A stretch of 62,523 bases of DNA, filler included, from an uncultured bacterium (GTDB lineage: Bacteria; DAOPZR01), in the NCBI GenBank assembly GCA_964637655.1. It is 5 parts of 5 records of this genome, joined end to end, with 100 filler letters (N's around TTAATTAATTAA, not from the genome) between each part and the next. Parts side by side here need not be neighbours in the genome. Positions count along the whole stretch, not along the records: positions 12,721 to 25,290 come from CAZWUZ010000096.1; 4 more parts are not named here. The stretch is one strand, 5' to 3'. The position numbers and the translations under genes were made by a program. The notes beneath the pieces are model-generated. The model searched no databases. It saw only the letters and a program-made list of their open reading frames with translations, and was not told the DNA's origin. Below are positions 1 through 62,523 of this stretch, piece by piece; the first letter of the stretch is position 1; each line of letters opens with the position of its first letter.

Positions 1-1
1 C

Positions 2-1114
2 TTCCCGGAGATGATCGAGCATCCCGGTGTGGACGCCCTCTGCCGCGGCGAAGGGGAACTGCCCGCTCGTGCGTACTTTTCCGCACTCGCTGCCGGCCGC
101 AATCCGTCCGGTGTCGCCGGTCTGTGGATAAAGGCGCCCTCCGGGCGCATCATACGGAATCCCGTGCCGCCGCCCCCCACCGACCTCGACAGCCTGCCAT
201 TCCCTGACTACTCTGCGTTTTCACCTGACCGTTTCTCCGGCGAACAGATTCTGCCGGTGATGCTCGCACGCGGCTGTCCCTTTTCCTGTCCCTACTGCTG
301 CAACCATGCCCTCCGCCGTCTCTATGGCGCGGAGGGCAACGTGGTGCGAAGATATTCCCCCGCCCGCGGCATGGCGCTGATCGAGCATCTGCTCGCCCGC
401 TTTCCCGCCACACGACAGATTGAATTCTTCGATGACGTCTTCACGCTCGACCGGACGTGGCTGGATGATTTTCTCACCCGCTATGCCCGCATCGGGCTAC
501 CCTTCGTCTGCAACTCCCGCTTCGATGTGCTGGACGAGCCGCTGGTCGCCGCCCTGACACACGCCGGCTGCCGCCGTATCAATGTCGCCGTCGAGTGTGG
601 CAGCGAATCGTTGCGACGCACGCTGCTGCTGCGTGAGATCAGCGACGCACAAATTCTCGACGCCGCCCGCATCATACACCGGCATGGCATCGAACTCTTC
701 ACCCACAACATGCTCGGCTTGCCGGGCGAGACAAAAGCCGACATACTGCAGACCATCGAGCTCAACCGCCACCTGCAGACCGACCGGGTACAGGTGAGCA
801 TTTTTACCCCCTATCCCGCCACTGACCTGAACGACTTGTGCCAGCACCGCGGCTGGCTGGATAAAACCCTGCAGCCCGAATCGTTCCAGGATTTCACCGT
901 GCTCCGGCTGCCGACACTCAGCCGGCACGCCATCAACTATTTCTTTCTCGCCTTCCGCACCCTGCTCTACGAAAGCGGCTGGCGGCGACGGCTGAAGCAG
1001 TTGGTGTACTGGCTGGTTGCGTTCAACAATAACCGGCTGTATCGGCGGTGGGGCCGGTGGCAATTCGACCAGCGTCTCGACCGCTTCCTCGACCGCTTGT
1101 TTCCCCGCCGCTGA
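2..1114 (+). CDS. Cobalamin-dependent radical SAM protein (5'-truncated)
   Basis: GEGE end of B12-binding domain, RGCPFSCPYC (CxxxCxxC), FDDVF, NMLGLPGET, FTPYPAT; frame open to the window edge. Confidence 0.85.
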   Translation, partial: FPEMIEHPGVDALCRGEGELPARAYFSALAAGRNPSGVAGLWIKAPSGRIIRNPVPPPPTDLDSLPFPDYSAFSPDRFSGEQILPVMLARGCPFSCPYCCNHALRRLYGAEGNVVRRYSPARGMALIEHLLARFPATRQIEFFDDVFTLDRTWLDDFLTRYARIGLPFVCNSRFDVLDEPLVAALTHAGCRRINVAVECGSESLRRTLLLREISDAQILDAARIIHRHGIELFTHNMLGLPGETKADILQTIELNRHLQTDRVQVSIFTPYPATDLNDLCQHRGWLDKTLQPESFQDFTVLRLPTLSRHAINYFFLAFRTLLYESGWRRRLKQLVYWLVAFNNNRLYRRWGRWQFDQRLDRFLDRLFPRR

Positions 1115-1123
1115 GGCGGCAGT

Positions 1124-2266
1124 TCAGGCCTCTGCCAGCAGCGCCAACCACTGGCGGGCAACCACGTCGGGAGCATAGCGTGCGCGCAGCAACGCCTGTT
1201 GACGTGCGACAACCTGCGCGCGCTTTTTCCGGTCATGCGTGAGCTGCAACATCGCCTGAACGAATGTTTCCCGGTTGTCCGGCGGAACCACTATACCGCC
1301 ATCCCCAAGCGTTTCCTCCACTGCACCGGCAGCAACAGCCACTATGGGAACGCGATAGCGCATTGCTTCCACTATCGGTATACAGAATCCTTCGTGCAGG
1401 CTGGTACTGACCAGCAGGTGGGCGCGACGCAACCAGGCCGTTTTTTCTGTTTCCGACGCCAGCCCGGTAAACATCACGCTCGCACCGAGTCCGCGCGCTG
1501 CCTCCCGACAGGCACATCCATAATCCGCCGGGGTGCCCGGAAACTGCAGCGTGCCGATGAAAACCAGAGTTGCCCGACACCCGACCCGGGCAGCATACTC
1601 GCGAAAGCAGGCGATCGCTTCCAACTGGTTCTTGTGGGCGGCAAACTTTCCCACCGATAGGATAATACTCTCACGAACCGGCATCCGCGGTGCTGCCGGA
1701 AGTTCCCGGGAAGGTTCAGCAAGCAGAATAGGCACTACCGAAATTGGCCGTGACGTCAGCGCCGCCAATGTATCTGCATTGTAGCGTGACACAGCAACGA
1801 GGTTGCTGAACCGTTCGAGAAATGGCCGCAACCGGTCCCCGTCTGCCTCAAGGTCGTCTGCCATGGTCGTCCCCGCCCCGCGGAAGAACCGGCCGGGGGT
1901 GGTGTTGTGGTAGTAAAGCAGCGTCCGGCACGGCAGTAAGGCCAGGCGGTGCAACCACTCCGTATAGCCGGCATACTGGATAATGACCACATCGGTTGCG
2001 GTCAGCCGCTCGAGTTCGGCATGCGCTGCCAGATGCTGTTCCATACCGGGATCCGCATTGAACGCCATAATCCGCACTCTGTACCCGTGCGCCGCGAGCA
2101 TGCGGCCCATGACCAGCGTATGGTTGCCCACTGCATCATGGCGATGCAGCCACTGCAGCAGGATGCAAACCGTGGGCGGCGTCATCTGCCGTCGCCTTAG
2201 CCATGCAGCCAGTGTTTCCCGTATCCCGTTCAACTGCCGGGAAACCGGGTTGCAGTCCGCCGTCAC
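1124..2266 (-). CDS. Glycosyltransferase family 4 (GT-B)
   Basis: DAVGN N-terminal motif, VGKFAAHKNQ, SLHEGFCIPIVEAM (EX7E). Confidence 0.85.
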   Translation of the reverse strand: MTADCNPVSRQLNGIRETLAAWLRRRQMTPPTVCILLQWLHRHDAVGNHTLVMGRMLAAHGYRVRIMAFNADPGMEQHLAAHAELERLTATDVVIIQYAGYTEWLHRLALLPCRTLLYYHNTTPGRFFRGAGTTMADDLEADGDRLRPFLERFSNLVAVSRYNADTLAALTSRPISVVPILLAEPSRELPAAPRMPVRESIILSVGKFAAHKNQLEAIACFREYAARVGCRATLVFIGTLQFPGTPADYGCACREAARGLGASVMFTGLASETEKTAWLRRAHLLVSTSLHEGFCIPIVEAMRYRVPIVAVAAGAVEETLGDGGIVVPPDNRETFVQAMLQLTHDRKKRAQVVARQQALLRARYAPDVVARQWLALLAEA

Positions 2267-3498
2267 GGGTTCATCCCCTCGCGCATGTCAGCAAGTTCCA
2301 GTTGCACGAGAAAATGATGCCGTGCCGGAAATTCGTGACGCGATGTCCATGACCGCCACGCACCGCCCACGGTCATGGCCACTACCGTCAGCACGGCTGC
2401 CACCCTGAGCAGTCTTCCCGCCCTCGTACACCATCTCCCGCGCCGCGTTGTTTCTGCCACAAGATACAATGCTGCAGCCGACACAACCCATAACAACAGT
2501 GAGATGGTGACATAACGCCCGGTCAATGCCTGGGTGATGCCAAACCCGGTCCGCCCGAGCGCCGTCAGCGCGCCACTTCCCACAGCATACGCCGCAAGTG
2601 ACACCAGAGGCAGCACTACCGATAGCGGCACCTGGCGGCGGTACAGCACCCACAGCGCCGCTGACAACACAATGATTCCGCACGCGCCGGCAAGCATGGC
2701 GGCGCTACCGTTGCTAACCGGTGAGCCAAGGTAGGTGAACAGGTAGCTGGCGAAACCTGCCGGGTTTTCGTCAGGAAAGACCGGCGACGGATGATGTGCC
2801 GGGCGGAAATATCCGGTGAGATATACCGTGATAACCGCACTACCACAAAGCGCCCAGCCGGCCGTGTAGGCAAGACGCCGACGGTGCAGCACCAGCAGTT
2901 GCAGTGTGCCCAGTAGCCAGAGCAGCAGCCCGTTGGCAAAAGTCCCGCTGGCGACAACCGCCATTGCCAGTGCAGCAAGGAAACCGGGAAAATGTAGTTT
3001 CGGCACAGCCAGCAGACTGAGTGCTGCCACAACACAGCACACATTGAGATAGATGACCATGTTCATCCCGAACAGCCAGTTTTCGCATTGTGCCAGCGAA
3101 AAGTGGAGAACAGCAAGCGTTGGCAACAGCCAGCAGGGTTGGCAGATGTGCAGTTGCCTTCGCATCCGGGCGAGCAGGGCCAGGACAAGGGCAAAGGTTG
3201 CGCACGCAAAGCCATAGTTCAACAGCAGTTCGTAATTCACATTCCAGCCGGTGATCCGTCCCAGCGCCAGCAGCAGTATCCGGGGAAAGAGTATGCGATG
3301 CTCATTGTGTTGTTGCCACAGTTCTTCCCAGGTGAGGGTGTCGGCATACATTGCAGCAAAGAGCGGCTCCATGGCAATCTGGTCAGCAGCACGCATGTTG
3401 TAGCAGTATGTATGCATACGCCAGGCCAGATCACCGGCAAGCCATACGACAAAAAGCGCGATTGACGCGCGAATCAGCCGGTTCCCGGTCAGGCGCAT
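2263..3498 (-). CDS. Multi-pass membrane protein of glycan locus (GT-C-like)
   Basis: About 10 hydrophobic segments; HNEHRILFPR loop and TGRY motif; GTGA overlap with the GT4 gene. Confidence 0.6.
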   Translation of the reverse strand: MRLTGNRLIRASIALFVVWLAGDLAWRMHTYCYNMRAADQIAMEPLFAAMYADTLTWEELWQQHNEHRILFPRILLLALGRITGWNVNYELLLNYGFACATFALVLALLARMRRQLHICQPCWLLPTLAVLHFSLAQCENWLFGMNMVIYLNVCCVVAALSLLAVPKLHFPGFLAALAMAVVASGTFANGLLLWLLGTLQLLVLHRRRLAYTAGWALCGSAVITVYLTGYFRPAHHPSPVFPDENPAGFASYLFTYLGSPVSNGSAAMLAGACGIIVLSAALWVLYRRQVPLSVVLPLVSLAAYAVGSGALTALGRTGFGITQALTGRYVTISLLLWVVSAAALYLVAETTRRGRWCTRAGRLLRVAAVLTVVAMTVGGAWRSWTSRHEFPARHHFLVQLELADMREGMNP

Positions 3499-3520
3499 GG
3501 TCTACCTGTCATCGCCGCGT

Positions 3521-4036
3521 TCACAGCGGCCGGTCGTCAGGCAGGCGCAGCAGTGACCTGAGCCATCCAGTCAGTAATGCCAGACGGTCACCGCGTGCAG
3601 TGTTCCGGTAGCAATCACCAGTCCGGCTGAGATACCCGCCATACTCAAGATGGCGCAACCTCCCCTCCAGGTAGGCCTCCGCATCATACGCACGGCGTAA
3701 CTCGTCACGCGACAAAGAGCGGTGCGGTGAGCGCCTGATGTGCAGCGGCAGACGGGCGGACAGCGAGCGGTCCGCAACGAAGTAAAGCGAACAATAGCCG
3801 CCGAACAGCAGCGCCAGCAGAAACAGCCCGAGTGTGCCGTACGCAACCGTGGGCGGCGTCACCGGGAATTCCGGCAGCAGCAGGAACAACATCAGGTATA
3901 CCGGCAGCGTTGCCGCAAAGATACGTTTGATCGTCCGGAACCGCTCGCGCACACAGCAACAGCGGAACACCACAACATGCACAATGAAAAAAAGAAACAG
4001 ACTCAAGATAACGGCAGACAACATACGGATAAGCAT
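3521..4036 (-). CDS. Hypothetical membrane protein, 3 TM plus small C-terminal helical (wHTH-like) domain
   Basis: AAGGAG RBS; three hydrophobic stretches, then DRSLSARL...RLRHL...Y..T.RG. Confidence 0.55.
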   Translation of the reverse strand: MLIRMLSAVILSLFLFFIVHVVVFRCCCVRERFRTIKRIFAATLPVYLMLFLLLPEFPVTPPTVAYGTLGLFLLALLFGGYCSLYFVADRSLSARLPLHIRRSPHRSLSRDELRRAYDAEAYLEGRLRHLEYGGYLSRTGDCYRNTARGDRLALLTGWLRSLLRLPDDRPL

Positions 4037-4147
4037 ACAGTGCTCCTTGTCAATAGATCGCGGCGGGGCACCGTCGCGTCAACACAATGATGGGTCGAGA
4101 GCGTCCTGATGACACCAGCCACCTGCTAAAACTCACCGGCTACGTGT

Positions 4148-5062
4148 TCAGCACCTGCTCCTGATCGCCGTCGCCACCTGCGCCGGCAGCAGGCCGCAGT
4201 GATGCAGCAGTTCGTCATGCGTGCCGAAACGCAGGCAATACGCGTCCGGCAGTCCGAACCGGTGCAGCGGCGGCCCTCCTTGTTCCGCGAGAATTTCAGC
4301 CACCGCCCCGCCCAGCCCGCCGGTGACGCTATGTTCCTCATACGTGAAGAGCCGGCGGCAGCCGGACGCAACAGCAGCCACCGCTTCCCGGTCAAGCGGT
4401 TTGACCGTGTGCATATTCACCACACCAATAGATATACCATCATCCGCGAGCACGTCACTGACCTGCAGCGCATAACCGACACAGCGTCCGGTTGCCAGCA
4501 GCGTGGCATCTTTGCCCGAGCGCAAGATCTTTGCCCGTCCGGAGACATACGGCATGGTGTCATTTTCCGGCAACGCCGGTTCCCCTGCCAGTCCAAGACG
4601 CAGGTAGGCAGTCCGTGGTTGCTGCAGCAGGCTGGCGGCTGCCTGCCGGGTCTCCGCCGGCGTAGCGGGAACTATGACCTCCATCCCCGGCAGCGCGCGC
4701 ATGATGGCGATGTCCTCAATTGCGTGGTGCGTCGGGCCAAGGGTACTGTAGGCAAGACCGCCACCTACCCCCACTACTGTCACCGGCAGTTGCTGTATAC
4801 ACAGGTCAACCCTGATCTGCTCGATACAGCGCAGGGTGACAAACGGCACGATGGTATAGACAAACGGCCGCCGACCGGCCATGGCCAGTCCGGCCGCCAC
4901 CCCGATCATGTTGGCCTCGCTCACCCCGGCATTGAGATACTGGTCCGGATGTTCCGCGCGGAAGCGGTCGAAAACAATCGCCCCGATATCAGCGGAGATC
5001 AGCACCACGCGCGGGTCACGCGGCGCCAGTTCCAGGAAGGTGTTGATAAATGCGTTTCTCAT
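4148..5062 (-). CDS. Transketolase, C-terminal subunit
   Basis: MRNAF start overlapping upstream stop (ATGA); NAGVSEANMIGVAAGLA, GPTHHAIED, EEHSVTGGLG. Confidence 0.9.
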   Translation of the reverse strand: MRNAFINTFLELAPRDPRVVLISADIGAIVFDRFRAEHPDQYLNAGVSEANMIGVAAGLAMAGRRPFVYTIVPFVTLRCIEQIRVDLCIQQLPVTVVGVGGGLAYSTLGPTHHAIEDIAIMRALPGMEVIVPATPAETRQAAASLLQQPRTAYLRLGLAGEPALPENDTMPYVSGRAKILRSGKDATLLATGRCVGYALQVSDVLADDGISIGVVNMHTVKPLDREAVAAVASGCRRLFTYEEHSVTGGLGGAVAEILAEQGGPPLHRFGLPDAYCLRFGTHDELLHHCGLLPAQVATAIRSRC

Positions 5063-5874
5063 GTCCGTTCCAATTCCCGACAGGCCCGCGCATACTCTTC
5101 CGCGTTCGGACAACGATAATGCCACAACGGAGCGTTTTCCATGTACGACACGCCCTTGCCTTTGACAGTATGTGCAACAATAACCGTCGGGCGGTCAACC
5201 GCGCGCTGCGCCAGCGCTGCCTGCAGGGCAGAACAATCATGGCCATCGCACTCAACCGCATACCAGCCGAACGCACGCCATTTATCCGCCAGCGGCGCCA
5301 GTCCGGCAACCTCTGCCAGTGGCTGTATTGCCTGCAGGCGGTTATGGTCGATAACCGCCAGCAGATTGTGCAGTCGGTGCTGGGCAGCAAACAGCGCCGC
5401 TTCCCACACGCTTCCCTCCTGACATTCGCCATCGCCGAGCAGCACCGCCGTGCGCCACGCCGCTCCATCACGCTGCGCCGCCCATGCCAGGCCGCAACCA
5501 AGCGATAGGCCATGACCAAGCGATCCGGTCGTCGCTTCAATTCCGTGCTTCGGTGCATATTCCGGATGGCCGCCAAGCATGCCATCCGCACGGCCGATGC
5601 GTTTCAGTTCCACTGCCGGCAGCAAGCCGAGATCGGCGAGCACGCAGAACAGCGTGAGGCAGCTATGCCCCTTGCTGAGAATGAAGCGGTCCCGGTCAGG
5701 CCAGAGCGGCTCCTGCGGGCGCAGGCGCAGCCATGCATGGTAGAGGACCGTGACAATTTCCACCGACGATAACGCCCCGCCAATATGCCCGCCGCCGTTG
5801 TGATAGACCGTGTCAAGTACCTGCTGGCGCAATGCCGCGGCCTGCCGGGTTAGTGCCACCGTCGATTCGCTCAT
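5059..5874 (-). CDS. Transketolase, N-terminal (TPP-binding) subunit
   Basis: GHIGGALS, DRFILSKGH, TGSLGHGL, GDGECQEGSVWEA...N TPP motif, TVKGKG. Confidence 0.9.
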   Translation of the reverse strand: MSESTVALTRQAAALRQQVLDTVYHNGGGHIGGALSSVEIVTVLYHAWLRLRPQEPLWPDRDRFILSKGHSCLTLFCVLADLGLLPAVELKRIGRADGMLGGHPEYAPKHGIEATTGSLGHGLSLGCGLAWAAQRDGAAWRTAVLLGDGECQEGSVWEAALFAAQHRLHNLLAVIDHNRLQAIQPLAEVAGLAPLADKWRAFGWYAVECDGHDCSALQAALAQRAVDRPTVIVAHTVKGKGVSYMENAPLWHYRCPNAEEYARACRELERT

Positions 5875-5881
5875 TGACGCC

Positions 5882-6955
5882 TCACAGGAATTCCAGGTGT
5901 GCCGGACGCTCGTACAGGTACTGCCACAGGAATGCATTGAGGTAGTCCTGCCGGCACGCCGTCCCGCAACGGGTGTGGACGTCGAACGTCGTCGCCAGTT
6001 CGCGCACGACTTGCCAGTACTGCTCGCTGTGCAGGATGTCGGCAAACGACTGGCGGATGATGTTGCCCATCAGGTAGCCGTCCTTGGGAAAGAGAAACCC
6101 GCACGGCTTGACGTCACCATTGCCGGAAATCTGCAGCAGGAAGGGAATTCCCAGGCAGCGGTCGTAGGCCTTCTGTCCCAGCGCCATGATCTTCTTCCAC
6201 TTGACAATGACCTGATATGCAGGCGTTGACAACGCTTCCGCCTCGCGCAACACCGGTTCGTAGCTCGGGTACTCCTTGAGGGGGATACCGAGTTCGTGGT
6301 CCTCGCTGTCCGAGCAGTGCTTGACCACAAAATAATCCACTCCCAGTTCCGCCCCGAGGCGCGCCAGCGGCAGCACCTGGTCGTCACATTCGGGGATAAG
6401 CACCATCTGCAGCCCTATGGTCACCGGCAGACGCGCCGCCCGTTTCGCCGCCACCGTGGCGCGGACATTCTCCACCACGCGCGCAAAATCGCCGTTGCGT
6501 CCCTGATGGATGCTCCGGTATGCGGTTTCGTCGGCCGCGCTGATGTTGAAGCGCAGATAGGAGAGCGTGCGCAGCAGTTCGGGCAGGCGCGCGCGGTCGA
6601 GCAGTACGCCATTGGTTCCCATGGCGAGGGCCAGGCCGGCCGCGCTGCCGGCGGCGGCCGCGTCGTATACAGCGGGATTGACCAGCGGTTCGCCGTCGCC
6701 GATCATCGCCACACTGCGCACCCCCACGGCTGCCGCATCAGCCATGAACCGCAGCAATGCCTCGCGCGGAATGGTCGAATTGTCGAGTTTCTGGACTTTG
6801 CCATAGCAATAGCGGCAACGCAGGTTGCACCCCTTGCTGAGCCCCATATCGATATGAATCGGGGCAATCCGTTCCCCGCGTCGCCACGCCGCCAGGCGGT
6901 CAAGATGCCAGAGCAACTTGTGCCCGTCGAGCGCCAGGCGTAGCGACTGCGTCAC
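5882..6955 (-). CDS. Radical SAM protein with SPASM/twitch-like C-terminal cysteines
   Basis: CNLRCRYC; GEPL; C-terminal C...GDVKPC...GNI...CGTAC; GTG start with AGGAG RBS. Confidence 0.88.
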   Translation of the reverse strand: MTQSLRLALDGHKLLWHLDRLAAWRRGERIAPIHIDMGLSKGCNLRCRYCYGKVQKLDNSTIPREALLRFMADAAAVGVRSVAMIGDGEPLVNPAVYDAAAAGSAAGLALAMGTNGVLLDRARLPELLRTLSYLRFNISAADETAYRSIHQGRNGDFARVVENVRATVAAKRAARLPVTIGLQMVLIPECDDQVLPLARLGAELGVDYFVVKHCSDSEDHELGIPLKEYPSYEPVLREAEALSTPAYQVIVKWKKIMALGQKAYDRCLGIPFLLQISGNGDVKPCGFLFPKDGYLMGNIIRQSFADILHSEQYWQVVRELATTFDVHTRCGTACRQDYLNAFLWQYLYERPAHLEFL

Positions 6956-7695
6956 ACAGTTTCTCCTGCCTGCCGCCGGCGCCGCAGTCCGCACCAGTCC
7001 GCACCGTGAATGACACGCACTAAGCGCAGGTAATCCGTTGCTACCTGCAGCAATGACCGCAGGGAAAGTGCCTTTGACGTTCCGTCGCGGCGTGGCGTGA
7101 GATGCACCGGTACTTCGCAGTGGATCCCATGCTGCCGGCGGATAGCGGTAATCAGCGCCTCGGTCTGGAAAAAGAACCCATCGGAGCGCAGGTCCATGCC
7201 GGCCAGCAGCCGGCGGCGGTAGATAACGTTGCCGTTGGTATAGTTCAGGTGCATGCCGAACGTGAGGTTGATGAGTACCAGAAAAGTCGAAGAAAGCAGG
7301 CGGCGGCCGAACGAGCGCACCCCGCGGTTGACCGCAAACGGCACAATAATGTCGACATGCTCGAGCATCGGCAGGTAGCGGACCAGATCAGCCGGGTCGT
7401 TCTCGCCGTCAGTCGGGAACCAGGTAATCGCTTCCCGGGTGGCGAGGGCCAGCACCTCGCGGAAACTACCGCCGATGCCGTGCGGCCGTTCGTGTTCCAG
7501 CACCCGGACCTGCGGGTGGCGTACCGCCAGTTCGCGCAGCCGCGCGCGCGTTCCGTCGCTGCTGCCATCGTCAACGAGGAACAGCTCCGCATCGACACCC
7601 GCCCGGACCAGCGCAGCCAGGACCTGTTCCGTGACCGCGGCCACGGTCTTTTCCTCGTTGAGCGCCGGCAGCATCACCGTCAGGGAAGGTAGCAT
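6952..7695 (-). CDS. Glycosyltransferase family 2 (polyprenol-phosphate sugar synthase-like)
   Basis: PALNEE, VDDGSSDGT, FFQTE, R..G.SK. Confidence 0.85.
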   Translation of the reverse strand: MLPSLTVMLPALNEEKTVAAVTEQVLAALVRAGVDAELFLVDDGSSDGTRARLRELAVRHPQVRVLEHERPHGIGGSFREVLALATREAITWFPTDGENDPADLVRYLPMLEHVDIIVPFAVNRGVRSFGRRLLSSTFLVLINLTFGMHLNYTNGNVIYRRRLLAGMDLRSDGFFFQTEALITAIRRQHGIHCEVPVHLTPRRDGTSKALSLRSLLQVATDYLRLVRVIHGADWCGLRRRRQAGETV

Positions 7696-7703
7696 GCCTG
7701 CAC

Positions 7704-8774
7704 CTATATAAAGTTCGCGTGCGGCCCGGGATGCTGCAGTTCCCAAAGGTAGCGGTTGATTTCATCGAGGCGGCAGCCGGGCGGGCAGCCATCGAGGCAC
7801 CCGGCGCGGTAGCGGACAATGTTGCGGCGCCGTTCACCCATCCAGAGCGAGCGGAAATCGGTGTTATAGATGTTGCCGTAGCATGACGCCTGTTCGCCCG
7901 AATGAGGTGCGCAGGTGTACACCCCGCCATCGGAGTGAAGCAGGGCGAAGAAATTTATCCCGTGGCACCCGCCGTAAGAGCGGGTGCCGCTGATCACCTT
8001 GCCAATGGCATGCGCCCTGAACTGCACGCGGTAGGTGGCGGTCGACAACGCCTCAAGCGGCGCAGCCAGCGTCAGCAACGGGCGGTAATCGATGTCGCAG
8101 TAGGCCGTGTTGCCGCTGTTGAGATTGCGGTTGAACGGCTTGATGACAAAATAGTCAATCCCGGTATCGCGCAGCCGCGTTGCCATTTCCACCATTTCAT
8201 CGGCATTTTCCGGCAGCAGCACCGCCTGCACCCCGATAGTGGCACCGCCACCGGCCGCGCGCCGTGCCGTCACCAGCGCCGCAATATTCTGCAGGACCTG
8301 CGGGAGGTGGTCGGTGGGGCAGCCGTGCACCCGGCAGTATGTTTCCGGGTGGATGGCATTTAGCGAGATTTTGATCCAGGTCAGGTGACGTACCAGCAGG
8401 GCCGCCAGCGTTTCCGGCATGACCGTCCCGTTGGTCGCCACCGCGCAATCGATGCCGCGCGCTGCACAGCGTTCCACCACTGCGGCTATCCCCTCATACA
8501 ACATTGGTTCGCCCTCACCGGCAAGGCAGACGCTCCGTACCCCCGCCGCCCCCAGTTCGTCGATCAGTTGCAGCAGCCGCGGCAGTTCCAAGTCACACGC
8601 GCGTTCCTGCCGGTATTCGAGGGCGCAGAACCGGCAGCGAAGATTGCAGCGATTGGTCAGGCTGATCTCCACATAGAGGGGAAACGTCGGGCAGCCCGTC
8701 AGGTAGTCCGCCACCCGCTGCGGATGCAGGTGAAGTTTATGCGCATCAAGGCGCGTCCGGTCAGCCATGTCCAT
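7704..8774 (-). CDS. Radical SAM protein with SPASM/twitch-like domain (paralog of 5882-6955)
   Basis: CNLRCRFC; GEGEP; GGVYTC...YGNI...CPPGC. Confidence 0.88.
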   Translation of the reverse strand: MDMADRTRLDAHKLHLHPQRVADYLTGCPTFPLYVEISLTNRCNLRCRFCALEYRQERACDLELPRLLQLIDELGAAGVRSVCLAGEGEPMLYEGIAAVVERCAARGIDCAVATNGTVMPETLAALLVRHLTWIKISLNAIHPETYCRVHGCPTDHLPQVLQNIAALVTARRAAGGGATIGVQAVLLPENADEMVEMATRLRDTGIDYFVIKPFNRNLNSGNTAYCDIDYRPLLTLAAPLEALSTATYRVQFRAHAIGKVISGTRSYGGCHGINFFALLHSDGGVYTCAPHSGEQASCYGNIYNTDFRSLWMGERRRNIVRYRAGCLDGCPPGCRLDEINRYLWELQHPGPHANFI

Positions 8775-8858
8775 ACACCACACCGCCTACAGCGTGCGCC
8801 CGGACACCCCGGTCAGGAGAACACCACTGGCATCCCGATACCCTTTCCATGGCCCGTA

Positions 8859-11072
8859 TTATCGCTTATCTGTTTCGCTTTGGCAAAGCCGGGCAGAACA
8901 CGCGACAAGCAACAGCCAGACAGCCGCGCCCGCCATAAGCAGAAGTCCAACGCGGAAATGAATGGGGTTGAACACCATGACCACACGGCTGTTTCCCGGC
9001 ATGACCGGGACCGCCCGGAAACAGGTATTGGCCCGAACAACAGGAACCGCCTTCCCGTCAACCTCGGCTTCCCAGCACGAATGATGCTTGTCGGAAAGAT
9101 ACAACCAGGCCGGCGCGGTACTCTCCACTTCGATAACGATACGTTCCGCTTCGTCACAGAGAATGCGCGCGGAGCCTGTGCCGGGACGTACCGCATGCCG
9201 CCGTGACACACCCGGTTCCAGCAACAGCGTCGTGTGGCAAGGAAACCCCGGATCACACAACAGAGACAGGGCCCTGTCATCAGTGGCCTCGAGCGCATGA
9301 TAGAACAGCCGTGCACGCGGCATAACGCTGTCATCGCGGTAGACATTGCTCCCGCCGGGGCCGGCGGCAATGACCGGAAACGGCAGCGTGTCCCGACTGA
9401 CCAGATAGCGCACATTCAGCAACCGGTTAAACCGGGGTGAATAGACCGTTTCATTGTCCTCGCCATCAAGGAGCACGAGGAATTTCTCGTAGCTGCGGCT
9501 GTTGAACGTGATGAACCCGTCCACCCCGCGCAAGCCATGCCACAATTGAGTTTCCCCGCAGAACGGGCCATCGCTCAGCGGACCGAGCTGACGTATGCGC
9601 TCCTGTCCGATACTCGCGCGCAGTCGCGACGGAAACCCGGCCGCGGACGCAAATAACTCCCGCGGGGCGAAACTGAAATGCGGCACCGCGTACAGCGTCA
9701 GTTCGGCAACAATACAAACAGCGGCCGCGGCAGTGCACCAGCGCTCCCGATACGTACGGCGCACGAACCATGCCAGGCAGGTAAGCGCCAGGAGCGGGCT
9801 GAGCCGTTGCAACAGTGACACCAACGGCACGTGGCGCAACCAAACGGAAGCGATAAGCACGCCGGCGCCTGCGGCCAGCAGCAGACCATAACGGCTGCGC
9901 TGCCAACGAGTACGATCAATGACCACAGCACCGAGCACGATAAGGGCAAACTGCACGAGCACGCGTGCCCGCAGATGGTGCATGCTTTGCAGCAGCGGGC
10001 AGGCGGCATTGACCACCTCGTTGAACGTCCGGCTGAACGTGAACATTCCCCCCAGCAGCAGCAACACGATATACGGTGCCACACGCCGGTCCCGGCAGCA
10101 CAGCGCCCCGGCCGCAAATACCGGCAGGACGATACCGACGAAATTTGCCCCGCCCACATAGCCGATCGGGCCGGTATACTGCCCGGGCGGCCCGAATGCC
10201 TGCGGGACGAACAGCAATAACAGCATGGCCGGTGGCAAAGTCCGTATGCTGTCGCCCGACGCCCTGTCGCTATCGCCAAAAGATAGCGCCGTAGGAAACA
10301 GTTGCGGCATGGCCAGGAGGATGCCCCCGACAAGCATCAGGGCGGCGGCCCGCACTGCCAGTCGCCGCTGTCGCGGCCGCAGCAGCGCCTCCGTCCATGC
10401 AACAACAGCAAGCGCCAGCACACAGTATAGCGCTACCTGCGTGTGACCGGCCAGGAACGGCATGGCCGTGAGCACAGCCCCCGCTGCAGCCGGAGCAAGC
10501 GTCCGGCGCAGCATGGCGAGACGATGGGCAGCCAACAGCCACGGCAGCCAGCTGGCTGCCCCTGTCATACTGAGCATCCCGGTCATCGCGGTGAAGAATC
10601 CGCATAAGCCGAACGCGATGCCGCCTGCCGTCGCCATCAACGGACGCACAGCCAACAACCGCAACAGGACAAACATACCGGTCGTGCACAACAGGTAATG
10701 CAAGATACTGATGTACGAAAACGCAGTCAGAGCGTCAAGCGGCAGCAAGAGCAGTTTGAACGGATAAAGTACCCCGGGTTCCGACTCCGCCAGGAACGGG
10801 TGGCCGGCACGGGAATACGGATCCCAATGGGGCAAAGCACCCGACTGCATGGTCCGCCAGTGGTGCATATGGTGCGGCAGAAAATAGTGCACTGCATCCC
10901 CCGGACCGCGGGCATACTGCTGCAACACCTCGTCAGGCAGCACCGTCGTAAGGGTAAACCGGGAGACAAGGCCAACTGGGCACAATACCCGGTCGGCAGC
11001 AATTACCGGAAGGAACAGTATCCCGGCGGAGAAAAACAGGACAGCCAACGGAACAAACTGTTTTATCGCCAT
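8859..11072 (-). CDS. YfhO-family membrane protein (GT-C glycosyltransferase-like)
   Basis: LPHWDPYSRAGHPFLA, AGHTQ, LLNVRYL, PRA, W.A.VDG...RAN.CFRAV; many TM segments. Confidence 0.82.
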   Translation of the reverse strand: MAIKQFVPLAVLFFSAGILFLPVIAADRVLCPVGLVSRFTLTTVLPDEVLQQYARGPGDAVHYFLPHHMHHWRTMQSGALPHWDPYSRAGHPFLAESEPGVLYPFKLLLLPLDALTAFSYISILHYLLCTTGMFVLLRLLAVRPLMATAGGIAFGLCGFFTAMTGMLSMTGAASWLPWLLAAHRLAMLRRTLAPAAAGAVLTAMPFLAGHTQVALYCVLALAVVAWTEALLRPRQRRLAVRAAALMLVGGILLAMPQLFPTALSFGDSDRASGDSIRTLPPAMLLLLFVPQAFGPPGQYTGPIGYVGGANFVGIVLPVFAAGALCCRDRRVAPYIVLLLLGGMFTFSRTFNEVVNAACPLLQSMHHLRARVLVQFALIVLGAVVIDRTRWQRSRYGLLLAAGAGVLIASVWLRHVPLVSLLQRLSPLLALTCLAWFVRRTYRERWCTAAAAVCIVAELTLYAVPHFSFAPRELFASAAGFPSRLRASIGQERIRQLGPLSDGPFCGETQLWHGLRGVDGFITFNSRSYEKFLVLLDGEDNETVYSPRFNRLLNVRYLVSRDTLPFPVIAAGPGGSNVYRDDSVMPRARLFYHALEATDDRALSLLCDPGFPCHTTLLLEPGVSRRHAVRPGTGSARILCDEAERIVIEVESTAPAWLYLSDKHHSCWEAEVDGKAVPVVRANTCFRAVPVMPGNSRVVMVFNPIHFRVGLLLMAGAAVWLLLVACSARLCQSETDKR

Positions 11073-11164
11073 CGCCCCCCCACCGGGTGTATTCAATCCT
11101 TGTACCAACAACGTTGTCACCCTGTCAAATTGATTGTCGCGGAATAGCGTCTTGTGCAGTAATG

Positions 11165-11173
11165 TGTTACACT
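11165..11173 (+). promoter_or_regulatory. Extended -10 element (TGTTACACT) 7 nt before ATG; probable leaderless promoter
   Basis: TGn-TACACT at 11165-11173, ATG at 11181, no SD. Confidence 0.45.
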
Positions 11174-11180
11174 GCGCATT

Positions 11181-11828
11181 ATGCAAACTCAGTCGCTGGC
11201 CTGGCAACTCTACTTTTCACGCAACCTGCTGCAACAATTGTTGCGCGTCTACCGGCGACTGGTCATTGCCCCTGCCCTCGCTCATTATGCCCGCCGCTAT
11301 TTTAAGCCGCGCGGTATCTTCATCGAAGCCGGGGCAGGTACTTCGGAATCATCCTGTCGCCTGCAACACCGGCGTACGGTCATCGCCTTCGACTGGAACA
11401 CGCATGTCCTGCAGCGGCACAACATCTTTTCCCGGCGGGTTGCGGGTAATCTGTTCGCGCTACCGTTCGCTCCGGCCAGCGCGGACGGTATCTGGAACCT
11501 CGGCGTAATGGAGCATTTCCCCCCCGGCGAAGCGGTACTCGTGCTGCGCGAGTGTGCCCGCGTGCTCAAGTCTGACGGTACCCTGTTGCTCTTCTGGGCT
11601 CCTGCTGACGCCTGGTACCAGCACCTGATCCGCATTGCCGAGCAGTTGGGACAATGGTGCCGGCGCCCCTTCCATCTTTCGCCGCCACAAGTCAACCTCT
11701 ATCGGCGACAGGAAGACATCGCCCCGCTGCTCGCTGCCGCCGGACTGACCTGTACCGCAGTCGCATACCATTGGCGTGACCTGCACTCATATGTGCTGAT
11801 TGTCGCCCGGCATGGCAAGGGCAACTGA
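11181..11828 (+). CDS. Class I SAM-dependent methyltransferase
   Basis: IEAGAGTS motif I, LPF, NLGVMEHF, RVLKSDG. Confidence 0.82.
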   Translation: MQTQSLAWQLYFSRNLLQQLLRVYRRLVIAPALAHYARRYFKPRGIFIEAGAGTSESSCRLQHRRTVIAFDWNTHVLQRHNIFSRRVAGNLFALPFAPASADGIWNLGVMEHFPPGEAVLVLRECARVLKSDGTLLLFWAPADAWYQHLIRIAEQLGQWCRRPFHLSPPQVNLYRRQEDIAPLLAAAGLTCTAVAYHWRDLHSYVLIVARHGKGN

Positions 11829-12620
11829 TGCGCATCCTCTTCGTCTGTCGCGGTGTCGAGCAGTTCGGCATCGGCATGCTCAGTGCGCTGGCGCGGCGCG
11901 ACGGGCATACCGTCGGTCTGCTCTTCGATCCGGGTATCGATGACCTCTTTTTCATCCCCTCGGGTCCGCCAGGGCGCTGGCTGGAAGAGCGCCTGCAGCG
12001 GCGCCTGGTAAACGCGGCCGTTGCCTTCCGACCGGACATCGTCGCCGCTTCCTGTTTTTCCAATGCCTTTCCCTACCTGCGCCGGTTGCTCCTCCGCCTG
12101 CGCAACGCTGTTCCGGCATACTATGTGCTCGGCGGCATCCATGCTTCGCTCGCACCGGAGCATGCGCTGCGTACCTGTCCGGCACTCGATGCCGTCGCTG
12201 TCGGGGAAGGCGAACGTTCCTTTCCCGCCCTGCTCCGGCGGTTGGCCGCAGGAAACACGCCGCACGACCTGCCCGGTTTCTGGTTCCGTTCAGGCACGCA
12301 CATCATCAGGAACCAACGGGGCGATCCCGTCACCGACCTGGAAACGCTCCCCGCTCCTGATAAACTGCTGTTCCATGCCAGCGGGGTCTTTCGTCACACG
12401 CTTGCCTACACCACCAGTCGGGGTTGTCCCTACGCCTGCAGTTTCTGCCAGACCCCCATGCTGACCCAAACCTTCGGCCCGGGCCGCATCCGTCGCCTCT
12501 CGCCGGCCACGGTCGTCGACCACCTGCAGCTGTACCGCCGGCAATTTTCGTTGCAGAGAATCACGTTCCAGGATGATGATTTTCTCTACGATGCCGCCTG
12601 GCTGGAGGAGTTTTCAGCCC
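11828..12620 (+). CDS. Cobalamin-dependent radical SAM protein (3'-truncated)
   Basis: GIGMLSA, GGIHAS, GEGE B12-binding domain; SRGCPYACSFC; FQDDDF. Confidence 0.87.
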
Positions 12621-12720
12621 NNNNNNNNNNNNNNNNNNNNNNNNNNNNNNNNNNNNNNNNNNNNTTAATTAATTAANNNNNNNNNNNNNNNNNNNNNNNN
12701 NNNNNNNNNNNNNNNNNNNN
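12621..12720. other. Artificial contig linker
   Basis: N44-TTAATTAATTAA-N44 (stops in all six frames). Confidence 0.98.
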
Positions 12721-14782
12721 TGAACAGCAGCGGGTACGGCTGCGGCGTGGATCTGTCACGGATACCACTGCGAAATCTCATTTCATAGTTTTTGAGCACT
12801 CCATTCAAATATGCTCTATGCCCGTTTGGTCCCCAACTCTGCGTCAGATGATACCAAACGTCATTTTTCATCTGTTGCAGCAACGCTGGATAAATGGTAG
12901 TGCCGAAATCCATCGCTAATCCATTGTTTGCATAACTGCAATAGTAGACAGAAGGAGAACCGTAATTATATGCCCAGAACCAGGCCAAGCCCTCGCCATT
13001 ATGTGGACGAACCCATGCCATCACTGTTCCTTCTTTAAGAAAATCAGGCCAGACCTCGTATGCGGCCTGTTGAACCGGAGAAATACTTATTGCCTGCCCG
13101 ATTTTTCCTTCGACATAGGTGGAAATCATCGTGTCTCCCGACGCCTTATTGGAACCGTCGAATGGTTCGTAAATAGCAAGCTGTTGTAGCAATTTATCTA
13201 AGTCATCGCGACTGATATTCCCCGAAGTTGAATGGAATATTTGCTCGCTATGCGTATCAAGCGGAACATTTGCATGCTCGACATTCCGTAATAATGAAGT
13301 AAGTACATGATCTCCCTGTGTATCAACTGCGGTCAATTGATAAAGACAGACGATACCAACCGATGGAATGATTAGCAGTTTTCCTAACGCAATAAGCCGT
13401 TCACCAATTCGCCGCCCGCCTGCCGGTAAAACGCCCAGAATTGACAGTTCCATCTTTACCCGCCGCCGCCGCGCTATCAGCAGATCCGCGTCATGCCGCA
13501 GTTCCACGATTGGTGCAGCCCGCAATTCGTATTCCTGCCGCAATAATGCCACTGCCTGTTCCCTCTCGGTCGCTTCCTTATCCAAATCATCCACCCGCTC
13601 TTTTGCTTCCAAATGATCCGCAAGATACAGACGCATTTGTGATTCGTCACCATCGCGCTGCGCCCGTTTCGCCGCCTTCTCACATTCCCGCATCGCCACC
13701 CGGGCCTCGTCCACCCGCGCCCGAACCCGATTCTGTAGCAATGTCGCTTCTTCCAACCGCTGCCGCGCATTTCCCATCTCAAGTTCAGCCGCCGATAACT
13801 CGTCCCGCATCCGAACTTCGGTCAGTTCCGTCCGGTTGAACACCTCTATCCACTGGTACCGTATCCACATCGCCACCCGCGCCCAGGCCCGTTTCCAACC
13901 CGAGACGCGGTGTCGCTCGATTTCATGTTCAAGCGGTGCGGACACCACCGCAAACAGCAACGTGATTGCCTCGCCCTTCTCCCACCGTTCGATATCCGCG
14001 AAAACCGACTGGCAATCTGTGTATCGGTTTGATGGTTCACACGCCAGCAAGCGCGCCAATAATCCATCGGCTTGTGGCGCCAAACCATCGATAATCGTTG
14101 TCGCCGCCGGGTAGATGCCACATTTGTGCGCTCTCAGAATCGCCACTGGCGTCGCGCCCGCGAACGGGAACCGCCCCGTCAGCATCCGGTACAGCACCAC
14201 GCCCGCCGCGTACAGGTCCGATTGCCGGCCCGCGCCTTCGCCCCGCGACAATTCCGGCGCCATGTATTCAATCGTGCCGAGCATTTCACCGGTTTGTGTG
14301 AGCGAGATTTCCTCCTCGATGATCCGCGCCAGCCCGAAATCCGCCAGTTTGATCGTATCCGTCGCGGCATCGCGCAGAATATTCCCCGGCTTCAGGTCGC
14401 GGTGGATCACGCCCATCTCATGCGCCACACCCAGACCGGCGAGGATCTGTTTGAAATAATGCAATGCTTTTTCCACCGGTAATGGTTGCGTGAGCATTTC
14501 CCGCAGCGAGCCGCCATCCATGTACTCCATTGCCAGGTAATGATATTCGGCAATCGTTCCAACTTCGTAGACCGCCACCACATTGGGATGGCGCAGCCGC
14601 GCTGCCGCCCGCGCCTCACGCTCGAACCGCGCCACCGCGGTCGGCTGTACCGTCAGTTGCGGCCACAGCACCTTCAGCGCCACCTCGCGGTCAAGGCGGG
14701 TGTCGCGGGCGCGATATACCTTGCCCATCGCCCCGCTGCCAAGTTCCGCAATCAGTTCGTAGTTGCCAATCCGGTTCGCCAT
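12721..14782 (-). CDS. Membrane Ser/Thr kinase 1: Hanks kinase - PspA-like coiled coil - TM - LamG/ConA-like ectodomain (3'-truncated)
   Basis: GSGAMGKVY, VALK, HRDLKPGN, DFG, YMAPE; TM LLIIPSVGIVCLYQL; GKIGQA, GTVMAWV, WYHLTQSW, AYLNG typical of LamG. Confidence 0.88.
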
Positions 14783-14833
14783 AGTCCCTGATTTCTACTC
14801 CGTACCGTATCTGTTCAGCCGGTCCCATGTTTT

Positions 14834-14852
14834 CCTCTCCCGACGGGAGAGG
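14834..14852. repeat. REP-like hairpin core CCTCTCCC-GAC-GGGAGAGG
   Basis: Same stem as copies at 50710-50876 and 56316-56349. Confidence 0.55.
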
Positions 14853-14974
14853 TGACTGATTGGCTGAATGGTCACTCCGTACCAGTCAATTTGCGCTCAG
14901 CGTTGTGCCGCTCTCGCGACGAAGTGATACAGCGCTAAGTTAGCCAGCGTATCTGAATTGCGCTGCTCAAATCA

Positions 14975-16909
14975 TTACTGCCGAAAATCGACGCGAAATC
15001 CGTTGCGCATGAAGCTCCGGATGACGTTTGCCCTTTCTTGTGCCGCCGGCGAATCGGGCGGAACCGCGACACCGGCACAGTCGGGATACCGCTGCGTCAG
15101 CGCCGCATATTCCGCCTGCAGCCACTCGAACCAGCGCTGCCACTCGTCATCTGCGATATATTGCGTTACCACCTGGCGATAGCGCGGTTGCCGCTGAAAG
15201 CTGACGTACATCATTTCCTGGCAATGCTTATCGAGAACGCCGAACCAGGGCTGCGGTTGGTCGTCAATACGCGCCAGTTTGATTTCCAGCGGTTGCGCAC
15301 GGTCAGCGGGCAGCGAAAACCGGTCGTCGCGTCGTGCGGTGCCATACCATTCGCTCACGAACATCTGGCTATCGCCCAATTTGGCATAGAATCCCGCGTG
15401 CCCGTGCGGGTGTACGTAAATGCCGCTGGTAACCATCGGCAAATCGGCAGCAACTGGAATACTAATCGCTCCGTCAGCACCGGTAAACGACACGGCAAAG
15501 CCCGGCGCACTGTTCCCCAATTGATGCACGACAACCGCGTCAGCCAGCGGCTGACCCGTAGCTTCGTCCGACAACCGAAGCTTGATGGCCGCTCCCGCCG
15601 GCACGGCGGGGGCGGCAACAGCCGGCGAAGCAGCAGGAACATTCGCTAACGCAGCAAGCCCGAGGTGTCGGGCAATAGCCAGTTGCGCAACGATTTCATG
15701 GCTGGCCTCGAGATGACCCAGCCGCCCTGGCGGGGTGCTGTCCCAGACACAACTGTCAACCAGCAGTTTCGCCCGCATCGCCGCAGCGGCCGGATGGGTG
15801 CTGTACCTCAGCCGGTATTTCGCCCATTCCGCCAGATACGGGTCAACTTCCAGGCACGGGTGCTCGCCGACGGCCAGTCGTCCCAACCAGTCAATCTGCT
15901 CTTCCACCGGCATCGCACGCAGCCGCAGCATGAATGCGGCGCTGTTCACCGCCCGTTGTATTTCCAGTTCGCGGCTTGCCAGGTATGTGTTCAGCGTTGC
16001 CGAGTCACTTGCGGTGCCGACACTCCCCAGCGCCAACAGCACCTTGCCGAACTCGTGGCGGCGCGCTTGCGGGCCGCGCGCGGCCATGGTGCGCAGGAAC
16101 AGCAGGCAGGCGGTGTCGCCTTGCGTGGCTAATCCCTGCGCGGCCACCATGCGCATCTGGTCTGATTGGCCAGCATCAGCAACGCAGGCACGCAGGGCCG
16201 CGACCGTTTCCGGCGCGGGAAAGCCGCCCATGACATACGCCAGCAATTCCTTGCGGGCCGAGTCGGTGATGGAGTTGAATTCTTCGGCAAGAACCGCCGC
16301 ATGGGCATCACCCTGCAGCAAAACAAGCGCATGGTGGCAGCCCGCGACCATCGGCGCATCATGCGGATGGCGCTTGAGCATATCCTGCACCAGCACAACG
16401 TCCTGTTCCGTACCCAGCGTGCCCAGCAGCGTCCAGCGCGGGTCAGCCCAATCGCAGGCGGTCATGGCCGCGACGGACTGCCGCAATGCCTCGCGCGCGG
16501 CGGTGTCCTGCAGGAGCAGCGAGACCTGCGCGTTGACTTCGGTGATACGGCCGCCGAGTTTGCCCATCGCTTCCGTAACCGGCATCAGCCGTTGGGCGAT
16601 AAGCACCCGCCCGTCAGCCCTGAGTTTCCGGCATAATAATAGCGGGTCGGCCGGCGGTTGGCCATACGCAACAAAAAAGCCGATACGGTCGGGGCCGACC
16701 ACCGCGGTCGGGTTGAACCCGTAACCCTGCAACATAGCGCTAATTGCGTCCGAAGTCGGCGGCGGGTCGGCACAGCGCAACGCCAGCACCGGCGTGTCGG
16801 TTGCGCCAGCGGCAATTCTGGTGGCAGACAAAGTGTCGCCGCACGCATACCCGGAAACCACCAGCATCAGACATCCGCACAGCAGCATGCCACGCATCAT
16901 CGCTGTCAT
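14975..16909 (-). CDS. Secreted protein with HEAT-like repeats and a C-terminal beta domain
   Basis: AGGAGG RBS; signal peptide; LGTLGT, MRMVAAQGLA, LALGSVG repeats; D..TGQPLADA.V segment. Confidence 0.6.
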   Translation of the reverse strand: MTAMMRGMLLCGCLMLVVSGYACGDTLSATRIAAGATDTPVLALRCADPPPTSDAISAMLQGYGFNPTAVVGPDRIGFFVAYGQPPADPLLLCRKLRADGRVLIAQRLMPVTEAMGKLGGRITEVNAQVSLLLQDTAAREALRQSVAAMTACDWADPRWTLLGTLGTEQDVVLVQDMLKRHPHDAPMVAGCHHALVLLQGDAHAAVLAEEFNSITDSARKELLAYVMGGFPAPETVAALRACVADAGQSDQMRMVAAQGLATQGDTACLLFLRTMAARGPQARRHEFGKVLLALGSVGTASDSATLNTYLASRELEIQRAVNSAAFMLRLRAMPVEEQIDWLGRLAVGEHPCLEVDPYLAEWAKYRLRYSTHPAAAAMRAKLLVDSCVWDSTPPGRLGHLEASHEIVAQLAIARHLGLAALANVPAASPAVAAPAVPAGAAIKLRLSDEATGQPLADAVVVHQLGNSAPGFAVSFTGADGAISIPVAADLPMVTSGIYVHPHGHAGFYAKLGDSQMFVSEWYGTARRDDRFSLPADRAQPLEIKLARIDDQPQPWFGVLDKHCQEMMYVSFQRQPRYRQVVTQYIADDEWQRWFEWLQAEYAALTQRYPDCAGVAVPPDSPAAQERANVIRSFMRNGFRVDFRQ

Positions 16910-16966
16910 CTATCCTCCTATTGCTTCATGTTTTGTCATCGCCGCATGACTGACACTTCCATTGTC

Positions 16967-19396
16967 TCATCTCGGCAGAAATCCTTCCACCAATCCTAAC
17001 GGCACGTTCAATTTGCTGTTGCCGCCAACCAGCAGGATCTCGCGGTTCACGGCCACCGCCCTCCCCATCAAGCGCTGCGCCCGCATCAGGGAAACTTCCG
17101 TCCAACTATTCTTGCGCGGATCGTATTCCACCACCCATCCTGGGGGATCCTGACCAAAGCGAGAGTCGCCAATCAAATAGATCTTGTCATTCAAGGCAAC
17201 TGCATTCAGCGTGGACATTCTGCGCATCTCCGGCAGTGGCATCATTTGTTCCCAACGATCGGTCCCCGGGTCGTACCGTTCCATTGAATCCAAACTTCCG
17301 CCGCGCACATTTCCAGACTCAGCGGTGCCGGGGGCGATGTCATATTTCCGACCGCCAATGAGATAGATTTTTCCTGCATGAACCGCAACCGCGGCTCCAC
17401 ACCGTGAAGTGCCAAGCGGAGCCGCCACCCGCCAACTGCCTGTCACCGGATTGAAAACATCGACATTGGTCAGCGTCTGCCCGCCGCGAGCAGGAAAGCC
17501 ACCAATGTAGTATATTTCATCCCCGACCGCAGCCAGCGCATAATCCACCCGTTGGGTGGGCAGTCTGGACGCCTGCCAGCTGAGCCGGGTTTGCGGATCG
17601 TATTCCCGAACAATGTCATGGAACGAGTAGTAGATTTTCCCCCGCACCGTAACCGCATTGATACCCGCTACGGGTTCAGCTATCCTTCCCCATGATTCCC
17701 AGAGATTTCTTGCCGGGTCATACCTTTCCACGGTGTCAAGTGTTCGCATCGCGGTCCGCCGGTTACGCCCGGCAACGCCTGATGATGGCGGGATCTGTTC
17801 ATCGACGTGCCCGCCCAGCACAAATACTTTTTCTTTTACCACTACCGCAGCGAAACCGGCTCGCCCTGTCCGCAATGGCGCTTTTGTCGTCCAACCGGGA
17901 ACCTCCAATTCAATAGCGTCATTCGCATCTGTGGGGTCCTCCATTATTTCTGTTTCCGAATTTGGATGGCGGGCCCGGATAGCCAGTGACGGGGACGGAT
18001 TCATGGCCGGTCTCCGGTTAGCAGCCGCCGGCTGAATTTGCGACCGAATTGCCGGCGACAGTAGTAGGGTCTCTGGTGACAATATATACCAGGCGCCGGC
18101 GATGATGATCAGAACCGGCCCGAATAGTTTGACCGCCGCCAGGAATCGCTCGCCCGGCCGCCGGCCGCCAACCGGCAGTATGCCGAGGATCGATATTTCC
18201 AATTTGGCCCGACGCCGCCGCGCCAGGGTCAGGTCGGCGGCATAGCGCAATTCGGCAACTCGCCTGGCGCGCATCTCGTATTCCTGCCGCACCTGTTCCA
18301 GCGTTTGCTCCGGCCGGACGGTATCTGCCCGCGTCGCGCGTGCATTCCGCAGCAGCGTAGCCTCCTCCAACCGGCACCGCGCAAGGCCCAATTCCCGTTC
18401 CGCTGCCGTGACTTCATCGCGGATTCTCACGGCAGTCAGTTCAGTTAGGTCAAACATCTCCAGCCACTGGTGGCGAAACCAGCCCGCCACCCGCGCCCAT
18501 GCCCGTCTGCTAATCGCCACCCGATGCCGCCCGGTCCGGAAAGCCTCTGGCGGTTCATCCGCCACCAATCCCGCGGCAATCACTTCACCATATTGCCAAC
18601 GTCGGAGATCAGTTAGTACCGCCTGGCAGTCGGCATAACGGTTCATTGGATCGCTGGCCAGCAACCGTGCCAGGACCGCGTCCGCCTGCGGCAGCAGTCC
18701 CGCAACGGTGGACGTCGCCAAGGGGTAAGCTCCGCTCTCATGCGCTTCCAGTATTGCCGCCGAACTCTCACCCGTAAACGGCAGCCGCCCGGTCAGCATG
18801 CGGTACAAGATCACACCCGCCGCGTACAGGTCGGATTGCCGGCCCGCACCTCCGCCCCGCGCCAGTTCCGGCGCCATGTACTCGATTGTCCCGAGCATTT
18901 CGCCCGACTGGGTCAGCGAGGTTTCATCCTCGATAATCCGCGCCAGCCCGAAATCCGCCAGTTTCACCGTGTCAGTAGTTGATTCAATCAGGATGTTCGC
19001 CGGTTTCAGATCACGGTGAATAACTCCCAGGTCATGCGCCGCGGCCAATCCGGAAAGAATCTGCCTGAAATAATGAAATACTTTTTCGCCGGTCAGCGGC
19101 TTGTCCAGGATTTCCCGCAGGGAATGCCCCGCGACGTATTCCATAGCAAGGTAGTGGTAGCCGTCCGTGGCGCCAACATCGTAAACCTTTACCACATTCT
19201 GGTGCCGGACCCGGGCCGCCGCCCGCGCCTCGCGCTCGAACCGCGTCACCGCCGCCGCATGCTCCGCCAGTTGCGGCCACAGCACCTTCAGCGCCACCTG
19301 GCGATCGAGGCGGGTGTCACGGGCGCGATACACCTTCCCCATCGCCCCGCTCCCAAGATCGGCGAGCAATTCGTAAGGCCCGATACAGTTTGCCAT
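16967..19396 (-). CDS. Membrane Ser/Thr kinase 2: kinase - internally deleted PspA-like domain - TM - Kelch propeller
   Basis: Complete kinase motifs; TM LFGPVLIIIAGAWYIL; Kelch repeats FVLGG..VERYDP..W, YYIGG..VFNP..W, YLIGG..RYDP..W. Confidence 0.9.
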   Translation of the reverse strand: MANCIGPYELLADLGSGAMGKVYRARDTRLDRQVALKVLWPQLAEHAAAVTRFEREARAAARVRHQNVVKVYDVGATDGYHYLAMEYVAGHSLREILDKPLTGEKVFHYFRQILSGLAAAHDLGVIHRDLKPANILIESTTDTVKLADFGLARIIEDETSLTQSGEMLGTIEYMAPELARGGGAGRQSDLYAAGVILYRMLTGRLPFTGESSAAILEAHESGAYPLATSTVAGLLPQADAVLARLLASDPMNRYADCQAVLTDLRRWQYGEVIAAGLVADEPPEAFRTGRHRVAISRRAWARVAGWFRHQWLEMFDLTELTAVRIRDEVTAAERELGLARCRLEEATLLRNARATRADTVRPEQTLEQVRQEYEMRARRVAELRYAADLTLARRRRAKLEISILGILPVGGRRPGERFLAAVKLFGPVLIIIAGAWYILSPETLLLSPAIRSQIQPAAANRRPAMNPSPSLAIRARHPNSETEIMEDPTDANDAIELEVPGWTTKAPLRTGRAGFAAVVVKEKVFVLGGHVDEQIPPSSGVAGRNRRTAMRTLDTVERYDPARNLWESWGRIAEPVAGINAVTVRGKIYYSFHDIVREYDPQTRLSWQASRLPTQRVDYALAAVGDEIYYIGGFPARGGQTLTNVDVFNPVTGSWRVAAPLGTSRCGAAVAVHAGKIYLIGGRKYDIAPGTAESGNVRGGSLDSMERYDPGTDRWEQMMPLPEMRRMSTLNAVALNDKIYLIGDSRFGQDPPGWVVEYDPRKNSWTEVSLMRAQRLMGRAVAVNREILLVGGNSKLNVPLGLVEGFLPR

Positions 19397-19443
19397 CAGG
19401 TCAGCTTATCTCCATCCAACCGGCAAAATTTCAGCGGCAATTC

Positions 19444-21963
19444 TCAGGGAACATACAGTTCCGCGGCGTCAAACCCGTTACTGTTGATATCGGTCCCGCC
19501 CAACAACAGGATGCCATCGTCAACCGGGACCGCGGCAAGACGGCACCGGGCTTGCGCCATATCACGCCCAGTCGTCCAGCGGTTGGTTGCCGGGTCATAA
19601 ATCTGCACGCGCGCCATAACCGCACGCGCTCCGTTTAAGCCGGCGCTCAGTCCGCCAAACACGTAGATGCGGTTTTTCCATACCACGGCGGCAGCAAAGG
19701 CGTTCGCCTCCGGCATTGAGGCAACCCGTTGCCAGCGGTAAGTGGCGGGATAATAGGCCATCACATCGCTAATTGACTCGTTGGGATTCATGCGGTTGCC
19801 ACCGAAAATATATATCCGGTCACCCAAGCCCGCCGCGGTGGCATAGCCCCCGATACCTGCCGGGCCAGTCCGCGTCTCCCAGCTATTGGCGACCGGGTCA
19901 TAGATCTGCACCACATACGGGTCGTTGCCCGACGGCTCGCATCCGATAACATATACCCGCCCGTCGGCGGCAACCACCGCCGGCGTATGGTTGCGCGCAT
20001 ACGGCATTGGCGCACAAGCACGCCAGGCATCGGTGTTCGGGTTGTAGATGTACGCCTCGCGCCGGTTGTGCCACCCGTCAAACCCGCCGCAAACAAACAG
20101 CTCATCGCCAAGCGCCGTCCCGCACGTTGCCGACGCGAGCAGCGGATACGGCGTTCCCTGGCTCCAGCGCCGTGTCCGCAAATCAAGAATTTCGTTAACA
20201 TCGAGCATGTAGGTCGGCTGCCGATGAAATCCGGTAACCGCAATCACCCGGTCACCCAAACGCGCCGCAATCAATTCGCTGCGCGCCGTCAGCAAAGCGC
20301 CATACGGACTGGGAATCGACGGCGGCGTGGCCCGCGGCGTGGTCGGCGGCCCATATTGCTTCCAGGCGTCAACCGCATCAGGCGGGGTCAGCGCCTCTTG
20401 TCCCGTTAGGGATGGCGATGGCGGGATGGCTGGTGGCACAATCACCGGCGTCGCTTCAATAGTCGGTGCAATTGCCATCGTTCTCACCGGCAACACCGAT
20501 TGATCGGACCGCAAGAGAAAATGCAGGCCGATCCCTGCGAGTAGCAGCGGGGCGAACAGCTTTGCCGCCGCCAGCAGCCGCTCGCCCAAGCGCCGTTCAC
20601 CAGCCGACAGCACACCAAGCACCGACATTTCCAGTTTCGCCCGCCGCCGCCGCGCCAGCAGCAGGTCAGCGTTATGCCGCTGCTCCGCGCTCGCCGCCGC
20701 CTTGCCCTCGTACTCCTGCCGCGCCAGTTTCAGCACCAGCTCCGACTCACCGGCCTCTTTTCCCAACTCTTCCGCCCGCTCTTTGGCTTCCAGTTTGGCG
20801 GCGAGGTGCTGTCGCGTCTGCGTTTCATCACCCGCCGCGTGCGCCAGTTCCGCCGCCGTCTCGCATTCCCGCATTGCCGCACGCGCTAAGTCCGCCCGCG
20901 CCCGCACCCGGTTACGCAGCAGCATTGCCTCTTCCCGCCGCCGCCGCGCCTGGCCCAGTTCGTTTTCCGCGGCGCTCACTTCATCCCGCAACCTGACCGC
21001 AGTCAGTTCCGTCCGGTTGAACAGTTCCAGCCATTGATAGCGGTACCACGTCACCATCCGCGCCCACGCCCGCTTCCATCCCGGCACCCGGTGGCGTTCG
21101 AGTTCGTGGTCAATCGGTTCGTACGCCGCCGCGAACTCCGGCGGAATATCCCCGCCCCGCTCCCACTTTTCAAGATCAGCAAAAACCGCCTGGCAGTCCG
21201 CGTAGCGATTTGCCGGTTCACAGGCCAGTAAGCGCGCCAAAACCGCATCCGCCTGCGACGACAAGCCCGCCATCACTGTCGAGGCCAGCGGATAGGTCCC
21301 GCATTCATGCGCCTTAAGGATGGCCGAAGGGGTTGCGCCCTGAAAGGGGAGTCTTCCCGTCAGCAGGCGATACAGAACCACGCCCGCCGCATACAGGTCG
21401 GTCTTGCGCCCGGCACATTCGCCCCGCCCCAATTCCGGCGCCATGTACTCGAGCGTCCCGAGCATTTCACCTGACCGGGTCAGCGTAACCTCCTCTTTTA
21501 TGATCCGCGCCAGCCCGAAATCCGCCAGTTTCACCGTATCGGTCGCTGATTCGATCAGGATATTGCCCGGTTTCAGGTCGCGATGGATCACGCCCTGCTC
21601 ATGCGCCACGCCCAAGCCGGAAAGAATCTGTTTGAAGTAGTGGAGGGTCTTATCGACCGGCAGCGCCTGTTTCAGCAATTCCCGCAGCGAGCAGCCGGCC
21701 ACATATTCCATCGCGAGGTAGTGGTAACCGTCAGCCGCGCCAATGTCATGCACCGCCACCACATTGGCATGCTGCAGCCGCGCCACCGCCCGCGCCTCAC
21801 GTTCGAAGCGCGCCACCGCCGCCGGCTGCTCCGCCAGTTGCGGCCACAACACCTTCAGCGCCACCTCGCGATCGAGGCGGGTGTCACGGGCGCGATACAC
21901 CTTGCCCATAGCCCCACTCCCGAGGTCGGCGGTTAATTCATAGTACCCGATCCGGTTCACCAT
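19444..21963 (-). CDS. Membrane Ser/Thr kinase 3: kinase - PspA-like domain - TM - Pro-rich linker - Kelch propeller
   Basis: Complete kinase motifs; TM LFAPLLLAGIGLHFLL; about 6 Kelch repeats (FVCGG..YNP..W, YIFGG..YYP..W, YVFGG..YDP..W). Confidence 0.9.
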   Translation of the reverse strand: MVNRIGYYELTADLGSGAMGKVYRARDTRLDREVALKVLWPQLAEQPAAVARFEREARAVARLQHANVVAVHDIGAADGYHYLAMEYVAGCSLRELLKQALPVDKTLHYFKQILSGLGVAHEQGVIHRDLKPGNILIESATDTVKLADFGLARIIKEEVTLTRSGEMLGTLEYMAPELGRGECAGRKTDLYAAGVVLYRLLTGRLPFQGATPSAILKAHECGTYPLASTVMAGLSSQADAVLARLLACEPANRYADCQAVFADLEKWERGGDIPPEFAAAYEPIDHELERHRVPGWKRAWARMVTWYRYQWLELFNRTELTAVRLRDEVSAAENELGQARRRREEAMLLRNRVRARADLARAAMRECETAAELAHAAGDETQTRQHLAAKLEAKERAEELGKEAGESELVLKLARQEYEGKAAASAEQRHNADLLLARRRRAKLEMSVLGVLSAGERRLGERLLAAAKLFAPLLLAGIGLHFLLRSDQSVLPVRTMAIAPTIEATPVIVPPAIPPSPSLTGQEALTPPDAVDAWKQYGPPTTPRATPPSIPSPYGALLTARSELIAARLGDRVIAVTGFHRQPTYMLDVNEILDLRTRRWSQGTPYPLLASATCGTALGDELFVCGGFDGWHNRREAYIYNPNTDAWRACAPMPYARNHTPAVVAADGRVYVIGCEPSGNDPYVVQIYDPVANSWETRTGPAGIGGYATAAGLGDRIYIFGGNRMNPNESISDVMAYYPATYRWQRVASMPEANAFAAAVVWKNRIYVFGGLSAGLNGARAVMARVQIYDPATNRWTTGRDMAQARCRLAAVPVDDGILLLGGTDINSNGFDAAELYVP

Positions 21964-22008
21964 GACATGGCATTACCCCGTTTCGTCAGAATCCGCAAAT
22001 CGCGCCGT

Positions 22009-22272
22009 TCATATCGTTGCCGGCGCCGATTCCCCGATGAGGCGGGCCATCATCTGCTGGACGGCAACCCGGCGCAAGCGGGCCTCAGTGCACATCCGTT
22101 CGGCGTCATTTCTCCGAAACTGGTCACGCGCCGTTTGGAGTTCGGCCAGCAACTGCTCGCGTCTGACCAGATCAGGTTCCCGCCGGGCCGCCGCTAATCG
22201 CACGACCAGTTCCTCCCGCTCCGCCGCGAGTTCGTTCCCGATAGCCACGGCAAGGGTATTGTCCCAGAGCAT
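22009..22272 (-). CDS. Small helical/coiled-coil hypothetical protein
   Basis: AGGAG upstream; co-oriented between pspA and kinase 3; charged helical sequence. Confidence 0.6.
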   Translation of the reverse strand: MLWDNTLAVAIGNELAAEREELVVRLAAARREPDLVRREQLLAELQTARDQFRRNDAERMCTEARLRRVAVQQMMARLIGESAPATI

Positions 22273-22295
22273 CGCCCACTCTCCTGAACGTCGCC

Positions 22296-22988
22296 CTATT
22301 TGCCCCCGTCTTTCTTCGCCGGCTTGTTCTTCATCCGTTCCTTGAGCGCGGCCAGTTCATCGTCGAGCGCCTCGTTTTTCGACATCTGCGCAAACTGTGC
22401 TTCAACATCGTCGGTGCCAAGTTCCTTGGCCGCCGCCGCCTGCGCCTCCAGGTCCTCGATTCGCGCCTCGGCCTGCTCGAACAGCGTGAGGGAACTGGTC
22501 CCCTTGCCGCCGATCCCAGTCATCGTCTGCTGCAATTGAGCCGTCGTCTTGGCCCGCTGATGCTTGGCCGCAAGGATGTTTTTTTTCCGCCGCGCTTCGT
22601 CGATCTTCGCCTCAAGCGCCTTGAGCGAACTCTTCAGTGATTCAATACCCGCACGCTGGGACCCGAGTTCAGCGGAATAGACCTCAGCGAGCTGGTTCTG
22701 CTCTTTCTGCCGGCGCAATGCCTCCTTGGCAAGATTGTCGTCGCCTTTCTGCACCGCCAGTTCCGCCTTCTTGTCCCAATCCTTTGCCGCCTGCACCGCA
22801 TTTTCGCACTTCAGCGTCAGTTTTTTCTCGTCGGCGATAGCCCGGGCCACCTGGGTCCTGGCTTCCTGATACTCACCTTCCATGTTCTGCACCAGCTTTT
22901 CCAGCGTGGCCACAGGGTTCTCGACCCGCGAAATCAGCGCGTTGATGTTGGCCGAGATGGTAATGCCGATCCGTTCCAGAATGTTCAT
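22296..22988 (-). CDS. pspA: PspA/IM30 family protein (bacterial ESCRT-III-like)
   Basis: ANINALISRVENP, W..KAELAVQKGDDNLAKEAL, FEQAEARIEDLEAQA, DDELAALK; GAGGAGG RBS. Confidence 0.95.
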   Translation of the reverse strand: MNILERIGITISANINALISRVENPVATLEKLVQNMEGEYQEARTQVARAIADEKKLTLKCENAVQAAKDWDKKAELAVQKGDDNLAKEALRRQKEQNQLAEVYSAELGSQRAGIESLKSSLKALEAKIDEARRKKNILAAKHQRAKTTAQLQQTMTGIGGKGTSSLTLFEQAEARIEDLEAQAAAAKELGTDDVEAQFAQMSKNEALDDELAALKERMKNKPAKKDGGK

Positions 22989-23030
22989 GTTCTCCTCCTC
23001 GTTGGTTTTTACTGCCTGCCCTTTGCTAAA

Positions 23031-23046
23031 GCACGATGCGTGCCAA
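23031..23046 (-). promoter_or_regulatory. Sigma54 -24/-12 promoter of pspA
   Basis: TTGGCACGCATCGTGC = GG-N10-GC with TGGCACG, about 45 nt upstream of the pspA ATG. Confidence 0.9.
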
Positions 23047-23096
23047 CCGCCAAAACTGCCGGTTTGAGATCAAAAACCGGATGCCGCACGCGCGAG

Positions 23097-23136
23097 CATG
23101 GCGAAATTCGCCATGCCGATGGCGGCTTTCGCCATC
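23097..23136. promoter_or_regulatory. Two tandem palindromic upstream activator sites (probable PspF UAS)
   Basis: CATGGCGAAATTCGCCATG and GATGGCGGCTTTCGCCATC, 50-90 bp upstream of the -24 box. Confidence 0.75.
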
Positions 23137-23155
23137 GGTACGAACGCAAAGGACA

Positions 23156-24121
23156 TCACAATTGGTGTTTTTTCTGGAGGCGGCGAAATTGGTCGTAGCC
23201 GAGACCGAGTGCGGCGGCGGCGGACTTGCCATTCGGTGCGGTCCGCAACGCCGCGGCCAGAAGCTGTTTTTCGAAGGCGGCAACGCGGCTGGTGAAGTCA
23301 CCCTCGGTAGCGACTGGCAATTCCCCGCGTCGCGGCGGCAGGTGTCGAGCCTCGATAATTGCCCCGTCAGCCACCACCGCCGCCGCCTCGATGGTCGCCC
23401 GCAATTCGCGGACATTGCCCGGCCATGGCCGATAAGCAAGGTCCAGCAGCGTCTCGTCAGCAAGCCGGGCGGCCGGAAGCCACGGCATTTCCACACGAAT
23501 TTGCGCAAGAAAATGGCTGGCCAGATCGGGTATGTCTTCGCGCCGTTCATACAATGCCGGAACATGGACCTCTGCATAGCGGATACGGTCGTAGAGGTCG
23601 GCGGAGAATTCGCCCGCGGCAATCTGTTCCTCAAGGTCGGCATTGGTCGCTGCAATAATCCGCACATTTACGTCGATGGCGCCGCTGCCGCCGACCCGTT
23701 CAAATCGCTGATATTCAATCACCCGCAGCAGGAGTTTCTGCAGATCTAGTGGCATATTGCCGATCTCATCGAGAAAGAGGGTGCCACCATCCGCCTGCTC
23801 AAGTTTGCCGGGGCGGCGGTCGGTGGCCGAGGTGAACGCCCCCTTTTCATGGCCGAATATTTCGCTTGCCATCAGCCCTGACACAAGGCCGGCGGCATTG
23901 AAAACCACGAAGGGCTTATCCTGACGCGGCGAAAAATGATGCAGCAGGCAGGCAACCGCCTCCTTGCCCGAGCCACGAGGCCCGCGGATCAAAACCGGGC
24001 GGGGAAAGGGCGCGACCCGTTCAATAATCCGGCGAAGTTCCTGCATCGCCGGGCTGGTCCCGATTAGTCGGTAGCGTGAAGCAGAACCGGGCTCCCGCGC
24101 CAGCCTCGAACATTCAGTCAT
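23156..24121 (-). CDS. pspF: PspF-type sigma54 activator (AAA+ plus HTH, no N-terminal sensor)
   Basis: [46 protein letters not shown]-terminus [17 protein letters not shown] parallels PspF LGLTYHQFRALLKKHQI. Confidence 0.88.
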
Positions 24122-24197
24122 CTGCATCCCCCCGCGAATTGCCAATCCGTAGGTGATTCAATACCCCGCCTCCACGCCTGTTCCTGCCGCTGACCGC

Positions 24198-24226
24198 ATC
24201 GTAGCATCGCCCATCCCATCAAGCAA
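24198..24226 (-). promoter_or_regulatory. Putative sigma70 promoter of pspF
   Basis: TTGCTT-N17-TACGAT with TG extension. Confidence 0.5.
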
Positions 24227-24306
24227 CCGGAGGATTTGCCGTAGGGAGCGCGCCTGGCCGGCGTGCTCACCCCCGGCACGGTGCCCGGTTTGCCAACTGC
24301 GAACGT

Positions 24307-25290
24307 TCAGCGGCGGCGGACGCTGCTGATCCCCTCCGTGTCGCGCAGGCGCTGCTGCACCTGCGTGCCGTGCGCGCTGTCGCGCACCTCGACATCGAAC
24401 GCGAGCGCGGCGCTGCCGTCGGGCTGCGCCGCGGCGTGCGAGGCGAGGACATAGGCGCCGGCGGCGGCGATGGCATTGAGCGCGTCGCTGAGCAGGCCGC
24501 GCCGGTCGCGTCCCTGCGCGTGCAGGCGCAGGCGGTAGCGCTGCTCCGCCCCCGGCCGCCAGACGACGGGCACACAGCGCGCCGCGTCCTGCACCAGCGC
24601 CGCGCGGTTGGGACAGTCGTCGCGATGCACCGTCACTCCACGCCCGCGCGTGACATAACCGAACACCGCGTCGCCGGCCACCGGGTGGCAGCAGTGCGCG
24701 AGGCGCGCATAGGGGTCGCAGATGCCGTCTACCAGCACGTCGCTGCTGCACGCCGGCCCCGTGGCCGCAGTCGCCGCGGGGAGCGGCGCGGGGGCCGGCT
24801 TTTCCTTCGGCCCGGCGAGGTCCTGCACGAAGGTGCGCGCGGTCAGCCGCCCGGCGGCCAGCGCGGCATAGAGCGCGTCGCTGTCCTTCAGGCGGTGCCG
24901 GGCGAGCGTTTCGGCGTAGCGTTCATGACTGAAGACCCGCTCGAGTTTCAGCCCCTCCTGCCGTGCCGCCTTTTCCAGCAGTTCCCGGCCCGCCTGCCGC
25001 GCCTGCGCCTCGTCCTGCTCGCGCAGCACCCGCTTGATACGCGCTTTGGCCGTGGCGGAGACGACGAATTTCAGCCAGTCGCGCGACGGCTGATGTCCCT
25101 TGGTGGTGATGATCTCGACGATATCGCCGTGCTGCAGCGGGTGCGAGAGCGGCACCATCTTCCCGTTGACGCGCGCCCCCGTGCAGGTGCTCCCGACCTC
25201 GGTATGCACGGTGAACGCGAAATCCACGGGTGTGCTCCCCTCGGGCAGTTCCTTGACGTCGCCGCCGGGAGTGAAGACCAGCACCTCGGA
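24307..25290 (-). CDS. Long RelA/SpoT homolog, C-terminal part (TGS, ZFD, ACT); 5'-truncated
   Basis: VFTPGGDV..LP.GSTPVDFAF.VHTEVG, PSRDWL, AHCCHPV.GD, GRGVTVHR.DC.N, DR.GLL.D. Confidence 0.92.
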   Translation of the reverse strand, partial: SEVLVFTPGGDVKELPEGSTPVDFAFTVHTEVGSTCTGARVNGKMVPLSHPLQHGDIVEIITTKGHQPSRDWLKFVVSATAKARIKRVLREQDEAQARQAGRELLEKAARQEGLKLERVFSHERYAETLARHRLKDSDALYAALAAGRLTARTFVQDLAGPKEKPAPAPLPAATAATGPACSSDVLVDGICDPYARLAHCCHPVAGDAVFGYVTRGRGVTVHRDDCPNRAALVQDAARCVPVVWRPGAEQRYRLRLHAQGRDRRGLLSDALNAIAAAGAYVLASHAAAQPDGSAALAFDVEVRDSAHGTQVQQRLRDTEGISSVRRR

Positions 25291-25390
25291 NNNNNNNNNN
25301 NNNNNNNNNNNNNNNNNNNNNNNNNNNNNNNNNNTTAATTAATTAANNNNNNNNNNNNNNNNNNNNNNNNNNNNNNNNNNNNNNNNNNNN
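25291..25390. other. Artificial contig linker
   Basis: N44-TTAATTAATTAA-N44. Confidence 0.98.
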
Positions 25391-26322
25391 CGGACACCGG
25401 AAAAATATTTCCCGCGTCGGGACGGGCGCAGGAGGTGCGCGATGCGCTTTGGGCACACGCGGCGCAGCGCGGCGTGCAGCTGCGCACCGGTGCCGCCGTC
25501 ACCGGCCTGCAGGCGACAGCGGATGGCTGGGACGTGCAGGCGGGCGGCAGCACGCTGCACGCCACGGCAGTTATCATCGCCTGCGGCGGGCTGTCGTACC
25601 CGCAAACCGGGAGCGACGGCTCGCTCTGGCCGCTGCTGATGCGGCTCGGGCATACGCTTATTCCCGCCGTACCGGCACTGGTCCCGCTCGTCACGGATGA
25701 GTCGCCGCTGCAAGCGCTGGCCGGTTTGTCGCTCGCGGCCACCGTCACCGCGGTCGCCGGCAGCAGCCGCGCCACTGCCACGGGCGGCTTTCTCTTCACC
25801 CATCGCGGCTGCAGCGGCCCGGCGGTGCTCGAAGTGTCGCATATCGTTGCCCGTGCCCGGCAGCAGAGCCTGCCGTTTCGCGTGACAGCACGGTGGACGG
25901 CGGATGACGCCGCCGCGTGGCGCGCGCGGCTGCACGCCACCGGAGCGCGCCCCGTTGTCGCGCTGCTGCGCGAAACGCTCCCGGCGCGGCTCGCGGAGAC
26001 GCTCTGCCATCTGGCGGGCATCGCCCCGGAGGCATCAGCCAGTCAGTTGCGCCGCGATGAACGGGAATGCCTCATCACCCGGTTGACCGAGTGCGTGCTG
26101 CCGGTGGCAGGTGACGCGGGCTATGCCGCGGCGGAAATCACCGACGGCGGCGTGCGGCTGGACGAGGTGTCAGCCGCCACGCTGGCCAGCCGGCACTGTC
26201 CGCGTTTGTTCTTCGCCGGCGAAATACTCGATGTGACCGGTATGATTGGCGGTTACAATTTGCAGTGGGCGTGGACGTCAGGCCGGCTGGCCGGACTCGG
26301 CGCTGTTGCCGCTCGCGGATAA
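25391..26322 (+). CDS. HI0933/BaiN-family flavoprotein (5'-truncated)
   Basis: GGLSYPQTGSDG, LFTHRG.SGP, FAGEILDVTG.IGGYNLQWAWTSG. Confidence 0.9.
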
Positions 26323-26371
26323 CTCCGCCCGCGACGGGGCAAACCATCCGGTTGCGGCATCGGCCGGCGCT

Positions 26372-26662
26372 TTAGGTGATAATTGGCGCGTGACCGCCGG
26401 CGTCGCCGCCGCCGGATGTCGGGAGATTGACCGGAAAACCTCCGGCCACCTGCGTCAGTTGCTCGTCGGTCAGTTCGCCCGCCGGTGCCGACTGCGCCGC
26501 TCCGGCGTGTGCTGCCGCCAGTTCCGCCGCCGTGCACGCGTAGCCGGCGGCAGTAGCGGCCGCCGCGAGTGCCACCGGCGCCCGCAGCGCGGAGAACTGC
26601 GCGGCAAAAGCCGGTTCCGCGTGCAGCCTGGCAATAAACTCACGCGCTTGCGGAAGTGACAT
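26372..26662 (-). CDS. Nif11-like leader RiPP precursor peptide
   Basis: MS..QAREFI..L..EP.F...; A..AGY..T..EL; ELTDEQLTQVAGG double-Gly site; 21-aa core; GGAGG RBS. Confidence 0.82.
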   Translation of the reverse strand: MSLPQAREFIARLHAEPAFAAQFSALRAPVALAAAATAAGYACTAAELAAAHAGAAQSAPAGELTDEQLTQVAGGFPVNLPTSGGGDAGGHAPIIT

Positions 26663-26680
26663 GGCATGCCTCCCCGGAAG

Positions 26681-28033
26681 TCAGTACTTGTACGCCGACC
26701 CGCCGATAAACTCGCGCAGCAGTGCGTTGTCCGGGATGACCGACTCGTCCGTCCACGGGTCGAGCTGCTGCAGCATGGCATGCACACGCACCGCGCGGCG
26801 CGCCGCGTCGGGATGGTCGCGATCGGTCGTGGTGTACTGCTGTTCCCACGCGGCAAAGGTCTGGCGGATGCGCGCACTCCAGACAGGGAGTTCGTAGGGA
26901 AGCGCGCTGTTGACAATGCAGTCGGAACTGACGGCATTGGGCGCGATATAGCGGAGTTCCGAGCGGCGCACGTAATGCCAGTGCTCGATGGTCTGGTCGG
27001 GGCGCACGTTGCGGTCGCGCACGTCGCGCACAATGCGGCGAATCAGCCGGACATCGGTCCACGGAATGAAGCTCCCGTCGTTGAGGCGCAACTGCAGGAA
27101 CGGCTCGATATAGACGCGTGCCTTGGCGTGCTCGGGTATCCCCTGCGTCACCTGCGGGAAGAGCCCGTGCAGCGAATCGATGAGCAGAATCTGCCCCTTG
27201 CCCAGTTGCACCGGGTGGGCCGTGCCCTCGCGCTTGCCCGACTTGAAATTGAAGAACGGCGGGTTGACCTGCTTCCCGTCGTAGATTTCGTTCAAGTGCT
27301 GGTTGAGCAGCGCCAGATCGATCGCCTCGGGCGTCTCGTAGTCATAGTCGCCATGCTCGTCACGCGGATGCGTTTCGAGGTTGACGTAGTAATTGTCGAC
27401 GTGGTAGGGAACAAACTCGAATCCTTCGTGTTTCAGGTGTTCGGCAATCTTGATGGTGGTGGTCGTCTTGCCCGAGGAGCTCGGCCCGGCGACAATGACG
27501 AACTTGATCTCGTCCTTGCGCCGCAATATCGCATCCGCGGCCCGCGCGATTTCCAACTGGTAGTGTTCCTCGCATTCGCGCACCAGTTCGGGAAACGAAC
27601 CGTCGGTGATGCGGCGGTTGAGCTGCTGCACCGTCAGCACGTTGTGGTCGATGGCCCAGGTGAGCGATTCCCACACCGTGCGCCACGGGATGATTTCCTC
27701 GCTCTGCCCGCGCTTGCCGTAGGCGTCCTTCTCCTGCCGCGCGCGGTTGCGCTCGTCGCGGTAGAGGATAAACGCCTTGGCGGTCTTCGCATGACCGCTC
27801 TCGATCAGCACCTTCTCGATGGCATCCTGCACCTGCTCGACCTGCGGCGTCCCCCCCGCGGGCAGTGCCGCCGCGAGATGGGCGACCACCTTCGCCGCCA
27901 CCTGTTCCGACAGGACGCGGTCACGTCCGCCGCTGGCAATGGCGGCACGGTAAATGGCATTGATGATGCGGATGTCGGTGAACGGCACCTGGGTGCCATC
28001 ACGCTTGACGATGTGGGTGAACGGTGTGGCCAT
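26681..28033 (-). CDS. ATP-cone plus uridine/nucleoside kinase-like P-loop protein
   Basis: IVKRDG..VPF and VEQVQDAIEKVL..AKAFILYR ATP cone; AGPSSSGKTT; DSLHGL; REFIGGS. Confidence 0.85.
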   Translation of the reverse strand: MATPFTHIVKRDGTQVPFTDIRIINAIYRAAIASGGRDRVLSEQVAAKVVAHLAAALPAGGTPQVEQVQDAIEKVLIESGHAKTAKAFILYRDERNRARQEKDAYGKRGQSEEIIPWRTVWESLTWAIDHNVLTVQQLNRRITDGSFPELVRECEEHYQLEIARAADAILRRKDEIKFVIVAGPSSSGKTTTTIKIAEHLKHEGFEFVPYHVDNYYVNLETHPRDEHGDYDYETPEAIDLALLNQHLNEIYDGKQVNPPFFNFKSGKREGTAHPVQLGKGQILLIDSLHGLFPQVTQGIPEHAKARVYIEPFLQLRLNDGSFIPWTDVRLIRRIVRDVRDRNVRPDQTIEHWHYVRRSELRYIAPNAVSSDCIVNSALPYELPVWSARIRQTFAAWEQQYTTTDRDHPDAARRAVRVHAMLQQLDPWTDESVIPDNALLREFIGGSAYKY

Positions 28034-28090
28034 GACGATTCCCCTCCCCGAGGTCGCCCTACTCTACTTTACCCGCGGCGGGCGGGCAAC

Positions 28091-28819
28091 TCAGGGCGCG
28101 GGCGGCGCGGGGACACGGGCAGCGCGATAGGCCGCCGCGTCAAGACGCTGCGGCAGCAGGGTCAGGTCGCCGAAGATGGCGATATTCTCGCGCAGGCGCG
28201 CAATGTCGGCCAGCAGCTTGTGGCGCTCGATATCGTCGGCGGAACTGATGAAGACAAATCCCGATTCTTCACGCACGGCAAACGGCATCGCCCACGGGGT
28301 GGTGTCGGCGAGGGCGGCGTCGATGGCAGCCAGCCCCTCCTGCAGCTGCGCGCGCGTGACATTCGCCTGTTTGGGCATCAGGCCGATCAGGTCGACCAGC
28401 GACGGGTTGGCGAGAAAACCGAATTCATTGCCGCGCTGGCTGTCGAGAAAAAGCGCCAGTTGTGCGCGGATGTCGGGAAGGCGGTTGAAGTCGCGCGGCC
28501 CGGTAATGACCAGCAGAAAAGCATCGGTGGCAATCCCGCGGTACATCGCCGCGGTCTGCGTCGCCGACAGCAGCATTCCCGCCGTATCCCCGAGCGTCCA
28601 GGTGCCGTGGTCGGTAACCCGCACCCCGTCGTCGGTGACGTTGATGCATTCATAGCCGCCGTCGGGCTGCAGCGCCAGGTAATCGGAGACGATGTACATC
28701 TTCTGGCCGAAATAGAGTCCCTCGCGCGCCGCGAGGGCGCCCCAGTTCGTGCCCGTATCAGCCGTCGCCGGCAGCACCGCCGCCAGCAGGCAGGCACAGA
28801 TCAGCAGTATCCGCATCAT
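28091..28819 (-). CDS. Secreted hypothetical protein
   Basis: Signal peptide; ATGA overlap with the mutS stop. Confidence 0.6.
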   Translation of the reverse strand: MMRILLICACLLAAVLPATADTGTNWGALAAREGLYFGQKMYIVSDYLALQPDGGYECINVTDDGVRVTDHGTWTLGDTAGMLLSATQTAAMYRGIATDAFLLVITGPRDFNRLPDIRAQLALFLDSQRGNEFGFLANPSLVDLIGLMPKQANVTRAQLQEGLAAIDAALADTTPWAMPFAVREESGFVFISSADDIERHKLLADIARLRENIAIFGDLTLLPQRLDAAAYRAARVPAPPAP

Positions 28820-31428
28820 CCCGTTCCTTCCGTTTCGCGCACGGCCTTGCGTTTGAGTTCCGCCAGCAGGTTGAGCGCTGCCAGCGGCGTCAGTCCGTCC
28901 ACATTGAGTTCCACCAGTTCATGCACCACCGGCGAGACCGCCGGTTCGAACAGCGAGAGTTGCTCCGGTTCCTTCGTGCCGCCCGCCAACCGCGGCCGAT
29001 TCGCGTTCAGTTCACCCTGCTCGAGTTTGAACAGGATCTCCTTGGCGCGCCCGATTACCGCGGGCGGCAGTCCCGCCAGCCGCGCCACCTGGATGCCGTA
29101 GGAGCGGTCCGCCCCGCCTTCGACGATGCGCCGCAGGAAGATGATCTCGTCATTCCATTCGCGCACCGCAACGTTATAGTTACGAACATTAGACAGGACC
29201 CGGGCCAGTTCGGTTAACTCGTGATAATGTGTTGCGAACAGGGTCTTTGCGCCAATGCCGCCGGAACCGGCGATATGTTCGGCCACGGCCCAGGCGATAG
29301 CCAGCCCGTCAAAGGTCGACGTCCCGCGCCCGATTTCATCAAGCACCAGCAGCGAACGTTCCGTCGCGCGGTTGAGGATCAGCGCGGTCTCGAGCATCTC
29401 GACCATGAAGGTCGAGCGGCCGCGCGCCAGCTGGTCGGCGGCCCCGACGCGGGTGAAGATGCGGTCGACCGCGCCGATGCGCGCCTCGGCCGCCGGCACG
29501 AACGAACCGCACTGCGCCATGAGCACGAGCAGCGCCGCCTGGCGGATAAAAGTCGATTTGCCCGCCATGTTCGGCCCGGTAATGACGAGCAGTTGCGCCT
29601 CACCGCCGAGCGCCAGGTCGTTGGGGACGAACGGTTCCTCCTCGACCAGCTGCTCGATAACGGGATGACGCCCCTCACGGATGGCGATCGTCCCACCGTC
29701 ATCCACCTGCGGGCGCACGTAGCGGCGGTTGGCGGCGTTCTCGGCGAAGGCGGCAAGGACATCGAGCTCCGCGAGCAGCGCGGCGAGATCCTGCAACCGC
29801 ACCACCTGCTGCGCCGCCTCTTCGCGCACCGCGGCGAAGAGCTGTTCCTCGAGTGCAAGCATGCGTTCCTCGGCATGGAGGACAAACGCCTCCTTCTCCT
29901 TGAGGGCCGGGGTGATGTAGCGCTCGGCATTGGCCAGCGTCTGCTTGCGTTCGTAGTCGGCGGGCACGCTGGCGCGGTTGGCGTTGGTGATCTCGATATA
30001 GTAGCCGAAGACGCGGTTGAAGCCGATCTTGAGCGAACTGATCCCCGAGCGCTGCCGTTCCTGCTCCTGCAGCGCGGCGATCCATTCCTTGCCGCCGCGC
30101 GCCGCCGTGCGCAGCTCATCGAGTTCCGCCGAGTAGCCGGGCGCCATGACCCCGCCGTCTTTGAGCGTCGCCGGCGCGTTCTCCGCAATGGCCCCTTCGA
30201 TCAGCGTGCGCACCTCGGGGCACGGGTCGAGCTGTGCCGCCAGCGGCGCCAGCGCGGGGAGCGCCGCCAGTTCCGCCTTGAGGCCGGGCACGAGGCGCAG
30301 GGTGGCGGCGATGCCGAGCAGGTCGCGCGGCCCGATGCGGCGCAGGCAGAGGCGGCTGCCGAGACGCTGCAGGTCGGAGGTGTCGCGCAGCAGGGTGCGC
30401 ACCGCCTCGCGGCGCAGCGTGTCGGTGTGCAGCGCCGCCACCCGGTCGAGGCGGACCGTGATGGCCGCCGGGTCGGTGAGCGGGCGCAGCAGCCAATGCT
30501 GCAGCAGGCGTGCCCCCGCCGCCGTGACGGTGCTGTCGAGCGCCCAGAGGAGCGAGCCCGTACGGCCCGCGTCGGTGGCGCTGCGCACCAGTTCGAGGTT
30601 GCGGATGGTCGCCTCGTCGAGCGCCATGCCGTCGCCGGCGCGATACTCGCGCACCCGCGTCAGGTGACGCGCCGCCGCCTGCTGCGTCTCGCGCAGGTAG
30701 GCGAGCAGGGCGCCAAGCGCGGCGATGAGTTCCGGCGTGTCGCTGACGATCCCGCCCGTCTCACGCACCCCGAAATGCTCGCGCAGCACCTGCCGCGCCT
30801 CCGCCGGGGCGAACTGCCACCCCGCGCGCGGCGTCCAGAGCGCGCCGGCCGCGTCACCCGCCAGTTCGCGCAGCCCCGCATCCTCCTCCGCGACGATCAG
30901 TTCCGCCGGTCGGAAACGCGCCAGTTCCGTCTGCAGGTCGCGCGGGTCAGCCAGCACCGCCGCCCAGAGTTCGCCCGTCGACAGGTCGGCCGCCGCCCAG
31001 CCGATGGCGCCCTCCCCGTCAGGCGCGCGCCAGAGCGCGGCGAGAAAATTATTGTCCTTGTCGGAGAGTTGTCCCGGTTCGGTGACGGTGCCGGGGGTGA
31101 CGACGCGCACCACTTCGCGTTTGACGATGCCTTTCGCCGCCTTCGGGTCCTCAACCTGGTCGCAGACCGCGACGCGGAACCCGCGGCGGATAAGCCGGGC
31201 GATATACTGCTCCGCCGCATGATGCGGCACCCCGGCCAGCGGGATATAGGTGCCTTTGCCCGCCGCCTTGCGCGTCAGCGTCAGGTCGAGCACGCGCGCG
31301 GCGATGCGCGCATCCTCGTTGAACAGTTCGAAAAAATCGCCGATGCGGAAAAAGAGCAGCGCGTCCGGGTACTGGTCCTTGATGGACTGATATTGCCGGA
31401 GCATGGGGGAAACAGCGTCAGTGGTCAC
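28816..31428 (-). CDS. mutS: DNA mismatch repair protein MutS
   Basis: PMLRQY, GDFFELF, TGPNMAGKST, STFMVEM, DEIGRGTST, SYGIQVA. Confidence 0.97.
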   Translation of the reverse strand: MTTDAVSPMLRQYQSIKDQYPDALLFFRIGDFFELFNEDARIAARVLDLTLTRKAAGKGTYIPLAGVPHHAAEQYIARLIRRGFRVAVCDQVEDPKAAKGIVKREVVRVVTPGTVTEPGQLSDKDNNFLAALWRAPDGEGAIGWAAADLSTGELWAAVLADPRDLQTELARFRPAELIVAEEDAGLRELAGDAAGALWTPRAGWQFAPAEARQVLREHFGVRETGGIVSDTPELIAALGALLAYLRETQQAAARHLTRVREYRAGDGMALDEATIRNLELVRSATDAGRTGSLLWALDSTVTAAGARLLQHWLLRPLTDPAAITVRLDRVAALHTDTLRREAVRTLLRDTSDLQRLGSRLCLRRIGPRDLLGIAATLRLVPGLKAELAALPALAPLAAQLDPCPEVRTLIEGAIAENAPATLKDGGVMAPGYSAELDELRTAARGGKEWIAALQEQERQRSGISSLKIGFNRVFGYYIEITNANRASVPADYERKQTLANAERYITPALKEKEAFVLHAEERMLALEEQLFAAVREEAAQQVVRLQDLAALLAELDVLAAFAENAANRRYVRPQVDDGGTIAIREGRHPVIEQLVEEEPFVPNDLALGGEAQLLVITGPNMAGKSTFIRQAALLVLMAQCGSFVPAAEARIGAVDRIFTRVGAADQLARGRSTFMVEMLETALILNRATERSLLVLDEIGRGTSTFDGLAIAWAVAEHIAGSGGIGAKTLFATHYHELTELARVLSNVRNYNVAVREWNDEIIFLRRIVEGGADRSYGIQVARLAGLPPAVIGRAKEILFKLEQGELNANRPRLAGGTKEPEQLSLFEPAVSPVVHELVELNVDGLTPLAALNLLAELKRKAVRETEGTG

Positions 31429-32690
31429 GCGTCATCACCCTCGTCGACCTGCGACAGCACCTCGGCGATGAACCGCGTGCGGTCGGTGGCGAGATCGACC
31501 GCCACGCCGCCATGACTGCCGTCGGCCCCGCGCAGAATGCGCAGCAGCGGACGCATCGGCACGCGCGGATTGGCACCCGCGACCACCGCCACCTCGCTGG
31601 TGTTGAGGCGCACCACCGACCCGACGGGATAGAGGGCGAGGTTGTCGAGCAGGGCGCGCACCACATCGGGCAGCAGCGCGCGTCCCGCCATGCCGAGCAC
31701 CAGCTTGAGCCCGGCGTAGGGGAGGTAGGGATCGCGGTAGAGGCGCGGCGAGATGAAACGCTCGTAGGTATCCGCGACGGCAACGATCTGTGCCAGCCGG
31801 GAGATGGCCGTGCCCTCGAGCGCCTGCGGGTAGCCCGACCCGTCGAGCCGCTCATGATGCTGATGCACCGCGGTCACCACATCCGTATCGATCTTGCGCG
31901 CCGTCCCGAGAATTTCCGCACCCCAGGCGGGATGCGCCTTGAGTTGCATGCGTTCCGCCAGTCCGAGCGCGGCCGCCGGGGTCTCCGTCGTGCCCGCCGG
32001 CAGGCGGGTCATGCCGATATCGTGCAGCAGCGCCGCCAGTCCCGCCTGCACCTGCTCCTCCGGCGCCAGTTTCATGGTTGCCGCCACCTGCAGCGCCAGC
32101 ACCGCGACATTGACCGAATGCGCCGCCAGGTCGAAGGCGCCATGGCGCGCGCGCCGCTGCACCAGCGCCAGCAGCGGCTGCTGCCCGTCGAGCAGCGCCT
32201 CGTCGAGCGCGACGATGCACTCGCGCAGCGGCCCGCCATCGATACGCCGCCGCACCTCCTGCCCGGCAATGACCTCGAGCAGCAGCGCGTAGGCGTCCTG
32301 CCACGCCGCCTGCGCCTGCTGCCGCCCGGCCGCGGCGGAATCAGCCAGCGCGCTCAGCGCTGCACGCGCGTCACCAAACAGCGCGTCGATCGCACCCGCC
32401 TGCCCGTCACCGTCGCCGGCAGCCGCCGCGTCAGCCGCCGCCGCAAACGCGGCGTCCTCGTCCGCCTTGCCCGTGGTGAGCGCGGCCTGCGCCTCCGGCG
32501 TATTCTGCACATAGGCAAAGGCCACGTTGCGGCGCTGCAACACGGCGATGGCGCGCTCGTTGAGCACCGCTTTCTTTTCCAGCAGGACGCCGCCCCCCGG
32601 CTCGACGATATGGTCGGCAAGCACCATGCCGGGCCGCAGGTGGCGCAGCGCCACGCGTAGCGCCGGTTGCAGGAGTGACTGGTTTTTCAT
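31425..32690 (-). CDS. HD-GYP domain protein (cyclic dinucleotide phosphodiesterase family)
   Basis: LRPGMVLA N-terminus, HSVNV, LLHDIG, HHERLDGSGYP, YPVGS.VRL. Confidence 0.88.
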   Translation of the reverse strand: MKNQSLLQPALRVALRHLRPGMVLADHIVEPGGGVLLEKKAVLNERAIAVLQRRNVAFAYVQNTPEAQAALTTGKADEDAAFAAAADAAAAGDGDGQAGAIDALFGDARAALSALADSAAAGRQQAQAAWQDAYALLLEVIAGQEVRRRIDGGPLRECIVALDEALLDGQQPLLALVQRRARHGAFDLAAHSVNVAVLALQVAATMKLAPEEQVQAGLAALLHDIGMTRLPAGTTETPAAALGLAERMQLKAHPAWGAEILGTARKIDTDVVTAVHQHHERLDGSGYPQALEGTAISRLAQIVAVADTYERFISPRLYRDPYLPYAGLKLVLGMAGRALLPDVVRALLDNLALYPVGSVVRLNTSEVAVVAGANPRVPMRPLLRILRGADGSHGGVAVDLATDRTRFIAEVLSQVDEGDDA

Positions 32691-32691
32691 G

Positions 32692-33727
32692 CTACCACTG
32701 TGCCACGAATCCGTTGTGGCCGGCGCGCTGCAGCGCGAGGCGCTGTTCTTCCGCCTGCGCCCGCGTCTGCAGGCGGCCCGCGCGGACGCGGTACCAGGTG
32801 GCGCCATTGACCTGTGCGCTCTGGATGTCGACCGGGGTCCACCCCGCTGCCGCCAGCTGCCGCGCCAGTTCGTCAGCGCGCGCCCGCTGCGGGAAAGCCG
32901 CAACCTGCACCGTCCAGATGCCGGTGGCCGCCGGCGCGGGACGCACCGCCGGGTCAGGCGCCGACGCCACGCCGGAGAGTTCCGCCAGCGCCGCGCGCGC
33001 GCGGTGCCTCAAGCGACCCGGAAAAACGTTCCACTACCTGCCGGTAGGCGACGGCTGCCTGCGCGGCATCGTTGAGCCGGCGATGGCATTCGCCCAGATG
33101 GAAATACGTCCAGCTCCGGTAGGCGCTGCCGGGATAGCCGACCAGCAGGTTGTGCAGCGTGGCTACGGCATCGGTCCAGCGGCGTTCATCCATCAGCGCC
33201 TGGGCCAGCGCCGCCTCCGCGCGGTCGAGCCCGGTCAGGTGGGGATGGCGCTGCGCCAGCGTGCGCAGCAGCGCCGCCGCCTCCGCCGCCCGCCCCTGCC
33301 GCAACTGCGCCAGTGCCGCGTAGTACGCGGCATCCGCCGCCGCCGCGGTCGCGCTGAAATCGCTGACCACGCGTTCGCCCCACAACGCCGCGCGCTGGTA
33401 CTCACCGCGCAGCAGCGCGAGACGGATCAGATGGACCAGCGCCGCCGCGCGCAGTTCCGGATCGAGATCATTCCCTGCGCTCGCCTGCAGCAGGTAGCGT
33501 TCGCGTTCCGCGATCGTGGTTGACGCCAGGCCCCGGTAATAGGCCGCCAGCGCCACGCGGGCCGGCGGTTTGCCCAGCGGCTGACGCAGGTACTCGTCGG
33601 TGAGCGTGCGCACCTGCGCGAATTCCCCGCGCCCGTACGCCGCCGCCGCATCGTCAACCGGGTCAGCCATTGCCGGCGCTGCCGCCAGCCAGCACAGCAG
33701 CACCGCCATCATCCGCCATCCGCTCAT
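32692..33727 (-). CDS. Exported TPR (BamD/CpoB-like) plus SPOR protein, split by a frameshift near 32992-33003
   Basis: Signal peptide and TPR repeats in one frame; SPOR (WTVQVAAF...WYRVRAG) in another; frames join at a (CG)6 tract. Confidence 0.78.
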
Positions 33728-34305
33728 GCCGTTTCCGCCTCCTGCCGCAGATATGCCTGCACGCGCAGCAGCCGCGTGAACCGCCAGTGCCAGCGCTGCA
33801 CCCGCTCGACAAACGCGCGCGTCTCCGCGTACGGGTGGGTGTCGCCGGCCGCCAGGCCCGGCACCGTCGCCGGTCCCCCGTTGTACGCCTGCAGCGCGCG
33901 GTCGAGCGTACCGAACCGTTGCACCAGCCCGGCCAGGTAATGGCAGCCGAGCCGGATATTGATCTCCGGGCGCGTCAGGTCGAGATCCGCGTCACGGTAC
34001 CCGAGTTCCGCCCCGAGCGCCGCCGCCGTCGCCGGCATCAGCTGCATCAGGCCCACCGCCCCCGCCGCCGACCGCGCCTGCGGGTTGAAACTGCTCTCCA
34101 CGCAGATTACTGCCAGCACCGTCGCCGGCGCCAGGTGGCAGGCCCGCGCGTTCTCCTCAACCAGGTCGAGATAGAGCATGCGGTCGAGCAGGCGCCCGGC
34201 CGCGTCGCTGCGCACCCAGAGCACCGCCAGCACCAGCGCCGCGACCAGCACCACGACCAGCCGGCGGAAAAAGATCCGCCACGCCGCCGCCGGCAGCGCG
34301 CTCAC
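33724..34305 (-). CDS. Lytic transglycosylase (SLT domain)
   Basis: VESSFNP.A.S..GAVGLMQLMP, NI.LG..YL, AYNGGP, ETR.FV. Confidence 0.9.
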   Translation of the reverse strand: MSALPAAAWRIFFRRLVVVLVAALVLAVLWVRSDAAGRLLDRMLYLDLVEENARACHLAPATVLAVICVESSFNPQARSAAGAVGLMQLMPATAAALGAELGYRDADLDLTRPEINIRLGCHYLAGLVQRFGTLDRALQAYNGGPATVPGLAAGDTHPYAETRAFVERVQRWHWRFTRLLRVQAYLRQEAETA

Positions 34306-35587
34306 CCGATGACCCGCCCGTGCAGCACGCGGTTGCGACTGTGGGTGACATGCACCCGGACGGGAGTGCCGATGGTCCCGTCGCCGGTGGCGATGACGCC
34401 GCTGTTCTCCCGCGTGCGCCCGCGCACCATGCCGTCCGCCGCCTGTTCCACCAGCACCTCGACCATCTGCCCGGCGAAGGTTGCCGCCCGGGCGCGGGCC
34501 TGCGCGTCGAGCAGCGCCAGCAGTTCGCGATGCCGCGCCGCCACCACGGTATCCGGCACCCGGTCCGGCAACTCCGCCGCGCGCGTCCCCGGGCGCGGGG
34601 AGAACTTGAACACGAACCCCTGGGCAAACCCGACCGTGCGCACCAGCGCGAGGGTCGCCGCAAAATCATCGTCCGTCTCGCCGGGAAACCCGACGATGAA
34701 ATCAGCGGCGAGCGCCAGCCCGGGCACCCGCGCCCGCAGGCGCGTCACCAGGTCGAGATACTGCGCCGCGGTGTANNNNNNNNNNGTCCCATCGCCGCCA
34801 GGATGCGGTCGCTCCCCGCCTGTGCCGGCAGGTGCAGCGCCGGCATCACCGCGGGCACCTCCGCCATGGCGGCGATGAGCGCGTCATCCATGTCACGCGG
34901 ATGCGACGTGACGAAGCGCAGCCGCTGCAGCCCGGGGAGGGCGCCCACCGCGCGCAGCAGCGCGGGGAACGACGCCCCGTCGCTGCGGTCCTTCCCGTAG
35001 GCGTTGACATTCTGCCCGAGCAGCGTCAGTTCCCGCACCCCGGCCGCCAGCGCCGCGCGCGCCTCCGCCACGATAGCCGCCGCCGGGCGGCTCCGTTCCG
35101 GGCCGCGCACCTGCGGCACGATGCAGTAGGCGCAGTGGTTGGTGCACCCGGTCATCACGGTGATGAAGTGCTGCACCCCGCGCGCCACCGGCAGGTGGGT
35201 GAAGGCCTGCCCGGCGCCGCCATCGAGCACCACGCGGCTCTGCGCGGTCAGTGACGGCAGCGCTGCGGCGAAATCATCCACCGCGTCGGGAAAGATCACC
35301 GCGTTGCAGCGCGCGAGCAGTTCCGCCCCGCGCTCTTTCGCCACACAGCCCGCCACAGCGAGCACCAGGCCGGGACGCTGCGCGCGCAGGCCCGACAGTT
35401 CCGCCAGCCGCCCGAGCACGCGTTCCTCCGCGTGTGCCCGTACTGCGCAGGTATTGACGATGATCAGGTCGGCGGCCGCCGGGTCGTCCGTCAGGGCATA
35501 CCCGGCCGCCGCCAGGATCTGCGCCAGCCGCCCGCTGTCATACACGTTCATCTGACAGCCGTAGGTCAGCACTGCTGCCGCGCGCAC
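34302..35587 (-). CDS. miaB: tRNA 2-methylthiotransferase MiaB (10-N gap at 34776-34785)
   Basis: TYGCQMN, NTCAVR, GC.A, CTNHCAYCIVP, LLGQNVNAYG, DFIVGFPGET, TRAM. Confidence 0.9.
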
Positions 35588-35681
35588 CCGCCCCTCCCAC
35601 CCATATAATTACACCCGTTGGGAGGATACCATAGCCGGCAGCAGGCGGCAAGACACCGCACGCACCGTTTTCCTGAAGGTG

Positions 35682-35711
35682 TTGACAGCGGCGACAGGGC
35701 TAAGGTATGCT
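35682..35711 (+). promoter_or_regulatory. Putative sigma70 promoter
   Basis: TTGACA-N18-TATGCT upstream of the gene at 35781. Confidence 0.5.
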
Positions 35712-35780
35712 CGAAAATGCGGCGTCGGAACTTCCGGGTCCCGTCAGCCGCACCATTTCCCTGCGCGGAGCGTGCGACCC

Positions 35781-37445
35781 ATGGCAGAAAAAATCACCAT
35801 CACCACCGGCCGGAAAAAACTGCTGTTCAGCAGTCCGGTCAGCATCTGGCAGATCGCCGCCAAACTCGGCAAGCGGCAGGCGCGCGAGACGATGGCGGCG
35901 CTGGTCAACAACGAACTGGTCGACATGAACTATGTCGTGCCGTGCGATGCCGACGTTGACCTGGTGCAGCCGACCGACTACCAGGCGTTCGAGATCTACC
36001 GCCGCACCGCGATGTTCATCCTCGGCAAGGCGATCCGCGACCTGAAACTCAAGGCGGAAATCTTCATCGGCCAGAGCGTGGAAAGCGGGGTCTATTACGA
36101 TTACCGCGCCGAGCGCCCGCTGGTCTGGGCGACGCTGCAGAAGATCCAGGAGCGCATGCAGGAGATCATCGCGGAGAACCTGCCCGTCGTCCGCGCCAAG
36201 ATCAACTACCTGCAGCTGATGGAGTATTTCAAGGGGCTTGACCGCGACGCCAAGGCCAAGGTGGTGGCGGCGATGAACCGCAGTTTCGTCGATGTCTACC
36301 GCATCGGCGACTTCATCGAGCTGGCGCACCATCCGCTGGCGCCGAGCACCGGCGTGGTCCGCAAGTTCGAACTGATCATGTACCCGCCGGGCTTCGTGCT
36401 GCGCTTCCCCGATTTCCCGCGCTTCGACAAGATGCCGGCGATGAAGCACCAGACCAAACTGTTCGAAAACTACCTTGAAACCAAGGAATGGTACCGCCTG
36501 GTCGGCGTGCGCAACGTCGGCGAACTGAACGACAAGACCGCCAGCAAGCGCGAGATCTCCGACCTGATCAAGATCAGCGAATCGCTGCAGGAGAAAAAAA
36601 TCGCGCAGATCGCCGACCGCATCGCCCAGCGCCGCAAGGACATCAAGATGGTGCTCATCGCCGGGCCGTCATCGTCCGGCAAGACCACCTTCGCCAAGCG
36701 CCTGAGCATCCAGCTGATGGTCAACGGCATCACCCCGGTGGCGCTGTCGCTCGACGACTACTTCGTGCCGCGCCACCTGACGCCGAAGGACGAGAACGGC
36801 GAATACGATTTTGAGACGATCGAGGCGCTCGACCTGGCGCTGATCAACGAACACTTCAAGGACCTGCTCGCCGGCAAGGCGGTCGGCATCCCGGCCTTTT
36901 CGTTCGCCACCGGGCAGCGCACCCCGAACCACAAGCAGCTGCAGCTGCTGCCGGGTCAGGTGCTGATCATCGAGGGGATCCACGGCCTCAACGAGCGGCT
37001 CACCGCCGAGGTGCCCGCCGCCAACAAGTTCAAGATTTTCGTTTCCGCCCTGACCCAGCTGCGCGTCGACGGCATGACGCGCATCTCGACGTCGGACACC
37101 CGCCTCATCCGCCGCATGGTGCGCGACTACCGCTACCGCAGTTACAGCGCCTACGACACCATCAAGCGCTGGCCGTCGGTGCGCCGCGGCGAGGACCGCA
37201 ACATCTTCCCGTTCCAGAACAACGCCGACGAACTGTTCAACTCGGCGCTGGTCTATGAACTCTCCGCGCTCAAGCCGTTCGCCATGGCCTGCCTCGAAAC
37301 GGTAACCCCGAAGGAGCGCGAGTATGTCGTCGCGCGCCGTCTCATCGACTTTCTGCGCCTGTTCCGTTCCGTCGGAACGGAGGAAGTGCCGCCGACCTCG
37401 ATCATGCGCGAGTTCATCGGCGGTTCGAGCTTCTCGTACAAATAG
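35781..37445 (+). CDS. ThrRS-N-like/uridine kinase fusion (nucleoside kinase)
   Basis: AALVNNEL TGS-like, IY.RT..FIL, PSTG, AGPSSSGKTTF, EGIHGLN, WPSVRRGE, REFIGGS. Confidence 0.85.
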   Translation: MAEKITITTGRKKLLFSSPVSIWQIAAKLGKRQARETMAALVNNELVDMNYVVPCDADVDLVQPTDYQAFEIYRRTAMFILGKAIRDLKLKAEIFIGQSVESGVYYDYRAERPLVWATLQKIQERMQEIIAENLPVVRAKINYLQLMEYFKGLDRDAKAKVVAAMNRSFVDVYRIGDFIELAHHPLAPSTGVVRKFELIMYPPGFVLRFPDFPRFDKMPAMKHQTKLFENYLETKEWYRLVGVRNVGELNDKTASKREISDLIKISESLQEKKIAQIADRIAQRRKDIKMVLIAGPSSSGKTTFAKRLSIQLMVNGITPVALSLDDYFVPRHLTPKDENGEYDFETIEALDLALINEHFKDLLAGKAVGIPAFSFATGQRTPNHKQLQLLPGQVLIIEGIHGLNERLTAEVPAANKFKIFVSALTQLRVDGMTRISTSDTRLIRRMVRDYRYRSYSAYDTIKRWPSVRRGEDRNIFPFQNNADELFNSALVYELSALKPFAMACLETVTPKEREYVVARRLIDFLRLFRSVGTEEVPPTSIMREFIGGSSFSYK

Positions 37446-37486
37446 GGAACCCGCGGGCACGGCCTCCGGCCGTGCCCGCTTTTTCC

Positions 37487-37874
37487 ATGCCCCTCCCCCC
37501 GCGCAAGCCCGCCTGGCTGAAGGTGACACTGCCACGCGGGGAACAGTCGGCCGCGGTTGAACGGACCGTGCGGCAGTTCGGACTGCATACCATCTGCCAC
37601 AGCGCCGTCTGTCCCAATCGCGGCAGCTGTTTTGCCGCCGGCCATCTCACCCTGCTCCTCCTCGGCGATATCTGCACGCGCGGTTGCGCCTTCTGCGGGG
37701 TATCGCGCACCGCGCCGCTGCCACCCGCCGACGACGAGCCGCAACGGGTCGCGACAGCGCTGCGCGAACTCGGGCTGCGCGCGGCGGTCCTGACTTCGGT
37801 CACGCGCGATGACCTCCCCGACGGCGGGGCCGCGCACTGGGCCGCGGTCATCCGCGCCGTGCGGACCGCGGTGC
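37487..37874 (+). CDS. lipA: Lipoyl synthase (3'-truncated)
   Basis: RKPAWLK, CHSAVCPNRGSC, CTRGCAFC, TSVTRDDLPDGGA. Confidence 0.92.
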
Positions 37875-37974
37875 NNNNNNNNNNNNNNNNNNNNNNNNNN
37901 NNNNNNNNNNNNNNNNNNTTAATTAATTAANNNNNNNNNNNNNNNNNNNNNNNNNNNNNNNNNNNNNNNNNNNN
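37875..37974. other. Artificial contig linker
   Basis: N44-TTAATTAATTAA-N44. Confidence 0.98.
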
Positions 37975-38258
37975 GTTCCGTCCGATTTAAGTCCGATTGT
38001 GTGATGGTTGCCCGCCGCGACGGCGACAGCGATACCCCGGCCGTGCTTCCTGACCTGCCGCCACTCTGGCGGGCCGACCTGTTCGCCGCGTACCATGGCG
38101 ACCGCAACGCGTTCCTGCGCGACGGCATGGCGGTTTCCCGGGCCTGGCAGGCGGCCCGCCTGCTCGCAGCCGACCCGGCCACCGCCCCTGCCGCCGCTGC
38201 GCTGCGCCGGCAGGCCGCCGCACGCTACCCGCGCTTTGCCGCGGCCTTGACAGAATAG
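37975..38258 (+). CDS. 3' end of a hypothetical gene
   Basis: Open frame from the contig edge to TAG at 38258, just upstream of the next gene. Confidence 0.45.
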
Positions 38259-38281
38259 GCGGCGGCAGGTACGGTACCGCC

Positions 38282-39007
38282 ATGCGCGCGTATCTTCTCC
38301 ACACCACCCTTTCCTGTCTGCTGCTCGTAAGCGCTGCTGCCGGCACCGCCATGGCAGTAGAGCATCCGTACCGGGTTTCCCTGCAGAGCGGCGCCTTTGC
38401 CGGACGCGACCTCAACGACGGGGTGCGCTCCCTGTGCGGTATGCAGTCGCTGCGTCAACTGGCCGGCGAGCGCCACCTGCTCCGCCTCGGCTATGCCTTT
38501 ACCGACAACCTGACCGTTGCCGCCATCGCCGGCGCCGCCCGCACCGATGTCATCGACCGCACGCATGCCTCACGCGCCTTCCACCCGCTCTACGGCGGCG
38601 CGCTCACCCTGACGCTGCCGCTGGACGAAACCTGGAGCGCGGAGTTCGAGGCCTGGCATCAGCGCAGCGAGCCGCCCGATTACTCCGCCCCGAGCGGCAT
38701 CCGCGGCATCAACGATTTCTCGTTCGACCTCGAAGAGAGCAGCGCCGCCCTGCGATTCTCCCGCCGCGCGGCTTCCGGTTTGACCGTCTTCGCCGGCGGA
38801 TGCTACACTTATTCCGTTGTGCATATCCGGATGTATAATTCGGCGTGCGGCGGCTGCCTGATGATCGACCGCCGCCTGAAAAGCACCCGCCGCTGGCGCG
38901 GTCTGGCCGGCCTGGCCTGGCCGCTGACTGACGGCCTCGACGCACGGTGCGAATTCATGCCGGGAGGAGAAAGCAGTGTCACGTTCCGTCTCGATTACCG
39001 CCTGTAA
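38282..39007 (+). CDS. Putative small outer-membrane beta-barrel protein
   Basis: Signal peptide; alternating beta strands; C-terminal FRLDYRL. Confidence 0.55.
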   Translation: MRAYLLHTTLSCLLLVSAAAGTAMAVEHPYRVSLQSGAFAGRDLNDGVRSLCGMQSLRQLAGERHLLRLGYAFTDNLTVAAIAGAARTDVIDRTHASRAFHPLYGGALTLTLPLDETWSAEFEAWHQRSEPPDYSAPSGIRGINDFSFDLEESSAALRFSRRAASGLTVFAGGCYTYSVVHIRMYNSACGGCLMIDRRLKSTRRWRGLAGLAWPLTDGLDARCEFMPGGESSVTFRLDYRL

Positions 39008-40100
39008 CCGGGTGCTCATGCTGGTGCTGGTGCTGCTGGTCTGCGGCAGCGCGGTCCCGGCCCGTGCCGCCCTCGAATCGGCCACCTCCGCAGCCGCCAT
39101 CGCCGCGGCCCTCGACATCGATTCCGCATGGCTGAACAGCATCACCCTCACCAGCAGCCTCGATACCGCGCCCGTGGATTCGCAGGCGGTCGGGGTCAGT
39201 ACCGGCACGCTGGGCAATTACCTGCCGGCCGCCGGCGGCTCGTTCTTTGTCATGTCGACCGGGTCCATCGCCGGCATTCCCGGCGGCAACGACGAGACCG
39301 GCATGTCGACCGACCTCGGGGTCGGCGGCAAGGACGATGACGGGGTGCAGCTGAAGATCGTGCTCAATGTGCCGGCCGGCATGAACACCTTCTCCTTCAA
39401 CTGGCACTTTCTCTCCGAGGAGTATCCCGAGTATGTCGGCTCGGCGTTCAATGACTTCTTCTTCTGCGAAGTCGGCACCAGCACGATCAGCTACGCCGGC
39501 AACACCCCCGCCTCCTCGACCAATGTCATCTACGACTACGCGGGAAAGATCATGAGCGTGAACAGCGATTTTTTCAACCGCGACGCCACGCACACCACGG
39601 GGACGGAATTCGACGGGGAAACCAAGCTGCTGCGCACCTGCATCCCCTGCACCCCGGGCGGCACCCTCACGCTCTACTTCACCATCGCTGATATGGGTGA
39701 CGCCATCCTCGACTCCGCGCTCTTTCTCGATAATTTTCTTTTCTCGCGCGACCGCCTCAATGCCCCCATCACCGTCGACGCCATCACCGCGGCGGAACTG
39801 GGCAAGAGCCAGCGCGAGGTCGAACCGGTCGCCTATCCGAATCCGTTCATCCCGTCGCGCGGCACGATGACCTTCGAGGCGTCGAACAGCGGCTGCGGGG
39901 TCTTCCAGGGCATCCGCCAGGTCGAGATTTTCACCCTGTACGGAGTGCTCGTGCGTACCCTGTCAGGCAATGGCGGCGCAACGGTCGAATGGGACGGGCG
40001 TAATGCACAGGGTTCCCCGGTCGCCAGCGGCATGTACGTCTACACCATCGCCACTGTGGACAACACCGTCGGCAAGGGGCGTTTCACCCTCGTCCGCTGA
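38976..40100 (+). CDS. Secreted protein with choice-of-anchor-L-like domain and C-terminal FlgD-Ig/sorting-like domain (start may be 39018)
   Basis: F.SEEYPEY..S.FND.F, DGET, IAD.GD..LDSA.F; YPNPF...IFT..G.LVR.L...WDGRN..G..VASG.Y. Confidence 0.72.
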   Translation: MSRSVSITACNRVLMLVLVLLVCGSAVPARAALESATSAAAIAAALDIDSAWLNSITLTSSLDTAPVDSQAVGVSTGTLGNYLPAAGGSFFVMSTGSIAGIPGGNDETGMSTDLGVGGKDDDGVQLKIVLNVPAGMNTFSFNWHFLSEEYPEYVGSAFNDFFFCEVGTSTISYAGNTPASSTNVIYDYAGKIMSVNSDFFNRDATHTTGTEFDGETKLLRTCIPCTPGGTLTLYFTIADMGDAILDSALFLDNFLFSRDRLNAPITVDAITAAELGKSQREVEPVAYPNPFIPSRGTMTFEASNSGCGVFQGIRQVEIFTLYGVLVRTLSGNGGATVEWDGRNAQGSPVASGMYVYTIATVDNTVGKGRFTLVR

Positions 40101-40105
40101 CCGCT

Positions 40106-41320
40106 CTACTGTTTTCCCTCCGTACACCGTGCCGCCAGCGGTGCATACCACGGTTCTGATTCCGGATTTCGCCCTGCCTGCCGCGCCGCGGCCGTAAGCT
40201 GCTGCAGCAGGTGCGCGGGATTGCCGAAGGGCGGGTCGGCCGCCGCCAGCGCGCGCAGCGCATTGTCGCCCGCGCGGACCTGTCCGCCGGCCAGCGCCTT
40301 GAGCGCCGCACGATACGCGGCGCGCTGCCGCAGCCATGCCGGGAAGAGCGCCGTCAGTTCCACCACCCGCTGCGCGTAGGTATGCCGTGCGCACACCGCC
40401 GCCGCGCCGCGTGCGGCAATGGCCGCCGCTTCCTCCGGGTGCGCGCGGAAATACCGCACCAGGTCAGGCAGGTCATCCCCGTGATGGATGACCAGTTCCT
40501 CACCGGGCCGGAAATGCCCGCGCAGCACCGGCTTGTCGTCGGTAAGCAGCAGGCAGCCGCAGGCGAGCGCCTCGAAGACGCGCATGTTCAGTGAATCGTT
40601 GCCGTGCGCCTGCGTGATGTTGACGGTCATGCCCGAAGCATTGTAAATGGCGTTCAGTTTCTCCCGGTCATGCTCCGGGCCGCGGTAGCAGTTGTTTAGG
40701 CGGTTATCAACACGCCAGCGGTCGGCACCCGGGCCGTGAATGACCAGTCCCGCGTCCGCCAGCGGCCGCAGCAGGCGGATCCGCTCGTCGGTGGCAATAC
40801 CGATAAACGACACCGGGACCGGGCGCGCCGCCCCCGGTGCCGCCTCCGTGCGAAAGTCCGCGGGGTTGACCCCCAGCGGCAGGTAGTGCGCGCGGTAAAA
40901 ACCGTCGGCATGCAGGCGGGCGAGCGCCACGCGATCCCAGCAGGCGTAGAGACAGTCCGGTCCCGTCATCGCCGAAAACAGCGGGTGCGCGCACAGTTTC
41001 GCAATATCCCAGTCATGAAAATCATAGAACAGATTGACCGTCGGCAGCTGCAGGCGGGAAAAGAGGTCGCCGCAGCCCGGCAGCGGAGCAAAGGCCTCCA
41101 TGCCGTAGGCGAGGTGCACCTCGGGACGGAAAGCCGCGATAGCGTCGAGTTCCGCCTGCAGGCGCGCGGTCTTATCCGCGCCGTCAGGCAGGTGCAGCAG
41201 CGGGCAGAAATCGATGAACTGCGTCGGGTGGCCCGCCGCGGCGCACGCGGCGGCGAAATCCGCCATGATGAAGCGCGCCGCGCTGTGCTGCCGGACGGTG
41301 AAGAGCAGGCGCAACGGCAT
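40106..41320 (-). CDS. CgeB-like glycosyltransferase (Glyco_trans_1_2)
   Basis: VSFIG, YN.S..TVN, NMRVFEALACG.LLLTD, HTY.QR. Confidence 0.82.
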   Translation of the reverse strand: MPLRLLFTVRQHSAARFIMADFAAACAAAGHPTQFIDFCPLLHLPDGADKTARLQAELDAIAAFRPEVHLAYGMEAFAPLPGCGDLFSRLQLPTVNLFYDFHDWDIAKLCAHPLFSAMTGPDCLYACWDRVALARLHADGFYRAHYLPLGVNPADFRTEAAPGAARPVPVSFIGIATDERIRLLRPLADAGLVIHGPGADRWRVDNRLNNCYRGPEHDREKLNAIYNASGMTVNITQAHGNDSLNMRVFEALACGCLLLTDDKPVLRGHFRPGEELVIHHGDDLPDLVRYFRAHPEEAAAIAARGAAAVCARHTYAQRVVELTALFPAWLRQRAAYRAALKALAGGQVRAGDNALRALAAADPPFGNPAHLLQQLTAAARQAGRNPESEPWYAPLAARCTEGKQ

Positions 41321-41949
41321 CAGTGCGCGGGCGTGTCGCCGTAGATGAAGCCCGCCGCCGCCACCGCGCGCAGGCCGACCGCGTCATCCACCGCGTTGAA
41401 CATCCAGACCGCCCGCCCGCAGCGCACGTAGGCAACGTCGTTGGGCGCCTGCGGATCCGGTTGCTCACGCCGCAGGAAGGTGATGCCGCGCGGGTCTTCG
41501 AAGTCGACGGCAAAACCCGGCCAGCGCCGCGCCATCTCCGCCGCGGCGGTCGTGTCGTCGCGGAACTCATGCCGCACCACCTCGATGTGCGGGCTGCGTC
41601 CGGTCAGCACCGTGCGGTGACTCAGCCACGGGCGGCGCTGCGGTTCGTAGCCGAACACCTCCACCGCCACCTCGTCGCCGAACGGTTCCGGCGCCACCCG
41701 CGCGCTGACCCGCTCGTAGCGGATGTCGCCGTAGCGGACGAAGCGCACGACCACGCTGTCGGGCGGGGCATAGCCGGTCACCGCCCCGGGCGGCACCGGT
41801 TCAGCCAGCGGCGGCGGCACCTCCCGTCCCTGCCACTCCTGCTGCTGTCCCTGCCACCACTTGCGGGCAAACCACGCCCCGACCGCGAGCGTGATGAGCA
41901 CCATGAGAACGAAAAAGAACTTGTCGGTGCGGTCGCGGAAGATGCTCAC
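41320..41949 (-). CDS. Membrane-anchored hypothetical protein
   Basis: Single N-terminal TM; overlaps neighbouring stop and start codons. Confidence 0.55.
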   Translation of the reverse strand: MSIFRDRTDKFFFVLMVLITLAVGAWFARKWWQGQQQEWQGREVPPPLAEPVPPGAVTGYAPPDSVVVRFVRYGDIRYERVSARVAPEPFGDEVAVEVFGYEPQRRPWLSHRTVLTGRSPHIEVVRHEFRDDTTAAAEMARRWPGFAVDFEDPRGITFLRREQPDPQAPNDVAYVRCGRAVWMFNAVDDAVGLRAVAAAGFIYGDTPAH

Positions 41950-42533
41950 GGAGCGTTGTTGAGGGTCTTCGCCAGTTCGCGGCAGAGCACCAGCGCGAGG
42001 AACGACGGCTCTGCGCGCAGGCGCGGAATATCGCTGTGCGCGACGAGCGCGCGCACGTTCGGGTCGTCGCTGTTGAAGGTGTCGCGCGCCTGCCAGACCT
42101 GCTTGCCCGTCTCCACCGCCACTAAGCGCATGGAGATGCCCACCCGCCCCTTCGCGTAGTCGGTGATGGTGCCGAGCAGCACCCCCTGCGCGCCGAGCAT
42201 CTTCCCGATGCGCGCCGCCGTCGTCTCGTCGATGCGGTCGGGAGCGAAGTCCTGTTCGTCGAACAGCGCCTGCACGCGGATGCGCTCGACAAGGTGGAAG
42301 AGACGCGTCGCCCCGAGCTGCAGGTTGGCCTGGTCGGTCACCTCGTCACGCCCCGAACCGCTGCCGGCGAAATCGGCGAAGGGCAGCACTGCCACCGTCT
42401 GCCCCTGCAGCTGCCGGATATCCGGGTCGATGAAGTAGTTGGTGACGCGGTAGGGCTGATCGCCCCGCGTCGTCGCGCACCCCGCCAGCAGCCCCAGCAG
42501 CAGCACCCCCGTCAGCAGCATTCGCATGGCCAC
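41946..42533 (-). CDS. CsgG/HfaB-like lipoprotein
   Basis: Lipobox LLAGC; VAVLPF, LVER, A.RIGKMLGA, RLV.VETG..VW. Confidence 0.75.
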   Translation of the reverse strand: MAMRMLLTGVLLLGLLAGCATTRGDQPYRVTNYFIDPDIRQLQGQTVAVLPFADFAGSGSGRDEVTDQANLQLGATRLFHLVERIRVQALFDEQDFAPDRIDETTAARIGKMLGAQGVLLGTITDYAKGRVGISMRLVAVETGKQVWQARDTFNSDDPNVRALVAHSDIPRLRAEPSFLALVLCRELAKTLNNAP

Positions 42534-42614
42534 CCTCCTGTCCCGCAGCGAATATACCTTAGACAGCCCCGCCCGGCAATCGGTTACGCGGTCACCCCGA
42601 CCGGCGGCGGCGGT

Positions 42615-43775
42615 TCAGGCGCCAGCGACCGCGGCCTGCAGCGCCGCCGCCACGTCCCGCTGCACGCGCAGCGGCATGCCGGCCCACAGCGGCAGGGAGA
42701 TGGTGGTCAGCATGGCCGCATGCGCGTGCGGGCAGCGTGCCCGCCGCGGCAGCGCGCGGTAGAAGGCGAGATCCGGCACGCACTGCGTGGCCGGCCGGGT
42801 CTGGATACCGGCCCGTTGCAGATGGCGCACCAGCGCGTCACGGAAAGCCGTCGCCCGTGCCACCCCGCCACGTCCGTTCCTGATCCTGATGGTATACGAC
42901 TGGTAGATATGCACGGTGTCCGGCCGGGCGGCCGGCAGGGCGATAACCCCCGTGAGCGGAGCAAGCAGCCGGTCATAGCGGGCAGCAGCCCGGCGGCGGC
43001 CGCGAATCACCGCGCCAAGCTTTTCCATCTGGGCGCATCCGACTGCCGCCAGCAGATCGTTGAACCGGAAGTTGAACCCGGGCAGATCATGGTCGGGCAT
43101 CGCATCCGGTGCCGCGTTGACCGGGTACGCCGCCGCCCCGTGATTGCGGAACTGTTCCAGCCACCCGGCCAGGCGCGCATCATCGGTCGTGATGATGCCG
43201 CCCTCGCCCGTGGTGATGTTCTTGCGCGGATGCAGCGAAAAACAGGTGGCCTGCGCGAGCGTGCCGACCGGCCGGCCGCGGTAACACGTCCCCAGCGCGC
43301 AGGCCGCGTCGGCAATGAGCGGGATGCCGCGTTGCCTGAGCAGCGGCGCAATCCGGCGGTAGTCGGCCGGCGCCCCGAACAGGTCAACCGTGATAACCGC
43401 CCGCGTACGACGTGACAGAGCAGCGCACAGGGATACGGGGTCAACCGTGTAGTCGTCAAGGCGGATGTCGGCAAAACGCACGGTGGCACCGGCCAGCACG
43501 GCGGCGTTGGCAGTTGCCACATACGTGAAGGCCGGGACCACCACTTCGTCACCCGGTCCGATCCCCAGGCCGCGCAGCACGCAGTAGAGCGCGATTGTGG
43601 CGTTCGGTACCGGTATGACGAACCGTGCACCGGTCACCCGGCGGACCTGTTCCCTGAACCGGGCGGTAAACGGTCCCTCCACCAGCCAGCCCGAAGCGAG
43701 AACCCGGCGCAGGTTGCGCAGTTCGGCCCCGTCAAAACAGGGGCGGGTGAGCGGGATACGCGGTGCACGTGTCAT
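42615..43775 (-). CDS. DegT/DnrJ-family sugar aminotransferase
   Basis: GDEVVVPAFTYVAT, DAACALG, SLHPRKNITTGEGG, GFNFR. Confidence 0.92.
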   Translation of the reverse strand: MTRAPRIPLTRPCFDGAELRNLRRVLASGWLVEGPFTARFREQVRRVTGARFVIPVPNATIALYCVLRGLGIGPGDEVVVPAFTYVATANAAVLAGATVRFADIRLDDYTVDPVSLCAALSRRTRAVITVDLFGAPADYRRIAPLLRQRGIPLIADAACALGTCYRGRPVGTLAQATCFSLHPRKNITTGEGGIITTDDARLAGWLEQFRNHGAAAYPVNAAPDAMPDHDLPGFNFRFNDLLAAVGCAQMEKLGAVIRGRRRAAARYDRLLAPLTGVIALPAARPDTVHIYQSYTIRIRNGRGGVARATAFRDALVRHLQRAGIQTRPATQCVPDLAFYRALPRRARCPHAHAAMLTTISLPLWAGMPLRVQRDVAAALQAAVAGA

Positions 43776-43848
43776 CAGTCAATCCTTTCTCAACCCCGGG
43801 GCGAGGCAGTGCCGCAGCAGCTGCAGGTACCGGCAGTTTTCCCGGCCG

Positions 43849-45030
43849 TCAGCGTGGTCGCCCGAACAGGTGCGGCGCGGCCCGGCGCAGGGCCTGGTCG
43901 AATTCCTGCGCGATGACCGCGTTCCCCGCGTCATTGGTATGGATGTAGTCACCGGGAATGAACAGGCGGGTGCGTTCGGCAGACGGCATGCGGTTGAAAT
44001 GTTCCGCCAGGTCAACCAGCGTGGCACCGGTCTCCCGCGCTACACGCCGCACGGTGTCATTGTAGAGGGTATGGACAATGATCACGCTCTCCGTGTCAAT
44101 CTGCACCAGCACGGGCGGCACGTGCGGCGGAAAAACCCGGTGCTGCGGCAGGTAGGTGAAATCCGCCGGCGCGGTGGCCAGCAGCACCGCCACGCCCTGT
44201 TCACGCCCGAACGCGACGAAGGCGCGCAGGTTGGCAGCGTATTCATCCAGCGGCACGCGGTACTGGCGGGTCGCGTCGATCACCGCCGCCATGCTGTCCG
44301 CGCCCGTGGCCAGGGGATAGGCGACAGGCGGCGTGCGGGTGGTTCCTGCCGGCGCCGCGGCCGGCGGCGCCGGTGCGGGTTCCGGTTCCGGGCGCAGCAT
44401 CGCTTCGCGCACCAGCAGGTGCAGTCGCGACAGGGACTGCCCGAACCGCCACTGGTGGAGCAGGTGCCCCAGGCGGAACGAGAGCGCTTCCCCGAGCAGC
44501 CGCTGCTTGATGCTGGTTTCCGGCCAGTGGTCATTCCAGCCGTAGTAGACCGTGAGCACGTCCGGCGCATAACGGACGATATCGCTGCGCAGCCACATCA
44601 GGCCCTGGCGGGTGCAGTACCCGGAGACCCCGGCATTGATCACCGCCCACGCCCCCGGGGTAGTGTCCTCACCGTCGAGCAGGCCCTGCCAGTGCCCCGC
44701 ATACGTGCGCGTGTCACCGACCGCGCAGCCGAACGTGCACGAGCAGCCGAGCGCGAAAATACGCCGCTGGCCCGCCGGCTTCTGCGGCGGAAACTCCGGG
44801 CCGCGGAACCCGAGGGTATTGACGCTGATTATGCCCGTCGGTGCCGCCGACCGGGAGCCGGCCGTCAGGCGCCACCCGCGCACCGGGTCGGTCTCGTTGT
44901 ACACTTCGCCGAATTCCACGCCGCTGATCCGCAGCAGCACTTCCGCGCAGAGCAGTGCCACCAGGCACCCGAACCCGAGCAGGGCGGCCCGCTGCACCCA
45001 CGGATGCTGCCGCCACCAGTTGCGATCCAT
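43849..45030 (-). CDS. Membrane-anchored SGNH/GDSL hydrolase
   Basis: N..GFRG, LGCSCTFG, NAGVSGY, GWND, DYIH; ATG 45030 follows a GAGGTGA RBS. Confidence 0.85.
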   Translation of the reverse strand: MDRNWWRQHPWVQRAALLGFGCLVALLCAEVLLRISGVEFGEVYNETDPVRGWRLTAGSRSAAPTGIISVNTLGFRGPEFPPQKPAGQRRIFALGCSCTFGCAVGDTRTYAGHWQGLLDGEDTTPGAWAVINAGVSGYCTRQGLMWLRSDIVRYAPDVLTVYYGWNDHWPETSIKQRLLGEALSFRLGHLLHQWRFGQSLSRLHLLVREAMLRPEPEPAPAPPAAAPAGTTRTPPVAYPLATGADSMAAVIDATRQYRVPLDEYAANLRAFVAFGREQGVAVLLATAPADFTYLPQHRVFPPHVPPVLVQIDTESVIIVHTLYNDTVRRVARETGATLVDLAEHFNRMPSAERTRLFIPGDYIHTNDAGNAVIAQEFDQALRRAAPHLFGRPR

Positions 45031-45218
45031 GCTCACCTCTTACCCGGACACCGGCACCCCTGCTGCCGGCAGAATACCGCACCATCCCGCCCGTATCGTA
45101 GCACCTCGCGCCCTGCCCCGTCAATTTCGCCGGGCGGCAGCGGGGGACGGGGCAGAGCCGTCGCCGCGGACCGTGCCGGCAGGCAGGCCCGGCATCCCGG
45201 GTGGCCGTCAGCGGTCAT

Positions 45219-45248
45219 TTGACAATCACTGCCTCGACGAGATATTAT
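45219..45248 (+). promoter_or_regulatory. Putative sigma70 promoter (divergent partner TTGACG-N18-TACGAT on the minus strand at 45095-45124)
   Basis: TTGACA-N18-TATTAT upstream of a GGGAGG RBS. Confidence 0.55.
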
Positions 45249-45286
45249 CCCACCTGTTCCGGCCACGACCGGACGGGAGGCTACTG

Positions 45287-46255
45287 ATGGTACGCAACAA
45301 GCGGATTCTGCTCACCGGCGGCGCCGGGTTCATCGGGTCGGTGCTCTGCCGGAAACTCGCGGCCGCCAACCGCCTGACGGTACTCGACACCTTTTCCCGC
45401 GACGCGCTGAGCAGCACCCCGGTCGCCCGGCACCGCAACCTGACCATGGTGCGCGGGGACGTGCTCGACCCGCAGACCGTGGCGGAATGCGTGCGCGGCC
45501 AGGACATCGTCATCCACCTGGCTGCCGTCGCGGGCATCGACACGGTCAAGAAAGACACCGTGCGCACGATGCAGATCAACCTCATCGGCACCTACAACGT
45601 GCTCGAACAGACCCGCCAGCATAACCCGCGGGTGGAAAAGGTTATCTGTTTCTCAACCAGCGAGGTGTTCGGCACACATGTCTACAAGGCGGAGGAGCGC
45701 AACGCCACCACGCTGGGCGCGGTCGGCGAAGGGCGCTGGACCTACGCGGTGAGCAAGCTGGCGGGCGAACACTTTGCCTACAGTTATTACAAAACCCACG
45801 GCCTGCCGACCGTCACCGTCCGCCCGTTCAATATCTACGGGCCCGGGCAGATCGGGGAGGGCGCCATCCACATCTTCATCGACCGCGCCATCCGCAACCA
45901 GGCCATCCGCATCCACGGCGACGGGACGCAGATCCGTTCGTGGTGCTACGTCGACGATCTGCTCAACGCCATGATGCTGATCCTGGAGAACCGCCGGGCG
46001 GTCGGCCATGCCTTCAACATCGGCAACCCGCAGGGGACGGTCACCATCGAGCACCTGGCGGAGAAGGTCGTCCGCCTGGCCGGGTCGCGCAGCCGCATCA
46101 CCCACATCAACAAGGGCTACGCCGACGTCGAGCTGCGCATCCCGTCGATCAGCAAAGCGCAGGAGATTCTCGGCTACAGCCCGCGGGTCTCACTGGACGA
46201 CGGGCTGACCCGCACCATCGCCTGGTACCGCCGGGCGCAGCGGCGGAAGGCGTAG
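45287..46255 (+). CDS. NAD-dependent nucleotide-sugar epimerase/dehydratase
   Basis: TGGAGFIG, HLAA, STSEVFG, YAVSK, FNIYGP. Confidence 0.92.
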   Translation: MVRNKRILLTGGAGFIGSVLCRKLAAANRLTVLDTFSRDALSSTPVARHRNLTMVRGDVLDPQTVAECVRGQDIVIHLAAVAGIDTVKKDTVRTMQINLIGTYNVLEQTRQHNPRVEKVICFSTSEVFGTHVYKAEERNATTLGAVGEGRWTYAVSKLAGEHFAYSYYKTHGLPTVTVRPFNIYGPGQIGEGAIHIFIDRAIRNQAIRIHGDGTQIRSWCYVDDLLNAMMLILENRRAVGHAFNIGNPQGTVTIEHLAEKVVRLAGSRSRITHINKGYADVELRIPSISKAQEILGYSPRVSLDDGLTRTIAWYRRAQRRKA

Positions 46256-46260
46256 GCGCC

Positions 46261-47067
46261 ATGGGCACCCCGGCGCGCATCGCGCAGATCCACGGCTACT
46301 GGGAACAGAAAGCGGCGGGCACCGCCACCCTGGCCCCCGCCGCGACGATGAAGGATGTCATCCTGCGCGAACTGGAGATTGCCGCCCTGTCGCGCCAGCT
46401 CCGCCGGCGTGACCGGGTCATCGACCTCGGGTGTGGCAACGGGTTTTCCTCGTTCCGCTTCGCCCGCCTGGTGCGGCACCTGCACGGGGTGGATTACAGC
46501 GCGGCGATGGTCGCCCAGTGCGAGCGGGCGCGCCGGCGCCGGCGCACAGCCAATATTGATTTTGCCGTCGGTGACGTCACGCGGCTGGACGCCGGCTACG
46601 CCGGCAGCTTCGACGTGGCCATCACCGAGCGCTGTCTCATCAACCTCCCCGACTGGCGCACGCAGCAGCGCGCCATCCGCGAGATCCACCGGACACTGCG
46701 CCCCGGCGGCCGTTTCCTGATGCTGGAGGGGATTGCCGAGCACTTCGCGCAGCTCAACCGCCTGCGCACGCAGTGTGGACTCCCCGCCATCCGCCTCGAC
46801 TGGCATAACCGCCTCTTTGCGCGCCGGCGTCTGTTCACCTTCCTCCGCTCCCTGTTCACGGTCACGGCGGAGATCGATTTCGGCGCCTACTACGTGGTAT
46901 CCCGGGTTGTCCATCCGCTGGCCGTCGCGCCGGCCGAGCCGCAGTTCACCGCGCCATGCAACCGGGCGGCGGCGCAGCTGGCCGGCCTGCCGGACGCGCC
47001 CGCCTGGCGCGACAGCAGCATCAACGTCCTGCTCGTCCTTACCAAGCGCGCCGCCACCCGGCGATGA
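46261..47067 (+). CDS. Class I SAM-dependent methyltransferase
   Basis: IDLGCGNG, GVDYS, ERCLINL, LRPGG. Confidence 0.85.
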   Translation: MGTPARIAQIHGYWEQKAAGTATLAPAATMKDVILRELEIAALSRQLRRRDRVIDLGCGNGFSSFRFARLVRHLHGVDYSAAMVAQCERARRRRRTANIDFAVGDVTRLDAGYAGSFDVAITERCLINLPDWRTQQRAIREIHRTLRPGGRFLMLEGIAEHFAQLNRLRTQCGLPAIRLDWHNRLFARRRLFTFLRSLFTVTAEIDFGAYYVVSRVVHPLAVAPAEPQFTAPCNRAAAQLAGLPDAPAWRDSSINVLLVLTKRAATRR

Positions 47068-47813
47068 ACATGCCGCCGGGTGACGCGCCCGGGATTACGG
47101 TCATCGTTCCCGCCTATAACGAGGCGGAAGCGCTGCCCGAAACCATCGCTGACATCGATGCGTTTTTCCGCACCCGCCCCGACCTGCCCTGCGACATCAT
47201 CATCTGCGACGACGGCAGCACCGATGCCACCCCGGCGGTTTGTGCTGATCTGGCGGCACGCTATCCCGCCGTCCGGGTCCGGCGGGCGGAGCGCAACGGC
47301 GGTATGGGCGCGGCCATCAAACTCGGACTCGCCGCGGCCGCGCGCGAATACCTCTACGTCCATCCGGCCGACAACCAGTTCGCCATCACCTGCTGCGGCG
47401 CCATGCTCGACACGATCGGCGACGCGGACCTGGTCATCGGTTCGCGCCCGGTCAAGGACGAGTCCTACTCGCCCCTGCGCACCTTCCTCTCCGATTTCCA
47501 GTACACGCTGGTCCGCGTCCTGCTCGGCGTCGACCTGCAGTACCACGTCGGGCTCAATCTCTACCGGCACCGCATCTTCGCCACCGTGCGTCCCGTCTTC
47601 AACAGTTGCGTGCTCAATGTCGAGATTGTCGTCAAGGCGCGCTTGCAGCGCTACGCGCTGCGCTCGCTGCTGGTCGACGTCCGCCCGCGGCGCCACGGCA
47701 CCTCGCGCCAGATGCTGACGCGGAATTTCCTGCGCACGTTCGCGGACTTCCTGCTGATGTTCGTCTATCTCACCCTGTGGCGGGCCACCGGCCATGCACG
47801 ACGCCGCGTATAA
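47064..47813 (+). CDS. Glycosyltransferase family 2
   Basis: VPAYNE, DDGSTDAT, N.GMG.A, PADNQF. Confidence 0.85.
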   Translation: MNMPPGDAPGITVIVPAYNEAEALPETIADIDAFFRTRPDLPCDIIICDDGSTDATPAVCADLAARYPAVRVRRAERNGGMGAAIKLGLAAAAREYLYVHPADNQFAITCCGAMLDTIGDADLVIGSRPVKDESYSPLRTFLSDFQYTLVRVLLGVDLQYHVGLNLYRHRIFATVRPVFNSCVLNVEIVVKARLQRYALRSLLVDVRPRRHGTSRQMLTRNFLRTFADFLLMFVYLTLWRATGHARRRV

Positions 47814-48555
47814 TTTTCTCGCTGCGCACGAGCTCACCTACTGGTATCACGCTGCGCGCAACCGCCTGCTCGCGCGCCTGCTCGCCGGCGCGCTGCCGCC
47901 GGACGCCGCCGGACGGCACCTGGACATCGGCTGCGGCACCGCCGGCCTGCTGCAGGTGCTGCACACCCGCCTGCCCGCGGTCAGCGGTTACGGCTGCGAG
48001 CGCGCGCTGCCGGCCCTGCGCCTGGCCCGGCAGCACGGGCGCCCCGGCCGGCTGGTCAACGGCACGGCGCTCTCCCTGCCCTTCGCCGACGGCAGTTTTG
48101 CCAGCGTCTCGCTCATCGAAATCCTCTACCACGCGTGGATCAGCAATCCGGCCGACGCGCTGCGCGAGGTCCGGCGCGTGCTGCAGCCGGGCGGCGTGCT
48201 GCTGCTGGTGGATGCCGCACACCCGTTTCTCGAGCCGACCCTCAACGACGGCCTGCAGTGCTGCGTGCGCCGGTTCAGCCGGGCGCAGCTCGACCGCGCG
48301 CTGACGGCGGCGGGGTTCCGCGTCAGCCTGCGCACGTCGCTGCATTTCCTGCCGCTCGTCTTCGCGCTGCTGCAGCACGCGCGGCGGCAACTGCTTCCGC
48401 CCCCGCCGCCGCCCGCCGCCCCGCAGCTGAAATTCGCCCCGCTGCCGCCCGCACTCAACCGTCTGCTACTCTGGTGGTACGCCGGCGAGTGCCTGCTCGC
48501 CCGCCACCGGCTGCATCCCGGCGGTACCGCCCACGTCTATGTCGCCCGGGCGTAA
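47794..48555 (+). CDS. Class I SAM-dependent methyltransferase
   Basis: LDIGCGT, LPFAD.SF, RVLQPGG. Confidence 0.85.
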   Translation: MHDAAYNFLAAHELTYWYHAARNRLLARLLAGALPPDAAGRHLDIGCGTAGLLQVLHTRLPAVSGYGCERALPALRLARQHGRPGRLVNGTALSLPFADGSFASVSLIEILYHAWISNPADALREVRRVLQPGGVLLLVDAAHPFLEPTLNDGLQCCVRRFSRAQLDRALTAAGFRVSLRTSLHFLPLVFALLQHARRQLLPPPPPPAAPQLKFAPLPPALNRLLLWWYAGECLLARHRLHPGGTAHVYVARA

Positions 48556-50270
48556 TCTCGGCAATACGCTGCGCCTGCTGCTCTCGCTGTTGCTGGCTGC
48601 GTCGCTCGTCGCCGCGGCCGCCGGACTGGCCATTGGCTGCTGGCTGCTGGCCGCGGCCGGAGTGACAGGCGCGGCCGCGCTCCTCGTGCTCGTGCTGCCG
48701 CCGCGCCTGCCGCTGCCGCCCGCTCCCCCGCCGCGCTTCACCCTGCCGTCCGTGCCGGAGGCCGACTGGCTGGTCATCACCCGGGGTCCTGACGGTCAGG
48801 CCTGGCATGACGTGCTCTTTGACTGGTGGGGCGGTGCCGGGGACGCGGGGGATTCCCCGGCAGCGGCAGCCGGGCGCCATTTCCAGGCGATCGTCTGCGC
48901 CGATGATGTGCCGCTCGATGCCGCGTCGCTGGCCGCGCTCCGGGGCAGCCTGCGTCCCGGCGGGCGACTCATCCTCGACGCGCCCGCACCGGACGTACTG
49001 CGCGCGCTGGGCCTCGCTGCCGACGGCGGGGAAGCTGCCGCCCTGCAGTTGCGCCTCCCCGAGGGAAGCGTCACGGTGGCCGGGCCGCTGTACCGCCATG
49101 TCTTTGCCGGCAGGCCGGGCGAAACCTTCACCGTTGACCACACTCCGGCGCTGATTTGTCCGGCTGCCGACCTGGCCATCACCGCTTTTTCCTTTGCCCG
49201 CGTGCTGGCACGCTGGGGCGCGGGACGCCCGCCGTCTGCACCTGCGCGGATGCGCGCCGCCCTGCATTCCGGCTTGTCCGTGCTGACTCCGGCTGCCTTT
49301 GCCGCCGCGCCGGAGGCGGATTTCCCCGCGGCCACCTGCCTCATCCGTGCCGCCCACCGGGCGCTGCTGGCGGGAGGGGCGGTCCCGCGGCTCTGGCCGC
49401 TGCCCGACGGCGCGCCGGCCGCGGTCGTCCTGACCCACGACGAAGACATGTACGGTGCGGCCCTGCTGTCGCTGCTCGACTGCGAAGCGCGCCACGGGGC
49501 GGCAAGCACCGTATTCCTGATGGCGGATTCCCCGCTCGCCGATGATCCGCGCCTCGCCGCATATCAGGCACAGGGATTCGCGTTCGGCCTGCATTGGAAC
49601 CGCTACCCGCTGCACGTGGTCAACCGCCGCCCGCACTGGGCCCGGCGCCGCTCACTTGCCGCACAGGTGGCGGCAGTTTCCTCACGCAGCCAGCGCACCC
49701 ACTGGCTGCAGTGGGAACGTGACCATGCGCCGGTGTTTGCCCATCTCGCCGCGCAGGGGATCGGCCTCGATTCAACCTTCGGCCCCGGCTGGGGGCAAAA
49801 GGGTTTCGTCTTTGCCGCCGCGCATCCCTACCATCCGGTCAGTTCTGCCGGGCAGGTCCCCGTCTGGGAACTGCCGTTCCACTGCATGGACCACCAGGGC
49901 GGCAGCGACTTTGCCTGGCAACGTGACCTGGTCGTCCGCAGCCATGCCTGGCAGGGATACGCCGTGCTGCTCAATCATCCGCACTACCTGGCCACTGCTG
50001 ATACCGCCCCGTTCGCCCGCCTGCTGCACACCCTGCGCGGGCGGGGGGAACGGTTCCTGACCTTCACGCAGATACAGGACTGGCTTGAGCGCCGGCAGCA
50101 GGTGCGCCTGGCCTGGACCGTCGATGGCCGGCAGCTGCACGGCACCGTGACCGTCGCGGGGAATGGCCAGCAGTTGTGGCTTCCCGGCCGGCCGCAGGCG
50201 ACGGTCACCTGCAACGGCCGGCCGGCGGCAGCACGCCCCGCGGCCGGAGGCCTGCTGCTGCCGCTGCCGC
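48539..50270 (+). CDS. Membrane-anchored protein with polysaccharide-deacetylase-like (NodB) C-terminal domain (3'-truncated)
   Basis: Two N-terminal TMs; LTHDED, STVF, GLH, RTHWL, DST, ELP, NHP. Confidence 0.6.
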
Positions 50271-50370
50271 NNNNNNNNNNNNNNNNNNNNNNNNNNNNNN
50301 NNNNNNNNNNNNNNTTAATTAATTAANNNNNNNNNNNNNNNNNNNNNNNNNNNNNNNNNNNNNNNNNNNN
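50271..50370. other. Artificial contig linker
   Basis: N44-TTAATTAATTAA-N44. Confidence 0.98.
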
Positions 50371-50645
50371 TGCTGCACGGCCGCAGCGAGCGCACCGGCA
50401 ATGGCAATTTCATGGGTGAACGAGGTGAACGCGACGACCTGCGGCTGCAGCGCCTGCAGGCGGGCGAGCACGGCGTCCTCATCGAGGCGCTCGCGCTTCG
50501 CGTCGATGATACTGCACGCATGCCCCTGCACGCGGCAGTACGCGGCGAGTATGGCGAGTGTTTCGTTCGGGTAGCGCGGCGCATCGTAGTCGCGTTCGAC
50601 GATACGGTGCACCGGCGGATTGACGAAACAGATGCGCTGGCTCAT
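50371..50645 (-). CDS. N-terminus of a cobalamin-binding (radical SAM) protein, truncated
   Basis: ICFVNPP, LAILAAY, IIDA, PQVVAFTS. Confidence 0.75.
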
Positions 50646-50709
50646 GCAGCGATGGTAGCGCATCCCGCCCCGTTTGACAACTGCCACGCAGGATTGCGGA
50701 ACAGCCTTA

Positions 50710-50876
50710 CCCCTCACCCCAGCCCTCTCCCGCAGGGAGAGGGAGGAAATGCAGCAGTTTCGAGCGTACAAAGGTGTTGTTCCTGCGCAACTATTCACTC
50801 TCATCCAACCTTCCCCTCGCAGAGGGGGAAGGCAAACACCCTCTCCCGCCTGCGGCGGGAGAGGGCAGGGTGAGGG
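50710..50876. repeat. Cluster of REP-like CCCTCACCC-CCCTCTCCC-n-GGGAGAGGG elements (two inverted copies and a degenerate middle copy)
   Basis: 50710-50743 forward, about 50800-50832 degenerate, 50839-50876 reverse. Confidence 0.8.
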
Positions 50877-50936
50877 TGGCTGAATGGATACGTTCCTGCG
50901 TTGACAGTGCTGCGGGAGGTGTTATATGGTAGCGCC

Positions 50937-51812
50937 ATGAAGGAATCGCTGCCGCCGCTCGCGCTGCCGTCATCGTTCAACTACGTCGGGGTATTCCTGA
51001 CGTTTGCGTGCAATCTGCATTGCTCATATTGTCTCAATGATTTTGCCGGGAAAACCCCGGCGGTGGCGGCGCTCGATGGCACACACTGGCTGGCGATACT
51101 CAACCGCCTGCAGACACGTCCCGACCTGCCCGTCACCCTGCAGGGGGGGGAGCCGACCGCGCATCCGGATTTCTACAACATACTCGACGGACTGCGAGCT
51201 GACCTGCCGCTCGACCTGCTGACCAACCTGCGCTGCGATATCGATGAGTTCCGTCGGCGGGTTCGGCCAGACCGTTTCCGGCACAACACCCCCTACGCTT
51301 CCATCCGGGTGAGTTTCCACCCCGAACAGAAAAATTACCTGCCGCTGCTGCAGACCGTCGCTGCGCTGCGCCGCGACGGGTATCCGGTCGGCATCTGGGG
51401 CGTACTGCACCCCGACTATCGCGAGCGGGTGCTGGCCGCGCAGCAGGAGGCGCAGGCGCTCGGCATCGATTTCCGCACCAAGGATTTTCTTGGCCATCAC
51501 GACGGGAAACTGTACGGCACCTACGCGTATCCCGATGCGGTCGGCAGCACGATGACGCGCACAGTGCAGTGCCGCCCGAGCGAACTGCTCATCGCTCCCG
51601 ACGGGAAGATATACCGTTGCCATCGCGACCTGTACGCCGGCGAGGGGGCGGTGGGTGATGCCGCCGACCCGGCCTGCCGTATCAGCGACGCGATGCGCCC
51701 TTGCACCTGCTACGGCCAGTGTCATCCCTGCGACCTGAAGGTGAAAAACAACCGCTACCAGCAGTTTGGCCATACCTCGGTGGCCATCGAGTTCACGGGC
51801 GACGGCAGGTAG
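50937..51812 (+). CDS. Radical SAM protein with SPASM/twitch-like domain
   Basis: CNLHCSYC, GGEPT, C...DG.IYRC...C..YGQCHPCD. Confidence 0.87.
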   Translation: MKESLPPLALPSSFNYVGVFLTFACNLHCSYCLNDFAGKTPAVAALDGTHWLAILNRLQTRPDLPVTLQGGEPTAHPDFYNILDGLRADLPLDLLTNLRCDIDEFRRRVRPDRFRHNTPYASIRVSFHPEQKNYLPLLQTVAALRRDGYPVGIWGVLHPDYRERVLAAQQEAQALGIDFRTKDFLGHHDGKLYGTYAYPDAVGSTMTRTVQCRPSELLIAPDGKIYRCHRDLYAGEGAVGDAADPACRISDAMRPCTCYGQCHPCDLKVKNNRYQQFGHTSVAIEFTGDGR

Positions 51813-51830
51813 TTTCGTGCCGCCCGCCGC

Positions 51831-52670
51831 ATGACCCGCATCCGCATCGGTACTTCCGGCTATGCATTCCCCGACTGGAAGGGAACCGTTTACCCGGCCA
51901 AGCTCCCCGCGTCGCGCTACCTCGATTACTACGCCCGCGACCTCGGGTTCGACTGCGTCGAAATCAACGCCACCTACTACCGCCCGCTGCATGAACGCGA
52001 TTATGCGGGGATGGCAGCGGCTGTGCCCGCGGATTTCCGTTTCGCGGTCAAAGGCAACCGCGTCTTCACGCATGACCTGTTCGATCCGCGCCTGCCGCAG
52101 CGCCCGACTCCCGACGAGGCGCTGCGCGCTGCCCGCGATTTTGCGCAGACCTTGCAGCCGCTGCGTGAGGCGGGAAAACTGGCGGCGGTGCTGCTGCAGT
52201 TCCCGGTGATGTTCACCCCGCGCCCGGGGGCGTTCGACTGGCTGCTGCGTTTGCACGAGGCGTTTCGCGGCGACCGGGTGGTGATCGAATTCCGTCACGG
52301 CGACTGGCTGACCGAGTCGACCTTCGCCATGCTGCAGCAGCGCGACCTCGGGTACTGCGTGGTGGACGAACCGCAGCTGCCGCGCCTGCTCCCGCTCATG
52401 CCGCGCGTGACGGCCGCGCCCGCCTACATGCGCCTGCACGGGCGCAACCCGCAGTGGTTCAATGCCGCGCGCGAATTGCGCTATGACTACCTCTACAGTG
52501 CGGCGGAGCTGCAGTCGCTGCAACCGGCGATCGAAGGACTCGCTGCGGGCGCGGATGAAGTGTATGTGTTCTTCAACAACTGCCACCTGGGGAAGGCGGC
52601 GCGCAACGCGCGCGACCTGCAGGATCTGCGCGGGATCGTGCGCCCTGCGGCTACGTTGTTTCAGGCATAG
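51831..52670 (+). CDS. DUF72 (YecE-like) protein
   Basis: IGTSGY, W.G..YP, VEINATYY, LLQFP, IEFRH, Y.RLHGR, YDYLYS, FFNN. Confidence 0.9.
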   Translation: MTRIRIGTSGYAFPDWKGTVYPAKLPASRYLDYYARDLGFDCVEINATYYRPLHERDYAGMAAAVPADFRFAVKGNRVFTHDLFDPRLPQRPTPDEALRAARDFAQTLQPLREAGKLAAVLLQFPVMFTPRPGAFDWLLRLHEAFRGDRVVIEFRHGDWLTESTFAMLQQRDLGYCVVDEPQLPRLLPLMPRVTAAPAYMRLHGRNPQWFNAARELRYDYLYSAAELQSLQPAIEGLAAGADEVYVFFNNCHLGKAARNARDLQDLRGIVRPAATLFQA

Positions 52671-52679
52671 GAGGCGGCA

Positions 52680-52904
52680 ATGATTCAGGAACATGAACGT
52701 ATTGTTTTGACCAGTGATCCGGGGGAAAACGGGCTGGCTGCCGGTGATGTCGGGACCGTGGTGTACATTCATCGCGGCGGTGAAGCCTACGAAGTCGAGT
52801 TCATCTCGCTGCAGGGGGAGACGGTCGCCGTGCTGACCCTTACTGCCGCCCAGGTGCGGCCTGTCGCGCAGCGGGAGATCCCGCACGCGCGTCTGATTGC
52901 CTGA
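52680..52904 (+). CDS. DUF4926-like small protein
   Basis: GL.AGDVGTVV..H...AYEVEF; AGGAGG RBS. Confidence 0.8.
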   Translation: MIQEHERIVLTSDPGENGLAAGDVGTVVYIHRGGEAYEVEFISLQGETVAVLTLTAAQVRPVAQREIPHARLIA

Positions 52905-52920
52905 ACACCACGACAACGGC

Positions 52921-53046
52921 ACGACTGGATCTCCGATTACACAATTCGGAGATGACGGACGAGGAAAATCGAAATTCAGACGACACAATGCGGAGATGAC
53001 GGGTCGGTACGACGGGATCCCCGATGCCGGAATACGGGGACGACGG
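52921..53046 (+). repeat. Three degenerate tandem repeats with 44-bp period
   Basis: Unit ends ACACAATTCGGAGATGACGG (52939-58), ACACAATGCGGAGATGACGG (52983-53002), CCGGAATACGGGGACGACGG (53027-46). Confidence 0.65.
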
Positions 53047-53055
53047 CTGAACCAG

Positions 53056-53469
53056 CTACCCGGCGAACTGGCTGTCGGCGCAGGTGCGGGGTTCGCCATG
53101 CGCGGCAGGAAATTCCACCTCGAGCGCGTGGGCGACCAGCCAGTCCTCGAGGCAGACGCGATCATCATCCACAAGATTGATGAATGCAATCCCGTAGCGC
53201 AGCTCCCCCGGCTTTTCCCCGGCGTGCACGCTGCAGACCACGGCATCGACTTCGATATCGCGGTCGGGAAGCGCGATACGCAGGTGCAACGTCGTGTCGC
53301 GGGTGAGCTTGACCCCGAACAGTCCGAGTGAGCCGCCGCAGAGCAACCCCGGACTGTCACCGTCGGGGATGCCGATATCGTGGATGATGCCGTTGACATA
53401 ACGGGGGGGATCGGGGAGCAGGCAGCGGGCGGAGAAGAGGGTACTCAGCCGGAAGGTCTTGCGTGCCAT
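53056..53469 (-). CDS. PilZ-like domain protein
   Basis: GGAGG RBS; RKTFR (RxxxR), G...DI, YGIAF..L...DR..L. Confidence 0.55.
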   Translation of the reverse strand: MARKTFRLSTLFSARCLLPDPPRYVNGIIHDIGIPDGDSPGLLCGGSLGLFGVKLTRDTTLHLRIALPDRDIEVDAVVCSVHAGEKPGELRYGIAFINLVDDDRVCLEDWLVAHALEVEFPAAHGEPRTCADSQFAG

Positions 53470-53506
53470 GGCACACCTCCGCACAGCGTCGTGCGCTGCT
53501 ACTCAC

Positions 53507-53570
53507 AGTATACCGCGCTCTGATTTCCTGTCAAGGGAAATTTGCCGAACGCAGACAAAGAGCGTATACT
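53507..53570. promoter_or_regulatory. Back-to-back sigma70 promoters
   Basis: Minus strand: TTGACA-N16-TATACT (53534-53507); plus strand: TTGCCG-N17-TATACT (53542-53570), 6 nt before ATG 53577. Confidence 0.6.
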
Positions 53571-53576
53571 CCATCC

Positions 53577-54971
53577 ATGAAAAAGACGAAACTGGCGGTA
53601 ATCGGGCTCGACTGCGCCACCCCGCAACTGCTCTTCGACGCGTTCCGGGTGGAACTCCCCAACCTCTCGCGCCTCATGGAGAAGGGACGCTGGGGGAAAC
53701 TGCGCAGCTGCGATCCGCCCATCACTGTCCCGGCCTGGATGTGCATGTTCACGGGGAGCGATCCGGGCAAACTCGGCATTTACGGGTTCCGCAACTACCG
53801 CGATTACGCTTACGAGAAGATGACCTTTGCCACCACGCTGGCGGTGAAACAGCCAGCGGCCTGGGACATCCTTGGCGAACATGGCCTGCAGAGCATTGTG
53901 CTTGGGGTGCCCCCGTCGTACCCGGTGCCGCCGCTCAGCGGGGTGCGCGTCGGCTGCTGGCTGACCCCCGATACCTCCTGCGAGTATACCTGGCCGCGCG
54001 AACTGAAACAGGAAATCGCTGCGACCATCAGCAATTATCAGTTCGACGTGCGCGATTTCCGCACGGAGGACAAGGAGTACCTCAAGCGGCAGGTGTGGGA
54101 GATGACGGAGCAGCATTTTACGCTGGCCCGCCACCTCGTCACCACCCGCGACTGGGACTTTTTTGCCATGGTCGAAATCGGGCTGGACCGCCTGCATCAC
54201 GGTTTCTGGAAATTCAGCGACCCGCAGCACCGCAAGTATCAGCCCGACTCTCCCTATGCTGATGTCATCCGCGAGTATTACCGCCTGCTCGATGCGCGGG
54301 TGGGTGAACTGCTGGCGGTGATGCCGCCCGACACAACCGTGCTCGTCGTCTCCGACCACGGGGCGCAGCACATGGATGGCGGCTTCCGCATCAACGAGTG
54401 GCTGCGGCAGGAAGGGTTTTTGAGGTTGAAGGCGGAGCCCGGGCGGGCGTGCCCTTTGGAACCGGCAATGGTTGACTGGAGTGCGACCCGCTGCTGGGGC
54501 GAAGGCGGCTACTACAGCCGCATCATGTTCAATGTCGCGGGGCGCTCACCGCAGGGCGTCATTCCCGCGGATGGCGTCGCGGCGTTTCGCGCGGAACTGA
54601 CGGGAAAACTGGAGACGCTCTGCGACGACCGCGGGGCTCCGATGCGCAATCGCGTGCTCGTTCCGGCGGAAATCTATCCTGTATGCAACGGCATTGCGCC
54701 CGACCTGATGGTCTATTTCGGCGACCTGCGCTGGCGCTCGGTCGGCACGGTCGGCGGCGACGCGGGCATCTACGTGCAGGACAACGACACGGGCCCCGAC
54801 GACGCCAACCATGACCATTACGGCATCGGCATCGCCTGCGGCCCGGATGTGACGCCGGGCGGTCAGCAGCAGGGGTGGGAACTGTACGATGTCGGGACGA
54901 CTGTGCTCGCCCATTTCGGCATCGCGCCCCCTGCGGGCTGGCGCGGCCGCGACCTGCGTGGAGAAAATTGA
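53577..54971 (+). CDS. Alkaline-phosphatase-superfamily phosphodiesterase/nucleotide pyrophosphatase
   Basis: VIGLDC, PPITVPAW (catalytic Thr), DRLHH, VSDHG, DDANH. Confidence 0.88.
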   Translation: MKKTKLAVIGLDCATPQLLFDAFRVELPNLSRLMEKGRWGKLRSCDPPITVPAWMCMFTGSDPGKLGIYGFRNYRDYAYEKMTFATTLAVKQPAAWDILGEHGLQSIVLGVPPSYPVPPLSGVRVGCWLTPDTSCEYTWPRELKQEIAATISNYQFDVRDFRTEDKEYLKRQVWEMTEQHFTLARHLVTTRDWDFFAMVEIGLDRLHHGFWKFSDPQHRKYQPDSPYADVIREYYRLLDARVGELLAVMPPDTTVLVVSDHGAQHMDGGFRINEWLRQEGFLRLKAEPGRACPLEPAMVDWSATRCWGEGGYYSRIMFNVAGRSPQGVIPADGVAAFRAELTGKLETLCDDRGAPMRNRVLVPAEIYPVCNGIAPDLMVYFGDLRWRSVGTVGGDAGIYVQDNDTGPDDANHDHYGIGIACGPDVTPGGQQQGWELYDVGTTVLAHFGIAPPAGWRGRDLRGEN

Positions 54972-55006
54972 CAGGCGACGGGAATAATTGTACAATAGTA
55001 TGTACA
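54968..55006 (+). promoter_or_regulatory. TA operon promoter with tandem TGTACA operator palindromes
   Basis: TTGACA-N17-TACAAT; TGTACA at 54989-94 and 55001-06. Confidence 0.8.
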
Positions 55007-55020
55007 AAATGAGGTGCTCT

Positions 55021-55257
55021 ATGAAAACAGCCAATACCTCTGAGTTCAGACGCCGGGCCAGGTATTATCTCGAAGCTGTCGGTCGTGGTGAAACGGTGCG
55101 CATCACCCGGCATGGGCGCCCTCTGGCTGATGTGGTTCCGGCTGCTGCGCAGGATAACAAGCTGCCGGCGTGGAAAAAGCCAGCATTATGCCTCGCGGTT
55201 CGCGGGGTTTCGCTGAGCGGCGCCATTATCGCCGAGCGGCGCCGGGCACCACGGTGA
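55021..55257 (+). CDS. Phd/YefM-family antitoxin
   Basis: SEFR....YLEAV..GETVRITRHGRP.A.VVP; GAGG RBS. Confidence 0.88.
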   Translation: MKTANTSEFRRRARYYLEAVGRGETVRITRHGRPLADVVPAAAQDNKLPAWKKPALCLAVRGVSLSGAIIAERRRAPR

Positions 55258-55676
55258 AGTGCTATTTCGACACTTCGGCTATTGCCAAGCGTTATCTGGC
55301 GGAGCCCGGCAGCGGGGCAATCAACGAAATCTGTGCCATGGCTGACGCGCTCGGTATAAGTGCGCTGGCAATCCCGGAACTTGCTTCGGGAGTGCACCGG
55401 CGGGTACGGGAGAAGAAATTGTCAGTGCAGGAGTACCGGCATATCATGCGGCGCTTCCAGCAGGAGGCTGCTGACATGACTGTGCTGCACGTGACGGAAC
55501 ACATACTGCTGACGGCAGTACGGGTGATCGAACAAAGTCCGGTGCGCACACTTGATGCGCTGCACGTGGCAACAGCAGCTGTGTGGGGGGCAAACCTGTT
55601 CGTCACCGGTGACCGTCGGCAATTGGCTGCTGCGTCCGCGGCCGGATTGGCGACGCGATATGCCGGCGGTAGATAA
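55254..55676 (+). CDS. vapC: VapC PIN-domain toxin
   Basis: YFDTSA..K.Y..E.GS, E..S, RTLDALH.A.A, FVT.D..LA; GTGA overlap with the antitoxin. Confidence 0.88.
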   Translation: MKCYFDTSAIAKRYLAEPGSGAINEICAMADALGISALAIPELASGVHRRVREKKLSVQEYRHIMRRFQQEAADMTVLHVTEHILLTAVRVIEQSPVRTLDALHVATAAVWGANLFVTGDRRQLAAASAAGLATRYAGGR

Positions 55677-55685
55677 GAACAGGAG

Positions 55686-56288
55686 ATGTACGTGAGCGAG
55701 GGATTCGTTGTCTGGCTGACGGGGCTGTCGGGGACGGGGAAGAGCACGCTGGCGCAGGAACTGGCGCGGCTGCTCCCCGCGCAGGGAGTGACGCGGGTGG
55801 AAATCCTCGATGGCGACGAAATGCGGAAAACCATCTGCGCGGGGCTGGGGTTCTCTCGCGCCGACCGTGATGAGAATATCCGGCGGGTCGGCCATGTCGC
55901 TCAGCTGCTGGAGAAGCACGGGGTGGCGGTCATCGTCGCGGCCATCTCACCCTATCGCGACACGCGCGCGGCGGTGCAAAGAACGCTGCGGCGCTGTCTC
56001 GAGGTGCAGTGCACCGCGCCGCTCGACGTGCTGCAGCAGCGCGATGTCAAAGGACTCTACGCGCAGGCAGCGGCGGGCGCGGTGACCAATCTGACGGGGG
56101 TTTCCGACCCCTACGAACCTGCGGTCAGCCCGGCAGTGATTGCCGACAGCGGTGCGGAAAATGTGGCGCAGAGCGCGGCGAAGGTACTGGCGGAACTGCG
56201 CCAGCGCGGCTGGCTGGGTGGCGGTGGCTACACGGACGCGGAAGAAGAACAGGTGCGGCAGCGCCTCAGCGACCTCGGCTATCTCTGA
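55686..56288 (+). CDS. cysC: Adenylyl-sulfate kinase
   Basis: [45 protein letters not shown]. Confidence 0.93.
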
Positions 56289-56315
56289 ATTTGTTGTCCT
56301 GGTCGCACGGCACGA

Positions 56316-56349
56316 CCCCTCACCCCTGCCCTCTCCCGAAGGGAGAGGG
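56316..56349 (+). repeat. REP-like element
   Basis: CCCCTCACCCCTGCCCTCTCCCGAAGGGAGAGGG, near-identical to 50710-50743. Confidence 0.8.
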
Positions 56350-56422
56350 GGAGAGTAAAAACGGCCTGCCGCACACCTGCGATTGACGTCCGGCGCGGCG
56401 GCATGGTACATATCTCATCACT

Positions 56423-57826
56423 ATGACAGTGAAGAGCATGGCGGCGGGGACGCGCAAAAAAATCGTCCTCATCAAGCCGTATAACCTCAGTGACCACATC
56501 CAGCCCTCCATCGGGCTGGGGATGCTTGCCACTGCGGTGCGAGACGCGCACGACGTGGTGATTGTCGACGGCATACGCGACCGGCTCATGCCCGAACAGA
56601 TGGGCGAGGTTATCGCGCGCTATCAGCCCGATGTTATCGGCTGGCAGCTTTACACCTTCGACCTGCAGGTGGTGCGTGCCGCCATCCACGAGACGAAGAA
56701 GATCAACCCGGCGATTGTCACCCTTGTCGGCGGCCCGCACCCCTCGACCATCCCCGAAGAGACGCTCACCTTCATCGGCCCGGAACTCGACTTCGCGTTT
56801 GCAGGTGAGGCGGAGACGGGACTGCGGAAATTCCTTGATGGCGTCCCGGCCGCGGACGTGCCCGGGCTCATCTGGCGCGATGGCGACAGCGTGCGGGTCA
56901 ACGAGCGCGTGTTTGTCGAGGACCTCGATGCGCTCGGACGCCCCGCCTGGGATCTGATCAAACCGGAGACCTACCCCGAAGCGCAGCACGGGGCGTTTTT
57001 CGAGAAGTTTCCCATCGCCCCCATCATGGTGACCCGCGGCTGCCCGTTCCACTGCACCTTCTGCTCGGGCTACCTCGTTTCGGGGCATAAGGTGCGCTTC
57101 CGCAGCGTAGCGCATGTGCTCGATGAGATCCAGTACCTCTACCATGAGCGCGGCATCCGCGAATTCCATATCGTTGACGACAATTTCACCATCCGCAAAA
57201 CGTATGTCATGGAGTTCCTGCGCGGTCTCAAGGCACTCAACCTCGACCTGTCGTGGGCGACACCCAACGGTGTGCGCATGGATACGCTCGACGACGAGAT
57301 GCTCGCGCTGATGAAAGAAACAGGCCTGTACCTCATCTCGCTGGGAATCGAGTCGGGGAGCGACCGCATCCTCGAACTGATGCGCAAGTCGCTGACCGTG
57401 GCGAAAACGCGCGAGGCGGTGGCGATGATCCACCGGCACGGCATTGCCATCGCCGGCTTCTTCATCCTCGGCTTCCCGGGGGAGACGCGGGAGGACATGG
57501 AAGCGACGGTCAAACTGTCGCTGGAACTCCCGCTGGTGCGCGCCAACTATTTCACCTATCTCCCCTTCCCCGGGACGGAAAGCTACCGCCTGCTGGAGGA
57601 GTCGGGCGAACTGGCCGCGGTCGACTGGCAGCGGTTCTTTTTCATGAATGCCGCCTATACGCCGCAGGGCTTCACTCGTGACGAAATCAAGAACATCCAG
57701 CGCAGCGCGTTTATGCGTTTCTACCTGCGCCCGACTATTTTTGTCCGCAATGTCATGGGCATCAAATCGTTGCGGCATTTCGGGTTTCTGCTCAAGCGGT
57801 TCTGGCACTGGGTGGTCATGAAATAG
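56423..57826 (+). CDS. Cobalamin-dependent radical SAM protein (class B methyltransferase-like)
   Basis: P.IGLG.LA, GGPHPS, GEAE, RGCPFHCTFC, DDNFT, GIESG, FILGFPGET. Confidence 0.9.
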   Translation: MTVKSMAAGTRKKIVLIKPYNLSDHIQPSIGLGMLATAVRDAHDVVIVDGIRDRLMPEQMGEVIARYQPDVIGWQLYTFDLQVVRAAIHETKKINPAIVTLVGGPHPSTIPEETLTFIGPELDFAFAGEAETGLRKFLDGVPAADVPGLIWRDGDSVRVNERVFVEDLDALGRPAWDLIKPETYPEAQHGAFFEKFPIAPIMVTRGCPFHCTFCSGYLVSGHKVRFRSVAHVLDEIQYLYHERGIREFHIVDDNFTIRKTYVMEFLRGLKALNLDLSWATPNGVRMDTLDDEMLALMKETGLYLISLGIESGSDRILELMRKSLTVAKTREAVAMIHRHGIAIAGFFILGFPGETREDMEATVKLSLELPLVRANYFTYLPFPGTESYRLLEESGELAAVDWQRFFFMNAAYTPQGFTRDEIKNIQRSAFMRFYLRPTIFVRNVMGIKSLRHFGFLLKRFWHWVVMK

Positions 57827-57873
57827 ACGGCGGCGATGACCGCCGCACACCATACGCAACGGAGGGATGAGCG

Positions 57874-57978
57874 ATGGCAAACAAGGAGCAGGTCAACAAG
57901 AAGGAAACGAAGAAGGCCCCGAAGTTGTCGCTGAAAGAGAAGCGGGCGGCCAAGAAGGCGAAGAAGTTCGGTATCTAA
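57874..57978 (+). CDS. 34-aa Lys-rich small protein MANKEQVNKKETKKAPKLSLKEKRAAKKAKKFGI
   Basis: GGAGG RBS at 57861; followed by an intrinsic terminator; below the ORF-track size cutoff. Confidence 0.7.
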   Translation: MANKEQVNKKETKKAPKLSLKEKRAAKKAKKFGI

Positions 57979-58013
57979 CCTGTTTGTAGTTCAGCGCTTG
58001 AGTCAGCAGAAAC

Positions 58014-58047
58014 ACGGCCGCAGGTCCCATCCTGCGGCCGTTCTTTT
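58014..58047 (+). terminator. Rho-independent terminator
   Basis: ACGGCCGCAGG-loop-CCTGCGGCCGT followed by TCTTTT. Confidence 0.8.
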
Positions 58048-58049
58048 AG

Positions 58050-58193
58050 TGGGGACAGGTGTTTACAAATTAACAAACTCCTGTACAAGTGCCGTATAAC
58101 GCGTCTAGAGCGGTTGGCAGAGGGCAAAACCCGTATAAAGCGCTTATAACCACTCTATACGAAAGTTAGTTAATTTGTAAACACCTGTCCCCA
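58050..58193. mobile_element. MITE/REPIN-like non-autonomous element
   Basis: Perfect 25-bp terminal inverted repeats TGGGGACAGGTGTTTACAAATTAAC (58050-74 and 58169-93); AT-rich, no internal gene. Confidence 0.65.
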
Positions 58194-58207
58194 TGGTTAT
58201 GGGGGGG

Positions 58208-58235
58208 TCAAGTTTGCGGGATGCCTTGCCGATAA
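58208..58235 (+). promoter_or_regulatory. Sigma28 (FliA/SigD) promoter of flagellin
   Basis: TCAAGTTT-N12-GCCGATAA. Confidence 0.8.
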
Positions 58236-58264
58236 GCGTGATAGACGCCGCTGAAAGGCGGCCG

Positions 58265-58309
58265 GCAGTGCGGAACATGGATGTTCCGCTGCGATAGCCC
58301 ACGGACGGG
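58265..58309 (+). promoter_or_regulatory. CsrA/RsmA-type GGA hairpins in the flagellin leader
   Basis: GCGGAACA-TGGA-TGTTCCGC (ACAUGGAUGU) and CCC-ACGGAC-GGG. Confidence 0.7.
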
Positions 58310-58477
58310 TAGGAAACGTCAAAACGCTCCCCGGTGTGAACCGGCGGGGCTTTCGGGCCGCAGACGGGCATCCCGTGGCGGCCCTTGTTGTCGCCATCGC
58401 TTCCCACGCCGCAAGCGGGGACGGGCGGCCATGCCAGTATCCGCCACTACAACCGCATATTGCCGGGGCCAGCGCTG

Positions 58478-61400
58478 ATGCAGATCCGCAACAACGTCGG
58501 GGCCATGTTTGCCGCGCATCAGCTGGCGAACGCGGACAAGGCGCTGGCGGGGACGCTCAAGCAGCTGAGCAGCGGTCTGCGCATCCATTCCGGCGGCGAC
58601 GACGCCGCGGGGCTGGCGGTGTCGGAAAAAATCCGCACGCAGGTGTTCGGGTCTGACCAGGCGCGGCGCAACGTGCGCGACGCGGTGTCGCTGATGCAGA
58701 CCACCGAAGCGGCGCTCGAAGAGACCTACCACATGGTCCAGCGTATGCGCGTGCTGGCCATCCAGTCGGCCAACGGCACGCTGACCGACGATGACCGCGC
58801 CCTGCTGCAGCTCGAGGTGCGCGGGTTGATGACGGAGATCGACCGCATCGCGCTCGGGGTCGACTGGAACGGGCGGCGCCCGCTGGAAACCTATCTGGAA
58901 AACATCACCCCGGTGCCGACCAACGCGGTCGAGACCGGCTACCTCGTCGGCGAACTGGCGGAGGGGATCCACCGGGTCGACATGCTGCAGGCGGCGGAGC
59001 GGCATATCATCGAGACGCGCCTGCCGTGGGAGGTCATCCACGAACGCGACACCTTCCTGCAGCATAGCGCGGCGAGCGGCACCCCGACGTACAACACCGG
59101 GCAGATCGATTTCCACGCCGCCATCGACGACAAAACGCAGGTCGGCATCCTCGATGAGGTCTGGTCGGTCGAACGCGCCGGGGCGGAATTCCTGCTCGAC
59201 GACGAAACCACCGCGCAGCCGGAATGGACCTGGTTAGACGACGCCACCGGCGGCATTCTGGTTATCCCGGGGACGAGTGCCACCAACAGCGCCATCGAAT
59301 TCGACAGTTTCGTCGATCCCGCGCGGCAGGCGGCGTTTACTTTCAATATCGAGAACGCGGCAGACGGCACCGCGACCACGCTCCCCATCCGCAACGGCTC
59401 GGTGGTCATCCGCGACGGCGACGGCAACGCGCAGAATATCGTCGCGGGGAGCACGTTCTACAATACCGACACGGACATGGCCGGGGAAACGCTGGCCACC
59501 GGCGGCTGGGCTTTCGGTTTTACCGACTGGCAGACCGCTACCGACGAGGTGGTGGCAGCGACCGGTCCCTGGACGTTCACCACCGCCAACAACGGGTACG
59601 ACCTGGTGTTCAACGGGGCGCTGCCGGTAACGCAGGATAACGCGCAGGTGTTCAACGCCGGGCAGGCGCCCTCGACGCAGACCGGCTACACGAAGAACGT
59701 GGTGAGCGGGGCACTGCAGGCGTTCGTCGCGACCGCGGACGACACGGTCTCGGTGCGCAATGGGGTGACCAACGAACTGGCGGTCAGCGCGGTGCGCTAC
59801 TGGGGCGAAGACGTGGCGGGCGAGGCCATCGCGCTGGCTGACACGACCGGGCTGCCTGATGACCGAGGCACGTTCAACCTCGCCAATACGAACATCAGCA
59901 ATGCCGCGCAGACCGGGCTGGGCGTCGCCGGCGGCAGCACTTCGGTCGCCTTTACCGGCGGCGTACTGACCAATGCGGTGGCGGGTCAGGCGCAGGTGCT
60001 CAATGACGGCGACTACTACGTCAACCACACAACCGGCGAAGTGACCTACAAACTGACCACCGGGGCGGCGGCGGAGAGCGCAAACTACGCGCATCGCCGC
60101 GATTTTGCCATCCCCGCGGAACTCGGGGCCTACGACGAGGCGAACGGCGATTTTACCATGGCGGGCGGCTCGTTCAGCGCGGGTGACACCGTCTACGTGA
60201 GCTACAGCTACACGAACGGAGTGACCCTCAATGCCCCGTCGCGCAACGGCGGCACCATCGATTTGATCGGGGCCAACGCGGTGACTGACGGCGGCGGCCC
60301 GCTGGTCAACGGGGCCGACTACTCGTACAACAACGCCACCGGCGTGCTCACCTACCTGACGGACAACGCCGGCGGCCTGCAGGTCGACTATGACTATAAC
60401 GTCGGCTACAGCATCACGGGTGCCACCATCAATGCCGCCACCGGCGCCATCGCGTTGAGCGGGGCGCAGAACGCGGGCCGGCCGGCGCTCGATGCCGGTG
60501 GTACGGTGCGGGTCGACTACCGCTGGCAGGACGACCAGGCGAACTTCATCACGCTGGCGGCGCCAAGTTCCTACGGCGGCAACAAGATGGTCAAGAGCGT
60601 CACGGTCAACGGGCTGCCGGGCGGAGTGAACGTCACCGGGTTCAACGCCGCGACCGGCGTGGTCACCTTCGACGGTATCGTCGACCCGGGAACCATCAGC
60701 GTCGACTACACCTACCGCGCCCGCTACACGGTAAGCAGCATCGATTATATCAACGGCACGGTGAGCGTAGCCAATCCGGGGCTCAACACCCCCGACCCGA
60801 CCTCCGCCGACAACCTGACCGATTACACTTTCGACTACGACTGGTACCACACGGTGCGCATCGGCTACTACCAGCTCGATGCCTACCCGATGAACGAGGA
60901 CGGCTTCTACGTCGCGCGCGACCTGAACGGTGACGGGGTCTTCGGCGAAGGTGACGTGAACCTGGCGGCAGGGACCGACCCCGGCGAATACATCCGCGAC
61001 CTCGGCGGCATCCGGCTCAACGGGCAGGCGCTGGTCGACCCCGACCCCGACTATGACGGGGTGATGGAGAACCAGGCGATCGGCATCGACTACATCCGTG
61101 ACGTGCCGCAGACCATCGACACCAATCCGGGCGGTCAACTCGACCGCTCGCTGACCACCATCGGGGAGCGGGTGCCGACGGTGCCCGGCGACGCCGGCAA
61201 CAACGACGGGCTGTTCAACGATTTCTGGGGCACGGACATGCTCGCGTTCACCTGTGACGGGGTGCGGGTGGACGTGCAGGTACACGGCACCGACACGGTG
61301 GCTGACCTCATTGGCCGCATCAACGCGCGCGCGGACGAGGAAGGGTGCAAAATAACCGCCGAGTTCAACGACGACACGCAGCAGCTGCGTATCTTCGCTG

Positions 61401-62059
61401 ATGAAGAGGGAACGCGCTACCGCATCACGGTCAACGACGAGACGTTCGGGCCCGAGGACCTCGCGGGCAACCCGAAGAGTTCGCTCAACTTCACCACCGT
61501 GCAGGAACCGGTCAACCCGGTCGTGCGCGTCACCACCGCGCAGGGTGCGGTCTCGACGCGCACCAGCGATAGCAACTACTTCGACGTGACGAACTCGGGG
61601 ATCGCCGGCGCGGCCTTCAACCTGGCGGACGAGGCGGAGGCGGGCTGGGAGGCGTGGCTGCGCCTGAATGCGGTGACCTTCCATATCGGGGCCAATGCCG
61701 ACCAGATCAAGGACGTCAACTTCCGCGACATGCAGGCGTCCTCGCTGACGGTCGACCGCATGGACGTCAGCACGCAGGCGGGGGCGGAAGCGTCCATCGC
61801 GGTCGCGGACACCGCGCTGCGCATCGTCGGCGATTACCGCTCGTTTCTCGGCGCGGTGCAGCAGACGCTGGAGGCGCGCAGCAATTTCCTCGGGGTGGCG
61901 GGCGAGCAGCAGTCGTCCGCCGACGCGCGCATCCGCGACGTCGATATCGGCGAAGCGGTGATGCGACAGACGAAGGGGCAGATCATGGTGCAATCGACGC
62001 AGGCGTTTCTCGCGCAGGCGAACGTGAAGGCGGAAGCCGTGCTCCGCCTGCTCGGCTGA
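58478..62059 (+). CDS. fliC: Giant flagellin (about 1190 aa) with a large central insert
   Basis: LSSGLRI..GGDDAAGLAVSE, QRMR.LA.QSANGT; C-terminal FHIGAN, R..LGA.Q, RIRDVD, LAQAN...VL.LL. Confidence 0.93.
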   Translation: MQIRNNVGAMFAAHQLANADKALAGTLKQLSSGLRIHSGGDDAAGLAVSEKIRTQVFGSDQARRNVRDAVSLMQTTEAALEETYHMVQRMRVLAIQSANGTLTDDDRALLQLEVRGLMTEIDRIALGVDWNGRRPLETYLENITPVPTNAVETGYLVGELAEGIHRVDMLQAAERHIIETRLPWEVIHERDTFLQHSAASGTPTYNTGQIDFHAAIDDKTQVGILDEVWSVERAGAEFLLDDETTAQPEWTWLDDATGGILVIPGTSATNSAIEFDSFVDPARQAAFTFNIENAADGTATTLPIRNGSVVIRDGDGNAQNIVAGSTFYNTDTDMAGETLATGGWAFGFTDWQTATDEVVAATGPWTFTTANNGYDLVFNGALPVTQDNAQVFNAGQAPSTQTGYTKNVVSGALQAFVATADDTVSVRNGVTNELAVSAVRYWGEDVAGEAIALADTTGLPDDRGTFNLANTNISNAAQTGLGVAGGSTSVAFTGGVLTNAVAGQAQVLNDGDYYVNHTTGEVTYKLTTGAAAESANYAHRRDFAIPAELGAYDEANGDFTMAGGSFSAGDTVYVSYSYTNGVTLNAPSRNGGTIDLIGANAVTDGGGPLVNGADYSYNNATGVLTYLTDNAGGLQVDYDYNVGYSITGATINAATGAIALSGAQNAGRPALDAGGTVRVDYRWQDDQANFITLAAPSSYGGNKMVKSVTVNGLPGGVNVTGFNAATGVVTFDGIVDPGTISVDYTYRARYTVSSIDYINGTVSVANPGLNTPDPTSADNLTDYTFDYDWYHTVRIGYYQLDAYPMNEDGFYVARDLNGDGVFGEGDVNLAAGTDPGEYIRDLGGIRLNGQALVDPDPDYDGVMENQAIGIDYIRDVPQTIDTNPGGQLDRSLTTIGERVPTVPGDAGNNDGLFNDFWGTDMLAFTCDGVRVDVQVHGTDTVADLIGRINARADEEGCKITAEFNDDTQQLRIFADEEGTRYRITVNDETFGPEDLAGNPKSSLNFTTVQEPVNPVVRVTTAQGAVSTRTSDSNYFDVTNSGIAGAAFNLADEAEAGWEAWLRLNAVTFHIGANADQIKDVNFRDMQASSLTVDRMDVSTQAGAEASIAVADTALRIVGDYRSFLGAVQQTLEARSNFLGVAGEQQSSADARIRDVDIGEAVMRQTKGQIMVQSTQAFLAQANVKAEAVLRLLG

Positions 62060-62064
62060 CGGCG

Positions 62065-62523
62065 ATGGACGCACGCTGGCAGCGCGCGGGCGATACGGCG
62101 CTGCGCGCGGCGCGGCGCCACCTGCGCCTGACCGCGGTCCTGCTCTATGCCCCGCTGGCCCTGCTCGCCCTCGCCTGGACGGGCCTGCAGGGGCGTGACA
62201 GCATTTTTACCGGGCCGGTCATCGACACGGGCGGCCTGCTTCCCGCGCTGGTCTTCGGCGGTTTTGCCGGCTGGGTGCTGGCGCTGGCGAGTGACTGGTG
62301 CACGAAGCGGTTCGCGTGGTCGCGGACGCTCGAAGGTGAATTCGCCGCTTCGCTCGGGCCGCTGGCGACGTTTGACTGCTGGTGGCTGGCGCTGTGGAGC
62401 GCGCTGGCAGACTTTATGGTGCGCAACGAACTCGACACCATGGTCGGCTGTGCCAGCATTCCCATGCTTCACAACGGCGTGGTCAGTGGCGATGCGGCCG
62501 CCAGCATCTGGCAGCAAGTGCGC
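62065..62523 (+). CDS. CPBP/Abi-like membrane protein N-terminus, probably mis-joined to a GNAT (OlsB-like) fragment; open to the window end
   Basis: MDARW...3 TM segments...LGPL...LALWSALA, then DFMVRNELDTMVGCASIPM instead of the expected EE..FRG. Confidence 0.5.
   Translation, partial: MDARWQRAGDTALRAARRHLRLTAVLLYAPLALLALAWTGLQGRDSIFTGPVIDTGGLLPALVFGGFAGWVLALASDWCTKRFAWSRTLEGEFAASLGPLATFDCWWLALWSALADFMVRNELDTMVGCASIPMLHNGVVSGDAAASIWQQVR

Follow-up and report, generated by a model that had tools for sequence, protein, structure and literature searches.

Receptor Ser/Thr kinases with a PspA-like juxtamembrane hairpin in a putative PspF/sigma54-controlled psp locus

An uncultured wastewater bacterium encodes three paralogous receptor Ser/Thr kinases in one gene string with a PspF-like activator and PspA. 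Between the kinase domain and the transmembrane (TM) helix, all three kinases carry a ~160-residue hairpin of the PspA/Vipp1 (ESCRT-III) type, which matches PspA residues ~2–164. In enterobacteria, the membrane sensor role of the Psp system belongs to PspB/PspC. We hold with moderate confidence that the locus described here is a psp module controlled by sigma54 and PspF, in which paralogous single-pass receptor Hanks kinases have taken over that role and the hairpin serves as the docking surface. The protein contacts, the phosphorylation targets, and the signals in this reading are all at the level of proposal. The stretch of DNA analysed (the window, 62.5 kb) is put together from five MAG contigs, with N44-TTAATTAATTAA-N44 linkers between them. 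Therefore, only positions 12721–25290 count as a single physical piece.

All genes of the string lie on the minus strand, in the order pspF-like gene, pair of upstream activating sequences (UAS), -24/-12 promoter, pspA, 87-aa ORF, kinase 3, kinase 2, 644-aa ORF, and kinase 1. The ORFs and the Pfam domains agree with the co-oriented, tightly spaced arrangement that a sequence-only reading had claimed. The intergenic gaps are 23, 45, 47, 57, and 192 nt; those of 23–57 nt extend from pspA through the 644-aa gene, and the 192-nt gap, which contains an 8-bp GC hairpin, sits before kinase 1. A signal scan places no site resembling a promoter or a terminator between the genes, and the five terminator-like sites that it reports, versus 11.4 expected, are all within genes. 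A second sigma54 promoter was searched for in the 192-nt gap, and none was seen there. The spacing suggests that pspA and the kinase genes are co-transcribed; the wide gap before kinase 1, with its hairpin, counts against this. Rfam gives no match in the whole window. Outside the module, the neighbour of the pspF-like gene is the 3' part of a relA/spoT gene (24307..25290, minus strand; TGS, AH-RIS, and ACT domains in Pfam; NCBIfam TIGR00691, E 1.6e-60), truncated where the contig stops. In the sister MAG G001, no such gene turns up 5' of pspF, which shows that the surroundings of the block vary in gene order.

The pspF-like gene (23156..24121, minus strand) encodes a sigma54 enhancer-binding protein (bEBP) with an AAA+ domain, an AAA lid, and a C-terminal HTH (Pfam Sigma54_activat, E 4.5e-60). 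The Pfam domains begin at residue 27 and no N-terminal regulatory domain precedes them, so that an AAA+/HTH-only bEBP adjoins pspA. The protein aligns collinearly with E. coli PspF at 46% identity and scores 284.3 bits against TIGR02974 from profile position 1, which is under the equivalog cut-off of 443.55. According to an excerpt of PMC6003685, E. coli PspA(1–144), a completely soluble fragment, binds PspF at the W56 loop. In our alignment, the position of W56 is occupied by Gln in the window protein and by Cys in the G001 protein. Therefore, the E. coli PspA–PspF contact cannot simply be carried over.

Two putative UAS palindromes, TGGCG-N5-CGCCA, lie at 23099..23134, 21 bp apart from centre to centre and ~85–105 bp 5' of the presumed transcription start. 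The pattern is enriched, with three matches in the 62.5-kb window versus 0.26 expected, a number reached in 0 of 100 shuffles. The candidate sigma54 promoter, TGGCACgcatcgTGC(TT), is located at 23031..23045 on the minus strand, 42 nt 5' of the pspA ATG. Its pattern TGGCAC-N6-TGC is not enriched in the window (31 matches with at most one mismatch versus 31.6 expected); two of the 31 matches are exact, and the pspA promoter is one of them. In G001, which has rpoN, the corresponding sequence is TGGCACggttccTGCTT, kept despite diverged flanks. The two UAS copies of G001 have the same half-sites, one copy with a single mismatch, again within diverged flanks. At the motif level, the UAS palindromes and the sigma54 promoter predicted before pspA are thus found and are conserved in G001.

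The pspA gene (22296..22988, minus strand) encodes a PspA/IM30 protein that is full-length at 230 aa. It scores 141.5 bits against PspA_IM30 (PF04012; cut-off 33.9) over profile positions 1–217 of 220 and shares 32% identity with PspA of E. coli (E 1e-30). Its score on NCBIfam TIGR02977 is 139.8, under the equivalog cut-off of 242.95. Therefore, the window PspA is a member of the family, not the proteobacterial equivalog. The 87-aa ORF (22009..22272, minus strand) begins 23 nt past the pspA stop, has no TM segment, and gives no Pfam, NCBIfam, or PADLOC match. In G001, the order, the UAS pair, and the promoter are the same; PspF, PspA, and the ORF at the position of the 87-aa ORF are 81%, 89%, and 53% (E 9e-21) identical to their counterparts, and the contig then ends. 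Across the 86 aligned codons of the 87-aa ORF, 28 are unchanged, 18 carry only synonymous differences, and 40 carry non-synonymous ones. Two identities considered for this ORF are rejected: the missing α4–α5 of PspA (hhalign probability 3.9%) and PspAA, which in the source excerpt is described with a β-sheet.

Neither pspB nor pspC is on the contig, as had been claimed, and the contig offers no room for either gene. Profiles of PspB and PspC (PF06667 and PF04024) also give no match in the 3.6 Mb of G001, a MAG that may be incomplete; the controls respond.

Kinase 3 (19444..21963, minus strand) consists of a Hanks kinase domain (residues 8–258), the PspA-like hairpin (residues ~298–454), a TM segment (residues ~462–484), and a Kelch propeller, as assigned by Pfam, hydropathy, and an AF2 model of residues 275–500. 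Kinase 2 (16967..19396, minus strand) has the same layout with a shortened hairpin (Pfam, alignments, and hydropathy). In kinase 1 (12721..14782, minus strand; Pkinase E 6.6e-53), the hairpin and the TM segment are followed by a ConA/LamG-like ectodomain with a weak Laminin_G_3 match in Pfam (E 0.006), and the C-terminus is lost at the contig end. Pkinase E values range from 2.8e-51 to 5.2e-54 across the three kinases. The Gly loop, Lys37 of VALK, HRDLKPxN, DFG, and APE are invariant in the alignment, and hydropathy gives a single hydrophobic segment in each protein, consistent with the intact catalytic motifs, the one TM segment, and the extracytoplasmic domain attributed to each kinase before. 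Among the three paralogs, identity is 72–77% in the kinase domain, 60–66% in the PspA-like segment, and 19–31% in the ectodomains. Conserved cytoplasmic parts with diverged ectodomains are the pattern expected if the kinases share one intracellular partner and respond to different ligands. Kinases are rare in this lineage: the window has three kinase domains, all on contig 12721–25290, and the 3.6-Mb G001 has two Pkinase matches, one of which is a family kinase.

The 644-aa ORF between kinases 2 and 1 (14975..16909, minus strand) had been described as a secreted HEAT-like protein. The N-terminus does contain a signal-like hydrophobic segment in the hydropathy profile. The HEAT-like assignment gains no match in Pfam at E ≤0.01, in NCBIfam, or, in usable form, in the Atlas; at E up to 10, the sole Pfam match is SGNH, at chance level, and the single-sequence AF2 model (pLDDT 39) is too poor for a fold search. 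With the protein as query, no counterpart is found in the sister MAG. A groundwater contig connects 14782 to 16954 without the 644-aa gene, the shorter side of the junction being only 36 nt. The gene is probably accessory or inserted, outside the core of the module.

The PspA-like juxtamembrane domains lie at 20602..21072 in kinase 3 (hhalign, PDB sequence search, and Foldseek), at 13421..13891 in kinase 1 (Pfam, family alignment, and hhalign), and, in a short form, at 18167..18505 in kinase 2, all on the minus strand. The short form lacks ~45 residues around the hairpin tip and outside this deletion aligns gap-free with the family members. A 10-sequence juxtamembrane alignment matches a PspA alignment over PspA 2–164 in hhalign with a probability of 96% (E 4.5e-9). 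The score is 62.3 versus 17.0–17.2 for reversed controls and 16.6 for the best of 20 column shuffles, and the control probability is at most 0.6%. When the juxtamembrane profile is run against PDB sequences, the top 13 matches are all Vipp1/PspA/IM30 (1.6e-8 to 6.4e-4) and the next is an Asgard ESCRT-IIIB. Run on 400 relatives of G001, this profile also recovers stand-alone frames of PspA size in 23 genomes. On family relatives, the Pfam model PspA_IM30 (cut-off 33.9 bits) scores 49.8 on P0040 (E 4.5e-13), 33.4 on P0038, 32.0 on P0027, 21.0 on P0009, 19.9 on P0026, and 14.0 on the G001 kinase, all collinear with profile positions ~2–150; P0010 has no match at E ≤0.1. In the window, the same model scores 17.0 bits on kinase 1 (E 0.0046, residues 317–444) and 12.9 bits on the kinase 3 segment, both under the cut-off, and does not match kinase 2. 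Therefore, the assignment of the window kinases to the PspA domain family is made at the level of profiles and family relatives.

The AF2 model of kinase 3 residues 275–500 (pLDDT 79) is a long helical hairpin followed by the TM helix. The hairpin helices span model residues 21–102 and 106–175 with pLDDT >90 over the core, a predicted fold that corresponds to α1–α2/3. Foldseek with this model returns Vipp1 structures as its top five matches, none at E 1e-3 or lower. E. coli PspA(1–144) (PDB 4whe) superposes on the model with an rmsd of 2.1 Å over 116 columns. The Trp/Arg-rich, α0-like helix of the kinases has a hydrophobic moment of 0.37–0.39, versus 0.41 for PspA α0. The C-terminal helices α4–α5, which in PspA serve higher-order polymerisation, are absent from the kinase hairpins, because the alignment stops and the TM helix starts at ~PspA position 164.

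In E. coli, the part of PspA equivalent to the hairpin is the part that binds PspF, so by analogy the kinases may be built for docking onto the Psp machinery. Without a regulatory domain of its own, PspF would have to be controlled in trans. Helices α0–α3 of the kinase, equivalent to PspA 1–~160 and positioned between the cytoplasmic kinase domain and the TM helix, would dock on PspF, as E. coli PspA(1–144) does, and/or on PspA assemblies. A periplasmic ligand or a membrane perturbation would shift the state of the hairpin and activate the kinase. The altered docking, together with phosphorylation of PspF, PspA, or the 87-aa protein, would release PspF. The freed PspF would bind the two palindromes and fire the -24/-12 promoter, and both PspA, the effector, and the sensors would rise. 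The coupling of kinases to PspA that the sequence-only reading had proposed gains a physical basis in the PspA/Vipp1 hairpin of each kinase, a feature which that reading had overlooked, while the contact itself is one that we infer. A complex prediction for PspA and the kinase 3 hairpin, with scores of 0.22 and 0.00 versus a mark of 0.32, speaks neither for nor against this contact.

We suggest more tentatively that an ESCRT-III fold acts here as a receptor signalling element. The hairpin, whether free, bound to PspF, or packed in a PspA polymer, would gate the Hanks kinase and, via PspF, sigma54 transcription. Interchangeable periplasmic domains (Kelch, LamG, β-helix, and FG-GAP) would then make the Psp response ligand-addressable.

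Alternatively, the kinase hairpin may not touch PspF and may instead insert into, cap, or nucleate PspA polymers, so that receptor occupancy sets the site of PspA assembly. The kinases would in turn be activated through the proximity that PspA clustering brings. The retained α1–α2/3, the unit by which PspA/Vipp1 polymers pack, the missing α4–α5 with the TM helix at ~PspA 164, the hydrophobic moment of the α0-like helix, near that of PspA α0, and the position of pspA at the head of the same gene string are consistent with such co-assembly. However, E. coli PspA(1–144) is completely soluble and binds PspF, as the excerpt of PMC6003685 states, and hairpin-only forms are thus not known to polymerise. 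We regard co-assembly as a rather doubtful alternative to docking on PspF.

It is unlikely, in our view, that the kinases work independently of PspA, the PspA-derived segment being a mere dimerising coiled coil, the targets unrelated, and the adjacency to pspA historical or due to chance. The age of the fusion agrees with this view. The juxtamembrane profile gives the PspA of G001 itself 29.5 bits versus up to 54.5 bits for the PspAs of other genomes. The hairpin is no nearer to the adjacent PspA than to others, indicating that the fusion is old and that the adjacency could be historical. The non-conserved relA neighbour, with the fluid gene order that it implies, and the family members without known context point in the same direction. 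Against it stand the tight spacing without any intergenic signal found, the conservation of the hairpin among the paralogs, which nearly equals that of the kinase domain, and the recurrence of the block in two relatives. In G001, one of the only two kinase genes belongs to the family, and its contig begins where the pspA contig breaks off: it starts at codon 8 of a kinase that shares 73% identity with kinase 3 in residues 8–495. A second study supplies a groundwater run in which one contig crosses the kinase 3/kinase 2 junction with 72 of 1396 DNA letters different, and another covers pspF and pspA. The arrangement thus recurs elsewhere in pieces, in G001 and in the groundwater relative, but within only one close lineage and with a contig break in G001.

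Beyond this lineage, the searches yield only six further family members (P0009, P0010, P0026, P0027, P0038, and P0040/P0159), all singletons without genomic context. A protein-representative search with the full-length 838-position profile returns mostly generic kinases and Kelch proteins among the 150 matches listed; seven of these 150 span the juxtamembrane region, three known and four new (P0026, P0027, P0038, and P0040). Word-based protein searches, in which the best 8000 candidates by shared words were scored, yield 4, 3, and 5 proteins, of which P0159 alone is a new member. Metagenome contig scans with the juxtamembrane alignment and the PspA pair confirm no relative. Rarity of the kinase family is indicated, not proven, since only the best 8000 word-sharing candidates were scored.

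An anti-phage or anti-predator defence island, with the kinases as infection sensors and PspA protecting the membrane, is very improbable: the kinase domains match PADLOC PD-T4-6, mad6, and MkoA and PspF matches the RtcR_PspF models, but these matches are limited to the generic kinase domain (residues ~5–275) and the AAA+/HTH part, PADLOC returns nothing for PspA, the 87-aa protein, or the 644-aa protein, and contig 12721–25290 carries no CARF domain, no other defence partner, and, by ORFs and Pfam, no mobile-element gene.

To our knowledge, only the PspBC and Lia paradigms offer an account of where and when PspA-family (bacterial ESCRT-III) proteins act. The locus suggests a testable wiring that links the sensing of periplasmic ligands, Ser/Thr phosphorylation, an AAA+ activator of transcription, and a polymer that remodels membranes. 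If the docking reading is true, the kinases would be a new sensor class for envelope-stress biology and a natural case of an ESCRT-III fold serving transmembrane signalling. On the more tentative reading of the hairpin as a signalling element, such PspA-hairpin receptor kinases would form a new receptor class that couples Ser/Thr phosphorylation to membrane repair by bacterial ESCRT-III. In the literature searched, we found no description of receptor kinases with a built-in PspA piece in a psp operon.

The locus resembles the Psp system of E. coli K-12 in its PspF-type bEBP without a regulatory domain, its PspA, and its sigma54 promoter and two UAS directly 5' of pspA. However, pspF is co-oriented with and upstream of pspA here, whereas it is divergent from pspABCDE in E. 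coli. W56 of E. coli PspF is not conserved, pspB, pspC, and pspD are absent, and the place after pspA is held by an 87-aa soluble ORF and receptor kinases. The kinase hairpin resembles PspA/Vipp1/IM30, in particular PspA(1–144), in alignment and superposition. In contrast to these proteins, it is built into a transmembrane kinase, with a TM helix in the place of α4–α5(–α6).

PspA fusions are reportedly rare, at less than 2% of homologs (PMC11237479, section 14). Those named in the excerpts of PMC11237479 and PMC9239133 are tandem repeats, NlpC/P60, PspAA, and PspC, and the kinases in these excerpts are all either histidine kinases or unrelated tyrosine-kinase TM annotations; the supplementary tables may list rare PspA architectures. 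Lia two-component systems and PspC–histidine kinase fusions likewise tie a sensor-kinase module to a PspA-family effector. However, Lia, PspC–histidine kinase, PspAA/PspAB, and NlpC/P60 systems employ histidine kinases with response regulators, or non-kinase partners. The family architectures in the excerpt of a bSTK atlas preprint (10.1101/2025.01.12.632604) are listed without a PspA domain. With receptor Hanks kinases of the PASTA (PknB/PrkC) type, the window kinases share an N-terminal cytoplasmic kinase domain, one TM segment, and a C-terminal extracytoplasmic ligand-binding domain. They differ from PASTA kinases in having a folded ~160-residue PspA-type hairpin instead of the usual short linker, in their Kelch and LamG-like ectodomains, and in the location of their genes after pspA.

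The whole psp string lies inside one 12,570-base contig (12721–25290), one of the five (1–12620, 12721–25290, 25391–37874, 37975–50270, and 50371–62523) that make up the 62,523-base window. The joins, at 12621–12720, 25291–25390, 37875–37974, and 50271–50370, consist of paired 44-N runs around TTAATTAATTAA; a further N10 run lies at 34776–34785. Because the window is five joined contigs, gene order across the joins has no meaning. On the preceding contig, a B12-binding/radical SAM gene (11828–12620) runs into the N linker and is unrelated to the psp module. The GC content of the psp contig is ~53–64%, compared with 65–72% in 25391–37874.

All long ORFs of the psp contig are on the minus strand. 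They are, in order, the 3′ part of a relA/spoT gene (24307 to the contig end at 25290; TGS, AH-RIS, and ACT domains by Pfam and NCBIfam), a PspF-like sigma54 activator (23156–24121; Pfam Sigma54_activat, E 4.5e-60), PspA (22296–22988; Pfam PspA_IM30, 141.5 bits), an 87-residue ORF (ORF87, 22009–22272), receptor Ser/Thr kinase 3 (19444–21963; Pfam Pkinase and Kelch), kinase 2 (16967–19396; Pfam Pkinase and Kelch), a 644-residue ORF (14975–16909), and kinase 1 (14782 to the contig end at 12721; Pkinase and a weak Laminin_G_3 match). ORF87 and the 644-residue ORF belong to no family in Pfam or NCBIfam. The left contig end cuts kinase 1 and the right end cuts relA/spoT. The AAA+ domain of the activator begins at residue 27, so a regulatory N-domain is lacking. 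From pspA onward, the intergenic spacings are 23, 45, 47, 57, and 192 nt, and a simple scan detects no promoter-like or terminator-like site in any gap between genes; the five terminator-like sites that it detects (11.4 expected) all lie within genes. The ORFs, Pfam, and NCBIfam thus agree with the sequence-only reading, which had described a co-oriented, tightly spaced string from pspF to kinase 1.

The three kinases are paralogs, 53–57% identical overall. Identity is 72–77% in the kinase domain, 60–66% in the juxtamembrane segment, and 19–31% in the ectodomain. The intact catalytic motifs and single TM helix claimed earlier for each kinase are borne out: the Gly-loop, Lys, HRD, DFG, and APE residues are invariant in the alignment, and hydropathy gives one hydrophobic segment per kinase. 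Database gene calls for kinase 3 (821 aa) and kinase 2 (791 aa) start 18 codons downstream, within the Gly-rich loop, leaving out 21909–21963 and 19342–19396, respectively. The longer starts are supported because these N-termini are conserved among the paralogs.

In all three kinases, a segment of ~180 conserved residues connects the kinase domain to the TM helix. In kinase 1, the segment weakly matches Pfam PspA_IM30 (E 0.0046). In family members outside the window, the match is 49.8 bits for P0040 (E 4.5e-13), which exceeds the cut-off of 33.9 bits, and 33.4, 32.0, 21.0, and 19.9 bits for P0038, P0027, P0009, and P0026, respectively, and it always spans profile positions ~2 to ~150. A segment alignment of 10 sequences with few gaps was compared with an alignment of nine PspA proteins. 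Hhalign matches the segment to PspA residues 2–164 with a probability of 96% (E 4.5e-9). When either alignment is reversed, the score drops from 62.3 to 17.0–17.2, and none of 20 column shuffles scores above 16.6, so coiled-coil composition does not account for the similarity. Searched with the segment profile, the full set of PDB sequences gives Vipp1, PspA, and IM30 as the best 13 matches (E 1.6e-8 to 6.4e-4), and an Asgard ESCRT-IIIB as the next. Among 400 relatives of G001, a sister MAG of 3.6 Mb, the profile finds stand-alone PspA-sized frames (225–332 aa) in 23 genomes and a kinase-sized frame in G001 only.

An AlphaFold2 model of kinase 3 residues 275–500 consists of a long helical hairpin (helices 21–102 and 106–175) followed by the TM helix, with pLDDT above 90 in the hairpin core. 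In the PDB, Foldseek ranks five Vipp1 structures highest (E from 4e-3 to 1.6e-2, so that none reaches 1e-3), and E. coli PspA(1–144) superimposes on the hairpin model at 2.1 Å over 116 columns. The deletions in kinase 2 and in the outside member P0010 are located around the hairpin tip, as expected for a hairpin. From profiles and model, we conclude that each kinase bears a predicted PspA/Vipp1-type ESCRT-III hairpin (α0–α3), without α4–α5, anchored by a TM helix. The psp finding is real and better founded than in the sequence-only reading.

The interval between pspF and pspA contains two TGGCG-N5-CGCCA palindromes, 21 bp apart. The pattern occurs three times in the window against 0.26 expected, and no shuffle among 100 reaches at least three copies. 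A predicted sigma54 −24/−12 promoter, TGGCACgcatcgTGCTT, lies 42 nt ahead of the pspA ATG. The motifs proposed earlier as activator sites and promoter are therefore present, and the activator-site pattern is enriched. The −24/−12 pattern is not enriched, with 31 matches in the window at one mismatch or fewer (two of them exact) versus 31.6 expected; the weight of the candidate promoter comes from its position and conservation.

A scan of genome contigs with PspA returns 14 loci, of which only that of G001 is close (88% in the best segment of the scan); the other 13, twelve from Thermus and one from Blastocatellaceae, are 35–39% identical. Just 12 of the 60 G001 relatives scanned have a PspA match, none of them close. 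In G001, PspF (81%), PspA (89%), and ORF87 (53%) follow in the same order, both half-site pairs and the promoter recur at the same point in that order, and at the DNA level the conserved block covers 22323–24073 (77.7% identity). In the psp contig the C-terminal half of relA/spoT directly precedes pspF, whereas relA is not upstream of pspF in G001. The G001 contig with this locus (C106, locus L001) stops just after ORF87. Another (C328, locus L015) opens inside a family kinase gene, at codon 8; the encoded protein has a LamG-like ectodomain and shares 73% identity with kinase 3 across residues 8–495. The two contigs are compatible with one string, interrupted where the 5′ parts of the kinase genes repeat each other; such repeats probably explain why the assembly stops after ORF87. 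G001 contains rpoN and only two Pkinase matches. PspB and PspC profiles have no match in G001, in line with the earlier remark that pspB and pspC are missing from the psp contig.

Public runs containing the stretch are wastewater metagenomes of one study, and a relative is present in a groundwater metagenome of a second study. In three wastewater runs, which may be the source samples, short single-run contigs span the pspA/ORF87, ORF87/kinase 3, and kinase 3/kinase 2 junctions with zero differences. The groundwater run has a contig across the kinase 3/kinase 2 junction, differing at 72 of 1396 letters, and a second contig over pspF and pspA. The conserved neighbourhood sought by the sequence-only reading is thus found for pspF–pspA–ORF87 in G001 and for kinase 3/kinase 2 in groundwater, but the G001 kinase lies on a separate contig.

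A further groundwater contig links the start of kinase 1 to just past the stop of kinase 2 without the 644-residue gene, its shorter side being only 36 letters. On this evidence, pspF, pspA, ORF87, and the kinases form the core, and the 644-residue gene looks accessory. Its presence seems to vary: the 644-residue protein as query also finds no homolog in G001. Its only hydrophobic segment by hydropathy is N-terminal and signal-like, and a low-confidence AlphaFold2 model has many short helices, a beta region, and then helices. With no usable family or fold match, the earlier "HEAT-like" label is not confirmed. The 192-nt gap between this gene and kinase 1 holds an 8-bp GC-rich hairpin, CCTCTCCC-gtc-GGGAGAGG (14834–14852, minus strand), followed by AAAAC and no U tract. 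The hairpin could act in processing or stabilisation, or be a remnant of the insertion that brought the 644-residue gene.

A word-based search with the segment, which scored 8000 candidates, finds only P0009 and P0010 outside the window. A HMMER search of 1.84 billion protein representatives, with the full-length profile rather than the segment alone, adds P0026, P0027, P0038, and P0040 among the 150 matches listed, each matching in one stretch through kinase, segment, and TM helix; P0159 comes from a later search. The ectodomains of the outside members are beta-helix, FG-GAP, or short. P0040 and P0159, from a Logan assembly, are paralogous kinase–PspA–FG-GAP proteins with hairpins 58% identical, and probably share one contig of 23,488 bases. 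The pair echoes the tandem paralogs of the psp contig. All six outside members in the cluster listing are singletons, and two metagenome contig scans find no relative. The PspA and receptor-kinase system appears rare.

In the known system, PspA acts in trans to control PspF. The soluble fragment PspA(1–144) is reported to bind PspF at its W56 loop (PMC6003685). The kinases would be the membrane sensors of the Psp module. The kinase hairpin would dock the kinases to PspF, to PspA, or to both; a bound ligand or a perturbed membrane would alter docking and kinase activity, and PspF would be freed to drive the operon. We lean slightly toward kinases that are integral to the Psp module, with a functional wiring that we infer. 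Several results speak against carrying the E. coli model over directly: the W56 position is Gln in the window PspF and Cys in the G001 PspF in the alignment, by profile scores the kinase hairpin is no more similar to the neighbouring PspA than to other PspAs, and the 192-nt gap and GC-rich hairpin precede kinase 1. Alternatively, the kinase hairpin may co-assemble with PspA polymers without contacting PspF. The kinases may also be independent, with the hairpin only a dimeriser. A third alternative is a defence island, but in the kinases PADLOC matches just the generic kinase domain, and in PspF just the AAA+/HTH part, which gives that reading no support.

In the available passages of two PSP surveys (PMC11237479, PMC9239133), the word "kinase" always refers to a histidine kinase or to an unrelated TM annotation, and the PspA fusions named are tandem repeats, NlpC/P60, PspAA, and PspC. 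In the accessible portion of a bacterial STK atlas preprint, no PspA domain is listed, and the sole "PSPA" is a peptide array. A full-text literature search finds no paper combining PspA_IM30 with Pkinase, though supplements and web applications may list rare architectures, and no entry listed for PspA paired with a Hanks-type kinase or a kinase fusion describes the architecture. The module is an apparently rare variant of the Psp system around a receptor architecture for which we found no earlier description, namely Hanks kinase, PspA hairpin, TM helix, and variable sensor. Compared with pspF||pspABCDE of E. coli, PspF (46% identical) and PspA (32% identical) are homologous, but pspF is co-oriented with pspA here and divergent in E. 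coli, and pspBCD are replaced in the string.
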